64,000 bases of DNA from Heteronotia binoei (taxonomy: Eukaryota): assembly GCF_032191835.1 (NCBI RefSeq), contig NC_083236.1, positions 45,322,001-45,386,000 on the forward strand. Direction: 5' to 3'. The position numbers and the translations under genes are program-made. The stretch's first letter is position 1, and every line of letters starts with the position of its first letter. Of this stretch, positions 1-64,000 are shown piece by piece. The notes under the pieces are model-generated. The model made no database searches. It saw only the letters and a list, made by a program, of their open reading frames with translations, and was not told the DNA's origin.

Positions 1-872
1 CTGGAACTGTGTTCCTGCTCAAAAAAAGCCCTGGTAGAAAGTGTGATTTATGGCAGCAGCACACTCTAGGATGTTGTATATTGTGAACTTAATCTGTGCA
101 AGTTGTATTGTGTGGAAATTGACTGTGTTCAATAACCAACACGGTAAACTGATACAAGTAATATACAAGTCCATACATAGATACTGGCATTGTATAAACA
201 CAGGTGTGTGTGTTGTTTATACAGCTTTCTGTACCCCATGGTCTGTTTATTGTCTAAATTATTAATTATATTATCTGTTATTTATCTGTATCATGGTTTA
301 CCATGTCCTGTTAGCCGCCCTGAGCCTGCCTAGGCGGGGAGGGCGGGGTATAAATAAAAGTTTATTACTTATTATTATTATTATTAGGTGGATTGCTAAT
401 GGACTTGGGGGCTGGCTAGCCTAACTCAGCTTTTGCCTGGAAGACACCATCTTGGCCCAGTTTTGTCTCTACGTCTGCTTTGCTCATGCTGACAAGTGGC
501 AAAGATGGAATCGGGGACCTTCTGCCCCTGACTGAAGCCCTGAGGAAAGGCGAGGGAGGGGCTGGCAAAAATTTACCTTCTTTCCCCATTAACAGAAACT
601 CACTGCTAGAGCCAACCCATTCAGTTCAGATCCCAAACCATGCTCCTTTTCCAGCCACTCTCCACTTAAGGAACTTCACTGCTGTATTCAGCACTGGCAC
701 GTGACCCTGAGTCAGTCATATGCTCTCAGCCTAATCTACCTCGCAAGACTGTTGGGAGGATAAAATGGAGACAGGGAGACCATTGCCATCTGCTTTGGGT
801 CTCTACGGCAGCGCCACTACAGAGCAGGGTAATGCCCTTGTCCTGATAGGAGGCACTCTTGGAAAGGATCAG

Positions 873-878
873 TTTATT
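873..878 (-). terminator. Probable E2F4 poly(A) signal AATAAA (3' UTR about 2.1 kb)
   Basis: TTTATT on the + strand at 873-878, preceded on the mRNA by a U-rich, repeat-free stretch. Cleavage site not verifiable. Confidence 0.6.
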
Positions 879-2965
879 CATTCATTCATTCAAAAAAACA
901 AACAAACCCCACTGTACAAATATTACAGGCAAGTTTCATTTTTTGCTGCAAAAAAAGTATAAAAATAATCTTTATATAGGAATCAAAATTCACTTTTCCC
1001 ATTGTACATCTCTCTAGGTATCTTCTTTTCCAGACGTCATCTAACAGATCGACAGCACGGATAAGCAAAAGGGGGAGGGACTGCTATCAGAGCCACTCCA
1101 TCACACACAAAGGTCAAGGGACGCAAGTGAACAACCAAACGAGGCAGCAGGGGGAGCCACTTAGCTTCCTAGAGGCATGGGGGTGTGGGAGCAGAGACAC
1201 ACACTCAGAAAAGCCCAGAAAAAGCCAAGCAGCTGTTTCACAAGCCTCTAAGCCTCTGGAAATAGTAACAAGCTTCTATTCTGGAGGGCTGTGTGCAGCA
1301 AAAGGTAAACCCCCTGCGAAAGACAGAGGCGTGCAGGCCTGTAGTTCACCACTTCCAGCAAGTAGGACTAGAATTGCAATGTTATGCAGAGTTACTCCAG
1401 TCTAAGCCCGTTATAACTGCAACACATCTGAGATAGGAACAACTCTGCAAAGGATTGCATGTTCTCCCCACAACGAAGGGCCAGCACTTCTCTGCAACAG
1501 AAAAGCACTCCCTGGTCCTGGGGATGGTGTAGATGCAAACCCACCTGCAGTCCCTAAACATATTGACAGGCCCAGCAAGGCTCACTGAAGTTGGACTTCA
1601 TTCCACAGAGCAAGGTTTGGGGGGAAGCTCTTTAGCTGCTGCGACTCTTCTACTGCTGGGAAGCGGATAAACCTCTAAGGGCTGGGGCGTGAGAGTTTTT
1701 CGCTGCAGGGTTAAGAGCAGAGAGGAAGCGATGATTCAGCTGCCCGAGGGAGGGACTTCCAGAAGTGCAAAAGGGAGATTTCTCATTCTCCCTTCAGATG
1801 ATCAACCAGGGGGTAAAAACCTAAAACATCTGCAACCAGAAGGTACAGGAGAAGCCTAAGAAAGGGAGAGAGACGCTAGCGCAGCAACATCGCTCAGTCT
1901 GAAGTGTGGTGAGGGAATACTTAGCACACTTAGCAAAGCAGTTCTGCAGCCCTCAATTTCACTCCGCCACCACAGCCCAGGCTCAGCACCTAAGTATTGT
2001 CCTCAGGCTGACCAGGTAAGCTATGGAATACCACCACCAGCTTCTGCTGTACAGCTCAGGGCCTGGCAGGGCACAGCTTGCAGCTTTTTTGCAGAAAGGT
2101 CCCAAAGAGACATTTCCTTGCCAAATACGCCAGAGCTGCAATTCAGAGTAATCCATTTCTCAATTATGTCTCTTCGGAGGAAAGTGACTGTGCAAAGATG
2201 GATTCCCCCCCCCCCTTTTTTTTTGTTCACCTACACAGCTAGAACACAACTGCTCCACTCACGGAGGCCTTCTGAGCAATACAGATCGCTATGCCTTGAA
2301 ATAAAGAGGGACTATACTCTGAAAGGCCGCCTTCAACCACCTGCCCTACAGGAAAACCAATGCCAAGTGAGGCTGCCGGGATCTATCTGGCATCAGCCTC
2401 CCGCCCCCCTCACTGCACAAAAAAAAGTATGATTGCCAAAGAAAGCGCAGTCACGTTAGCGACAAGGACAAAGTACGAGATGGGCTGACCCTTTGCTCTC
2501 CCAAGCGCACCGGACTGCGGATCAGCCCCCTCAGGTTCTTAATACAAAAGTGTCTCCAGGAGTGCAGGAAAGCCAAAAGCGGGCAGGTGAACCTGAGAAA
2601 GCTCTTCAGCTCGACAGGAAGATTCGATAGCAAGTCCATCTGGGATGGAGGCCTGGGATCCAGGGAAAGGCCAGCGAGAATGGAGGTTAAAAAAAAATCA
2701 GGGACGTGGCCCGTGTGATGTGGGAAAGGGAGAAGTCCCAAATAAAGAGGCTGCCAAGCCTTGGATGGAAGGAAGGAAGTCCGCCCTCTCAGTCTCACAT
2801 TCAAACTACAGCAGCTCAGGTGAGTCACTCAAGCAACTAGCAAAAAAATAAAGGAATCCCCAAACCGCAAAGGGGCTTTTCTCCCCCCATAGACAGTTTC
2901 TTTTTATAAAAAATATATATGTGTATCAGCGCATCCCAAAGTCCATCCAGACAGCCACCCAAGAG

Positions 2966-3081
2966 TCAGAGGTTGAGGATAGGCACGTCGAAAAGGTCAC
3001 ACACCCCTTCGCTCTCGTCCAGGTTGTAGATGTAGTCGTGGTCTCCAGGAGGCGGGGAGAGGCGCAGCAAGGGAGCGAACA
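2966..3081 (-). CDS. E2F4: E2F4 coding exon 10 ([38 protein letters not shown])
   Basis: GGACAG| acceptor; TGA at 2966-2968. Confidence 0.97.
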
Positions 3082-6000
3082 CTGTCCAAAAAGAAAGTGA
3101 GAGTCAGGAGGGCCAGAGTATATGAGGCTCTCTCTAAAGCTGCGATCTGCACCATGGCACCTACGGCTTGCCAATGTATTCTGCAGCGCCCGCTTCTGCA
3201 GTCTGAGCTTTCCTCCACCTTGCTGGAACAGAAGGGGCATTAGGAGAGCCCAGGAGACCTCCCCTTTGGGCCTGCAGTGAGTACCCATTCAGAGGCAGCT
3301 GGCCTCCACCATCACAGGCACCTTGGCTTGGAATCTCCCAATGCTTAGCAAGTAGCCCCGCCCCCTTTGGCAGCCATTTTGTGGTGGCACCTACTTAACA
3401 TTCTCAAAATTCCAAGAGTGCCCATAAGCTCCACACATTTTGGGTATCCCTGGCTTCAGCCTTACCTTCGGAGGACATTAGCTCTTCAAGCAGCTCAGAA
3501 TTCATGCACTCTGTGTGAGAGAAAGAGAAACATTAGGCTTCCATACTCTGCCACTGGCTTCCCAGCCAGGGCACCTCTGTTTTCACTTCCCCTTTACTCT
3601 GCCCCATGATTCAGGGCCGCTTCCCATTTTCAACTAAGCACATTTGTTAAAATTTATTTGTTTCATTCATTTACACGGGCCCCCTTTCTCCTCAATGGGG
3701 ACCCAAGGTGGTTTATGTCATTCTCCCAATCTCCATTTTAACCTCACAACAACCCTGTGAGGTAGGCTGGGCTAAGTGTGCCTGGTCCAAGGTCACCCAG
3801 TGAGCTTTCACAGCACAAGTTGGACTCACAGGTACTAGCCTGAACACTGTTTTAAAATTTTTAATAATTTTGTCTCTGTGCATTTGTGTGTATGAATGCC
3901 TGAAAGTTGTGGCTGACTTCTGGTAGCCCCTAAAGGGGCTGGAAGGCAAGGACATTCAGAGAGGAGGCTTGCTATTGCCTGCCTCTGTGTCCCAGCCCTG
4001 GTATTCTCTGGAGGTCTCCCTTCCAAATACTTGCCAGGGTTGGCCCTGTTTAACTTCTGAGATCTGATGAGACTGGGCTTGCCTGGGCTATCCAGGTCAG
4101 GGCCTAGCCCAGCACTCCTAACCACTACACTATGCTGACTCTCATTTTAACCGTAACTAAGCATTTGGAGAGGCTGTGCGGGGCAAGCATCAAATGCAGG
4201 CAGAATGGAGTATGCATAGCTGCTTAAGGTCACTGTGGACTCACCTTGGGCGCCTGCTTCCTGCCCTGATGCTGCTAAGCTCCAACAGATGCCAAGTTTG
4301 TAAAAGACAAACAGAATAGCTCCACGGAGCCTCTTGCCCAGCCAAAGCTTTGGTTTCAGTACGGAAGAGCACAAAGTTCATTCTGGGTGATCGAAGTTGA
4401 AAAGAAGGCCTACAAACCTCTCCCAGCACATTAAAACTTATATAGCGGTAGCTAAAGTTTATTAAACCTTTGTTACTGCAGGACAAACTTTAATATTTAA
4501 GGAAGCCTGTACTGACTGATAAAATACCTGTGGGAAGGGGACTGTTGGCATTTCTGAAATTAGCTATATTTAAACCTTACTGCAGTTCAGCAGCATTGCT
4601 GACTAGCCCAATCTTGTCAGATTTTGGAAGCTAAGGAGGGTCAGCCCTGGTTAAGCCTCAGATGGGAGACGGCAAAGGAAGCCCAGGGTTGCTCTGCAGA
4701 GGCAGGCAACAGCAAACCACCTCTGAATGTTGCCTTGAAAACCTTACAGGAGTCGCCATTAGTCAGCTGCACCTCTGACAGCACTTTATTATTATTACAA
4801 TGCAACGTACGGTTCAATATATAAGTCATCCTTGCCCTGACCTGGACAGCCCAGGCAAGCCTGATCTTGTCAGATCTCAGAAACTAGGCAGGGCCGACCC
4901 TGACAAGTACTCAGAAAGAAAACCTCCAAGGAATATCAGGGCTGGGACATAGAGGCAGGCAAATATCAAGCCACCTCTCTGAAATGTCCTAGCACCATTA
5001 GGGGCCACCAAAAGTCACCTTGACTTCCAGGCACACAAGCATGCGCACATAAAATTGAAAAAATAAATACTTAAACCATCCTTTACGGATTCATTTTTTA
5101 ATATACACAGGATAGTAACTACAGACTAAATTGTTTTAAAACTGGCTCCAGCCCCATGATACGATATATATTTATTTAGAACGTGTGGGATTGACTAAAG
5201 TGATGCCTGGAGTTTATTTAATAAAAACTGGAAGAAAGCCTTCCAAAATGCAAGTAGAGACAAATGAAACCTACTTACTTAAAAAAAAAAGATGTCTGCC
5301 TATGTATTTCAAGTCTTGCTGTGTGAATTGATCAGAGTTAAGCAGGGACAGTAACAGAACTGGCTGTTAATCCATAAGTATCCAGCAGAGGCCGCTCTGC
5401 TGCAAGACTCTCCCCCCCCCAAAGCAACATCCCATTAAAGGCTTTGGTTTGAAGGGCAATCCCTCAATATGTGTGTGTGCATGAAAGCTCACACCCAGAA
5501 TTAAACTCTGTTGGTGCTAAAGGTGCCACTGGACTCAAAAACTTTGCCCTCTAGGGTTTCTATGGAAATGGCATTCCATACACACACACACCGATGGAGA
5601 GCACAAACAGTCCTGGCAGACGGGTTCTTTCATGCTGTTCAAGAAAAGAAAAGCAAAAATATGATTCTGCAACGTACCTCTCGTTGGATCGAACATCTCT
5701 GAAAGCTCTTTGGGAAGCTCCAGTACTGAAAGACAGAAGAGACAGCTTAGGTTGTTGTGCAGTACCAATAAACTCCCATAACAGTGCAATCCCCATGGGA
5801 TTGGGTACCCCCTGCATTGGCAATTGAAGAACGCTTTGCTACAGTGGCAGATTAGGCCGTTTCAGCCACAGTTGCACAGGCCACTAAAGGCATGTCTACA
5901 TTGCAGATTGAAAGCAGGTTATATACGGCTTTCAGTGCTGCCAGAAAATCGTAATGCAAGCAGGTGTTCCTTCTCCCAAGGCAACCTAGGAACTGTACTT

Positions 6001-9000
6001 TTTAGCATTAGAGATGCTCAGCAGAATACTATCAACACCCTCTCCAACCTAAATTCCTAGGATAATTGTGAGGTTCTATTTTTTTTAATCAGCTTCAGAT
6101 ACATCTGAAGCACAGATACATCTGAAGTCACCTTCAGTATTCTAGAAGCAGCTTCTCTATACCCACAGAATTTTGCAGTTAGGGAAGCCGGCTACTCAGT
6201 AGTTCTTCATGCCTAGCTTCAGATTCAGCTGGACTCCCTCCCTGACCCCTTTCTTCAGATTACTGCTATCGTAGGGGTTGAGAGAGGGACAGCCAGAGTG
6301 GGGCTGGGGCAGGAAGAGTAAGATTTGAGAGGATCCAAGTTCAAATTCATATGCTGCCGCCATGGAAGCTGAATGACCTTGGGCCAGTCACCTTCTCTTA
6401 GCCTAACCTCACAGGGCTGTTGTAAGGATAAAGCGCAGAAGAAAGACTGATGTATGCCCTGAGTTCCTTGAAGAAAGGATGGAATCAAAATGTCCTGGAG
6501 AGGGAACCAGCGCCTAGGCTCCCTTCTGTTGGGCCTGAAGCCAGGCCCTGCTGAGCAAAACAGCATTTTTACATTACATTTCAACTGCAGTGGCAAATTT
6601 TTAAGTACTAATCTGGGAGGCTATTTCTAGCTTTAAAAGAACAATTTATAAAAAAGATATAGGTAAATGACCGGCCCTTGCCCCAGACAGAGATTTCAAC
6701 ACTTTGGGTGATACCAAATGGAATCTATGCCTTGGGAAAAAAAAGATGCAACTGATTTTCTTGAACAAACATCAAAAGAATTACATAATACTTTTAAGGA
6801 GAACTTTGTGAATTCCATTTCTGCCATATGCAACAAACAAAGCCTCCTGGCAACGCTATTTATTTATGGAGTCTTTATGTGTTTCAAAGAGAGGGGTCCT
6901 CCCCAGATCATGCTGCAGTTCAGCAGCAAACAAAAGTGAAACAGCAGGCAAGAGAAGGCACATGCCCCTCAGTTCCCCCAAGGCAGTGGGTAGATTTGAG
7001 TGTTACCCTCCCGATGAAGTATATAAAGAGTCCCTTCCTCCTGTTTCACAATCCCAAGAGTAACAGGCAGAAGGCACCGCAGATAGTTTCAGGCAGTCAC
7101 TTACCACCATCCCCTGCACACACGCACATACACACGCTCTTTCATTCACTTTGCCTTTCTTTGCATTCTAGGAAAAGAAGAGGAGCCATCAAGCATGTGT
7201 GTCTGCCTTATGAAAAGGTATCTAAGCTGCTCTGATAGCAGTTACCTTTGCCTATTAGTAAGGAAAAAATAGCTGCCAAGGCAGAGCTGCTCTGAAAAGG
7301 CTTAGGGATGCCGCCCACACTCAGGACAGGACTGTGTATGGTGCTGTTTCTTCCTTTTCCATGGAAACACAGGGAAAGGCAGGGGGCAGGAGTTAAGCCA
7401 ATCCCTGTAAGCCTCTGCAGTGCCCTCTGCCTGTCCCAGCCAATGGTGGAGGGGATTCTACAACATCACACTTGCAGGCAATACTCTCATTCACAGGCTA
7501 AAGTGTGAAGAGAGTCTTAACTCTCGCTGCAGCTTCTGGAAGATGAGCCTGCTTCAGCGGGGAGGGCGGGATACAAATTAAAGATTATTATTATTATTAA
7601 GAAGGAGAGAGAGAGATATGTGGAGTGTGCTAGCTGTAGCTCGCTGACCAAGATCCAAAGTTTTCCTGCCACAGCAGACTTGGAATTTTCTACAGAATGT
7701 GATGTAGCCGAATTTCATAAAAATGGTACATAAACTGGATCAGAGCAAGGAAAACAGCTGAAAGAGGGACCATCATGTGACATTCCTGGAACACCTGAGC
7801 TACTTCCCCGCCCCCATCTATAGCTGGCAAATTCCTGCAGGATTTGAGGATGGTGCCTGGGAGGGACATGTGCAGGAAGGGAAAGGAGCTCTGTGATAAG
7901 ATACCATAGAGTCCAGTCTCCAAAGCTGCCATCTCTTCCAGAAGAACTGTATTCTGGAGAACAGTTGAAATTCCAGGAGTGGAAACTCCAGGCCCGACCA
8001 GGAGAATGGCAACTCTACCCTCATGCCTCCCCAAAAGCCCCAACAAGAGAGACTCACTTTCTGTGGGGTCTGGTTTGATTGGCTCAAAGGAGGATGAGGG
8101 ACTGGGCAGGACGGAGCTGCTGTCCAGCAAGGCGGAGGACTGGAGGGGCTGTGTGTCCAGCCCGGCCGGAGGGCTAGTGGGAGCTGTCGAAGGGGTGAGC
8201 GAGTCCAGGTCCCTGCTGCTTCTAGATTCTGCAGTCGAGATGCCGCTGTCTGCAAGGGATCAAACACAGCTTTAGTTCCGTCATCACATCAGGGCTTCCA
8301 CACTCCATCAACTATTATTACTGACAATTGTCAATGTAACTCAAGGCCAATTACACACAGAGTCAAAACAATCAACAGGAGGCACATTCAATAAACAAAG
8401 CAGTAAGATCAGGGTTGCAGAACCAATCAGAAACCTAAAAACAGAACTGAAGCAAAGCATTAATGAGACGTGTTAAATGGTGCAAACATTACACAGTAGG
8501 GTTTTAGTTTCAGCAAGGTAAACACAGTATAGGCCACTGTCTCTAATAGTTCATCAAAGTAACTTTGTGAATCATTTAGTTCAGTGACTCTCCACCGCCT
8601 ATGTAGAAAGGCCCTCTTGAATGATTTTGTTTTGCATAGCTTACAGAAAGCCAGAGAACCTTCCTGACCTCCTCTGGCAGGTCACTCCACAAGGTGGGGG
8701 CCACAACGGAGAAGTCCTGCATATGAGGCAAGATGTCAATTTTGCTCATTTGCAGGCTGTCACTTACAGAAGACCTTGCTCCAATGAATGAAACTGTCAT
8801 GGAGCTGGGCACCCTACCATGGAGAAGGCACCCTGACAAAAAATTCATGTATCAGGGTAAAGGCTAGTCTTTTGAAGGGGTACAACCCAAACACAGGCTT
8901 GCCATGTGAATAAGCCTTACATTAGAACTTACATAACAACATAACTTACAGAATAAACCTTACATAAGAACATAAGAGAAGTCATGTTGGTCAGGCCAAT

Positions 9001-12000
9001 GGCCCATCCAGTCCAACACTCTATATCACACAGTGGCCAAAAGAAATAGCCAAGTGCCATCAAGAGGTCCACCAGTGTGGCCAGAAGCCCTCCCACTGTG
9101 CCCCGCCAAGCACAAGAATACAGAGCATCACTGCCCCAGACAGAGAGTTCCAACAATAAGCTGTGGCTAATAGCCACTGATGGACCTCTGCTCCTTTCTG
9201 TGTATCTTACAATACCAGAATTATACACAAGAAGGTGGCTGTTCTTTTATTACTAGTTTGAAGGCAGGAAAACTAGGCAATCTGATAAAATCTACATAGT
9301 CAGTGGACTCCCCATTTAAGCAGAAAAACAAAACTTTATAAATTAACTGAAGAGATGAGGACTGAGTGTGCTCAGACTGGCACATGATGTCGACAGCAAG
9401 GGAAGGGGCTAAAGAAACCAACCTGCTTAACCCCCTCTTGTAGGCCGTTAGACAAGAGATCTGTGTGCATAAGAAGGGAATTGCCACATGGTTTATTCCC
9501 CCTCCCACTGGGACTCTTCACTGACCCTCCCCCAGCTTGCACGTTTGCAAATTAGTGATTTTTTTCCCTGGTAAATTAGAGTCCTCCACCTCAGAAGGTG
9601 AAGGATGCCAGTATGAAAATCAGTCTTAAAGTGGTTAACAGAGAGGCTCCTATTGGGTTAGATGTCAGGACAGCAGACAAAAGCAGGCAGTGGATTGCTT
9701 AACACATTCCAAGAGCTAAGAGTGGGAGTCTGCAATTTAATCCTTGAAAGAACACACAAGGTGTATGGTGCAAAACAAATATTTGCCCGAGGCCGACCTT
9801 TCTTGCTGTATTGCGGAAGCAAAGCCTTCCTTCAGGAAGCAGGTTAAGAGCAGCCATTCAGGGCAGACAGGCAAATCCCAAGGCACTAGGTCGAAAGATA
9901 CTGAGTAAGAACATGAGAGAAACCATGTTGGATCAGGGCAATGGCCCATCCAGTCCAACACTCCGTCACACAATGGCCAAAAAACCAAGGTGTATTACTG
10001 AGCAAATGCAAGTGCTTTCCTCTCTAACATCACCCCGGCAGCAGGAATTGGATGCCAACATTTCTGGTCCCACAGACATCCAGCCAAAGATTTTACCACC
10101 AAGGTCTGCATACAACTGCACGGCTGCCAGGTATTGCAAAGCTCAAATCCTGCTTGTGCTTCCACAATTCCAATCTCCACCTGCACCTCCTGCTCACCTG
10201 TGGTGCTGGGTGTTTTCTGAGCAGCAGGGTTCTGGTCCTGAATGCTGTTGGGCCCAGGTGCGGAAGGGTGTGTGCCACTGGGAAGGGATGCTTCTTGAGA
10301 GTGGGACTTGGAAGGAGTAACTGGCCGGCACTGAATAAGGTCTTCTGGGGGAGGGACAGGTAGTACTACTGGAGGAGAGCTCCAGACGTCCTTATTGACG
10401 AGCAGGACGTCGATTGGACCGCTTGTACTCTTCAGGTGGATCTGGTATTTCTTTTGCCCGTTCAAGCCCTGCGGAAGAAGGAGCAGAAGAACCTTTGGAA
10501 TAACACTGACAGACACAACCACACGTAAAACTAACTTAGACAGAATCAGACCATTGGTCCATCAAGGTTAGTATTGTCTACTCAGTCTGGTAGTGGCTCT
10601 CCAGGGTCTCAAGCAGAGATCTCTCACATTACCTACTACCTGATCCTTTTAACTGGAGATGCCAGGGATTGAACCTGGGACCACCTGTACGTCAAGCAGA
10701 TGCTCTTCCCCTGAGTCATAGGCCCTCTCAATTGACGTCCCAAACTCCAATCACACCCTATAGTTGTCACAAACATCGCTTTTTTGTAGCAGGAATTCCT
10801 TTGCACATTAGACCACACCCCCTTGATGTAGCCAATCCTCCAAGAGCTTACAGGGCTCTTAGTACAGGGTCTACTGTAAGCCCCAGGAGGCTTGGCTACA
10901 TCAGGGGTGTGTGGCCTAATATGCAAAGGAGTTCTTGCTACAAAAAAAGCCCTGAAAGCTGCCCGGAGGGCTACAAGACATCCCCCCCAACACAACACCC
11001 CCTTCCTGGAGCTCATAGAGAGACATTTTTGGAGTGGCAAAAGATCGAAAACTGTTTTCCACATGCTTAGCCATCAAACACCCAGTCCAATTCCTCCCCT
11101 ATCACATTACGCTCCACTTTCACCATCTTTTTATGACAGCTTTAGCTGGCTGGAGATATGGGTACCACTATGGGTTCCTGATAATGCTGCCTTCAGCATT
11201 CTAGCAATGAAAAGAGAAAATTGGGGGGGGGGGGGAGGACTCTCCTTTACTGGCTGGTGGAAATGTTTTCTTATTGTAACACTGTTGTGACTTCCTCTGG
11301 AGAGAATGGCAGGGCATAACTAATGGTCTAAACAAGGGGTGGCTTAACATGCTTAAAGTAAGAACCACACAGAATAAACGTCAGAGGTTTGAGAGCTGCA
11401 AGACATGAACATCAGGAGGGAAGAGAGGAAGGAAAATAGATGGAGGGAGAGAGGGGGGAAAGCAAGCAACTTTAACTCTCAATGCATTCTCTATGCCGAC
11501 AACTGGCTTGGCTTGGAGAAGCGATTTAAAGAGAGAAATGCCTTCTCAAAGCCAGCCAACAGGGTGATGGGGGCTTCTGGAACCACACAATATGTGTAAA
11601 CGCTCCACATGTGGCTCCCAAGCTGTAGTTTGGCCACTCCTGGTCTAAACAATTACCATCATACGATTTTAAAGTGATGGTGTTAGGATAGCAAGAGCCA
11701 GCCAAGCTTTCTGGCCTCAGCAAAAAAACTCCCAGCATCGCCTCTTTTCAACCAAGCACCTATCCTGCGCAACCCACCTCGGGAACAGGAACTTCTAGCT
11801 GGGTACCCGATGGAGCTCGAATGGCTAGCAGCGTGTCACCTGAAATGAGAGACCGGAGACAGCCATCAGCAGGCTGAGCTAGTCTGGGAAGAGAGCGCGG
11901 ATGCCACACAACACACAATCTCACAGGGAAGAGCCCTGCCTGTACTTTTCCCTAACCTCATTTTTCCAAAACATCAAAATGACACTTTGAGGGCCCTCTT

Positions 12001-15000
12001 GCCATTTGCCTTAGGTGAATTCTGCCAAAGAGTATTTGAAAATTTCCCATAAGCCATGGTCCACTTCAGCCCAAATCGTCTAGACGTGCAATCGGCAAGC
12101 CAGTGGTGGCACATGGTGAACTTGACCAGCTCACAAGATCAGGCTAGGCACAAGGCCTGCCTTCAGACATAATTGACAAACCATAGTTTAGGCAAGTCAA
12201 GGGGTGACAAAAGGGAAAAGATTTCAGATGGATCCTTAGATGTCCTCCAGCTAAGCTGACTTTTGACAGAGAAACACTTCCCACGACGGAGCAAGACTTG
12301 GGCCTGGACTTAGCGAAAGGCAGTTTGTGAAAGGCACTCTTCCCATCTCCGCCTCCATATGTGCTGAATGGATCCCCCTTTATAATGTTCTAACCTCTTG
12401 TATGTTTTTAATTATGTTTTTCCTTCAATTGTTCTACTGAAACTGTTTTAAATATGCTGTACATAGCTCAGAGGCCTGCTATGGTAGGGACTGGGAGATC
12501 CATAAATTTAATCAATCAATCACCAGGTGCAAAGGGAAGTGGAGATAAAAACACACTTCTGTCTGCGGAATCCAAAGCTGCATATGTCTTTTCCAGAAAC
12601 AGCAGCAACCATAGAGAAGAAAGATGCACTAAAGAGCCAGGGAGGAAGCCTAGTCATGGAAAGGTACTACGGCCTTACCTGCAAAGCATTTGCAGAGGTC
12701 CTCATCCGTCACATAGGCTAACGTTCCTGTAGTTAAGGGAAAATTCAGCTGCATCCAGAAGCAGAGAGATTGTTCTGAGATCTACAAAAGGTACCGCTGT
12801 GGAAGCAACAGGAAACCCGTTCTTTGCATCAACCTTCTCCGTAGCATATGCAGAGTACAGATAGCTAGCCCCACCCCATCTCCTCTATCTGTGTCAAGCA
12901 AAAATGACAAGAGTGTGAAGTTTTAAAACTGACAATTCTTCTGATAGGGATTTAAAAAAAAAAATTGCAACAACAGAACAAGAAACCCCCAGGAAAGGAG
13001 ATGACAGTCTAAGGAGAAGGACATCAAAAAGACAGTTAACGTTTGCTTAGATTAAAAAATGCACTCAGAGACCTCAAAAGTCTGACATAATTTTTTTTAA
13101 AAAAAAAACCTTGGGAATTGTTCTGAGCTTGCTAAGAAAAAAAATTCATCTCTTTATTAAGCCAGGGTGCTGCAATGGTTAGAATGTTGGATTAGGATCT
13201 GGGAAACTCAGGTTCACCTTCCTACCTTACCATGGAAGCCTGCTGGCTGACCTTGGGTCAGTCACACCCTCTGAACCTACCTCACAAGGCTATTGTGGAG
13301 ACAAAATGGAAAGGAGAATGATGTAAGCTGTGTGGGGGTCCCCACTGGGGGAGGGGGGGGGAGCCAGGATATAAAGGAAGCAGTTGAATAAAATGTTTCT
13401 CTTTGACAGTAAAGAGAAAAGCAGCCAAGGACAAAAGGAGGAAAACAAAAAAAAAATTCAATTTCACCCCCAAATTTTGTTAATTTCAGGAATAAAAAAA
13501 CAGCTCCAACCCTTTCAAGAAAACATGCTGCAATATGCAAAAAATTATCAGTGGGGAGGCATGAACAACACAGAGCAATTGCCCTCATTAAAAGTGAGGA
13601 ACTCCATGAGTTTAGAACTATAGATGATTATTTTTAATTTCCTTACTTACATGGGTCAAGATGTCCCCACTGTTTGCTTAATCGAGTGCATTTATGGAAC
13701 AGATTGATTCCTTAAAGAAAAGTTACCCTCTCACATACAGATGCACGTGCTAGCCTTTAACACCACCACACTGATAAATGTTCAAAGACCCACAAAAGAA
13801 GATAACTGCAACACAGCCCGTAAGGAACACAAGCAATTCTCTGTCGCACATTGCAGCTCCCCTGATTATCAGCTACAGGGACCAACCCACAGGCAGAGGC
13901 TATCTCTACGCCAGGCGTCTCGTTGGCTACTGTTGGAGACCTGATTTGGCAAGATAATCCTTCAGCCTCTTGCTGTTTGCAAATGACACTGCATTAACTC
14001 TTGGGAGGGTGGGTGCAGCTTTTGATTCCAGTGTTCCTTCAGCAACTGGGACCCAACATTTTACTTGTGCCCATCCTAGCGGAAGTGTCCAAGGGTGAAA
14101 GCGGGGAGGAAAAAGCAGAACACATCAGAGGCAAAGGATATCGATTGTTCTGGACATCGTCAGAAACATTTCGGATGCTCTGCTGCACCCACATTTTCTG
14201 CTGCTCCAGCTCTCGCTCCCGCTGCTCCAGATCCTCGATCTCGGCCTTCAGCTCAATCAGCTTGTGGGCGATCTCGCGGGTGTTGCAGCCGGGGCCCACA
14301 CCTCTGGAGATGGAAGGAAGGCAATGAAGAACAAGGTGTTTAATGAGCAGTCCCTATCTCTCCATGTACCAAGAGGACTCTGAACTTACCAGAGACACTG
14401 CCATCTCCACCACGCCCAATATACAAACCCAACTACTGAATTCTGCAGCAAACATCCTGCACTTTTGCTGAAGTAAGGCGGGTGGATTGTCAAGGACGGA
14501 GCCTTTTCCATCATGGCCCCCTTCTGAAACACTGGCTGGTCTAATGCCCACTCATTTCTGTTTTCAGCATCAGGTGGAAATGGCTTTAAAAGCTACATGT
14601 AGTACATACTTTTCTTCCTTTCCTTTTCATCCCAGTAGCTTTAAAGTTGTAGAACTCCTGTTTGTTTTTACTTATTTTACTGTATTTTATTTGAGTCCAG
14701 TTTCCAGAGAAATCTATGATTCAAATATTTAACAAAAATGACTGAATAAATTGTGCTTTTAAAAAATGTTTTACTCTGTACTGAACAAGCAGGAAAACTT
14801 TGTGCTGGGGAGGAGACACAGAAGTGTTTTCAATAGATCAATCTGTGGTCCTCACACAATAGCCCTCAAGCTGCAGATGGCTTTTTCACATGTCTTCAAC
14901 AGCTCTTCTTCTAATTTCAGACTTTAGGGATTAACCCAATCTCTCTGGCAATGTAAGCAAAAGTAATCGCTGGTGCACCAGAAGTGATGCGTGACTGGCA

Positions 15001-18000
15001 ACAACCCAGACTTGAAACCATAGAGAAAAATTGCTGGAAGATTGGAGGGCACCGGGAGGAGGAAGCAAAGAGAGGACAACTGGGAAAAAGAGGGAAGGTG
15101 GGAGAGTTATAGGTTTCATAGTGATGGGCACAGACTGGGAAAGGCCAGTTTGGGCTGCAGGAGAAGCTAGCCAGCATCAAGCTGAGCTAGTGGGGGCCTT
15201 CTTCTGCAGCCTCTGCAAAGTCTAAAGGGACTGCAGAAACCTAACAGCCAAGAAGCAAGAGCAATCTGCTCCTGCCTCTTGCTGGTATGGGATCTACTGG
15301 TAATTCCCAAATACATCCAGGATTTTCTCACCATCCCCCCCGCCCCGGTTTTCCTGAGAAAACCAAGGTAAGTTTGGGGTGACGAAATAGAACGCAAAAA
15401 TACCAATAAGGTATCTTTCGGGTTTATTTTCAGCTTGGGTAGATCCGAATGCACATCCCTAGTCATGACGCTATTTTGGTTGACTATGATGACTGCAACG
15501 GTAGCTTTCTGTAGCTCACAAAGTGTGTACCACATAAATAAATGAATGTAGTACATCCAGTCCAGTTCAGGACAGAGCCTCTTTCCTCCCTTCTTAATCC
15601 CCTCTAGCCACCTCCCCACAGAGTTGCCCCCATATTCCACTGTTCTTCTCCACAATGCCTCTGGCAGAGTTCCCTGAACCACAATCACACTCTGTTTTCC
15701 AAAAGCCAGATCACAGAATCGCCTTCTGTTGCTCTGCAGTGGATTTAGAGAAGACATGTCTTCAGAAGCCAAGATCCCACCTACTACAGACTCAGACCAA
15801 TAATGCTGTGCCTCTATTTTAAAATCCCCATAAAACAGTATTTGCAAATTAAATTACCAAGCCAGTGAAGAGCTGGTGAGGGTGGCTTAAATGCAGAGTT
15901 CTGCCGGCTGCCTAGCGCTGTCTGCGGCGCCCTGCTTGCAGCAATGGAAGCTCATCAGCAATCGCCACCAGTATGCTCCTGAAAACAAAAGCCTGCTTTC
16001 AGGGCCTCCCTTCCATCACAGCTGACCCATCAGTACTCACTTCCACTGAATACTGTTCTTGGACTTCTTCTCGATAAGTCCAATGCCCTCCAGGACATTT
16101 GTGATATCATAGATGCGCCTCTTCTGCCGCACTGCCAGGGTGTCTGCTGCCTAAGGAGGGAGCAGGAGACAAATCACGTTGATGCAAAGGCGTCATTATG
16201 CCCTGCCTGAGGGTATTAGGATATCGCATTATCCAAACGTAATACTGAAAAGCCACCTCCATCCAAGTACCACTTTGTCAATTACATCCAGGAACTGTCT
16301 TTTCTCTTCCCGCCCTCCCAAGCTCAGGACAAGAATGAAGTCAGGCCTGTTTGCCTCTGGATGTGCCATTCGGTGCACTGGCTTGTACATGCCAAGTTTG
16401 CCATGGAAAGTGACAAAGAGTATATTATCCTTGGGGTTCTAGAAGATTCCTGGGATGGCTTGATCTCACAGATGGGGAGGTGGAGGAGTCCCACTTTGCA
16501 GGTGATAGGAGGAAAATGAATATCTTACTTTCTCCCGCCTTGTAACAGATGAGACGGTCCCTGAGATTTAGAAGAAAGCTTCCAATGTCAGAACAGATCA
16601 GGGCTTTTTTGGAAGAAAAAGTCCAGCAGGAACTCATTTGCATATTAGGCCACACCCCATTGTCACTATTGTTTTGCATAGGGCTTTTTGGATAGAAAAA
16701 AGCCCAACAGGAAGTCATTTACATATTAGGCCACACCCCGTTATCACAATTGTTTTACATAGGGCTTTTTTAATAGAAAAAGCCCAGCAGGGACTCATTT
16801 GTGTATTAGGCCACACCCCCTGACACCAAACTAGTCAGAACTGTGTTCCTGCTCAAAAAAAGTCCTGGAACTGATGTTTCATTTGGGAAGGGCTGTGCCT
16901 CAGTAGAGCGTCTGCTCAGCATGCAGAACATTCTGCGTTCAATCTCTGTCATATACAGTTAAAAAGATCAGGTGACGCTTCAAACTCCAGCTGAGACAGT
17001 GGAGAGCCACCGCCAGTCAGAGGAGACAGTACTGACCCTGACGAACTTATGGTCTGACTCAGTATAAGGCAGTCTCATGTATGTCCATATGATGCTCACT
17101 GCCATGGAGCATCAGTGTTCAGACAGGAGACGCAAGAACTGTCCAGCAGCATTGCAACTGGACAAGTGGATGCACTAGCTCTTTTGCGGGCCTGCAGCTG
17201 AAGCTACAACACCTACAGTCAGACAGTACACTAAAAGCACACAAAAAAGCACAAGAGTCTTGCACTACTTGGAAGACTGACCAATATGGCACCTGCTGAT
17301 GCTGTCTACAAAAACATATGCTAAAATTTTAAAATTGTTAAGTCTTTCAGTGCAACAAGAGCCCTATTTGGAAAGCATGGGGTGGGGGTTAGGCTGTCAG
17401 ACAAGGGTCTGGGAGATCTTATTCAAATCTCCACCCTGACAGGGAAACTTGCTGAGCGACCTTGAAGACTGATGAACACCCAGCCAGACAAGGTCTCATT
17501 TATGTCATAACAAAATGAGCTCGACACCCCTGGCCTAGGCTGTATTACCCCATAAACCAGATTCCATCTTCTGTGTCTTAAAATGATTCAGATAAGCCTT
17601 CCAAAAGCAACATATTGGCACTACAAGCATGACAGAGGCTTTCAAGTTATGAGTGCTATGGGGAATTCGATGGAAAAAATGATTCACTTGGTCTCAAAAT
17701 GCAAAAGATTTGAAGCCTTTAACTGAAACTGGTAAGAAGCTCAGTCAAAAGAAATGAAAAGAACATGATTTCTCCAGCGGAACTCCCAGCCACAGGATGC
17801 TGCAAAGACATCTAATTCAAGTGGCCTACATGGACGACTGCACAAGCGCTCTGCCAGCATTTACTAGCCTCCATTGTCAGAGATGGCTCAACTAGCAATA
17901 GCTGAGTCTCGAACCAGCAGCAGGCATAATTACTATGCTCTGCTTGCAAATCTTCCCAGTGCATGTGAGGCAACCAGCCTGGCAACACCAGTCTGCCTCT

Positions 18001-21000
18001 ATCTCCCAGGACATTGTGCTGCAGTTTGAAGCTGTCACATTCCAATGAAAACCGCATTTCAAGGAGGCTCTGGCACAAAGCTGCCAACTGGAAATTCATT
18101 GGGCACTGTGGAATGCGACTTCTGCAAGCCCAGGTACAACCAAGCTCACAACAGAGAAAAACTGCCCCTCTTTCACCTCGACCTAGCTTTGCTTAGTCAC
18201 CTCCAAGAACCATTTGCCCAAAGTGAGTCATAACCAAGGGAGCCAGTCACTTAAATTTCTTACTGAAACTATCTTTTGCAGAGAACTTCCAAGCAGAACA
18301 GAGGTACCATTTCCTTACTGGTTCTTTATCCTGGCCTGTACCAGCTTACTTCCATCCCTCATCATAACCCTACTTTCTGGGTCTTTTGTTAGATCCTGTC
18401 CTCATTTGTGCTCTGCCAATCCCCTGGTCTGCTTTTTAGAGGCTCTCCATAAATACACAGTCTTTTTGTTCATTTACTTATATGAACATATATTCTGCTT
18501 ATCTACCCAATGGGGGCCTCTCTTCCATTTCTCCTTTCCTCCATTACAACCCTAGGAGGTAGGCTAGGTTGAGTGTGTGTGACAGACCCAAGGTCACCTG
18601 TGGAGATTCCATGACAGAGCAGGAAATTCCAAGCTGCGTCTCCCAGATCCTGCTGTGACATTTTGGCTGTGATCACGCACACTAAACAATGCACTTTCAG
18701 TCCACGTTCAATGCAATTTCCAGCTGGATTTTACTGTGTGAGCTGGCAAAATCCAGTTGGAAAGTGCATTGAAAGTACTTTAATTTGTGTGATCACAGCC
18801 TTTAATTACTATGCCACACTGGCTCTTCTCCACAGTCTTATGGTGTATACACTAACCTGCTTAGGTGACTACTTGAGATACCTTTAAAAGGCTTCTAACT
18901 TTTAAAACGCTTCTTTCACAACACCACTGCATTCCTATGCAGTGAATGCAATCCAAGTGAATGCAATCCAAGTCCACCCATTTCAATGGGCTTAGACTTG
19001 AGTCACTCAGCATAGGACTGCAGTTTCAACCTATTTAGCCTTTTCAGGTCCCACAGGACTTTCTTGTCTTGCAGCATCGGATAATCACCTCTCTGGAACT
19101 GGCCCTAGCACAATGGCTGCCCTCGCGGTCCAGCAAACACCTCTGAACAGGACCTGGCAGGAATATTGCAATGCCTCCCCATCACAAAGGGACACAGCCC
19201 TCCAAGGGTAACATACAAGCCATCAAACACAAACTAGAACATTGCTTTGCTGATGCTTCACTGAAACAAGCCTGTGGTTGACAGCAGCAGAAGCTTCTTT
19301 CCTTCTCTTGATCAGCCAACATTTGGTTCAAGGCAAAATGCATTACACTGTATGCTGGGAACAGTTTTAACTTCAAGGCTGTTCAGGGGAGTTTCCTCCC
19401 CTCCTCCCCCCACATTGCAGCAGCACCAAGTAAGATTTCAGTTAAAGTTAAGCTCTCCAGGAAGAGCAGACGACACCTGCAGCTCTTTTGCTGTTGTGGT
19501 CAAGCAGAAGCCCCTGGCACTGCTGGAGTTCTGCTTCTGGGCCACCAATTCCTCACACCTGCATTCAACTGAGCTAAGAAGCCCACCCAGAAAGCCTTTC
19601 ATGCACTCCTGCACATGCATCATGCAAATCAGTCTATCTCCCAGTTCAGCAGATGCTACACCAAAGTAGCAGGCATGCTTTCATCAGCAGAACGCTCTGC
19701 TGGTGAAGGGCAAGAGGAGCCATTTTGCAGGTTGGGGGGGATCACTCTAGAGCAAAGGCAGGGCCTATGAAGCGAGGCTGCGATCTCAGTGATAAACCTG
19801 CCTCTCACAATGAGAGAAGGGAAGGTCAATGCCCACAACAGGAAAAGTGAAAGCAGGGCATCTGGTACCATGTTGCCAATGAAAGCAAAACCAGATCAGG
19901 ACGGCTCGAGCCGATCCCAGCATTACTATTCCATTCACACCAGTGTGCATGGCCAGGGAAGGAGCTGCAAAGCTCACCCTGCGCTGAGCGCACGAGCTAG
20001 CCAGACACTCTTACTCCATACATGCAAAGCTACTGAAGAGGCAGTCTGAACTTGATTCCCACCCATTCCACCCTGAAACCCAACATCTCTGTGCTAAGGC
20101 GGATCAGATTCTGCCTTAGCAAGCCTGATCCACGCTTCTTTCTCACACACAATGTTGGAGGGCAGAAAGGAATGAACTCAATCTGGCCAGATATACCAAT
20201 ACAACGCATGCCCTAACCTATAAGGGAGAACTGGGTAGAAGAGTACTGAGCATGACCCTGCTACTTCCATCCCAAGCCCCTTCTGCCTGGTGAGCTTCAT
20301 CTTCCTTCTCCATACACGCATGTTGGGGGGAGGGGAATCAATGGGGGACACTGTTCCCTCTAAGCGTAATTAGCTCACAGTGTTTTAGCCTCCGGCTCGC
20401 ACAATTTTGCCTTAACTCAGGAAAAATGACACCAGAAAAAACTAATTTATGCAGTTAGCTCACAATTTACCTAAATGCCAGTAACCTCCCGAAGTAGAAT
20501 TTTTGCTGACAAAACTCCACAGCTTAGAAGGAGCATTGTTCCTCCTAGACGGATACCACGACCCGGCACAATGCTGCTCTTCCTCCATACATGCATCCAA
20601 TGTTCTCTCTAAGCTGAGTTAGTGTGAGCCAGCTCACAGTTTTTTAGCGTCTAGCTCACACATTTTTGTCTCAGCTCAAGTAAAATGGCCCCAGAGCACA
20701 ATGATTTATGCACTAGCTCACAACTTTAATGCCAATAGCTCACAAAGCGGAATTTTTGCTCACAAGACTCCACAGCTTAGACGGAACATTGCACACATCC
20801 CTTGGAAGACATTGGGGGGGGGGGGGTGAATAAGCCTGCTCCTGCATCGCCAGCATGCTTCACCCAGACATTCACTCCTCCCCATTCTCCAATGGAGGGG
20901 GGGAGCAGCGCTGAGCTCGATTCTGTCACTGCGGCGAGCCGGAGCCTGCCACGACCACCCCGCGCCTCCTCCCCTCCCACCCCTCCGTCCCGTCTTCGGG

Positions 21001-21198
21001 GCTGCCGGCCTCCCCAGCAGAGCCACGCCGGCCGGGAGGGCTGCCCCGGGCTCCTTCCTCCCCTCTCACCAGCTTGAGGTCGAGCACGCCGTCCTTGGCT
21101 TCCTGCAGCAGCGACACGAACTTGGTGGTGAGGAGCCCCAGGCTCTTCTCGTGTCGGCTGGGGCCGCCGCCCGGCGGCTGCGGCCCGGACTCCGCCAT
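2966..21198 (-). CDS. E2F4: Transcription factor E2F4, 392 aa, 10 coding exons: complement(join(2966..3081,3466..3510,5678..5725,8058..8249,10198..10468,11778..11839,12679..12722,14142..14303,16041..16150,21070..21198))
   Basis: Exons sum to 1179 nt with consistent phases. Translation gives [80 protein letters not shown] (E2F DNA-binding domain), a coiled-coil/marked box, and the C-terminal pocket-protein-binding segment [25 protein letters not shown]. All introns are GT-AG except intron 3 (AT-AC). Confidence 0.97.
3466..3510 (-). CDS. E2F4: E2F4 coding exon 9 ([15 protein letters not shown])
   Basis: ACACAG| acceptor, G|GTAAGG donor; 45 nt. Confidence 0.95.
3925..4112 (-). mobile_element. 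5S rRNA-derived SINE; further copies at about 4610-4770, 4832-5010, 23697-23820, 31195-31315, 34860-35050, 35775-35940, 52550-52630, 60480-60650
   Basis: Head resembles 5S rRNA (GATCTCAGAAGTTAAACAGGG...GTATTTGGAAGGGAGACC) and is followed by a non-5S body; copies are diverged. Confidence 0.75.
5678..5725 (-). CDS. E2F4: E2F4 coding exon 8 ([16 protein letters not shown])
   Basis: TTTCAG| acceptor, G|GTACGT donor; 48 nt. Confidence 0.95.
8058..8249 (-). CDS. E2F4: E2F4 coding exon 7 (...[34 protein letters not shown])
   Basis: TTGCAG| acceptor, A|GTGAGT donor; 192 nt, phase 1-1. Confidence 0.93.
8930..9200 (-). mobile_element. CR1 LINE 3' end
   Basis: CATAAGAACATAAGAGAAG..ATGTTGG.TCAGGCCAATGGCCCATCCAGTCCAACACT, the reverse of the CR1 3' terminus. 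Another fragment lies at about 9900-9990. Confidence 0.8.
10198..10468 (-). CDS. E2F4: E2F4 coding exon 6 ([26 protein letters not shown]...TPSTT)
   Basis: CCGCAG| acceptor, G|GTGAGC donor; 271 nt. Confidence 0.93.
11778..11839 (-). CDS. E2F4: E2F4 coding exon 5 ([21 protein letters not shown])
   Basis: TTTCAG| acceptor, GAG|GTGGGT donor; 62 nt. Confidence 0.95.
12679..12722 (-). CDS. E2F4: E2F4 coding exon 4 ([14 protein letters not shown])
   Basis: Preceded by U12 branch TCCCTTAAC and an AC acceptor; donor G|GTAAGG; 44 nt. Confidence 0.95.
12723..14141 (-). other. U12-type (minor spliceosome) AT-AC intron, E2F4 intron 3, 1419 nt
   Basis: 5' end ATATCCTTTGC at 14141; branch site TCCCTTAAC at 12740-12732; AC terminus at 12724-12723. 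Joining restores the frame (CG|G = Arg). E2F genes are known to carry U12 introns. Confidence 0.95.
14142..14303 (-). CDS. E2F4: E2F4 coding exon 3 ([53 protein letters not shown])
   Basis: Acceptor CTCCAG|; ends at the U12 donor CG|ATATCCTTT; 162 nt. Confidence 0.95.
16041..16150 (-). CDS. E2F4: E2F4 coding exon 2 ([37 protein letters not shown])
   Basis: Acceptor CCTTAG|, donor AA|GTGAGT; 110 nt; contains the [15 protein letters not shown]-recognition motif. Confidence 0.97.
18665..18795. repeat. Palindromic dispersed repeat (GTGATCAC...AATGCACTTT...AAAGTGCATT...GTGATCAC); second copy at about 32675-32818
   Basis: Self-complementary arms, and two dispersed copies in the window. Confidence 0.7.
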
Positions 21199-21700
21199 CC
21201 GACCGACCGCCTCAGCGTCGAGGTCTCCGGTGCGGCCCCCGCGCGCTGACCCCGCCGCTGCTTCCGGCCGCCGCGGGGCACGACGGGAGGAGAAGGGAGG
21301 GAGCCATCTTGAGGAGGAGGGGGCGGGGCCTCGCACGCTTTCTGGCCTCCACGCCTTCTTTTTAAATAAGCCCCGCCCCTAAACCGGCTTCTTCGGGGAA
21401 AGGCGCTCATTGTCCCGACAGCGGCCCCTGCTGGCCAAAGGGGCGCGTCGCTCCTCTTCGATTATGCTAAGGATGCCTTTGGAGGCCGACGGGGGTTCCC
21501 TGAAGGTCCATTAGACAGAAGAGCCAATAGGTTGATCCGACTCTTTCGGAATGCTGCAAAAGGACAAGTAAAAGAAAGGGAAACGGCCCAAGCCTACCTC
21601 GCAGGGTTGTTGTGGGGATAACATGGAAAACAGAATGTTTTATACCACTTTGGGTCGCCCCGTTGAGGGAGAAAAGTGGTGTATAAATGAAATAAATTAT
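20900..21700. promoter_or_regulatory. CpG island / E2F4 promoter and exon 1: GC boxes (GGGGCGGGG about 21320-21328, and about 21371-21379), YY1-like AAGATGGC (21303-21310, minus), CCAAT (21524-21528)
   Basis: Abrupt rise in GC and CpG content relative to CpG-depleted flanks; motifs read directly from the sequence. Confidence 0.85.
21070..21198 (-). CDS. E2F4: E2F4 coding exon 1 (MAESGPQ...DLKL)
   Basis: ATG at 21198; donor CTG|GTGAGA at 21069; 129 nt. Confidence 0.95.
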
Positions 21701-22018
21701 TGAAATACGGGAATAAATATTGTACAAGTTACCACCTAGCCAGAAAAACACAGGTTGGGAATTGCGCTTGTGTCTTTAACAGCCACTTGGTGTGCAGGGG
21801 TCAGCCCCAAAGCTTTTCAAGTCAGTGCATGAGGAAACCACAGCCTATAGAGAAGGTTAACCACCTGTAGCTTTGGGAACTGGCTTGCTTGCTCATGAAC
21901 ATGAACTTATTTGCATATTAGGCCACACCCCCTGATGCCGAGCCAGACGGAACTGCGTTCCTGTGTGTTCCTGCTCAAAAAACCCACCCTGGACTCCCTT
22001 AATGTCCTTAGGCTAGTT

Positions 22019-22381
22019 CAGGGGTGGCCAAACTTTCTTACCATAAGAGACACATAGAATAAACGTCGGCTGTTTGAGAGACACAAGACATGAATGTCAG
22101 ATTTTGGAGGGAGGGAGGGAGGGAGGGAGGAAGGAAGGAAGGAAGGAAGGAAGGAAGGAAGGAAGGAAGGAAGGAAGGAAGGAAAATAGAGAGGTAGAGG
22201 TAGAAAGAAAGCAACTTTAAATGCATTCTCCAAGCCACTGGCTGGCTTGGCTTGGAGAAGTGATTTAAAGTCACAAATGCCTTCTCCGTGCTGGTCAATG
22301 GAGTGGTGGGGGCTTCAAGAACCACACAATATGTGTGAAAGAGCCACATGTGGCTCCAGAGCCACAGTTTGGCCACCCCTG
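22019..22381. mobile_element. hAT (Charlie-like) MITE with CAGGGGTGGCCAAAC termini and central (GGAA)n; further copies at 27532-27895, about 11335-11642, 29090-29378, 38520-38794
   Basis: Terminal inverted repeats. 8-bp flanking duplications GGCTAGTT/GGCTAGTC here and TCCTGGAG/TACTGGAG at the 27532 copy (each 7/8). Confidence 0.85.
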
Positions 22382-23064
22382 GGCTAGTCATTGGATTGCA
22401 TCTGAAATTTCATATTAGCAAAGTGTGAATACTGGTGATCTATCTTGCGTGCTGAGGACAAGCAAACCAAAGCTTATACCCCATGCACAAATAGGGTTGC
22501 CAGGTCTGTGTTGGAAAATACCTGGAGATTTTGGGAGTGGATCCAGGAGACGGTGCAGTTTGGGAAGGGGCCTCAGCATGATAAAAATGCCACAGAGTCC
22601 ACCCTTCAAAGCAGCTCTTTTCTCTGGGGGAGCTGATCTCTGCCAGCTGGAGATCAGTTGTAAAAGCGGGATCTCCAGATCCCACCTGGAGCAAAACATG
22701 AGGAGGCTGCAAAACAATATGCTTTGTAAACAATAACTACAACTAGTAATTCACAGCCTAATGCAGAAACTACACACACGCTATAAGCATTATATCAGTG
22801 CTTAAATGCACTTTAAACAGCATTTAAAGAATCATTCTTCTAAGCCTACGTTCAATTCAAGGACTTTGTTGGTCAAGCATACTGCAAACCTTGCATGTTG
22901 AAAAAGGTAGTCCCCTGTGCAAGCACCAGTTGTTTCCGGCTCTGGGGTGATGTCACATCACAACGTGTCCATGGCAGACTTTTTTACGGGATGCTCACTG
23001 AAGTAATTGATGTTCAAAACTTGGCATGTTGAACTTAGAAGTAATGGTTATTCAAAAGTTGGTT

Positions 23065-23153
23065 GCTGTACTTTCTGGTCTAGTAGCACCTTAAAGACTA
23101 ACAAAATGTGTGGCAGGGGATGAGCTTTTGTGAGTCACTGCTCACTTCTTCAG
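23065..23153 (-). mobile_element. Penelope terminal-repeat fragment with decayed hammerhead
   Basis: Minus strand CTGAAGAAGTGAGCAGTGACTCACAAAAGCTCAT...GTTAGTCTTTAAGGTGCTAC. Confidence 0.7.
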
Positions 23154-23197
23154 CCACGGCTCCAGTTATCACTGTTCCCAAGCACAAGCTGCTTCCG

Positions 23198-23537
23198 GAG
23201 AGCCAGTTTGGTGTGGTGGAGAGCCAGTTTGGTGTGGTGGAGAGCCAGTTTGGTGTGGTGGTTAAGTGTGCAGACTCTTATCTGGGAGAACCGGGTTTGA
23301 TTCCCCACTCCTCCACTTGCACCTGCTAGCATGGCCTTGGGTCAGCCATAGCCCTGGCAGAGGTTGTCCTTGAAAGGGCAGCTGCTGTGAGAGCCCTCTC
23401 CAGCCCCACCCACCTCACAGGGTGTCTGTTGTGGGGGAGGAAGGTAAAGGAGATTGTGAGCCGCTCTGAGACTCTTCGGAGTGGAGGGCGGGATATAAAT
23501 CCAATATCTTCTTCTTCTTCTTCTTCTTCTTCTTCCT
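23198..23537 (+). mobile_element. tRNA-derived SINE (Squam3-like), head triplicated, (CTT)n tail
   Basis: GAGAGCCAGTTTGGTGTGGTG x3, B-box-like GGTTTGATTCCC, L2-like 3' part CCTCACAGGGTGTCTGTTGTGGGGG...GGGCGGGATATAAAT. Related copies at about 3650-3850(-), 6290-6490, 13170-13380, 28390-28570(-), 30520-30720. Confidence 0.8.
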
Positions 23538-23823
23538 GCTGGGATCTGATTATCTTACTAGACGGCAGCCGCTCCAAAGGAAAACCTCTCTTAGCATCAA
23601 GGTCTCAGATTATAAACTCTTTGCAGCAAGCCACTAGGCACATTTTTGAATGCTGCAATGAAGGGTGATAAATGGTGGACTTTTATATATCCGGGTTGCA
23701 CTGACCTGGATAGCTCAGACTAGTCCAATTTCATCAGAGCTTGGAAGCTACACAGGGTCAGCCCCTGTTAGTACTTGGACTGGGAGACCACCAAAGGAAG
23801 TCCCAGTTTTCCTATGTAGCAGC

Positions 23824-24075
23824 ATAAGAACATGAGAAGCCATGTTGGATCAGGCCAATGGCCCATCCAGTCCAACACTCTGTGTCACACAGTGGCCAAA
23901 TATATATATACACACATATACATATATATACACACTGTGGCTAATAGCCACTGATGGACCTCTGCTCCATATTTTATCTAACCCCCTCTTGAAGCTGGCT
24001 ATGCTTGTAGCCGCCACCACCTCCTGTGGCAGTGAATTCCACATGTTAATCACCCTTTGGGTGAAGAAGTACCCC
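23824..24075 (-). mobile_element. CR1 LINE 3' fragment including the ORF2 C-terminus
   Basis: Minus frame INMWNSLPQEVVAATSIASFKRGLDK, then the CR1 3' UTR and repeat tail. Confidence 0.85.
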
Positions 24076-24637
24076 TCTTCTTAGACATGCCCAGAGAAGA
24101 AGAAAAAATAAGTTTTGGAACTGGAGATGAGAGGGCAGTGCCTGAGAAGGGAGGGTTTGGGGTCACCCTTCAAAGCAGAAGTAACTTTGGCCCTTGCTGA
24201 GTATCTGCTTTGACTCTCCCGATTTATTTGCTACAGGAACATTTGTAAATAAAGCAAATTTAATAAAAGACACTATAATTCTCTGGTGGCATGCACACCC
24301 AGCATCCAGTCAAGCATGCAACATGTGTGGTCGAAGAAAGTGATACTCATGCATGGCACAGAGTCCAGTGGCCACACGACGCGCGGGGCCCAGATCCAGC
24401 CCCCCCCCTCACTTGCTGTGGCCTGGAGACTCTGTCTTCTTCTCCAATAACAAAAGTGTCCAGTGCATTTGCAGCTTTCCCCGCCCTATTCCTACATCCT
24501 GAGTCTATCTGCAGCATTACAGAACAAGCCCCTGAGGAGCTGTGAGTGGTATCACTGGCTGAAACGCTTGCAGCCGGCTCGGCTTCCTCTGCCAAGCCCA
24601 GCCCTGGACTCAGAATCTGGGCACTGCAGCTTAAGTG

Positions 24638-24680
24638 ATGGGCACATCTGCAGAGGAAGAGGATCCCACCAACCCCAGAG
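24638..24680 (+). CDS. EXOC3L1: EXOC3L1 probable first coding exon (MGTSAEEEDPTNPR)
   Basis: ATG plus 43 nt ending G|GTAATG in phase 1, matching the phase-1 acceptor at 27229. Similar in size to the short mammalian first coding exon. Confidence 0.65.
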
Positions 24681-27600
24681 GTAATGGGAAGCGCAGATCA
24701 AAGATTCCAAGGGCCGTACTGTAGCAGGGTGGGCAGTGGGAAGCATCGTTCCTAGCTCTGTGGCTAGTCTATCTTTGGTCTGTGGGGGAGAGAGTTAACT
24801 CCTTGCCCTTCTGACATCTTTCTATTTGGGGGGGGGGGGCATCCATGAAACAGTGAGCGAGTTTTCTAGATAGGCCGCTCTTTGGGGTGGAGGGGAAGGG
24901 GGGGAGCGACAGAAAGGACTGCAGTTTCTAGAAAGAAACTGTAACCTAAAACCTGATCAGGGCAAGAATTCTCTGTGGAGCAGAGGTCGTCAGGCAGCAG
25001 CAACTATGCACCAAAACTGTGGCTTTCCCTGCCTCATCCCCCCCCCCCCGACAACTGCCATTTCTTACACCACCCCACCAGAAAGGGGCATGGTTGCCAA
25101 TTCCAGCTTGAGAAATTCCTGGGGATTAGAGAGCAGTGGCTGGGAAGGCAGTGTTTGGGGTCACCCTTCAAAGTGGCATTTTCGTTCAGATGAGCTGATC
25201 TCTTGTCATCTGGAGATGGCAACCCTACTTGGGTGAGGGAGAAAGAAAGCACAGCAGAACGTGGCAAGACACTGTGAAAATCAGGGCCAGGATATTTTGG
25301 GGGTGAGGGGGGTGTTGCGTGGGATTCTGTGGTCGTGAAATTGGCCATCCAGCATGAGTGTTCAAGGATGGAGAGCCAGCAGGCTTCTGGCACTGCTGAT
25401 AATCTCCTTTTCAAAAATGTTCCTAACTCCTGCGGTTGTTTCTTACCAGCGCCTCAGGGTGGGGAGCAAACAGCAGAATGGAGAGAGCTTTCTGCTGAGT
25501 AATAGATGGTCTATTCTCATGGAAGAGAACTCGGGCAGATTTCCTGGGAGCCAGAAAGGAATTGCTTTTAAAATGAGGCCTGATTTCATATGGGCTGGAG
25601 AATTGAAGTGGCAGTGAGACAAGAGAACGGACTGCACATCAGAGGGAAGGTGGAAAGTCACATTAAACATCCCCTACATTTAGGATTGCCAGCTCTGGGT
25701 TGGGAAAAAGCTGGAAATTTGGGGGGCTGGAGCCTAGGGCATGGATGGCGTTTGGGAAGGCATCTCACTGGGGTATAATGCTGCAGAGGCCACCCTCCAA
25801 AGCAGCCATTTTCTCCAGGCGAACTGATTTTGTCCTCTGGAGATAGGGATGCCAGCCTCCAGGTGGGACCTGGAGGTCTCCGTCTTTGATAACTGATCTC
25901 CAGCTGCTTTGAAGGGTGGGCTCTATGGTATTGTACCCTGCTGGGGCCCCTGCCCTCTCCCAGCTCCACCCCCAAAGTATTTTCCAAAACAAACCTGGCA
26001 ACCCTGCCTGGAGAGCAATTGTAATAGTGAGGGATTTCCAGGTCCCGCCTGGAGGCTATCTATATTTGTTCATCCATTTCAGATCCTTGCAAAGAGAAAA
26101 CCAGAACCGATTTCGGACTCATCCTACGCCGTGCTCTGACGTTCCTCTTTTCAGCGAGGCGTCCTTCTAATTTCCCACTATCTGCCCCAGGGCTTCAGCT
26201 TGCGTCAGCGTTTTTGTGTAAAGAGAAACTGCTAAAAGCCAGTTTCTCTTTGCCGTGCAAAAACAGCAATCTTTGCTGAAGCCCCAGAGCAGATAGTGGG
26301 AAATTGGAAGGATGCCGTGCTGAAAAGAGGAACGTCAGAGCGGCGTAGGGTGAGTGGGAAATCGGTCCAGAATTCCTTCCATGCTGAGGTTCTGCTCTCT
26401 GGTTTGATATCCAAACTGGAGTGGATTTTTTGAGAGCATCCACAGACATCCGCTCCCTGCCCCCATCCAGGTAGATTAGGTTGAAAGAGGAGGACTGGCC
26501 CAAGGGCATGCTTTCATGCCAAAGAGAAGCCTGATCCTTTTAACGGGAGGTGCTGGGGACTGAACCTGGAACCTTCTTCAGGCAGAGCCATGGCCCTTTC
26601 CTCCTCCCACACACATCCTTGTTAGGTGAAGGGAACAAATGGGTATCTCCTGTCAAATCTAATTTGGCCCTGAGAGACAAATGACTACCAGTCTCTATAG
26701 ATCAGCTGCCATCTTAATAGGATAACTCTGGACTCTCTGATTGTCTCTCGTCCTGGAGTTCACACGTTTTTTGAACTCCTTGAGCAGAAAAAGCACTTGT
26801 GGGCAGTGTTCCCTCTAAGCGGAGTTAGTGTGAGCTGGCTCACCATTTTTTTAGCCTCCGGCTCACACATTTTTGTCTTAGCTCAGGAAAAATGGCCCCA
26901 GAGCAAACTAATTTATGCGGTAGCTGACAACTTTCATGCCAGTAGCTCACAAAGTAGAATTTTTACTCACAAGATTCCACAGCTTAGAGGGAGTATTGCT
27001 TGTGGGATGGGTAATTTGCAACGGAGAAGTGGCTGGATCGATGGGGAAAGGGTTACACACCTTCCTGCTGCCTCTTCAGTAAAATGGCCCCCAGTTTCTG
27101 CCCAGTGACCAGTCTTTCCCAGACAGCCATGTCCTGTTTCCGTTCTGCATGTAGGGGAAGCAGCTGGGGTGGAAGAGATTTTCCTGTTTAGCTGAAGCTT
27201 GCCCCTCAGATCTGTTTTTCTCTCTCAGAGGAGGAATGGCCGGAAATGGAAAAGGCTGAAAAATTAGCACGAGGCACTGCCTTAAAATGGGCATCGGGGA
27301 TATTTTACCGACCAGAGCAACTGGAGGGCCTGGGCCTTTATCGGATCCGGGAGCTACAGCGCAACAGCTCCATCCAATCCCGCATAAAGGTGGGTGGCCA
27401 AAACAGTGAAATGCCTCCCTGAACTTCTAAGGTCCTTTTAAAAACTCAACCCTGCTTATCCATATGCCCTCATCTTAAACACATAGACGTTGATGCAAAT
27501 CTCACAGATTCCAACAGAGCTTGTCCTGGAGCAGGGGTGGCCAAACTTGCTTAACACAAGAGCCCCATAGAATAAATGTCAGATGTTTGAGAGCCCCAAG

Positions 27601-30600
27601 ACATGAAATCAGATGTTTGAGAGCCACAAGACAGGCAGGAAGGAAGGAAGCAAAGAAGGATGGAAGGTGAGAGGGAGGAAAGAAAGCAAATAGATGGGGA
27701 GGGAGAGGTGGGAAGAAAGCAACTTCAACTTTGGATGCATTCATCAAACTGCCAGCTGGCTTAGCTTGCAAAAGGGATTTAAAGTGATTTAAATGCCTTC
27801 TCCAAGTTGGCCGATGGGGTGGGGGCTTCAAGAGCCAAACAGTATGTGTGAAAGAAAACACATGTGGCTCCTGAGCCGCAGTTTGGCCACTCCTGTACTG
27901 GAGGAAATCATTAGGATAAAAATTAACAGCACCATACACTGGGGGTATAAAAACAAAATACTGCTCCCCCCCTCCATTAGAAGTTTTAAGAATGAAATCA
28001 TTTCTACATAACGTTGATGTAATGCAGACGAAAAATAGGAGGCTGTCATTGGGAAAAACCTCAGTTTGCAACATGGTTGAGAACTCTTTCTGCCACCCAC
28101 CATAACTCAGGTTTATTGGCATATTTAGACCTTGCTTTTCACCCCCAGTGTGTCCCACAGGAGCTGACCACCTCAGTGTCTCATTTGATCCCCACCACAA
28201 CACCCCTGTGAGGTAGATTAGATTGAAAGAGGAGAACTGGCCCAAGGGCATGCTTTCACACCAGAGAGAGGGGGGATTTGAACTTGGGTCTCCTCCCAGA
28301 CTTAGTCCAGCACTGCTAGACCAAGCTGACATACTCAAGTATTTGTCAGTGATATTGGAAGAATATTTTATTTATTTATTTGTTTGTTTATTTTATAATC
28401 CCGCCTTTCTCCCCAGTGGGGACCCAGTGTGGCTTATAGCAGCGTTGTCCTCTCCTCTGTTTTAACCTCACAACAACCCTGTGAGGTAGGTTAGGCTGAG
28501 AGTGCATGACTGGCCCAAGGTCACCTGGTGGGCTTTCATGGCAGAGTGAGGATTCAAACCTGGGTCTCCCTTGTCAAACATTGCAGTGCTTGTCTAGGTA
28601 GGCCCCATGAAGCAGGATGGATGCAGGGCTGGCCCTGCCACTAGGCAACCTAGGTGATTGCCTAGGGTGCTGGCCTGGGGGTGCCAAATCGGCAGCTCCC
28701 ATGTGACCCAGTGACGTTATCAAGCGGGGGGGAGCACCAGAAGTTAGTCTTGTCTAGGGTGCCAGACAGCCTAGGGCCAGCCCTGGATAGGTGCAGATTT
28801 TTATGCCTCTCCCCCATCTGTGGTCACCAGTTGTTATGCACAACAAGAAGCTAGGTTGTGGACAGTTGTTATGTGCTGGAGTGAGGACTTTTTAAAAAAT
28901 GCAAATATGGCAAGGTTTGGAATATCTCTTATTTGGGAGCATGGGACAGGCTTCTCTGTTTCCCCAGTCTTGTCTTTGCCATAAGAAGCATTTTTGTTCC
29001 AGAGATCTAGATATGGGCTTTCCATGAACCCCTGAAGCAGACATCTGCTGGCACAGACTTTGGTCTGCTAAAGTCAGTATTGTCTACGCCGGGGGTAGCC
29101 AAACTTGCTTAACGTAAGAGCCACATAGAATAAACATCACATGTCTGAGAGCCGCAAGACATGAATGTCAGATGTTTGAGAGAAGGAAGGAAGGAAGGAA
29201 ACACTTCAACTTTAAATGCATTCTCCAAACTGCTGGCTGGCATGGCTTGGAGAAGTGATTTAAAGAGACAAAAATGCCTTCTCCAAACCATCTGATGGGG
29301 TGATGGGGGCTTCGAGAGCTGCACAATACGTGTGAACGAGCCACACATGGCTCCCAAGCCACAGTTTGGCCACCCCTGAACTCTGCACTGGCTCTCCAGG
29401 GTCTCCAGTAGAGGTTTTTCATATCATTTGCTATCTGATCTGCATTTACCTGGAAATGCCTGTGACTTTCTGTGTGCAAAGCTGATGTGCTACCACTGAG
29501 CTTCATCCACTCTCCTAGTATTTAATGTCCCCTCTTATATTGCCTACAGCACACAAATGATTGCTTTGCTGCTTTATCCCTCTGCTCTGTCTCTAGTCGA
29601 CGGTGCAGTCTTACCTGGAGGGAATGAACACGGGCTTGGGGCAGCTCCATTCAGCCTTGGCAGAGGTTCATCACATGCAGCAAGCGCTGAAAAGCGTGCA
29701 GCAGGAATTGGCTTCCAGCACAGACTCCTTTCAGAAGCTGCAGCCGCTACGGGAAGTGGCGCTGGAACATGCCCAGCTAGGTTCGGTCGTCCGTACCCTG
29801 CCACGGCTTTTCTCAGGTGAGGCGTTCTTGGCAAGGTCTCCTGGCCTTGCTGGTCTAAAGGGGGGTGGGTGAGTTGGTAGACTCTTTTCTTTTTCACCAC
29901 TGCAAGATGACTCCTAAGTCACTGCCCAGCAGGTATACCTTTGCCTCCCCTGGAAAAGGAGCCCTGTAGCACAGAGTGGTAAAGCTGCAGTACTGCAATC
30001 CGAACTCTCTGCTAACGACTTGAGTTTCATCTTGGAGGAAGCTGGGTTCAGGTAGCCAGCTCAATGTTGACTCAGCCTTCCATCCTTCCGAGATCAATAA
30101 AATGAATACCCAGCTTGCTGGGGGGAAAGTGTAGATGACTGGGGAAGGAAATGGCAAACCACCCCGTAAAAAGTATGTCGTGATGCGACGTCACCCCAGA
30201 GTCGGAAATGACATCACCCCAGAGTCAGAAACGACTGGTGCTTGCACAGGGGACTACCTTTACCTTACTCCTGTTTTGTAAGCTATAACAAAAGAACAGA
30301 GTTTGAATTCATTGGCATCTTTAAGACCAACAAAGTTTTATTCAAGATATAAGCTTTCATGTGCATGCACACTTCTTCAGACCTGACAAAGTGTGCATGC
30401 GGACAAAAGCTTATACCTTGAATAAAAGTGTTGGTCTTAAAGGTGCCACTGAATTCAAGTTTTGTCCTTCTGCTTCAGACCAATGAGGCTACCCACCTGG
30501 ATCTTTAGCAAGAGTCAGTCTGGTGTATCAGTTGCAGCAGTAGGCTGAAATCCGTGGGTTCAAATTACAACTGGAAGCTCGCCGGGTGACCTTGAGCCAG

Positions 30601-33600
30601 TCAGTCTCTCTCAGCCTAACCTGCCTCACAGGGTTTTCATGACGATAAATGGAGGAGAGGAGAATGATGTAGGCTGCTTTTAAGTCCCCATTGGAGAGAA
30701 AGGCAGGGGATAAATGAGGTAAACAAGTTCAGACTGAGGGCTGTTCAGAAGGCTATAAGACAACAGCTGTAATCATTTCTGCTATAGGCATTCCCTTTCT
30801 CTATCTATTGATTTGTCTGAAATATTTGTAACCCGCTTTCCCCCCAGCCCATGGGACTCAAAGCAGCTTGCATCAACGTTAAAAAACAAACACAATTGCT
30901 CATAAACAGAAATAGAAATAAAATAAAGCAAAACATATCTTCTATTCACAGACCACCAAAAGCTGGTTGGAATCTTATTGATATTTGACGGACGGAATAC
31001 TCTACAAAGATATCAAAAACGACAGAAGTTTTTGTAAAATTATCATTCATATGTTAAGAACATTAGGTTGCTTTCTCATTTTTTGGTGGGGTTTTTTTTT
31101 GAATGTGTACACCTGGAAGTCATGGCGCCCTCTGGTGACTGACCCCTGTTGGGGCCCTGGAGGATATTCTGAGAGGTGGCTGAATAAAGCCTGACCCAGT
31201 CCTCCCGACTTGGTATTCCCAGGAGGTCTCCCATCCAAGTACTTGCTGGAGTCAGCCCTGCTTAGCTTCCAAGATCTGATGGGATCGGGCTTGCCTGGAC
31301 TATCCAGGGCAGGGCAGGAAATTAGGTTGTTTTCTTTGTTTTAAGCAAGTAGTTCTCCAGCATGGAATGACTGCCATTAAAGTAACTTTCCAAGGTGAAA
31401 ATGGCTGCTTGGTTCATTGCACTGATTCATTGTGTGGAATAGTGGTTAGCAGGAATCATTTTGTAGGGGGAAAGGTGCAGGAGCTCAGTAGCATATCTCA
31501 TTTGCATATGCCCCGGGATCTGTGTGCAGCAGGGAGAGAACTCCCCACTGCATGCAAACCCTGGCTGGAGGTTCAAGAACTGCGCTCCTGTGAGTTCCTG
31601 CTGAATCCAAGCCCTGGCGGTTAGACATTAGGCTGTAGAAGGCCGAGGTTTGCATCTTCACTCTCTGCCCTGGCTGGGTTGCCTTGGACTAGTCACACAT
31701 TCTCAGGTTTCACTTTCCTCAGGGTGGTTTTGTGGATATAGTGAAAGAGAGGACATAAGCTGCTCTGGGCCTCCATTGGTGGAGAAAGGCAGGGTACCCA
31801 TGGAGTAAAGAAACAACCCTCTAGAGAACAAAACCGGTCGAATGATTTTCTAGATCTGGGCCATTTCTGTCTCTCTATCTGTCTCTCTCGCTCTTGGACA
31901 TTTTTGTTCCCTTCTCCCTTCCTAAAGTTGCCAACTCTAGTTTGGGAATCTGGGGATGGAGCCCAGGGAGGACTGGGTTTGGGGAGCGGACAGCGGAGGG
32001 ACCTCAGCAGTGTGTAATGCCACAGAATCTCCCTTCCAAAGTTCTAATTCTGGAGCAACTCCAGCTCCAGGCCCCACCTGCAGGTTGGGAATTACATACA
32101 TGTGACCTTGCAGGAAGCTTCCCTTCTCTGAATCAGACCATTAATCCATCAAGGTCTAGGGTTGCCAATCCCCAGGTGGGGGCAGGGGATCCCCTAATTT
32201 AGAGGCCCTCCTCCGCTTCAGGGTCATCAGGAAGTGGAGGTGGGAATGTCTGCTGGGCACTCCATTATTCCCTATGGAGACCGATTCCCATAGGGTATAA
32301 TGGAGAATTGATCTGTGGATATCTGGGGCTCCAGAGGGGCCGTATTTTGAGGTAGAGGCACCAACTTTGCAGCATAACATCCAGTGCCTCTCCTCAAAAC
32401 ACCATCCAAATTTCAAAAAGGTTGGACCAGGTGGTCCAATTCTATGAGCCCCCAGAAAAGGTGCCCCTATCCTTCATTATTTCCAGTGGAGAGAAGCCAT
32501 TTAAAAGGTGTGCAGTCCCTTTAAATGTGATGGCCAAAACTCCCTTCGGAGTTCAATTGTGCTTGTCACACCCTTGCTCCTGGCTCCACCTCCAATGCCT
32601 CCTGGCTCCACCCCCAAAGCCCCCAGATATTACTTGAATTGGACTCGGCAACCCTATCAAGGTCAGTATTGGCCACGATCACATACACTAAATAATGCAT
32701 TTTCAATCCACTTTCAATCGACTCTCCAACTGGATGTTGCCAGTTCACACAGTAAGTCCAATTGGAAAGTGCACTGGAAGAGGATTGAAAGTGCATTGTT
32801 TAGGGTGTGTGATCACAGCCATTGTCTATTTAGACTGGCAGCCGCTTTCCAGATTTTTAGGTAGAAGGCTTTCACATCACCTGCCATCTGATCTTTTTAG
32901 CTGAAGATGCAGAGGATTGAACTTGGGACCTTCTGCATGCCAAGCAGATGTTCTACCACTGGGCCACGGCTCCTCCCCTTCCCCACCCCTACTCCTGCCT
33001 CCAAGAGGCTCACTGTGGCTGAGCTCCACCGAAACTTCCTTCATTCTCCCATTTATATTCTCAAGACCCTGAACGTCTTCTCCCTTCTCCCTCACGCAGT
33101 TCATGAACTCCTTTCTGAGAGCTTCAACCTCTTGCAACATCGGCATCTGCTGGAAGCCCACGGGAGGCTCATGGAGCTGGAGAGTTTGCGGGACAGCATC
33201 CTGTCCCAACTGCACGACCACAACCTGCTCAGCCCTTCGTACCTGGCCAGCGTAGAGTCCTACTTTGGGGGCCTCCAGAAACTGAACGAGGCCTTGGCCC
33301 AGCATCTGTGGAACATAGTGGCCCATGGGATGCAACTGATGTTCGAGGACCCGTCCCTCTTTGTTTCTGCCATGCGCATTATTGAGCGAGAGGAGGGCAT
33401 CGATGCCGCCCTGCTGCGGAGATCCCAGGCCCCCGGTTTCCTCCCTCCAGGACGCCCAAAGGGCTGGCGTCAGAAGTTCTTCCAGGTGATCCGGGACACC
33501 GTAGTGGCCACCCACTTCCAGACCATACCCAGCGAGGCCCAGGGCCGGTCCATCCCCAAACACTTGTCTTCCTTGCAAAGCACCATCCTGGCCGAACTGT

Positions 33601-36600
33601 GCATTGTAAAAGACCTCATGGCCCAATGTTGCCCGCCCCACTACAACATCATCTCGACCTTGACTGACATGTATCACCAAGGTCTCACCCACCACCTCCA
33701 TCAAATCCTGGCTCAGGACCTGGACAAGCAGGAGATCTTTGCTGTCCTCCAGTGGGTGCTCCATGTCTACCCGAGGTCAGTATCAATTAGGGTTGCCAGG
33801 TCCAATTCAATAAACATCTGGGGGCTTTGGTGGTGGAGCCAGGAGGTATTGAGGGTGGAGCCAGGAGCAAGGCTGTGACGAGCACAATTGAACTCCATCA
33901 CATTAAAAGGGACTGCACACCTTTTAAATGCCTTCCCTCCATTAGAAATAATGAAGGATAGGGAGGATCTTCTTTTGGGGCTCACAGAATTAGACCCCCT
34001 GGTCGATCCTTTTGAAATTTGGTGGGTGTTTTGAGGAGAGGCATCATGTGCTATGCTGAAAATTTGATGCCCTTACCTCAAAAAATAGCCCTCCCAGAGC
34101 TCCAGATACCAGTAGATCAATTCTCCATTATACTATGGGAATCTATCTCCAGAGGGGAAAAATGGAATGCCCAGAAGACATTTCCCAGGAGGAGGGCCTC
34201 CAAACTGGGGGTTCCCCTGCCCCCACCTGGGGATTGGCAAGCATAGTATCAATACTCAGGGATGCTGTGGTTGTAACAGGGGAAGGCAATGGGGATAGCT
34301 CATTTTTAAAAAAATTTTTGAGGAAGCTCAAGCCTGTGGGTAGGGTTTCCAGCTTTGGGTTTGGATAATTCCTGGAGATTTGAGGGGTGGAACCTGGGAA
34401 GGGCAGAGTTTGGGGAGGGGAGGGGCCTGAGCAGGGCACGGGGCTTTTTTTTAGCAGACTCACAGAAACGCAGCTCCAGCTGGCTTGGGTTCAGTGGGTG
34501 TGACCTAATATGCAAATGAATTCCTGCTGGGTATTTTCCACAAAAAAGCCCTGTGTGGAACAATGGTGGTGTCAGGGGGCATGGCCTAATATGCAAATGA
34601 GTTCCTGCTGGGTATTTTCCACAAAAAAGCCCTGTGTGGAACAATGGTGATGTCAGGGGGCGAGGCCTAATATGCAAATGAGTTCCTGCTGGGCATTTCC
34701 CACAAAAAAGCCCTGTATGGAACAATGGTGATGTCAGGGGGCATGGCCTAATATGCAAATGAATTCCTGCTGAATTTTTTTTCTTAAAAAAAAAGTCCTG
34801 GCAGGGCGTAGTACCACAGAGTGATGCTGATGGTGGTGGAAAGTGCCATCAAGTCATGACCCACTTATGGTGACCCTGTAGCGGCTTCAAGGCAAAAGAC
34901 ATTCAGAGATGATTTGCCATTGCCTGCCTCTGCCTAGCAACCCTCCTCTTTGTTGGAGGTCTCCCATCCCAATACTAACCCAAGCCGACCCTGCTTAACA
35001 GTTGAGATTTCATAAGACTGGGCTAGCCCAGGCCATCCAGATGAGGGTGATTATCAAGTGAGAGGAGGGCATCAACACCAACCTGCTGCCAAGGAGACCC
35101 CAAGCTGGAAACCCTCCCAACAGGCCTGCTTAGCTTCCGAGATCTGATATCAAGCTAGCCTGGTTAAGTCCCCATCCACGCTGGAGAAGCCTTGGGCTGC
35201 CCCACTGCTTATGCCGGAGTACAAGAAGAGTGAGCGTAGGGCCGCGTAACTTTGCAGTGGACGCATGCAGTAAGGGGGCAGGGTGCTGGAAAACGATTGC
35301 TCCTAACCAATGTTCCCTCTAAGCTGTGGAGTTTTGTGAGCAGAAATTCTAAATTCGTGAGCTACTAGCTTTAAAGTTGTGAGCTACTGCATAAATTTGC
35401 TTTGGGGCCATTCTTCCTGAGCTAAGACAAAACCGTGTGAGCCAAAGGCTAAAAACCTGTGAGCTAGCTCACGCTAACTCGGCTTAGAGGGAACACTGCT
35501 CCTAACCTGCCTTGTTGTTCCGCAGTGCAGAAATGATGGCACACCCAAGCCTTCTCCCCGAAGTAGACATTTCATCCCTGGGCCCCGTCCTTGCTGCAGA
35601 CACAGTAGATTACCTGGAAGAAACATATGTCATCAAGGTGCAGGTAAGAGACCTGCAGATCAAAGCAGCTCCGTATATGCTTCCAAGGCACAGCTGGTTG
35701 GCCAAGCAAGCTAGGTGTTTTCTCTCCCAGTGCAATCCTAGACAAGAGTTAAAGGTTTCTAAGCCCCCTGAAGGGAGGTGGAATGGTATAGAATAACCCA
35801 GTCTCATCAGATCTCAAAAGCTAAATTCACTTAGTACTTGAGCTGGAGACCTCCAAGGAAAACCTTGCAGGGGAGTCATTTTCAAACCACCTCTGCATAA
35901 TCACTTGCCTTGTAAACCCTATGGGAGGGTCTCCATAAGTCAATTGCGGCTTCATGGCACTTTATGCACAAACGTACAAAAGTCCTCTGGATGGGTTCAG
36001 AAGGCTTCACTCTGCCCAGCATCGTGCTGTCAGTTCCAGCTCTGCAAGTAGTACACATGCCCATACCATGGGGTGCTGCTCCCATTCTCTTCATGGAAGA
36101 GATTCAAACTGCTTTGGGGAGGGGGAGAACCAGACTGCGTGTCAAAGATACATGTAAATGTTCTGCTGTGTTTCCTGACTTGAAATGTGAGGGCTGCATG
36201 AAAAGAGCACAGGTGGAATCACCTTTGTGTCTTCAGGAACCACCCATAGCTACATCCATCCTAAGAGGATGCTTGGCCCGGCACCTCCCAACATTGACTT
36301 GCTGGCCCCATGGCAGCCATTTTGTAGTGGCCTCCACTCCAAGTTGCTAGGCTTGGCTTAAGAATCTCCCTTCCCCCCCTCCAGGCCAGCATTTCTGAAT
36401 GGATGCAGAAGACCCTGGAGATGGAGTTTAATGAGTGGTTCAGCGAAACGGAGCCAGAATCAGACTACCAGGGCTGCTTCCAGACCACCTTGCCCATCAT
36501 TGCCATGAAGGTGAGAAGGAGTGGGCTGGGAGAGGCTTCCTATTGGGGAAGAGGAGGAGGAGACCTGGCTGCATCTTCTGGTACGGAAGGAAAGCTAAGG

Positions 36601-39600
36601 GTCCTGGTCCCCTTTCACCGTTCCACTTTCCTTCCCCTTTGTATATCAGATGCTAGATGAGAACATCCGAGTGGCCGCCCTCATCTCCGACACCCTCCTA
36701 CAGAAGGTGCACAGCATGGCTCTGGCAGAGTTGGAGACCTTTCTGGGCAGGTCAGTAGTTCCCCCATGCTGCCTCTTCAGTGGGAAGCCAGAAGCAGGAG
36801 TGAGTGGTTGTCATGCGGGGAAAGGACCCTCTAGCGCTGCCCTTCAAGGACACACAACAACCAGCTGGCTGGTTCCTGCTTATCGCTAGCCTCCAGGTAG
36901 GGCCGGAAGTTCTCCTGGAATCACAACTTTGCAATAGGATTAGGATTGCGAATTAGAAACAATGCAAGAATGTATGCCCTATGATGTGTCAGAAAATGGA
37001 ATTGCAAAAGTAACAGCATAGGAGACAGGATAATGCATACCGTAAAACGTGGTCCAGACTATAATCCCGTTCCCTTTATAAAACCGCCTTTCGGAACCAT
37101 TCCATTATACTGTAGCCCCGTTCCCTGTATAAAAATGCCCTCTCAAACCATTCTGGTTTCTACAGTTTGCAATAAATCAGCTACAGCTTGTGAACCAGCC
37201 CATTTTCTGATATGCTGAGTAGCTGGTCTTCTTTTCCTTGAAAAAGAGGTGCCAGAACTCTCAAGAGGGAAATGAAGGAGAAACACACGGGTGCCCCTCC
37301 ATGAACTTTTAAACATTTGTTTCCACAAAGAGGTTCTGGAACTCTGTTCTGCCACATTCCCCCAGGGGAAAAAGCCCTGCTGCGTAGGCAGGTTGAGTGG
37401 AGGTGTTCATAGGTGTGGAACTTCTGTGGCAAGTTGTCCCGCCAGTGCCTAGGGTCTTCTTTCCTTTTAGGCACCAAGTAAACCTAGGGTTTCCAGGTTG
37501 CTTCTGGCCACTGACAGATGATGGGGTGGTAGGGTTGCCATATCCAGACTGGAGATTTGGGGATGGAGCCTGGTGAGGAGCCTGGTGAGGAGAGGGACCT
37601 CAGTGGGGTAGAATGCCCTAGAGCCCACCCTCCAAAGATCTATTTTTTCCCAGAGGAACTTGTCTCCATAGTCTGGAGATGAGTTGTAATTCCAAGGGAT
37701 CCCCAGGTCCCACCTGGAGGCTTCCTTCCTTCCTTCCTTCCTTCCTTCCTTCCTTCCTTCCTTCCTTCCTTCCTTCCTTCCTTCCTTCCTTCCTTCCTTC
37801 CTTCCTTCCAACATCTGATGCTTATTCCATGTGTCTCTTACCTTAAGCAAGTTTGGCCACCCCTAGTCTAGATGAACTGGAAGTCCTAGAGTGGCACTAC
37901 ATCTGTGCTGAGCTCCCTCCACTCCCCAAGCACCACACCCAAATCTCCAGGAACTTCCCAAAGTGGAGATGGCTGCCCTACCAGGCGCTGAACTTTGCAC
38001 TCATGGCATGCCCAGAGGTCTAACTTGTTGAAAGATGCCCTAGTGGTAACCGCTGTGCTTCTCTGCAGCCTGACCGAGGCCCTGGTGGAATTCGACAGAG
38101 AACACCAACGAGAGCCAGCCTCCTCCAAGCGCCATGCCTCTTACCTGCTGTCCGCCATCAACAACTGCTTGGCTCTTAGGTACTCACCGAAACAATGGCT
38201 GGCATGTCTCCTTCCGTGGCTGCCCTCCTGTCCCCAGACCCCTCTTGCTTACGGCCTGCTCCAAGCCCACTTTCCAACTCTCTCTCTCCCTCTCCACGGG
38301 CAGTGCTTCCGTCTCCACCCTCTGCACAGAAGGACTGTCGGCTTCAGAGCCCAGCAAGATGCCGCCCTCGCTGAACGCAGCCTTGGAGAAGGCCCAGAAG
38401 AAGGCATGTCGGCTGCTGCTGGATGCGATGCTAGAAGATCTTCAGGTTTTAAATAATCAACTTTTATTGAATGCCCAAAACAAATTATAACAATTCCAAA
38501 ATAAAAATCATATCAATCCAGAGCTGGGGTGGCCAAACCATGGCTTGGGAGCCACAAATAGCTTTCACACATATTGTGTGGCTCTCAAAGCCCCCACTGC
38601 CTTGTCAGCCAGCTTGGAGAAGGCATTTCTCTCTTTACATCACTTCTCCAAGTCATGTCAGCCAGCAGCTTGGAGAATGCATTTAAAGTTGCTTTCTTTC
38701 CACTTCTCCCTCCCTCCCTTCCTTCCTTCCAGCTCTCAAACATCTGACATTTATTTTATGTGGCTCTTACATTAAGCAAGTTTGGCCACCCCTGATCCGG
38801 AGCATTAATGAAATATATATTACAATACAAAACAGAAAGGTTCTGATAGAAGGCAGTAGATATGGGGTTCTCGGGGGGGGGGGGTCTCCATCCAGGCAGA
38901 ACCAGATGAGCTTAGTTTCATTACGTGCCTTCAGACCAGAGGAGGAACACTGGCACCACAAGGCTTAACTTTAACGGAGCTTTCATGAGACAGAGGTCAC
39001 TTCTTCAGATCTCATTTGAACAAGAATTAGTGAGTTCTTCTGTCTCACAAAAGCTCATAATGAAATAAATGTCGTTAGTCTATTGTGGCAAAACGAACCA
39101 GAAGACTAACTCTGGAACTAAGGACCATTGAAATTTAAACTTGAAATGGAGCGAATTAAAACATGCACATCCAAACAGGCCTCTTTAGGCTCTGAACCAC
39201 TTCCCATCAGTGCCGGATTAAACCCTGTGGAGGCCCCTAGGCAGTCAAAATCTCGGGGTCTCCTCTCAAATTATCTCAGAGTCCGAGCACCCACCCTACC
39301 ACCCATGACCCCCACTGCAGCCTGCAGGCACCTTCTCCAAAGCCCCTTTGACAAAGTTGTGGGGGAGAGGCAGAAAGAGGCAAACTTAGTGACGATGCCA
39401 GCAGCAGCCTCACCAGACAAGTCGGGCAAAGAGCGACTCAGTTGCTGGCTAAGTGTGTAGGCTGGGAGGACTGCAAGCAGGGAGAAAACTGGGTGGGCGA
39501 AGCCAGCCCGGGGCCCCTAAAGGTGTAGGGGCCCATGGGCCAGTGCCTACTTGGCCTAATTGTTAATCTGGCCCTGCTTCCCATGTCCTTCTTCCTGATT

Positions 39601-42600
39601 TTATTATATATGTGTGGCACGGATTAATGATGTTTTACATGAGAATTGCCTGTGTTTTTATGATTGCTTCATAAATGCTGCTGTGGGCTTCCTTCTCAAA
39701 GGCAAGGAAGAAGGGATATAATTTTTTAAAAAATACATGTATGTCAATCCTTTTCTGCTTCAGCCTCTGTTTGCACAGCTGCCCTCCCGTCAATGGCTGT
39801 CCAACCCCCAGATGATGCGTAACATATGTGAGGTGATCAACACCCACGTGAAAGGCTTCTGCCGGGCTCGCAGACCTTTCAGCAAGGTAAGATCTGGGGT
39901 GATAGTGCACAGGGGTGGAATTCTAGCAGAAGTTCCTTTGCATATTAGGCCACACACCCTGCTGATGTAGCCAATCCTCCAAGAGCTTTCAAGGCTCTTT
40001 TTTGTAAGCTCTTGGAAGATTGGTTACATCAGGGGTGTGTGGCCTAATATGCAAAGGAGCTCCTGCTAGAATTCCACCCCTGATAGCAGATGTAAGAATC
40101 CCTGCTGCGAACTGGCCAGCTTCTGGTCTTTGAGGATGGCTGCCTCTGCTGTGTGTTAATGCCAGCTGTATGTCCAAATCCATTGTGCATTTGTTGGACA
40201 TAGGATGCTACCTTGTACAACATCAGACTAGCACATTTAGCCCTTCACAATGCACTCAGACCAAAAGCAGTTCTCCAAGATTTCAGGAGAAAATCTTTCC
40301 CAAGCCCCAGCATCCTGCTAAATTGAGTTGCCGGAGGTCAAACCTGGACTCTTACACTTGCAGTCTGTAAATTATGGCCCAGATAAGTTGAACACATACA
40401 GCCAGGCCTCATTTTGGGTAGGAGCTCACAGGAGTGGAGCTCCGGAACCTCTACATTTTATTGTGCTCTAGGGTGACCATAATGTCTGAAGGCCAGCCAG
40501 GGACACTGGGGGGGGGGGGGTGCGGAAACAGGAAGTGACGTCACTTCCGGTGACGTCACTTCCGGTGATGTCATGCCACCACCGGAAACAGGAAGTGGCA
40601 TCACTTCCTGTGACATCATTTCCCCCGCGTCACCTGCCGGGAACAGGAAGTGACTTCACAGCACTTCCTGTGACGTCCCCAAAAATCCCCCAAATATCAC
40701 CGCCGGAAACAATTTTGTTCTCAAATCCTGTATATACTTCATCAGTATATGGGATAAGGCACTTTCTCAACTGTGCTGCATAATGCAGCCTATTTTGAGG
40801 GGTTATAGAGTGTTTCGAGCCCGTCCCTGTGGCATCGGTCCCATCGTTGTGGGACCAAGGGGGCCGGCGCAGCGGCACGCCGAAGCAGCCTGTCACTAAT
40901 AACACCGGTCAAGATGCAGGACAGGAACCTGGAAGTGACCGACAGGCTGCTGATAGGAACCCTCCAGGGACCTGATTAGGTCCCTGGGCCACATGTTTGA
41001 CACCTCTGTTCTAACCTGCTTATTTGCTGCATCATGTGCTTTCATTCTATGGCTATATCCGGAGGTGAAGAGCTGCAACTGAAAGATTACGTATATATTT
41101 TTAAAGTCAAAGGCTATGGGAGGGGAGCTGGGACAAGGAAAGTGTGAGGAAAACAGCAGTGTGGGTGATCTGTTGCCACTCCAAAATGCATTTGTAGAAG
41201 ACAGAAGGAACACAACACATCATTACTGTATGGATCCAGCCCCCTGGTATTATATAGTTAACCAGCAGGCTGTCCTTATTCTCAGATGTGTATGTGAAGG
41301 ACACACATATTTGTAGATTCATATGTTGTGTTTAGGGTTGCTAGGTCCCACCAGGCCACCGGTGGGTGATGAGGGGTAGGATTGCCAAATCAAGATTGGG
41401 AAACTCATGAAGATTTGGGGATGTGGTTTGGGAAGGAGAGGGACCTCAGTGGGGTGCAGTGCCATAGAGTCAACCCTCCAAGCTAGCCGTTTTCTCCAGG
41501 GGAACTGATATTTGTAGTCTGGAGATGAACTGTAAATCCTGTAGACCTGGAGGCTGGCATCCCTAGCTTGTGTTTTTAGGTATACATTTTATTAAAAAAA
41601 ACTTTGATGTGTACAAACCTGCAAAGTTGTGGCCTAAACCAGTTCCAGGAAGGAACTGGTTACCTCAAGGGTCCCCAACATGGCACCCGCCAACATCTTT
41701 CCTGGCACCCATCAAGGGTTTTTGGAAAGTGGGTGGGGCCAGCTGGGGCTTTTGCCCAGCAAGGCTTTTAATTGGCCACTGGAGATTTGATTGGCTGTGC
41801 AGATTTTTTTTTTCAACTGTGGTTTGGCAGCTACCACAGCACAAAGATCTTGACTGTTACTCAAGGTAAACCATGGCAGCCATTTTGTGACCACATCCTC
41901 TAAAGGTGGCCATGGGCTCAAAAAAGTTGGGGACCCCTGGATTACATCATATCTATATATTCATGAAGTGTATCTTTTACTGTGAAGACTGGCTTGGTTT
42001 CTGGCAGGACACAGACAGCACCTCTGCCCTGGCCTTAGTGCTTCTACCCCCGCCCCCCACCAGAAGTCATAAGAATATGACTGAGCCAAGTCTTTTCTTC
42101 CCTCAATGTCCAGTATCTCCTGTCAGATTCTGAACACTTGGTCATGAGCCAGTACGTGAAAGCCCTGCTGCAGAAGAAGATGGTGTGCCGGAACACAGAG
42201 GAGAGGAATCAGATGGGCCGGCAGATGTTGCAGGATGCCTCTCAGCTGAAGGAGCTCTTCTGCAGCCTGGTGAGAATTTTCCTGGAGAAGGGGATTGGCA
42301 AGTACTGGGAATCACTCAGGACAAGTGGGCTGACTTTGCTAACCAGGCCTACACAGAAGTACAAAGAGGAGGCCACAGTTTTGAAACCTCTTCCTCAGAA
42401 TCTTTGCTCCCAAGATTCTCTAAGCTTGTGGTGGGGAGGCCCATAGTCACTATGGGGGCTCTGTGAGGGCACTGCCCCGACTTCTGGGGGCCCCTATGGG
42501 ATGCAGCCTGCTTTTTCTCTGTGTGTGGGTTTTTTTGCCATGCCTGAGCTGGCGAAGTGTCATCAGCGGCAGCCAGAGCCAGGAGAGCTGTGTGAGGCAC

Positions 42601-45600
42601 AGTGCATTGCAACAGCAAAAGCAGCAGGCGGAGAGGAGGGAGGTGGAGGGGCAGGAGGCAGAGAAAGCTGAGTAGAATGAACCAGTGTGGGAGGGACAGA
42701 TGGAGCTGCTGGCTGCAAAGTGCTGGAGTGGGGGAGGGGGAGGTAGAAGAAAAGTCCCCTGCTTGCAAGCAAGGCGTAGTCCCTTCTTGACCCCAAAGTT
42801 TTAGGGTTGGCGGCCTCAACTTGGCCACTTTCAGAGCCTCCAGCTCTTGCCCCTACCCCAGAAAGCTTCTGAGAAGTGGCAAGCCCCACAGTGGATGGGA
42901 AAGGATGCCCCCCCAACTTTTTAAAAAGCCTCCCCATAACTTTTAAAACTCTGGCTATACCTGTGGGGGGGGGGATTACTGGGCTGGTTTTGCCCTCCAT
43001 CACACACACATCAGTCTCAGTCCCATAGCCCAATTGGAAATCAGACTGGGAAGGGTCCAAAGCAGATGAGTTGCCCCCAATGTCCTGAAGATGGTCCATC
43101 ACTGTTCTCTCTCACTCATCTTGCCCAGGAAGGGCAAATTAAGAGACTGGGTGGTAATTGGCCGCAACAGTTTTTGGTAGGCATGGTTTTTAAAGTAAAT
43201 CCGTTTAATGGAATGGAGTGGTAGGTCAGGGGCAAGATCCACCCATCTGACTCCCATGGTAACTGTTATGTTTTCCCAGGGCTTGGAGGAGAGCGATCAG
43301 TCCCTCAAAGTGATTGCTGATCTACAGGAGCTGATCAGCCTCAAGGATCCCACCATGCTTGAACTGGTAGTGCCGGGATTTGTGACAAAATACCCAGATG
43401 TCAGGTAGAGCACCTAAATCCCGAATGTTAGGGAGTTGTCTCTGGCACCATCTAGTGCCTGCCAAAGGAAATACAACTCTTGGGGTTGGTATTATCTTTT
43501 GTTGTTGTTTTTCAGTCGCACAGTCGAGTCCGACTCTTTGCAACCCCATGGACCAAGTCACGCCAGACCCTCCAGTCTTCCAACATCCTCTGAAGTCTGC
43601 TCAAATTCATGTTAGTTACATCAGTAATGCTGTCCAGCCATCTCTAGGCAGTATAATAAAAAGGAGAGACATCACCCTGCCAACAAAAGTCCGTATAGTC
43701 AAAGCGATGGTATTCCCAATAGTAAGGTATGGCTGTGAGAGTTGGACCATAAGGAAGGCCGAGCGCAGAAGAATAGATGCTTTTGAGTTGTGGTGCTGGA
43801 GAAGACTCTTGAGAGTCCCTTGGACTGCAAGAAGATCAAAGCAGCCAGTCCTAAGGGAAATCAATCCTGACTGTTCCCTGGAAAGTCAAATGCTGAAGCT
43901 GAAGCTCAAATTCTTTGGCCACCAAATGAGAAGGGATCACTCCCTGGAGAAGACCCTGCTGCTGGGAAAGACAGAAGGCAAAAGAAGAAGTGGATGGCAA
44001 AAGATGAGATGGCTGGACAGCGTTACTGATGTAACTAACCTCCATATGCAGGTGTTACCCTTCATGGCCAGCAGGGTTGCCAACCTTCAGGTGGAGCCTT
44101 GAGATTTCCCAGAATTATAAATTATTTCAAGGCTATAGGAGCCAGTTCCCCTAACAAAAACAGCTGCTTTGGTGGGTGTATTCTAAGGCGCCATAACCTG
44201 CTGAAGTCCCTCCCAAACCCCTAACCTCCCCAGGTTGCACCCTCAAATCTCCAAATATTTACTGACCAGAAATCAGCAATACTAAGCAGGAAGGGCTGTC
44301 TGGTATGACTCAGGGAATATCTGGGGACTTTGGGGGGTGGAGCCAGGAGCAAGGTAGTGACAAGCATGATTGAACTCCAAAGGGAGTTCTCACCATCACA
44401 TTTTAAAGGAACTGTGCTCCTTTTAATTTCCCTCCATTGGAAATTTGGTGCCCCTCCCTAAAAAAAACAGGGGCCCCCGAGCCCCAGATACCCACAGATC
44501 GATTCTCTATAGGGTATAACAGAGTGTCCCGATGGAGCCTTTCCCATACACAAGCAAGGCGAGGTGGTGAACTGGGGTGTGTGTCTGCCTGTTGTTGTTC
44601 CTCATCAGTTGTAGAGCCAGGTGCTGAGAATGCAGGTGGTGGCAGTGAATCAGTCAAGTGGTGAGAGGGGCCAGCTGTCGCCTCCGCTGGGCCTGTTAAC
44701 CCTGTAGGTTCTGCCTGGCCAGGCCCATCATCAGAGCCCATGATACGCCCATCCCTGTGCTCCGGCCTCCTACACTCCTTTTCAGGGAGCAGGAGCCTTA
44801 ACATTTAGTACATGTCTAATCCAGTTGGCTTCAATGTAATATAGTGGCAAAAGCGCTGGACTAGGACCAGAGAGACACGAGTTCAAATCCCCACTCAGCC
44901 GTCCAGTGGACATTCCACCCCCCGCTTTCTGATAACTGCGAATTGGGGGGGGGGGAGCCTCCAAACTAGGGGATTCCCTGCCTGCACCCTGCTGAGTGAT
45001 TGGCAACCCTAAAGTTACTGAAGTAAAACGGGAGTGTCCAAATTACTTGGTGCCTCAAGCGGGCACAGTTTGTCTGCCTTCCCTTTTTGCCCCTATTCTA
45101 TGGAAGAAATATAAACCTTCTTCAGAGTTAAGAGAAACTGTGGGGTGGCCATGGGTGGAACATCCATCTAAAAGCTCTCCTTGTAGCCACTATGGGGATG
45201 GATGCAGGGCAGTACTAAGCGCCATTTTCAAAATGGCTGCGCTACACTCCATATTCCCTAGGGTTGCCAGGTCTCCCCTGGATACCGGTAGGGGATGGGG
45301 GGGGGGGGGTTAGGGTTGCCAGATCCAGGTTGGGAAACACCTGGAGATTTGGGGATGAAACCTCAGGAGGACAGGGACCTTAGTGGGGCACAATGCTACA
45401 CATTCCACCCTCCCAAGCATTCATTTTGGACTGATTTCTATAGTCTGGAGATGAGCTGAAATTCCAGGGGATCTCATGGTCCCATCTGGAGGCTGGCATC
45501 TCTAGCATTCCCCCAACCCCTCCCAACCCTTTAAACAGGCTTTCCCCCCATTATTTTGCCAAGCCACACTGTAGCACTATGATGTGTCAAAGAAAGAGAA

Positions 45601-46940
45601 CAAAAAAGCCTTTTACAAAAGAAATGTATGGTGGCGGGGGGCGGGGGGGGGATGTAATATTTCCAGATTTTTTTCAGAAAAAAAAGTTGGGAAAATTTGA
45701 AATATATGCAATACTTACTGTCCCATCCAACCTGAACTAATTTTACTGTTTTAACAAAAATAGATCTTGGGCCAAACCCAGGAAAAGGTGGGAGTTGGCC
45801 AGTGGATTGGCCTCCACCAAATCTCACTTCCCCCCAAATGTAAATTGGAGCCAAGCAAGTTTGTTAAGCCCAACAAAGGCCTTTCAGTGTGACTGTTGCC
45901 ACATTGAAAATGGATGCAGCCTGCCAGGGTTAAGGATTAAACTTTCTTTTCCAACAGACACATACATATTTAAGTATTGATGTGTTCTGGATATCAAAAC
46001 CTTAGTAATGATACAGCCAAAAACTTTTGCAGATCACAATTACCTTTTACAATATCAAGTGTCCTTCAGCCCTCTAGGCCAGCCAGAAGGATGGACAATA
46101 TAGCCACCTTTGCTAGATCTCAGGTGAGAGATCTGTCCTCCCTGATGGATCCAGCAGCAAGAGAGCTTCTCTTCCTATTGCCAGAAACATTATCAAAGCT
46201 CTTTCCTCACCCCCTTGACCTAGATCTGCTCAGGTCAAAACAGCTTTTCCTGTCTCCAGAGATAGTCTTCCTATTTGATACCTCCACATATATGGTTCCT
46301 GTTTGGAGAAGGGAGAAGAGAAAATGGGGTGTTTATCTATCCATCTATCTATCCATTGTCTGCTCTGCTAGACACACGGGGCGGGGCGGGGCGGGGCAGG
46401 GGAGTTTTCCTGCCTCACAATGTCCCAGGAGAAAAATGCATTTTTTCACAGGATCCACTGCCCCATTCATGCCTTTGAAGATCATTCTCTCTCCTTGAAA
46501 ATCTAAAATGGATTGGAAAACATTTTCATACACTTAAAGGAGCTTTTCGCTATGCCTGCACTGGTTGCCCAGGGGAGGCCTAAGCCCCCGCCCCCCGAGC
46601 CCTGTACTGATAGCTTGGGGGGGAGGCTCAGACCCTCCTGGAAAAATCCAGTGGGGGCTTGTTTCCCTGAGGCCCCCTCCCCATAGTTTACACCTATGGT
46701 CAGCAGGAAGGCCAAGGAGGAGTGACATGCCTTCTGTCTTACTCTCCCTGCAGCGATGACCACATTTCCATGATCCTGGAAGTGCGTGGTGACGTCTCTA
46801 AAGAAATCCGCAACAACGTCCTGGAGATAATGGTGCAGAATCCACAGGCCCTGCCAGAAAACCACCAGCCTATCTTTAGTAACATTCTGGTTCCTGCTCC
46901 AGAGCTGCCCTACTGCCTCGGCAAGCCCAAGTGTGCCTGA
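24638..46940 (+). CDS. EXOC3L1: Exocyst complex component 3-like protein 1 (Sec6 family), 762 aa, 13 coding exons: join(24638..24680,27229..27389,29597..29816,33100..33775,35526..35643,36385..36510,36650..36750,38069..38179,38304..38445,39764..39886,42114..42269,43280..43404,46754..46940)
   Basis: Exons sum to 2289 nt, all GT-AG and phase-consistent. Motifs EWPEMEKAEKLARGTALKWASGIFYRPEQL, VQSYLEG, QCCPPHYN, MLDENIRVA and LPSRQWLS match EXOC3L1. Head-to-head position with E2F4 matches human 16q22.1 synteny. The first coding exon is less certain. Confidence 0.93.
26107..26365. repeat. 259-bp imperfect inverted repeat (hairpin), 8-nt loop
   Basis: Arm 26107-26231 pairs with 26240-26365; loop CTAAAAGC. 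Confidence 0.8.
27229..27389 (+). CDS. EXOC3L1: EXOC3L1 coding exon 2 (EEWPEMEKAE...SSIQSRIK)
   Basis: TCTCAG| acceptor, AAG|GTGGGT donor; 161 nt. Confidence 0.95.
29597..29816 (+). CDS. EXOC3L1: EXOC3L1 coding exon 3 (STVQSYLEGM...LPRLFS)
   Basis: CTCTAG| acceptor, G|GTGAGG donor; 220 nt. Confidence 0.95.
29965..30266 (-). mobile_element. Sauria SINE (partial copy also at about 22905-22990, +)
   Basis: Minus strand AAGGTAGTCCCCTGTGCAAGCACCAGTCGTTTCTGACTCTGGGGTGA...GTGGTTTGCCATTTCCTTCCCCAGTC, typical of the Sauria SINE. Confidence 0.8.
30305..30500. mobile_element. Two inverted Penelope terminal-repeat fragments with hammerhead cores, forming a hairpin of about 150 bp
   Basis: Arms about 30305-30380 and 30383-30456 are reverse complements; both contain the PLE motif (C)TGAAGAAGTGTGCATGCACA..GAAAGCTTATA..TTGGTCTTAAAG.TGCCA. 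Confidence 0.8.
32157..32656. mobile_element. About 500-bp MITE with TAGGGTTGCC termini; copies at about 33788-34220 and 52830-53338; a shorter related family at about 22494-22690, 25690-26050, 37535-37715, 41335-41565, 45270-45505, 51579-51815, 58131-58325, 59230-59365
   Basis: Terminal inverted repeats TAGGGTTGCC/GGCAACCCTA and many dispersed similar copies in the window. Confidence 0.75.
33100..33775 (+). CDS. EXOC3L1: EXOC3L1 coding exon 4 (VHELLSES...WVLHVYP)
   Basis: ACGCAG| acceptor, AG|GTCAGT donor; 676 nt. Confidence 0.95.
34495..34800 (+). repeat. Tandem array, 81-bp unit x about 4, each unit with ATGCAAAT; related arrays at about 16605-16865 (-, 3 units) and 60040-60295 (+, 3 units)
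   Basis: ATGCAAAT at 34510, 34591, 34672 and 34753, an exact 81-bp period. The unit shares GGCCTAATATGCAAA with the palindromic MITE. Confidence 0.85.
35526..35643 (+). CDS. EXOC3L1: EXOC3L1 coding exon 5 (AEMMAHPSLLPEVD...VIKVQ)
   Basis: CCGCAG| acceptor, CAG|GTAAGA donor; 118 nt. Confidence 0.95.
36385..36510 (+). CDS. EXOC3L1: EXOC3L1 coding exon 6 (ASISEWMQKTLE...PIIAMK)
   Basis: CTCCAG| acceptor, AAG|GTGAGA donor; 126 nt. Confidence 0.95.
36650..36750 (+). CDS. EXOC3L1: EXOC3L1 coding exon 7 (MLDENIRVAALIS...ETFLG)
   Basis: TATCAG| acceptor, AG|GTCAGT donor; 101 nt. Confidence 0.95.
37721..37808. repeat. (CCTT)n microsatellite, part of a Charlie-like MITE fragment
   Basis: About 21 uninterrupted tetramer units. 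Confidence 0.9.
38069..38179 (+). CDS. EXOC3L1: EXOC3L1 coding exon 8 (LTEALVEFD...NNCLAL)
   Basis: CTGCAG| acceptor, AG|GTACTC donor; 111 nt. Confidence 0.93.
   Translation, partial: PDRGPGGIRQRTPTRASLLQAPCLLPAVRHQQLLGS
38304..38445 (+). CDS. EXOC3L1: EXOC3L1 coding exon 9 (ASVSTLC...MLEDLQ)
   Basis: GGGCAG| acceptor, weak donor CAG|GTTTTA; 142 nt. Confidence 0.88.
38920..39085. mobile_element. Penelope terminal-repeat fragments (inverted pair) with hammerhead core
   Basis: Minus strand CTGAAGAAGTGACCTCTGTCTCATGAAAGCTC at about 38976-39008; plus-strand degenerate partner GTGAGTTCTTCTGTCTCACAAAAGCTCATAATGAAATAAA. Confidence 0.65.
39764..39886 (+). CDS. EXOC3L1: EXOC3L1 coding exon 10 (PLFAQLPSRQWLS...RPFSK)
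   Basis: CTTCAG| acceptor, AAG|GTAAGA donor; 123 nt. Confidence 0.95.
40469..40960 (+). mobile_element. DNA-transposon fragment starting TAGGGTGACCA (hAT-Blackjack-like end) with subterminal GGAAGTGACGTCAC repeats
   Basis: TIR-like start at 40469; CpG-rich repeated motifs at 40520-40680. The matching right end was not found. Confidence 0.55.
42114..42269 (+). CDS. EXOC3L1: EXOC3L1 coding exon 11 (YLLSDSEHLVMSQYVKALLQKKMVCR...LFCSL)
   Basis: GTCCAG| acceptor, CTG|GTGAGA donor; 156 nt. Confidence 0.95.
43280..43404 (+). CDS. EXOC3L1: EXOC3L1 coding exon 12 (GLEESD...TKYPDV)
   Basis: TCCCAG| acceptor, AG|GTAGAG donor; 125 nt. Confidence 0.95.
43497..44039. mobile_element. Bov-B (RTE) LINE fragment with internal inversion
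   Basis: 43645-44039 (+) encodes DITLPTKVRIVKAMVFPIVRYGCESWTIRKAERRRIDAFELWCWRRLLRVPWTARRS, the Bov-B ORF C-terminus. 43497-43644 is the element 3' end with (AAC)n tail on the minus strand. Confidence 0.9.
46754..46940 (+). CDS. EXOC3L1: EXOC3L1 last coding exon (DDHISMILEVRGD...CLGKPKCA*)
   Basis: CTGCAG| acceptor; TGA ends at 46940. Confidence 0.95.
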
Positions 46941-47869
46941 TAGACCCAGCTTGCACCCACTTGTGGAATGCCAACCTGGCTGCGGCTGCATCTCTCCCGC
47001 AAAGCTGTGTGAGTTGGAACTGGAGGTGGAAGCGGGTGAAGCCTGAGGAGGGTGGGACCCATGGGTGACTATCAGGAAAACACTCGATAAGACCCTGTCT
47101 TCCCTCTGGGCTTAAAGATTCAAGCACACTGTGCCATTCTGTGCATGGTGGGGGAACAGAGGGGGTAGAATTTCTTCTGGAAAAAATTGACACTTGCATG
47201 TGGAGGGAGAATGGTTCAGCTGTTTGGACATTGCACATTTCCCGTTCCCCAGTTTTTGCAAGTCTCGACTGTGTGCTGACCAGGCATCAGCTGGCTGTGC
47301 TTCTGTGGTTGTGTTATTTTGAGCACCAAGTTAGTATGCCTCTTATTACACTTACACTGTTGTGATGGGTGACAGCACTGCAATTGTAACAGAATCACCA
47401 TTGTCTTATTAAGTTGCCCATGTGCCATAGTTATTTCCAGGGCTGTTTTTGTAGCAGGAGCTCCTTTGCATATTAGGCCACACACCCCTGATGTAGCCAA
47501 TCCTTCTGGAGCTTACAGTAGGCCTTGTACTAAGAGCCTTGTAAGCTCTTGGAGGATTGGCTACATCAAGGGGGTGTAGCTTAAATTGCAAAGGAATTCC
47601 TGATACAAAAACACTCTGGTTATTTCTCATCTAGATTTACAGCTTGGATTTAGGGGCGCCTACACCACAAGCCTATATAGGTCTTATAAATGGTTTAAAA
47701 TTGTGCTCCTCCCTCCCCCAAAGCATCCTGGGAATTTTGCTTTGACGAGGGCATTGAGAATTGGGAGAATCCCCTAGCCTCTCCTCTTGCCAAACTATAA
47801 TCTCCCAGGGTTCCTTGACATGAAGGAAGGACTATTAAACCAGAGTTTCTGTGACACAGATGTGCCTTT

Positions 47870-47875
47870 AATAAA
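47870..47875 (+). terminator. Probable EXOC3L1 poly(A) signal AATAAA
   Basis: Canonical hexamer about 930 nt after the stop codon; not verified. Confidence 0.5.
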
Positions 47876-48126
47876 TGTCATATGTCACCAAAGTTCCACA
47901 TTCCTAGCCATCAGTCCTGACTAAACTTCCACTGCCTCCATACGCAATTGTGATGTTGCTTTCAACAGGACGAAGTGACAACTTACTTGATCCTAAAACT
48001 GCAGTTTGAGTTGTGATGGAGCTGTAACAAAACTGTAATTTATTTACTACTTGTAAACTGCTTTCAGCACTCAATACGCATAAAAGTTGGATATAAATCT
48101 CCTAAAATAAGCTGAACAATGGGACT

Positions 48127-48376
48127 AGAGAGCCAGTTTGGTGTAGTGGTTAAGAGCGCAGGATCTAATCTGGGAGAATCAGGCTTGATTCCGCACTCCT
48201 CCACTTGGAGCCTGCTCAGTGACTTTGGGCCAGTCACAGTTCTCACAGAGCTGTTCCTCTCAAGAGCAGTTTCTGTCAGAGCTCTCTCAGCCCCATCTAC
48301 CTCACAGGGTGTCTGTTGTGGGGAGGGGAAGGGAAAGGAGACTGTAAGCCACTCTGAGACTCCAATTGAAGGATGG
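48127..48376 (+). mobile_element. Squam3-like SINE running into the assembly gap
   Basis: GAGAGCCAGTTTGGTGTAGTGGTTAAGAG head; same body as the 23198 copy. Confidence 0.75.
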
Positions 48377-48591
48377 NNNNNNNNNNNNNNNNNNNNNNNN
48401 NNNNNNNNNNNNNNNNNNNNNNNNNNNNNNNNNNNNNNNNNNNNNNNNNNNNNNNNNNNNNNNNNNNNNNNNNNNNNNNNNNNNNNNNNNNNNNNNNNNN
48501 NNNNNNNNNNNNNNNNNNNNNNNNNNNNNNNNNNNNNNNNNNNNNNNNNNNNNNNNNNNNNNNNNNNNNNNNNNNNNNNNNNNNNNNNNNN
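48377..48591. other. Assembly gap (215 N)
   Basis: Run of N. Confidence 1.
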
Positions 48592-48741
48592 CTTAGCTAT
48601 TGTTCCTCTCTGAAAGTGGAAACCTGGGTCCTTATCTCCATTCTGCCGTGGAAGCTCGCTGGGTGACCCTAGCTGATCTTTCTCTCTCAGACCAGCCCTA
48701 GTAGTCCAGCGTGGAAATCACTGAGGCAATGTCAACAACTA

Positions 48742-48912
48742 GGGGTGGAATTCTAGCAGGAGCTCCTTTGCATATTAGGCCACACACCCCTGATGTAGCC
48801 AATCCTCCAAGAGCTTACAAGCTCTTGGAGGATTTTACAAGCTCTTGGAGGATTGGCTACATCAGGGGTGTGTGGCCTAATATGCAAAGGAGCTCCTGCT
48901 AGAATTCCACCC
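48742..48912. mobile_element. Palindromic (foldback) MITE with perfect 74-bp arms; copies at about 10780-10955, 39912-40080, 47440-47610, 57770-57940, 63630-63802
   Basis: Arms 48743-48816 and 48839-48912 are exact reverse complements; at least six family members in the window. Confidence 0.85.
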
Positions 48913-49319
48913 GTCAACGACAATGTCGGGTGATCTATTTCCATTCTACCCAACGAGGATAACCTAGTTTTCAAAGCTGTTTTGTTTCGGAAATAATCCA
49001 GGAGGGAATAGGCAGAGCCAACCACAAGCGGTATAGCGAAAGGGTAGACTGAAGCAGGCAGAGCCTATCTCCTTCAGGAAGCAAAGCAACCTAGTTGGAT
49101 CAGGCAGAGGTCAGAGTAAGGCTGTATTGGTGAAGGCCGTTTTGCCTATAGTGGGAAGGGCACAGTTAGCAGCAAGTCCTCTGGAAAGTCACCAGAAGAG
49201 CCAGCAAGGTTCTTCACTGAGGGAGGTCAATGGAGTTGTAAGTTCTTGTTTGTCAATCCCCTGCAGCTGTGAAATCAGGTGGGCATCTTAAACCAAGATC
49301 AAGGCAGGCAGCTGTTTTT

Positions 49320-49725
49320 GTCTGTCTGTAGGAGTAGAAAAGAGCAAAAGTCCAGCAGCGCCTTAAAGACTAACACAATCCGTGGCAGGGTAGGAGCTTT
49401 TGTGAGTCACTGCTCACTTCTTCAGATACAGCTAGAATGTGAGTCCATCTGTCTTTCTATCTTGGAGAGCAGCATGATTTCAGATGCCAAATGACAATAG
49501 CAGGCAAATGATAATGTGATTGGATTTGGTGTGATAGGCAGAGAGGTGCTAGGTTTGGAGAAATCAGCATTAGTGATGAGAAACGAAACCTAGGTCCCGA
49601 TTCAGTCCAGGAGGATGCATTGTCTTGAGCTTCATTATCAATTGCATTTCAGCAGCCTCTGTTTCTAATCTCCCTTTGAAATTCCTTTGTAAGGGAACTG
49701 CTACTTTTAGGTCAGCAAGTGAACA
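49320..49725 (-). mobile_element. Penelope-like retroelement 3' fragment: GIY-YIG C-terminus plus terminal repeat with a decayed minimal hammerhead
   Basis: Minus frame DLKVAVPLQRNFKGRLETEAAEMQLIMKLKTMHPPGLNRDLGFVSHH resembles reptile PLE endonuclease tails. CTGAAGA-stem-AAAAGCTC lies at about 49390-49430. Confidence 0.8.
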
Positions 49726-52700
49726 TTCCCACTGGAGGGTGGACTTTATGGTATTATACCCCATTCAAGTCCCTCCCCCATCCAGATTTCATGTCCAAAT
49801 CTCCAAGATTTTCCCAATCCATAATTGGCAGCCACAGGGGTGATGAACAGGCTATTTGAGCATTGCACAGAATGCATTTCTCTCTTGACTAAAGGCCAAA
49901 CTACACATTCAGGTTTTAAAATGGTTGGATTCCTGGCAACCTCGTTGCAGCTATGGGAGCATGGCTTTTAAAAACAAAGGAGGGCTCAGATGGATCATCA
50001 CCACAGGGAGTGGAATGACTCCTGCCTTCCCTCCCCTCCCCCCTCAAGCCCTTTTTCTGTGCTGAAACAGCATTGGGGAGGAATAATTTCCCCATTTTTT
50101 GTATTCTGTATTCCAAATACACCATTTGGAGTATTCTGGGCACATAGAGCACCAAAGAGGGGAAATAAGTCCCTCCCAAGTCTGTCTCTGCAAGGGAAAA
50201 TCCACATTTGTCCCCAAGTAATTGCAACATCCCACTTCTTCTTCTGTAACCCATGCAAGTTTCATCTTCTAGACAATGCTCTTTCACATACATTATCCTG
50301 GACAAAGTTATGCCTGGCCTCCAGTGGGACCGTGCTCTGCCAAGACATTGCAGCTGCAAACCCAACAGTTCTGCAAGGCAAAGGAAGCGACATTCTGACA
50401 GGTCCTTCCCTTTTGCCTCAGTGGCACTGAAGGCCATGATGTCCCCCTCACAGAGCTCAGCATTTGTAAACTGCAGGGTAAGGGTGAGCATAAACAATTC
50501 TCCATTACAAATGGGGAAATGCCTGGGGTTAAAGAAGAGTTCATTCAATGCATCTTTTAAAAAGTTTAATAGGGGGTTTAAAGAAAAGTTCACACAAAAT
50601 GCACCTTTTCAAGAAGTTCTTAAGAAGCCCAAATTCTTCTACCTCTTCTTATTCTGGAGACTTCCAATATGGACAAAGACTCATCATTTGGATTTTGCTG
50701 CACGTAACAAAGATCTGTGCCGACTTTGGAAACCCACTCATCGTTCCTGAAGATTCACATCTGATACCACAGCCAGGCTGCCTCAGCGCTTAACCTGTGT
50801 TAAATGCACCAAGTGGGCCTCAAGCTACACCATTACAAGAGATACCTTGAGTGAAAGGGAATTATCCCTCAATCATCCCTAAAATCAGAGATGGCTATAA
50901 CGGATCTCTCTGTGTGATAAAGAGATCATGTCTTCTGGAGAAGAGGGTTGAAGCACCCAGGGAGAGAGGGGTGAAGCATACAAGCTTTGATAGGCCAATT
51001 GTCCAGTGCTTTTGTGACCTCACTGGCAGCAATGAAAAAGGAACATTAGGATGGTGAGATCTCAGGGTGCAATCACACAAGAAATCTGGCTCGACCTGGC
51101 CGGGCGTCCCATCCGGATTTAATGTGCACAATCGCACACGTGCATCTGTCCCCAGAGTCCTGCCTGTACCTACCTTGTCCTAAGATGTGCTGGGACTGGA
51201 TTAAATAGCTATTGGAAACTTCCCAGTAGCAAACCTCTAAAATGTATGTCGGGCACATTTCCCAACTGTCTGAACAGCCAGGTGTGTAATGCATATACGC
51301 ACGAGCAGTCTGAACGCTCCTCTTGCGCGTGTGCAGCCTGTGCCTCTCCCGGCCACAGGGTGGGGGGCTGTGTGAATGTTCCCACACAGATCAAAGAGAA
51401 CTGGGTTTTTCAGAGCCAGGATACTGCCGTGCCAAATCTCTTGGGCAATCCCACCCTCAGTCAGGAGGTCAACAGGTCTGGAGAAAGATGTACGAGCTGC
51501 AGTAAGAGGGACAAAGATGCATAGAGAACAAGAAGGAGCAGTGCAGAGAAGTATGCGGTAGCTGAAGATGGACAAGGAGCAGGGTTGCCAGGTTCTCCCT
51601 GGCCAGCAGGTAGGGACGGGCACGGGTAGGAAGGCTGGGAAACTCCTGGAGGTTTGGGGTGGAGCCTGGGGAGGACAGAAACTTCAGTGGGGTGTGATGC
51701 CACAGAGTCCACCCTCCAAAGTCCACCCTCATTTTCTCTGGGGGAACTGATGCTTGTAATATGGAGATAAGCTGTAATTCTGGGGAATCCCCAAGTCCCA
51801 CCTGTTGGCTGGCATCCCTCCCAAGGAGTGACATGGAGTTATAATTTTGGGGTGGATATAAAAGTTGGGTATGTAGAAGTTCTACTGACTTTCAGTTTCA
51901 AACACACAGTGCTCTCAACTTCCCCATTACTAACCTATTCCAAATTTTTGCTCTGATCAAATTACTTGCACGTCTTCAAGCAATTAAAGATAGATATGGG
52001 TGGGCAGCAGTGTTGGCCTGAAGCGGCAGGACAAAGCTGGAATACTAATCTCCCTCATCAACCTCCTGGTCTCAGCACCTTTGCACCTACAAGAATACAG
52101 CATGAAAAATGAGGATCACCTATAATTGGAGAAGATTTCTGTTCACTTGAAAGGATTCCAGGAGACAGGAATTGGGGAGGTTTACTTCACAGGCTCATGC
52201 CTGCTGACCTAGACAGAAATATCCTAGCAGCATAAAATTGACACCTATCTCAGTGGCTGCAGTTTCTTTCACCTTTCCTATCCCTCTCGCTATCTCTGAC
52301 CAGAACCTCAACTTGCCTACTTCTGAATTCCTGATTTGTCACCTGACACATTTGAGCTACAGATCTTGAAACAACCTTGCAAATAAATTCACATAAGTTT
52401 ATAGTCAACTGGGTGGCCTTAGGAAAGCTCCTCACAAGTGGCCTCAGCTCCCACCCTCAAAATATCTGCAAGATGGGGATTATAATAATAAGAACTTACA
52501 TTGTAGGACTGTTGTGAAGATTTCAAGATAATGAACATGAAGTGCTCTGTATAGCAACCCTGGAGTTCTCTGGAGGTCTCCCATCCAAGTTCTAAGCAGG
52601 GTCGACTCTTCTTAGCTTCTGAGATCTGCACCATCCAAATCTATACTGTGCTGGTATACCACTTTTAAGCCCTTCTCTCTCTTTAGCTTGAGGCTTCTCA

Positions 52701-54081
52701 CGCTCTATGTAGTTCCGAGTATGACCAGGGTCAGCTCTAGACTGTCTGGCACCCTAGACAAGACTAATTTCTGCCCCCACCCCCGCTGCACTGATAACTG
52801 TCACCAAGTAACATGGGGAGGGTGGGTGCTAGGGTTGCCAAGTCCAATTCAAAAAATATCTGGGGACTTTGAGGGTGGAGCCAGGAGACATTGGGGTGGA
52901 GCCAGGAGCAAGGTTGTGACAAGCATTAATGAACTCCAAAGGGAGGTCTGGCCATCACATTTAAAGGGACCATGCACCTTTTTAAATGCCTTCTTTCCAT
53001 AGGAAATAATAAAAGATAGGGGCACCTTTTTGGGGGGCTCATAGAATTGGACCCCTTGGTCCAATTTTTTTGAAACTTGGGTGGTATTTTGGGGAAAGAC
53101 ACTAGGCACTATGCTGAAAATTTGGTGCCTCTATCTCAAAAAACAGCTCTCCCCAGAGCCCCAGATACCCTCATATCAAGTCTCCAATATTTCCTATGGG
53201 AATAAGACTCCATAGTGAATAATAGAGTTCCCAACAGACATTTCCCTCCCCTCCCCCCGCTTTCTGATGACCCTGAAGCAGGGGGAGGGCCTCCAAACCG
53301 GGTGATCCCCTGCCTCAACCTGGGGATTGGCAACCCTAGGGGTGCCCAATTTAGCGCATCCAGAAGACTGGCGCTCTAAGCAATCACCTAGTTTGCCTAA
53401 TGGCAGGGCCAGCCCTGAGTCTGACATAAACAATGTTTCTTCTCTTTCTGCAGAAATCCAGCCTGTTAACATTATAGCTTTAAAAGTTCATCAAGAGAAC
53501 ACAAAGCAGAAGAAATACATTCATTGTTGAACGATTCTAGTAATATGTATATATATTATATTTGTTCTAACAAATACTTTAGTTAGATCTGGTACATTTA
53601 TTATTAATTTACACAATAAAGATCTATTTTGCATCCTTTAGTTTGCTTGATTCGGTTTAATTTATTGGATTTCTAGCCCACCCTTCTCGCAAGCGGGCTC
53701 AGAGCGGATTACAGCATAACCATAAAACAATGAAAATTACATTTGATGTGTTAAAAACTATTACAAAATAAAACCACTACTCTTCAGTAAAACGATGGTG
53801 TCCAGAAACGAATCATTTTATATTCCAAGTGATCCACTGAGGCATAAATAATCCCAGTGAAATCTGGAACAGTCTCTTGGAACCCGGCCCAACAAGTGTG
53901 CCCCTGGAACACCTCCCCCCCACCCCCAAAAAATGCATTACCGTGTGGATGCTCAGTTGGAATTGTGAATACCTTTGCATTCACAGCAGCAACAGAAGAA
54001 ACACAGAAAGTCATCATTGTGTGGTTGTAATGATAGACAGAAAAGGGTTCTGCACACTGGAAGACTGCTATTCAATTAAAG

Positions 54082-54550
54082 CAGGGGTCATTTTGTAGAA
54101 AAATAGGTAGCGGAGCTCATTAGCATAACTCATTAAGTTATGCTGCACACCCTCCCCCCAGCCAAAAGCAACCCGATACAAGAAAGGAGAGCCCCAGGCG
54201 AACAAGGCCTGCTTGGGCTGGCTAAAGATCCAGCCAGCCCAAGCAGGCCTCTCTCACCCGGGGCTCTCCTTGCCCGCCCCCACATCAAAAGGCCAGTAAG
54301 CCACCCGCTGCCCATAATCACATAAGAAGTGGAGAAAGGGTGGCACGGACTTCTCCAGAGGTTAATGAAGGCTGCTGGGGGTGTGGCAAAGCTCCTGGTG
54401 GCTGGCTGGCTGCCCGCTCTCCTAATCCAGGGATTGTTATGAAGCTGCACCTACTATTCAATGGACGAGGTAGGTGGGAAGGAGGAGGTGGAACCCTCAG
54501 AAAGGTTTAGGAGCTGCGCTCCTGTGAGCTCCTGCTGAATCTGAGGCCTG
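54082..54550. mobile_element. Non-autonomous hAT-like element (469 bp) in the copy A 3' flank
   Basis: Ends CAGGGGTC...GAGGCCTG; 8-bp flanking repeats AATTAAAG/AATTAAAA (7/8 match); absent from copy B. Related fragments lie at about 31440-31620 and 40400-40468. Confidence 0.7.
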
Positions 54551-54648
54551 AATTAAAAGCAGACTGAAGCTGTTCTGTTTTCAGAAAAAACTTCCCTGAT
54601 TTCCACCAGCCAGAAGCAACACCCCATCCTCATATTTCTTCCAGCAAC

Positions 54649-55668
54649 TTAATTTGATAACTTCTCCATTGAAACACCACTCTCTATTGTAGATTTCTCC
54701 CTGGCAGATTTTTCTTCTGAGTCTTCATGAATTTTGGCAAACAACTTGGCAAAATTGCTCTCCCGTAGCCCTCCATGGAAACTCCGTGCAGCGAAAGCGT
54801 ACAAGATTGGGTTCAGGCAGCTGCTTACAAAGGCGATAGCCCCGTGAATGTTCATTGTTGCTTTGGTCACCTGGAGCAAGTTCTCTGCCGTCTCCGGGTG
54901 TCCCTCTTTCAGCAGCAATGCAACGTTGATGAGAATATTGAAGACTTGGTAAGGGAGCCAACACACAAAGAAAGCAATGACCACCGCTGCAATCAGCTTC
55001 CCTGTCTTCATTTTCTTGTGGTTCTTCAGTATCTTTAGCCTCTTCAGGACGCAGGTGTAGCAGACAGCCATCACAGTGAAAGGGATCACAAAGCCAACCA
55101 AGGTCTCCACAAAGTTCACCGTCACTCGCGTCCGATCGGTATAGTACATTTCGTCCGCGCACACGCCTTCCTTCTTGGGCTTGGAGGACGCAATTAGAAT
55201 TGGGCTTCCGAAGATGCAAGCGGCCACCCAGAGCAGCAGCAATGTACAGCGCACCACACGCGGCCGCCCAAACTTTTGGGAGTGAAATGGATAGGTCACA
55301 GCGGCAAAACGATGGAGGCTCATCAGCGTGATGAGGAAGATGCTGGCATAAACGGTCAGGTAGACACAGAACTTGAGCAGCCTGCAGAAAATGTCTCCGA
55401 AGACCCAGCCGTAGAGGAAAGAGTAAATCCAGAAGGGTACGGTGCTCATGACAATCAAGTCTGTGATGGCCAAGTTCAGAATGAGGAGAAGGGTCAAAGA
55501 GTGTCGGGAGAACTTGGTAACAATAATCCAGACCACAAAGCCATTCCCAGGGAAACCAACCAAGAAGCAAGCAAAGAGAAACAGGCTTGGAAGCACAGAG
55601 ATAGACTCATGAGTTTCCCCTGTCCCTGTATTGTTCCCTTCCAGCTCTGAGGCATTGTAGAGGTCCAT
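54649..55668 (-). CDS. Leukotriene B4 receptor (BLT1/BLT2)-like class A GPCR, copy A, 339 aa from MDLYNASE
   Basis: Uninterrupted ORF with 7 hydrophobic segments and family motifs GFPGN (TM1), LNLAITD (TM2), YASIFLITLMSLHRF (TM3), VETLVGFVIPF (TM5), CWLPY (TM6), FVSSCLNPILY (TM7), FAKLF (helix 8), plus N-terminal N-glycosylation sites NAS and NNT. Closest recalled family is BLT. The start Met is inferred; the ORF is open further upstream to 55863. Confidence 0.88.
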   Translation of the reverse strand: MDLYNASELEGNNTGTGETHESISVLPSLFLFACFLVGFPGNGFVVWIIVTKFSRHSLTLLLILNLAITDLIVMSTVPFWIYSFLYGWVFGDIFCRLLKFCVYLTVYASIFLITLMSLHRFAAVTYPFHSQKFGRPRVVRCTLLLLWVAACIFGSPILIASSKPKKEGVCADEMYYTDRTRVTVNFVETLVGFVIPFTVMAVCYTCVLKRLKILKNHKKMKTGKLIAAVVIAFFVCWLPYQVFNILINVALLLKEGHPETAENLLQVTKATMNIHGAIAFVSSCLNPILYAFAARSFHGGLRESNFAKLFAKIHEDSEEKSAREKSTIESGVSMEKLSN

Positions 55669-55888
55669 GTGGCTTCTCGTGCAGGACTCAGCTTTTGCAA
55701 GTAACCAACTGGCCAACGGCATAAATAAGAGCTTCAGAACCAAGAGGAAATGACTCGGGGAGGGGGCGTGGCATAGTTCATAGATGGATAGATTGGTTCT
55801 GCTTCGGAAACATTTTGTAAGAACCTTAAATTCCTCTTTTTGTGGTGTTTGCTTCTGATGCAATCTAAAAGGCTTCCTAAGGAGATGC

Positions 55889-56704
55889 TGTGATGGAAAG
55901 CAATGGGTTAACCATAAACTGAAGACGCACAGGGCTGCGTCAGGTGACCTGAGGGTGGGGGCAAAGTGCTCGGAGCTCTCAGGGAGGGAAAGGGGTAGTG
56001 GAGAAAGAGAAACTGCTGAGGCAGTCAGTCAAGTTGATGTCTGACAGAGTGGAGGCCTGTCAGAGAAGTCTGTCAGTGGGGACCTGACAGAGACTGAGAG
56101 GGTCAGTTTGAGCCTGCCAGAGAGGCTGAGGGGACAGCTGATCCTGTGAAGGAGCTTGAGGCGGAGACGGGGAAGTCTTCCAGAGACTGCAAGCTCGACA
56201 AAACCAGCCAAGAGGGCTGTGTGTGTGTGAGTCAGTTAAGACCTGAACGGTCACAAACACCTAGAGACAACTCTGAAGATCTAGTGAGGTGGTTGAGGGA
56301 GTGGATGTGGGTCTGAGACACCAGAAGGGCTGAGAGGAGAGACTCCAGTCGAGGGGTGAGACTTGACACATCAATCCCAAGAGGCCAGACCTTGGCTAGA
56401 GGTGGAGAGTGAGTTAAAGGGAAACTGTGAACTGTGTAACTGTGAGAGACTCAAGAAAAGATAAAGTGAATGTAAAGCCTGAAATAACTGAACAACGTAT
56501 TAGCCTGTGTAAATATCTCCCATATCCCCAAGTTAAGAACTTTGTGTTACAATAAATCTGTGGTTTAAGTTAAAGTGCTCAAGAGCCTATATTTTGTGGG
56601 AAGAACAAACAAAGCTGCTGTGGTCCCATCAAATAAACAAGTAAAATACCCCGAAGAGACTGAAATAAAGAGATCCAGTGAGGCCATGAGGTTGTCGCTG
56701 CTAT
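55889..56704 (+). mobile_element. 816-bp segment present only in copy A; solo-LTR-like insertion flanked by AGATGC direct repeats
   Basis: Copy B has a single AGATGC at this site, copy A has AGATGC-[816 bp]-AGATGC. Starts TGTGATGG and has AATAAA motifs near its 3' end, but ends GCTAT rather than CA. Classification is tentative. Confidence 0.6.
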
Positions 56705-58328
56705 AGATGCCTTCTGCTGATCTTAACATTTCTGTGTCCCAGGTGGGGAATCACCTCTGCTGCAACCAACATCCCTTCTGCACCTGTTACTTGAATATTT
56801 AAGTGTCGGGATCATGCTTCCATGCCACTGCCACAATGTGATAGCATTTGTTTGTGTGTATATATGTCAAATTACAGCCAACCTATGTTGACCAGTTAGG
56901 TTTTCACAGCAAGGGGTGAATGGAGGTCTGCCAATGCCTACCTCTGTGTAGCACCCCTGGACCTCCTTGGTACTGTCCAGGACTGATCCTGCTTAGGCTA
57001 GCCTGAGCCATCCAGCATTTAGCTTCTGTTAAATGTATCAGCTGGGCTACGCAACCCTTACACACAATAATTTTGAAGTAAAAGAGAGCTATCATGCACT
57101 CTTCCCTGAATCAGATTACCCTATGCCTGTGTGAGAGTGAAATTCTCTGTTATGCACCCCTTTCTGCCTTTTGCCTTCCTTTACACTGGAGGAAAGTACT
57201 TCTCCTAATGGACCAGATCTGCAAGATCTAATCCCACAGCAATGGGATTTCCCGTATGAGTTCTTCCCACAGCATTTCCCATACGAGTTCTTCCTTTTCA
57301 ACTTCTGAACAGCAACCATCACCATAGAAAGATGTTAGTAGAAATCAGGCATATACTGAAGCAGGGCTTTTTTTCTGGAAATAGATGTGCCGGACCTCTC
57401 GGGGGAAATGAAGGAGAAACACATGGGCGCCCCTCATGAACTTTAACATATCTTTTGATAATTTTGTTTCCATGCCTTTGTCTGGATCATTGGATGTTTG
57501 AATCTACATATTACACACACCAACGCATTACACACTTGTCAAAGGACCTTAAGGCCAAGGTCCTATTAAGGGACACAGGCTGGGCAAATGCAAGGAATGC
57601 AAAGTATTTAAAAAAGATGCTTTTGTGACCCGCTACATCCATCCATCAAAATGCTGGTAGATATCAGGATTGAGACCAGTTTTCCCTCTAAGTTGAATTA
57701 GTCTGAGCCAGGGCTATTTTGTAGAAAAAGCCCAGCAGGAATTTATTTGCATATTTAGACCACACAGGGCTTTTTTTGTAGCAACCCCTTTGCATATTAG
57801 GACACACACCCCGGATGTAGCCAGTCCTCCTTGAGCTTACAGTAGGCCCTGTACTATGATTCCTGTAAGCTTTTGGAGGATTGGCTACATCAGGAGGTGT
57901 GGCTTAATATGCAAAGGAGTTCCTGCAAAAAAAAGCCCTGAGGCCATACCTCTGGCGCCAAGCCAGCTGGAACTCTGTTCCTGTGCATTCCTGCTCAAAA
58001 AAAGCCCTGGTGTGAGCTCGCAGTTTTTTAGCTTCTGGCTCATGCATTTTTGTCTGTACAGCAACACAGGATGGCTGCTTGTGATCATGAAATAGTGTTG
58101 GGGTTGGAGTGCTGTAATGAGGATTTAGGATAGGTTGCCAGCCTGGGTTGGGAAATCCCTAGAGATTTTGGGGGTGGGGCCTGGAGAGGATAGGGCTTGG
58201 GGGAAGGAGGAACCTCAGCGTGGTACAATGCCATGGAGTCTACTCTCCAAACCAGCCATTTTCTCCAGGGGAACTGATTTCTGTCCTCTGGAGATCAGTT
58301 GTAAAAGTGGGAGATCTCCAGGTCCTAC

Positions 58329-58590
58329 CAGTTTGGTGTAGTGTTTATGTGAGTGGACTCTTATCTGGGAGAATTGGGTTTGATTCCCCACTCCTCCACT
58401 TGCACCTGCTGGAATGGCCTTGGGTCAGCCATAGATCTGGCAGAGGTTATCCTTGAAAGGGCAGCTGCTGTGAGAGCCCTCTCAGCCCCACCCACCTCAC
58501 AGGGTGTCTGTTGGTGGGGGGAGAGATAAAGGAGATTGTGACCGCTCCAAGACTCTGAAATTCAGAGTATAGGGCAGGATATAAATCTTC
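58329..58590 (+). mobile_element. Squam3-like SINE
   Basis: CCAGTTTGGTGTAGTG head; body near-identical to the 23198 copy. Confidence 0.75.
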
Positions 58591-58671
58591 TTCTACCTGG
58601 AGGCTGGCAGCCCGACATTCCCGAAGAACTGATCCCAGCTGCTTGTGAAGGAACACAATGGGCTTATTAAG

Positions 58672-58885
58672 AACATAAGAACATAAGAGAAGCCATGTTG
58701 GATCAGGCCAACGGCCCATCAAGTCCAACCCTCTGTGTCACACAGTGGCAAAAAATGTTATATACACACATACACTGTGGCTAATAGCCACTGATGGACC
58801 TGTGCTCCATATTTTTATCTAAACCCCTCTTGAAGGTGGCTATACTTGTGGCCGCCACCACCTCCTGTGGCAGTGAATTCCATTT
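58672..58885 (-). mobile_element. CR1 LINE 3' fragment
   Basis: Same CR1 terminal sequence as at 23824. Confidence 0.8.
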
Positions 58886-59504
58886 AATTTACATCACGAT
58901 ACATACAACTTGGGCCTCCATGCTATGACTGCTACAACTCTAGCAGCCATTTTGACAAGAAGCTCCAACTTCCTCCTCCCTGATCCCACCAGGAAGCTGA
59001 CAGCTGCTCCTCCAAACATCTCCTCTTTCTTAACTGTGTCATTCTTTGTAACTCTCTCACAATGGAAGCAGAGCCCCCCTTCCTGTGGTATGTATTTATT
59101 TAGAAACTTGTATGCCCTCTCAGACCCGCTGAAGGAAGCTCACAACAATAAAATAAAACCAAGCATACAATACCAATAAAAACATATCATACCAATTAAA
59201 ACATAGCAGGGAAGCAATTCATAGGGTGTTGCCTGCTCGAAGTTGGGAAAATCCTGGAGGTTTGGGGGTAGAGTCTGAGGAGGGTGGGGTTCAAGCAGGG
59301 GAGGGACTTCAGTGGGGTACAATGCCGTAGAGTCCACCCTCCAAAGCAGTCATTTTCTCCAGAGAGAGAAAGACCTCTGCAAACACAGGCTTAGATGCTG
59401 TGTAGTGAGGAAAGTCTAACTTTCCTAGTCCCAGTCTCTGTTCCCAGAGCATCTAATCTTCCCAAATGCCATGAAGCAGAGTCCTTGTCAAGAATGGCTC
59501 TGAG

Positions 59505-59720
59505 CAGTGTTCCCTCTAAGCTAAGTTAGCATGAGCTAGCTCACAGATTTTTAACCTCCAGCTCACACATTTTTGTGTTAGCTCAGGAAGGACGACCCCA
59601 GAACACACTCATTTATGCAGTAGCTCACAACTTTAATACCAATAGCTCACAACTTTAATGCTAATAGCTCACAAAGCAGACGTTTTGCTCACAAGACTTT
59701 GCAGCTTAGAGGGAACATTG
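59505..59720. mobile_element. MITE with CAGTGTTCCCTCTAAG...CTTAGAGGGAACATTG termini; further copies at about 20350-20790, 26803-27000, 35309-35499
   Basis: Terminal inverted repeats and shared internal AGCTCACA repeats across four or more copies. Confidence 0.8.
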
Positions 59721-60704
59721 ATTCTGAGGCAGAATACTTTACACCTTAACTATTTATTTAGGTGCTCAGAGCTCAGATATAGCAGGGTCTTCTTTATACA
59801 CCAACTATTCTAGAAACTACAAGATTTTGTGTTTGAAGTAATGAGTGTAGTAGGTTGATGTTGGAAGAGTCTCTGATCTAAAACACATTTGTTCATTTTA
59901 GATAATTTGTGTTAACTATTATGCCTCCCCCACCGCCCAATACATGCTAAGTATGTTACTACCTTGATCTCAGCCAAAGGAACTCAGAGCAGCATATACT
60001 ATTCTACCCTCATCCATTGTGTACTATACCCAAAGCCTTTTTTGAGCAGGAACACAGTTCCAGCTGCCTTGGCATCAGGAGGTGTGGCTTAATATGCAAA
60101 TGAGTTCCTGCTGGGGTTTTTTCCTACAAAAAAGCCCTGTGTGAAACAATAGTGATGTCAGGGGATGTGGCCTAATATGCAAGTGAGTTTCTGCTGGGCC
60201 TTTTCTACAAAAAAGCCCTGTGTGAAACAATGGTGAAGTTGGGGTGTGTGGCCTAATATGCAAATAATTTCCTGCTGGGCTTTTTCTACAAAAAAACAAG
60301 CAAACCGATGACCATACCCCCTGAAGAAGATTCATCTGAAATGGAGCAACTGCCCCAAGATTACCCAGCAAGCTTTGTGGCAAAATTGAGCATCTGAAGC
60401 AGGCCCTCCTAAACCATAGTCCCAACACCTTAAGCACTGGGTGTGTAATACAGCACCATGTCACAGCTGACTTATAGCAACTCATAGGGTTTTTTTTAAG
60501 GCAAGATAAATTCAGAGGTGCCTTGCTGTTGCCTGCCTCTGCATAGCAACCCTGGACTCCCTTGGGTGTCTCCCATCCAAGTACTCACCAGGGCTAACCC
60601 TGCTTAGCTTCTGAGATCTGACAAGAATGGGTGAGCCTGGCCCATCCAGATCTATGCTGTGCTGCTACATCACTGTTAAGCCCACACTCCTTATGCAGTC
60701 CCAA

Positions 60705-63700
60705 GTTTGACATAAACAATATATTTGTTCTCTTCCTGCAGAAGTCCAGCCTATTAACACTATAGCTTTGAACGTTCATCAAGAGGACACAAAGCAGAAG
60801 AAATGTATTCATTGTTGAACAATCCTAGTAATATCTATATACGCTGCATTTGTTCTAATTAATATTTTAGTTAGCTCCGGCATATTGATTATTAATTTAC
60901 ACAATAAAGATCTATTTTACATCGTTTTCTTTTGAAGAGTCTTTTGGCTCTTGGCTTCACATCTTCTCGAGGTTTGTCCCTATGAAACATACCCCTCCCC
61001 CAAACTGAGGACTCTACATTCCCATTACTATGTCGATGCTCCATTGCAACTGTGAATGCCTCCACATTCACAGCAGCAGTAGAAGAAACACAGAAAATCA
61101 TCATTGTGAGGTTGCAGTGACAAACAAAAAGGGGTTCTCCAGACCGGAAAACTGCGATTCAGTTAAAAATATGGTTACCAGACAGATTGAAGCTGTTCAG
61201 AACGAAGCTCCCCTGTTTGCCACCTGCCAGAAACATTGCCCCAACCTCATGCCTATTCCAGCAACTTCTGAAGTCCTCCACAGGGGCACCTGTGTGTATA
61301 TATTTATATATGCCTTGCGTTTATTCTTATAGCTTCTCCATTGAAAGACCACTGCCCCCTGTAGATTTCTCCCCGGCAGATTGTTCTTCTGAGTCTTCAT
61401 GAATTTTGGCAAACAACTTGGCAAAATTGCTCTCCCGTAGCCCTCCACGGAAACTCCGTGCAGCGAAAGCGTACAAGATTGGGTTCAGGCAGCTGCTTAC
61501 AAAGGCGATAACCCCGTGAATGTTCACTGCCACTTTGGTCACCCGGAGCAAGTTCTCTGCCGTCTCCGGGTGTCCCTCTTTCAGCAGCAGAGCGATGTTG
61601 ATGAGGATGTTGAAGACGTGATAAGGGAGCCAACACACAAAGAAAGCAATGACCACCGCTGCAATCAGTTTCCCCGTCTTCATTTTCTTGTGGTTCTTCA
61701 GCATCTGTAGCCTCTTCAGGACGCAGGCGTAGCAGACAGCCATCACAGTGAAAGGGATCACAAAGCCAACCAAGGTCTCCACAAAGTTCACCGTCACTCG
61801 CGTCTGATCGGTATAGTACATTTCGTCTGTGCACACGCCTTCCTTCTTGGGCTTGGAGGACGCAATCAGAATTGGGCTTCCGAAGAGGCAAGCGGCCACC
61901 CAGAGCAGCAGCAATGCACAGCGCACCACACGCCGCCGCCCAAACTTTTGGAAGTGAAATGGGAAGATCACGGCAGCAAAACGATGGAGGCTCATCAGCG
62001 TGATGAGGAAGATGCTGGCATAAATGGTCAGGTAGACAAAGAACTTGAGCAGCCTGCAGAAAATGTCTCCGAAGACCCAGCCGTAGAGGAAAGAGTAAAT
62101 CCAGAAGGGTACGGTGCTCATGACCATCAAGTCTGTGATGGCCAAGTTCAGAATGAGGAGAAGGGTCAAAGAGCGTCGGGAGAACTTGGTAACAATAGTC
62201 CAGGCCACAAAGCCATTCCCAGGGAAACCAACCAAGAAAAAAGTAAAGAGAAATAGGCTTGGAAGCACAGAGATAGACTCATGAGTTTCCCCTGTCGCTG
62301 TATTGTTCCCTTCCAGCTCTGAGGCATTGTAGAGGGCCATGTGGCTTCTCATGCAGGGCTCAGCTTTTGCAAGTAAACAACTGGCCAAAGGCATAAATAA
62401 GAGCTTCAGAACCAAGAGGAAATGACTCGGGGAGGGGGCGTGGCATTGTTCATGGATGGATAGATTGGTTCTGTTGCAGAAACATTTCTTAAGAACATTA
62501 AATTCCTCTTTTTGTGGTGTTTGCTTCTGATGCAATCTAAAAGGCTTCCTAAGAAGATGCCTTCTGCTGATCTTAACATTTCTGTGTCCCAAATGGGGAA
62601 TCACCTGTGCTGCAACCAACATCCCTTCTGCACCTGTTACTTGAATATTTAAGTGTGGGGATCATGCTTCCATGCCACTGCCACAATGTGATAGCATTTG
62701 TGTGTGTGTATATATGTCTAAAGTGCTGTCAAATTACAGCCAGCCTATGTTGACCAGTTAGGTTTTCACAGCAAGGGGTGAATGGAGGTCTGCCAATGCC
62801 TACCTCTGTGTAGCACCCCTGGACCTCCTTGGTACTGTCCAGGACTGATCCTGCTTAGGCTAGCCTGAGCCATCCAGCATTTAGCTTCTGTTAAATGTAT
62901 CAGCTGGGCTACGCAACCCTTACACACAATAATTTTGAAGTAAAAGAGAGCTATCATGCACTCCTCCCTGAATCAGATTACCCTATGCCTGTGTGAGAGT
63001 GAAATTCTCTGTTATGCACCCCTTTCTGCCTTTTGCCTTCCTTTACACTGGAGGAAAGTACTTCTCCTAATGGATCAGATCTGCAAGATCTAATCCCACA
63101 GCAATGGGATTTCCCGTATGAGTTCTTCCCACAGCATTTCCCATACGAGTTCTTCCTTTTCAACTTCTGAACAGCAACCATCACCATAGAAAGATGTTAG
63201 TAGAAATCAGGCATATACTGGAGCACAGCTTTTTTTCTGGAAATAGATGTGCCGGACCTCTCGGGGGAAATGAAGGAGAAACACATGGGTGCCCCTCATG
63301 AACTTTAACATATTTTTGATAATTTTGTTTCCATGCCTTTGTCTGGATCATCGGATGTTTGAATCTACATATTACACAAACCAACACATTACACACTTGT
63401 CAAAGGACCTTAAGGCCAAGGTCCTATTAAGGGACACAGGCTGGGCAAATGCAAGCAATGCAAAGTATTTCAAAAAGATGCTTTTGTGACCCGCTACATC
63501 CATCCATCAAAATGCTGGTAGCTATCAGGATTGACACCAGTTTTCCCTCTAAGCTGAATTAGTCTGAGCCAGGGCTCTTTTTGTAGAAAAAGCCCAGCAG
63601 GAACTTATTTGCATATTTAGACCACACAGGGGTTTTTTTGCAGCAACTCCTTTGCATATTAGGACACACACCCCGGATGTAGCTAGTTTTACTTGAGCTT

Positions 63701-64000
63701 ACCATAGGCCCTGTACTATGATCCCTGTAAGCTCTTGGAGGATTGGCTACATCAGGAGGTGTGGCTTAATATGCAAAGGAGTTCCTGCAAAAAAAAAACC
63801 CTGAGGCCACACCTCTGGTGCCAAGCCAGCTGGAACTCTGTTCCTGTGCATTCCTGCTCAAAAAAAGCCCTGGTGTGAGCTCTCAGTTTTTTAGCCTCCG
63901 GCTCATGCATTTTTGTCTGTACAGCAACATAGGATGGCTGCTTGTGATCATGAAATAGTGTTGGGGTTGGAGTGCTGTAATGAGGATTTAGGATAGGTTG
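60705..64000. repeat. Tandem segmental duplication, copy B (continues beyond the window)
   Basis: Same collinear blocks as for copy A; the last 40 nt of the window match about 58098-58137. Confidence 0.9.
61327..62340 (-). CDS. Leukotriene B4 receptor (BLT1/BLT2)-like class A GPCR, copy B, 337 aa from MALYNASE
   Basis: Intact paralog of copy A with 34 substitutions and a C-terminus 2 aa shorter (hand count). Same 7TM motifs, with CWLPYH in TM6. Confidence 0.88.
   Translation of the reverse strand: MALYNASELEGNNTATGETHESISVLPSLFLFTFFLVGFPGNGFVAWTIVTKFSRRSLTLLLILNLAITDLMVMSTVPFWIYSFLYGWVFGDIFCRLLKFFVYLTIYASIFLITLMSLHRFAAVIFPFHFQKFGRRRVVRCALLLLWVAACLFGSPILIASSKPKKEGVCTDEMYYTDQTRVTVNFVETLVGFVIPFTVMAVCYACVLKRLQMLKNHKKMKTGKLIAAVVIAFFVCWLPYHVFNILINIALLLKEGHPETAENLLRVTKVAVNIHGVIAFVSSCLNPILYAFAARSFRGGLRESNFAKLFAKIHEDSEEQSAGEKSTGGSGLSMEKL

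What the first reader, a model, noticed from the sequence alone, without database searches (positions are those of the whole stretch)
54649..62340. BLT-like receptor pair next to EXOC3L1/E2F4: candidate third BLT lineage (ohnolog) absent from mammals
Seen: two intact BLT-family GPCRs about 8 and 14 kb downstream of the EXOC3L1 stop codon. Known: human LTB4R/LTB4R2 lie at 14q12 beside CIDEB/ADCY4/RIPK3/NFATC4, while E2F4-EXOC3L1 lies at 16q22.1 followed by MATCAP1 (KIAA0895L); I recall no BLT gene there. Known: 14q11-12 and 16q are one whole-genome-duplication paralogon (NFATC4/NFATC3, CARMIL3/CARMIL2, TPPP2/TPPP3, ARHGEF40/PLEKHG4, ZFHX2/ZFHX3, ADCY4/ADCY7). Inference: these genes are neither BLT1 nor BLT2 orthologs but a retained ohnolog lost in mammals and expanded in this lizard, i.e. 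an uncharacterised reptile lipid-chemoattractant receptor system.
Basis: partly seen in the sequence, partly recalled or inferred. Interest (0 to 1): 0.82.

Follow-up and report, generated by a model that had tools for sequence, protein, structure and literature searches.

The report
Third, non-placental branch of BLT receptors
Two intact tandem receptor genes in a gecko (a third copy lies just outside the window) belong to an old, unstudied sister branch of the leukotriene B4 receptors BLT1 and BLT2. This branch survives in sharks, fishes, amphibians, reptiles, monotremes and marsupials, but no placental mammal, bird or crocodilian member was found.

Summary
Two intact single-exon class A GPCR genes lie on the minus strand at 54649-55668 and 61327-62340. 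They sit 7.7 and 14.4 kb beyond the end of a Sec6-family gene (EXOC3L1), which is head-to-head with E2F4. The genome is Heteronotia binoei. A third copy lies 9 kb right of the window.

ML trees place these genes outside BLT1 and BLT2. They fall in a well-supported sister clade (99/94) that holds chondrichthyan, ray-finned and lobe-finned members. An AU test rejects grouping them with BLT1 (p 4e-18). The gecko's true BLT1 lies on another chromosome beside an adenylate cyclase, as in human 14q12.

Clade members in python, platypus, tarpon and goby also sit beside genes whose human orthologues are on 16q (EXOC3L1, PSMB10, BCAR1, AMFR). An origin by whole-genome duplication is therefore plausible but not proven.

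"Absent from mammals" is wrong. Platypus and echidna carry orthologues, and marsupials carry a sister-lineage gene. No placental, bird or crocodilian member appeared.

The receptors keep part of the BLT1 lipid pocket. They lack the polar triad H3.29/R4.64/R7.35 needed for LTB4 activation, so the ligand is open. Expression was not shown.

The parts
54649..55668 (-). BLT-like receptor gene 1: single-exon CDS, 339 aa (P0001)
   Evidence: Intact ORF. Pfam 7tm_1 E 3e-54. Best solved relative is BLT1 7vkt_A, E 7e-47. Placed in clade B2a in the ML trees.
61327..62340 (-). BLT-like receptor gene 2: single-exon CDS, 337 aa
   Evidence: Intact ORF. Pfam 7tm_1 E 2e-53. 90% identical to gene 1. dS 0.077 and omega 0.63 against gene 1.
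32907..46940 (+). EXOC3L1 (Sec6-family gene, 742-aa product), from its large Sec6 exon to the stop codon. It is convergent with gene 1.
   Evidence: Called gene with PF06046 Sec6. ORF 32907-33878 matches Sec6, E 1e-35. The last three exons match the python Sec6 gene by tblastx at 42110-42291, 43272-43438 and 46739-46950.
16040..16150 (-). E2F4 DNA-binding-domain exon. It is divergent from EXOC3L1.
   Evidence: Motif search. PDB 1CF7_A, transcription factor E2F-4, E 1.9e-19; E2F8 scores only 6e-8.

Best explanation
The two genes, plus a third copy 9 kb to the right, are young tandem duplicates of a squamate gene. That gene belongs to an ancient BLT-related receptor lineage, here called clade B. 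Clade B is the sister group of BLT1+BLT2 and arose before cartilaginous and bony vertebrates split. It resides in the chromosome block that corresponds to human 16q, whereas BLT1/BLT2 reside in the 14q12 block. This fits the two lineages being duplicates from the early vertebrate genome duplications. The gecko's sub-lineage (B2a) is shared by lungfish, caecilians, salamanders, monotremes and squamates. Sister sub-lineages occur in sharks, ray-finned fishes, frogs, turtles and marsupials. No placental, bird or crocodilian member was found.

Inferred, not shown: the proteins work as rhodopsin-type chemoattractant-style receptors, probably Gi-coupled, for a hydrophobic and probably acidic lipid ligand. 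The ligand would bind in a BLT-like pocket. That pocket keeps E5.42, Y3.37, G5.46, W6.48, Y6.51 and F7.43 but has lost the polar residues BLT1 uses for LTB4. The ligand may therefore not be LTB4.
For: Trees. In careful ML trees of 107, 117 and 52 rows, the BLT superfamily has support 100/99. Clade A (BLT1+BLT2, including H. binoei BLT1 P0350) has 100/99-100. Clade B has 99/94, B2a 99/94 and B2b 99/94. The AU test rejects B2a+BLT1 as one clade (delta lnL 127.7, p 4e-18).

Paralogy within genomes. H. binoei, Paroedura, Eublepharis, Sphaerodactylus, Python, Thamnophis, Rhineura, Elgaria, Ambystoma, Pleurodeles, Microcaecilia and Bombina each carry a canonical BLT1 as well as a clade-B gene.

Synteny of clade B. 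Gecko: E2F4-EXOC3L1-BLTL x3. Python: EXOC3L1-BLTL-chymotrypsin-family gene. Platypus: PSMB10 ends 9 kb upstream. Tarpon B1 gene: next to BCAR1. Goby Z gene: between an AMFR-architecture gene and an ESRP-family gene.

Synteny of BLT1. Gecko BLT1 is on CM063339.1 beside a 1084-aa adenylate cyclase.

Constraint. Omega is 0.26 for gecko against python and 0.13 for python against platypus. ORFs are intact in more than 25 squamates.

Pocket. The residue table is, the mapping to human BLT1, and the BLT1 residue roles come from PMC8894450.
Against: The whole-genome-duplication origin rests on human map positions and paralogue pairs (ADCY4/ADCY7, EFS/BCAR1, NFATC4/NFATC3) that I recalled and did not test. 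An old segmental duplication followed by translocation is not excluded. No cyclostome member was found that could date the split.

Within clade B, the separation of B2a from the bony-vertebrate Z group is only borderline (AU p 0.045).

Function is wholly inferred. Omega among the three gecko copies is 0.60-0.76. Four RNA runs gave essentially no reads over the gene 1 CDS, so some copies may be decaying or expressed only in unsampled cells. D3.49 of the DRY motif is His in these proteins.
Confidence: 0.75

Rival explanations
1. Clades A and B separated by an ancient tandem or segmental duplication followed by translocation, not by whole-genome duplication. The 16q-type surroundings would then be secondary.
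For: Tandem duplication is rampant in this family: BLT2-BLT1 tandems appear as fused gene models, elephant shark has at least 5 tandem copies, and the gecko has 3. No paralogue pair flanking both loci was tested with data here.
Against: Clade-B loci in five species all have 16q-type neighbours. BLT1 has a 14q12-type neighbour in the gecko. Both clades hold cartilaginous and bony vertebrates, which puts the split at or before the time usually assigned to the genome duplications.
Confidence: 0.25
2. The genes are simply fast-evolving BLT1 (or BLT2) orthologues, or a recent retro- or transposed copy of BLT1 specific to this lizard.
For: NCBI names them 'leukotriene B4 receptor 1-like'. BLT1 is the best PDB match.
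Against: The same genome has a canonical BLT1 (P0350). It is 55% identical to alligator BLT1 but only 35-37% identical to these genes, and it lies on another chromosome beside an ADCY gene. The AU test rejects the grouping. Python shares the EXOC3L1 position and platypus has its orthologue beside PSMB10.
Confidence: 0.02
3. The family is real, but the gecko copies are redundant and partly decaying, so the local 'expansion' has no functional meaning.
For: Omega among the copies is 0.60-0.76 at dS 0.05-0.08. The 46 variable sites are spread evenly over helices and loops. There is almost no RNA coverage of the gene 1 CDS in four runs.
Against: All three ORFs are intact and keep every class A motif. 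Long-term omega is 0.13-0.26. The tissues of the RNA runs are unknown, and leukocyte receptors are easily missed. One 210-nt RNA contig covers the 3' end of the CDS.
Confidence: 0.3
4. The receptors belong functionally with the peptide or protein chemoattractant receptors (C3a, C5a, chemerin, formyl peptide), as some automatic names suggest.
For: Clade-B members carry NCBI names such as 'C3a anaphylatoxin chemotactic receptor-like', 'chemerin-like receptor 2' and 'C5a receptor 1-like'. Foldseek scores for C5aR, GPR1 and APJ are almost as good as for BLT1. The LTB4 polar triad is absent.
Against: The trees place them with BLT1/2 at 100/99 and apart from the chemerin, C3a and CMKLR1 representatives. 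E5.42, G5.46, Y3.37 and F7.43 of the BLT lipid tunnel are retained.
Confidence: 0.2

Closest known systems
BLT1 (LTB4R), the high-affinity leukotriene B4 receptor
   Same: Class A 7TM fold. It is the best solved relative (7vkt_A: E 7e-47 and 34% identity; Foldseek rank 1, target-normalised TM-score (TMt) 0.84). It shares E5.42, G5.46, Y3.37, W6.48, Y6.51, F7.43 and N7.36, that is 8 of 16 LTB4-pocket positions.
   Different: It is a separate clade on a different chromosome with different neighbours. H3.29 becomes K, R4.64 becomes S and R7.35 becomes M; in BLT1, Ala mutants at these three positions nearly abolish signalling (PMC8894450). F2.60 becomes W, L2.64 becomes F, I7.39 becomes G, and DRY becomes HRF.
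BLT2 (LTB4R2), the low-affinity LTB4 / 12-HHT receptor
   Same: Same superfamily. Teleost BLT2 also often has His at 3.49 (7 of 11), so HRF is not a sign of decay.
   Different: BLT2 groups with BLT1 in clade A (100/99). It keeps R4.64 and R7.35. It is only 30-32% identical to the gecko proteins.
Unnamed vertebrate 'LTB4R1-like' genes: zebrafish-type si:dkey-148a17.5/.6, shark and teleost genes labelled 'leukotriene B4 receptor 1', and monotreme 'C3a receptor-like' genes
   Same: These are the true relatives. They fall in the same clade B (99/94), share the W2.60/G7.39/non-Arg-7.35 signature, and have 16q-type neighbours.
   Different: The gecko genes sit in the lobe-finned-only sub-clade B2a. 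Squamates have additionally lost R4.64, and geckos have Lys at 3.29. No paper on any member was found.

Membership tests
BLT1/BLT2 (leukotriene B4 receptors) | Class A GPCR with intact core motifs (N1.50, D2.50, R3.50, W4.50, P5.50, CWxP, NPxxY) | tested here: met
   Pfam 7tm_1 matches over the full profile. All these positions are present. Only D3.49 differs; it is His.
BLT1/BLT2 (leukotriene B4 receptors) | Falls inside the BLT1 or BLT2 orthologue group in a phylogeny | tested here: not met
   It is sister to BLT1+BLT2: clade A 100/99, clade B 99/94. AU p 4e-18 against grouping with BLT1.
BLT1/BLT2 (leukotriene B4 receptors) | Genomic position in the ADCY4-LTB4R-LTB4R2-CIDEB block | tested here: not met
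   The window genes lie beside EXOC3L1/E2F4. The gecko's real BLT1 lies on another chromosome beside an adenylate cyclase.
BLT1/BLT2 (leukotriene B4 receptors) | Polar residues required for LTB4 activation of BLT1: H3.29, R4.64, R7.35 | tested here: not met
   The gecko has K99, S161 and M272. R4.64 and R7.35 are near-invariant in clade A. Residue roles are from PMC8894450.
BLT1/BLT2 (leukotriene B4 receptors) | Hydrophobic lipid tunnel and E5.42/G5.46 | tested here: inconclusive
   8 of 16 pocket positions are identical. E5.42, G5.46, Y3.37, W6.48, Y6.51 and F7.43 are kept. Positions 2.60, 2.63, 2.64, 3.36 and 7.39 are changed.
BLT1/BLT2 (leukotriene B4 receptors) | Binds and signals to LTB4 or 12-HHT | not testable with these tools
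   This needs receptor expression and ligand assays.
Clade B, 'BLT-like' receptors (unnamed) | Monophyly with shark, fish, amphibian, monotreme and marsupial 'LTB4R1-like' genes, to the exclusion of BLT1/2 | tested here: met
   Support 99/94 in two trees and 98/90 in the reduced tree.
Clade B, 'BLT-like' receptors (unnamed) | Residue signature W2.60, G7.39, no Arg at 7.35, no His at 3.29 | tested here: met
   The gecko has W80, G276, M272 and K99.
Clade B, 'BLT-like' receptors (unnamed) | Neighbours whose human orthologues are on 16q | tested here: met
   E2F4 and EXOC3L1 (gecko, python), PSMB10 (platypus), BCAR1 (tarpon), AMFR-type gene (goby). The human map positions are from memory.
C3a/C5a/chemerin/formyl-peptide receptors | Groups with these receptors in a phylogeny | tested here: not met
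   Representatives named C3aR-like, CMKLR1 and chemerin-like receptor 2 fall outside the BLT superfamily branch (100/99).

The most novel reading that the evidence does not exclude
Clade B is a true duplicate of the BLT1/BLT2 locus from the early vertebrate genome duplications. It has been kept for more than 400 million years in most jawed vertebrates and encodes receptors for a lipid mediator other than LTB4. This would be an unrecognised vertebrate lipid-chemoattractant signalling axis that placental mammals (and apparently birds and crocodilians) lost, and so one invisible to mouse and human pharmacology.
Probability: 0.3. Interest if true: 0.7.

Novelty: new variant of a known kind. Interest (0 to 1): 0.5.

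Why it matters
BLT1 and BLT2 are treated as the complete LTB4-receptor family because human and mouse have only these two. This locus shows a third, older sister lineage with its own conserved pocket signature. Databases scatter it under misleading names: 'LTB4R1', 'LTB4R1-like', 'C3aR-like', 'chemerin-like receptor 2' and si:dkey-148a17.x. Recognising the lineage has three uses. It corrects orthology calls in fish and shark immunology, where the gene labelled 'ltb4r' may be the wrong one. It gives a defined set of orphan receptors to deorphanise, with zebrafish-type, frog and gecko genes available. It also offers a clean case of mosaic and reciprocal loss: B2a against Z in amphibians, reptiles and mammals.

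Tried and rejected
1. AU test on the 117-row set. It did not finish in three runs, and the first run also carried a wrongly included outgroup row. It was replaced by a 52-row set.

2. Synteny for turtle (Caretta) and Tasmanian devil genes. No called neighbours lay within 10 kb. tblastx of their flanks against the other loci gave nothing beyond a shared LINE between platypus and elephant shark.

3. The Salminus neighbour is only a KCTD-type BTB protein of 829 aa. KCTD19 is a guess and was not used as evidence.

4. The goby ESRP-family neighbour could not be assigned to ESRP1 or ESRP2.

5. P0135 looked like a possible extra mammalian member. It is not on record by exact look-up, and a homology search showed it is a second platypus copy (P0447, 85% identical, same chromosome).

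6. Expression. Four RNA runs laid on 53700-59699 showed depth almost only on interspersed repeats. The gene 1 CDS was essentially uncovered, apart from one 210-nt contig at 54523-54732 in X1. This is neither proof of transcription nor of silence.

7. Foldseek against the PDB ranks BLT1 first but barely above APJ, C5aR and GPR1, so structure does not discriminate.

8. Literature searches for BLT3, ltb4r3, LTB4R-like, si:dkey-148a17 and LTB4R with ohnolog terms found nothing relevant.

9. No BLT2-like ORF lies in the 21-kb locus around gecko BLT1, 10 kb on each side.

10. The scan's earlier notes held nothing on this locus.
Full report
**What is there.** The window is Heteronotia binoei chromosome record CM063338.1, positions 45322001-45386000. 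Two intact ORFs lie on the minus strand. Gene 1 runs 54649-55668 (339 aa from the ATG at 55668). Gene 2 runs 61327-62340 (337 aa from the ATG at 62340). Both match Pfam 7tm_1 end to end (E 3e-54 and 2e-53). They are 90% identical.

A third copy (P0002, 337 aa) lies 9,062 bp further right, outside the window. The three copies form one clade in the trees (100/99). They differ by dS 0.05-0.08, and the duplicated DNA extends beyond the coding sequence (96.9% identity over 3.5 kb for copies 2 and 3). They are therefore young, lineage-specific tandem duplicates.

**Surroundings.** A Sec6-family gene with a 742-aa product lies on the plus strand. Its large exon is at 32907-33878 (Sec6 E 1e-35). Its last exon ends at about 46940. 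That is 7.7 kb from gene 1 and 14.4 kb from gene 2, and convergent with them.

An exon at 16040-16150 (-) matches the E2F-4 DNA-binding domain (PDB 1CF7_A, E 1.9e-19). E2F4 and the Sec6 gene are head-to-head, the arrangement I recall for human E2F4/EXOC3L1.

**Family placement.** By sequence the nearest solved structure is human BLT1 (E 7e-47; the next is CCR8 at 3.5e-38). I combined 120 named homologues, 150 representatives from an exhaustive HMMER search and names from cluster look-ups. From these I built careful ML trees (LG+C20+F+G4 PMSF) of 107, 117 and 52 rows.

All three trees show a BLT superfamily (100/99) that is separate from the chemerin, C3a and CMKLR1-type representatives and from the chemokine-receptor representatives. 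The superfamily splits into two clades.

- Clade A (100/99-100) holds canonical BLT1 from vole, alligator, emu, turtle, squamates, frogs, salamander, caecilian, coelacanth, sturgeon and teleosts. It also holds BLT2: the vole BLT2 half of a fused gene model, plus teleost 2a/2b, Amia and bichir sequences.
- Clade B (99/94) holds the gecko genes.

Clade B has three parts.
- B1 is ray-finned only (100/99-100).
- B2a (99/94) has a branching order that mirrors the species tree: lungfish, then caecilians and salamanders, then monotremes and squamates.
- B2b (99/94) has two cartilaginous-fish groups plus group Z (frogs, turtle, marsupials, gar and teleosts).

An AU test rejects uniting B2a with BLT1 (delta lnL 127.7, p 4e-18).

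**Paralogy is direct.** H. binoei has a canonical BLT1 (P0350). It is 55% identical to alligator BLT1 but only 35-37% identical to the window genes. It lies on a different chromosome (CM063339.1) next to a 1084-aa adenylate cyclase. This matches what I recall of the human ADCY4-LTB4R arrangement. Many other species also carry both a BLT1 and a clade-B gene.

**Synteny.** Python has the orthologue between EXOC3L1 and a chymotrypsin-family gene. Platypus has it 9 kb downstream of PSMB10. The PSMB10 C-terminal exon scores E 5e-8 against PSMB10 and 9e-4 against PSMB7.

A tarpon B1 gene lies beside BCAR1 (E 3e-72 to BCAR1 structures). A goby Z gene lies between a gene with the AMFR domain set (RING, CUE, G2BR) and an ESRP-family gene.

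From my knowledge of the human map, E2F4, EXOC3L1, PSMB10, BCAR1 and AMFR are all on 16q. The 16q-type location is therefore old and shared, not a recent transposition. Together with the 14q12-type position of BLT1, and with both clades containing cartilaginous and bony vertebrates, this fits an origin by whole-genome duplication. I did not test the flanking paralogue pairs with data. An old segmental duplication remains possible; I give it about 25%.

The lineage is not absent from mammals. Platypus has two B2a copies (P0308 and P0447, on the same chromosome) and echidna has one. Marsupials have a Z-group gene.

No placental sequence appeared among the 120 best homologues or the named representatives. 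If placentals had this gene, their many sequenced genomes would have flooded those lists. No bird or crocodilian member appeared either.

B2a and Z are distributed in a complementary way: salamanders and caecilians against frogs, squamates against turtle, monotremes against marsupials. Each sub-clade follows the species tree, which suggests two old paralogues lost reciprocally. However, the AU test against a single B2a+Z clade is only borderline (p 0.045).

**Likely function.** I mapped the gecko protein onto human BLT1, using the residue roles reported for the LTB4-BLT1-Gi structure (PMC8894450).

- Kept: E5.42, G5.46, Y3.37, W6.48, Y6.51, N7.36 and F7.43.
- Changed: F2.60 to W, F2.63 to S, L2.64 to F, M3.36 to V, H6.52 to Q and I7.39 to G.
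- Polar triad replaced: H3.29, R4.64 and R7.35 become K, S and M. Alanine mutants at these positions nearly abolish BLT1 signalling.

Across clades, R4.64 and R7.35 are near-invariant in BLT1/BLT2. Clade B has no conserved Arg at 7.35 (only 3 of 10 non-squamate B2a members have one). Clade B has W2.60 and G7.39 as its own signature. E5.42 is shared by both clades.

DRY is HRF in all 13 squamates sampled, but His at 3.49 is also common in teleost BLT2, so this is not a sign of decay.

I infer a chemoattractant-style receptor, probably Gi-coupled, for a hydrophobic and probably acidic ligand that need not be LTB4. This is inference only.

An AlphaFold model (pLDDT 78.6) is a normal 7TM bundle. 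Foldseek ranks BLT1 first, but not decisively.

**Constraint and expression.** Long-term omega is 0.26 (gecko against python) and 0.13 (python against platypus), although dS is saturated. Among the three gecko copies omega is 0.60-0.76, and their 46 variable sites are spread evenly. That indicates either relaxation or diversification after duplication.

Four RNA runs gave essentially no coverage of the gene 1 CDS. Expression is therefore unproven.

**Novelty.** The genes are annotated only by automatic names. Searches of the paper library for a third BLT receptor, or for the zebrafish-type locus names, found nothing. I rate this a new variant of a known kind: a distinct, ancient and uncharacterised BLT-related subfamily. 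Interest is moderate.

Noticed in passing
L001:2569-6084 (minus strand of the locus), about 4-7 kb beyond the third receptor copy and right of the window: An uninterrupted 1171-aa ORF carries protease, reverse transcriptase, RNase H, integrase and chromodomain. It is the pol of a Ty3/gypsy-type (chromovirus-like) LTR retrotransposon. No host gene such as MATCAP1 was called in the 10 kb right of copy 3.
   Followed up: partly
window 58300-58900 (also 57700-58100 and 56300-56700): Interspersed repeats between genes 1 and 2 collect very high depth in all four RNA runs (summed contig depth up to about 2e5), with many loose ends and back-joints. They look like abundant transcribed repeat families, not part of the receptor transcripts.
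   Followed up: no
window 48377-48591: A run of 215 N lies between EXOC3L1 and gene 1.
   Followed up: no
P0266 (Myodes glareolus, 683 aa) and P0286 (Larimichthys crocea, 719 aa): These public gene models fuse BLT2 (N-terminal half) to BLT1 (C-terminal half). They are useful as evidence that the BLT2-BLT1 tandem is conserved from teleosts to mammals, but they are annotation errors.
   Followed up: yes
Public names of clade-B proteins: One clade carries at least seven different automatic names: LTB4R1, LTB4R1-like, C3aR-like, C5aR1-like, chemerin-like receptor 2, AT1R-like and FPR-related. Many teleost and shark clade-B genes are labelled 'leukotriene B4 receptor 1' although the true BLT1 is a different gene in the same species. 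Zebrafish-derived names are si:dkey-148a17.5/.6.
   Followed up: partly
L011 (H. binoei CM063339.1:35132268-35153371): The gecko BLT1 locus shows no BLT2-like ORF anywhere in this 21-kb locus (10 kb on each side of BLT1). In mammals, as I recall, BLT2 directly abuts BLT1 on its upstream side. Squamates may lack BLT2, or it may lie further away.
   Followed up: partly
L004 (Callorhinchus milii MU249845.1:11637173-11658159): Elephant shark has at least five tandem clade-B receptor genes within 21 kb, so the lineage is locally expanded there too.
   Followed up: no
P0212 (lamprey 'chemerin-like receptor 2'): This was the only cyclostome sequences near the family. It falls outside the BLT superfamily, with the chemerin/C3a-type group, on weak support (93/54). 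No cyclostome BLT-type gene was seen among the best 150 representatives.
   Followed up: no
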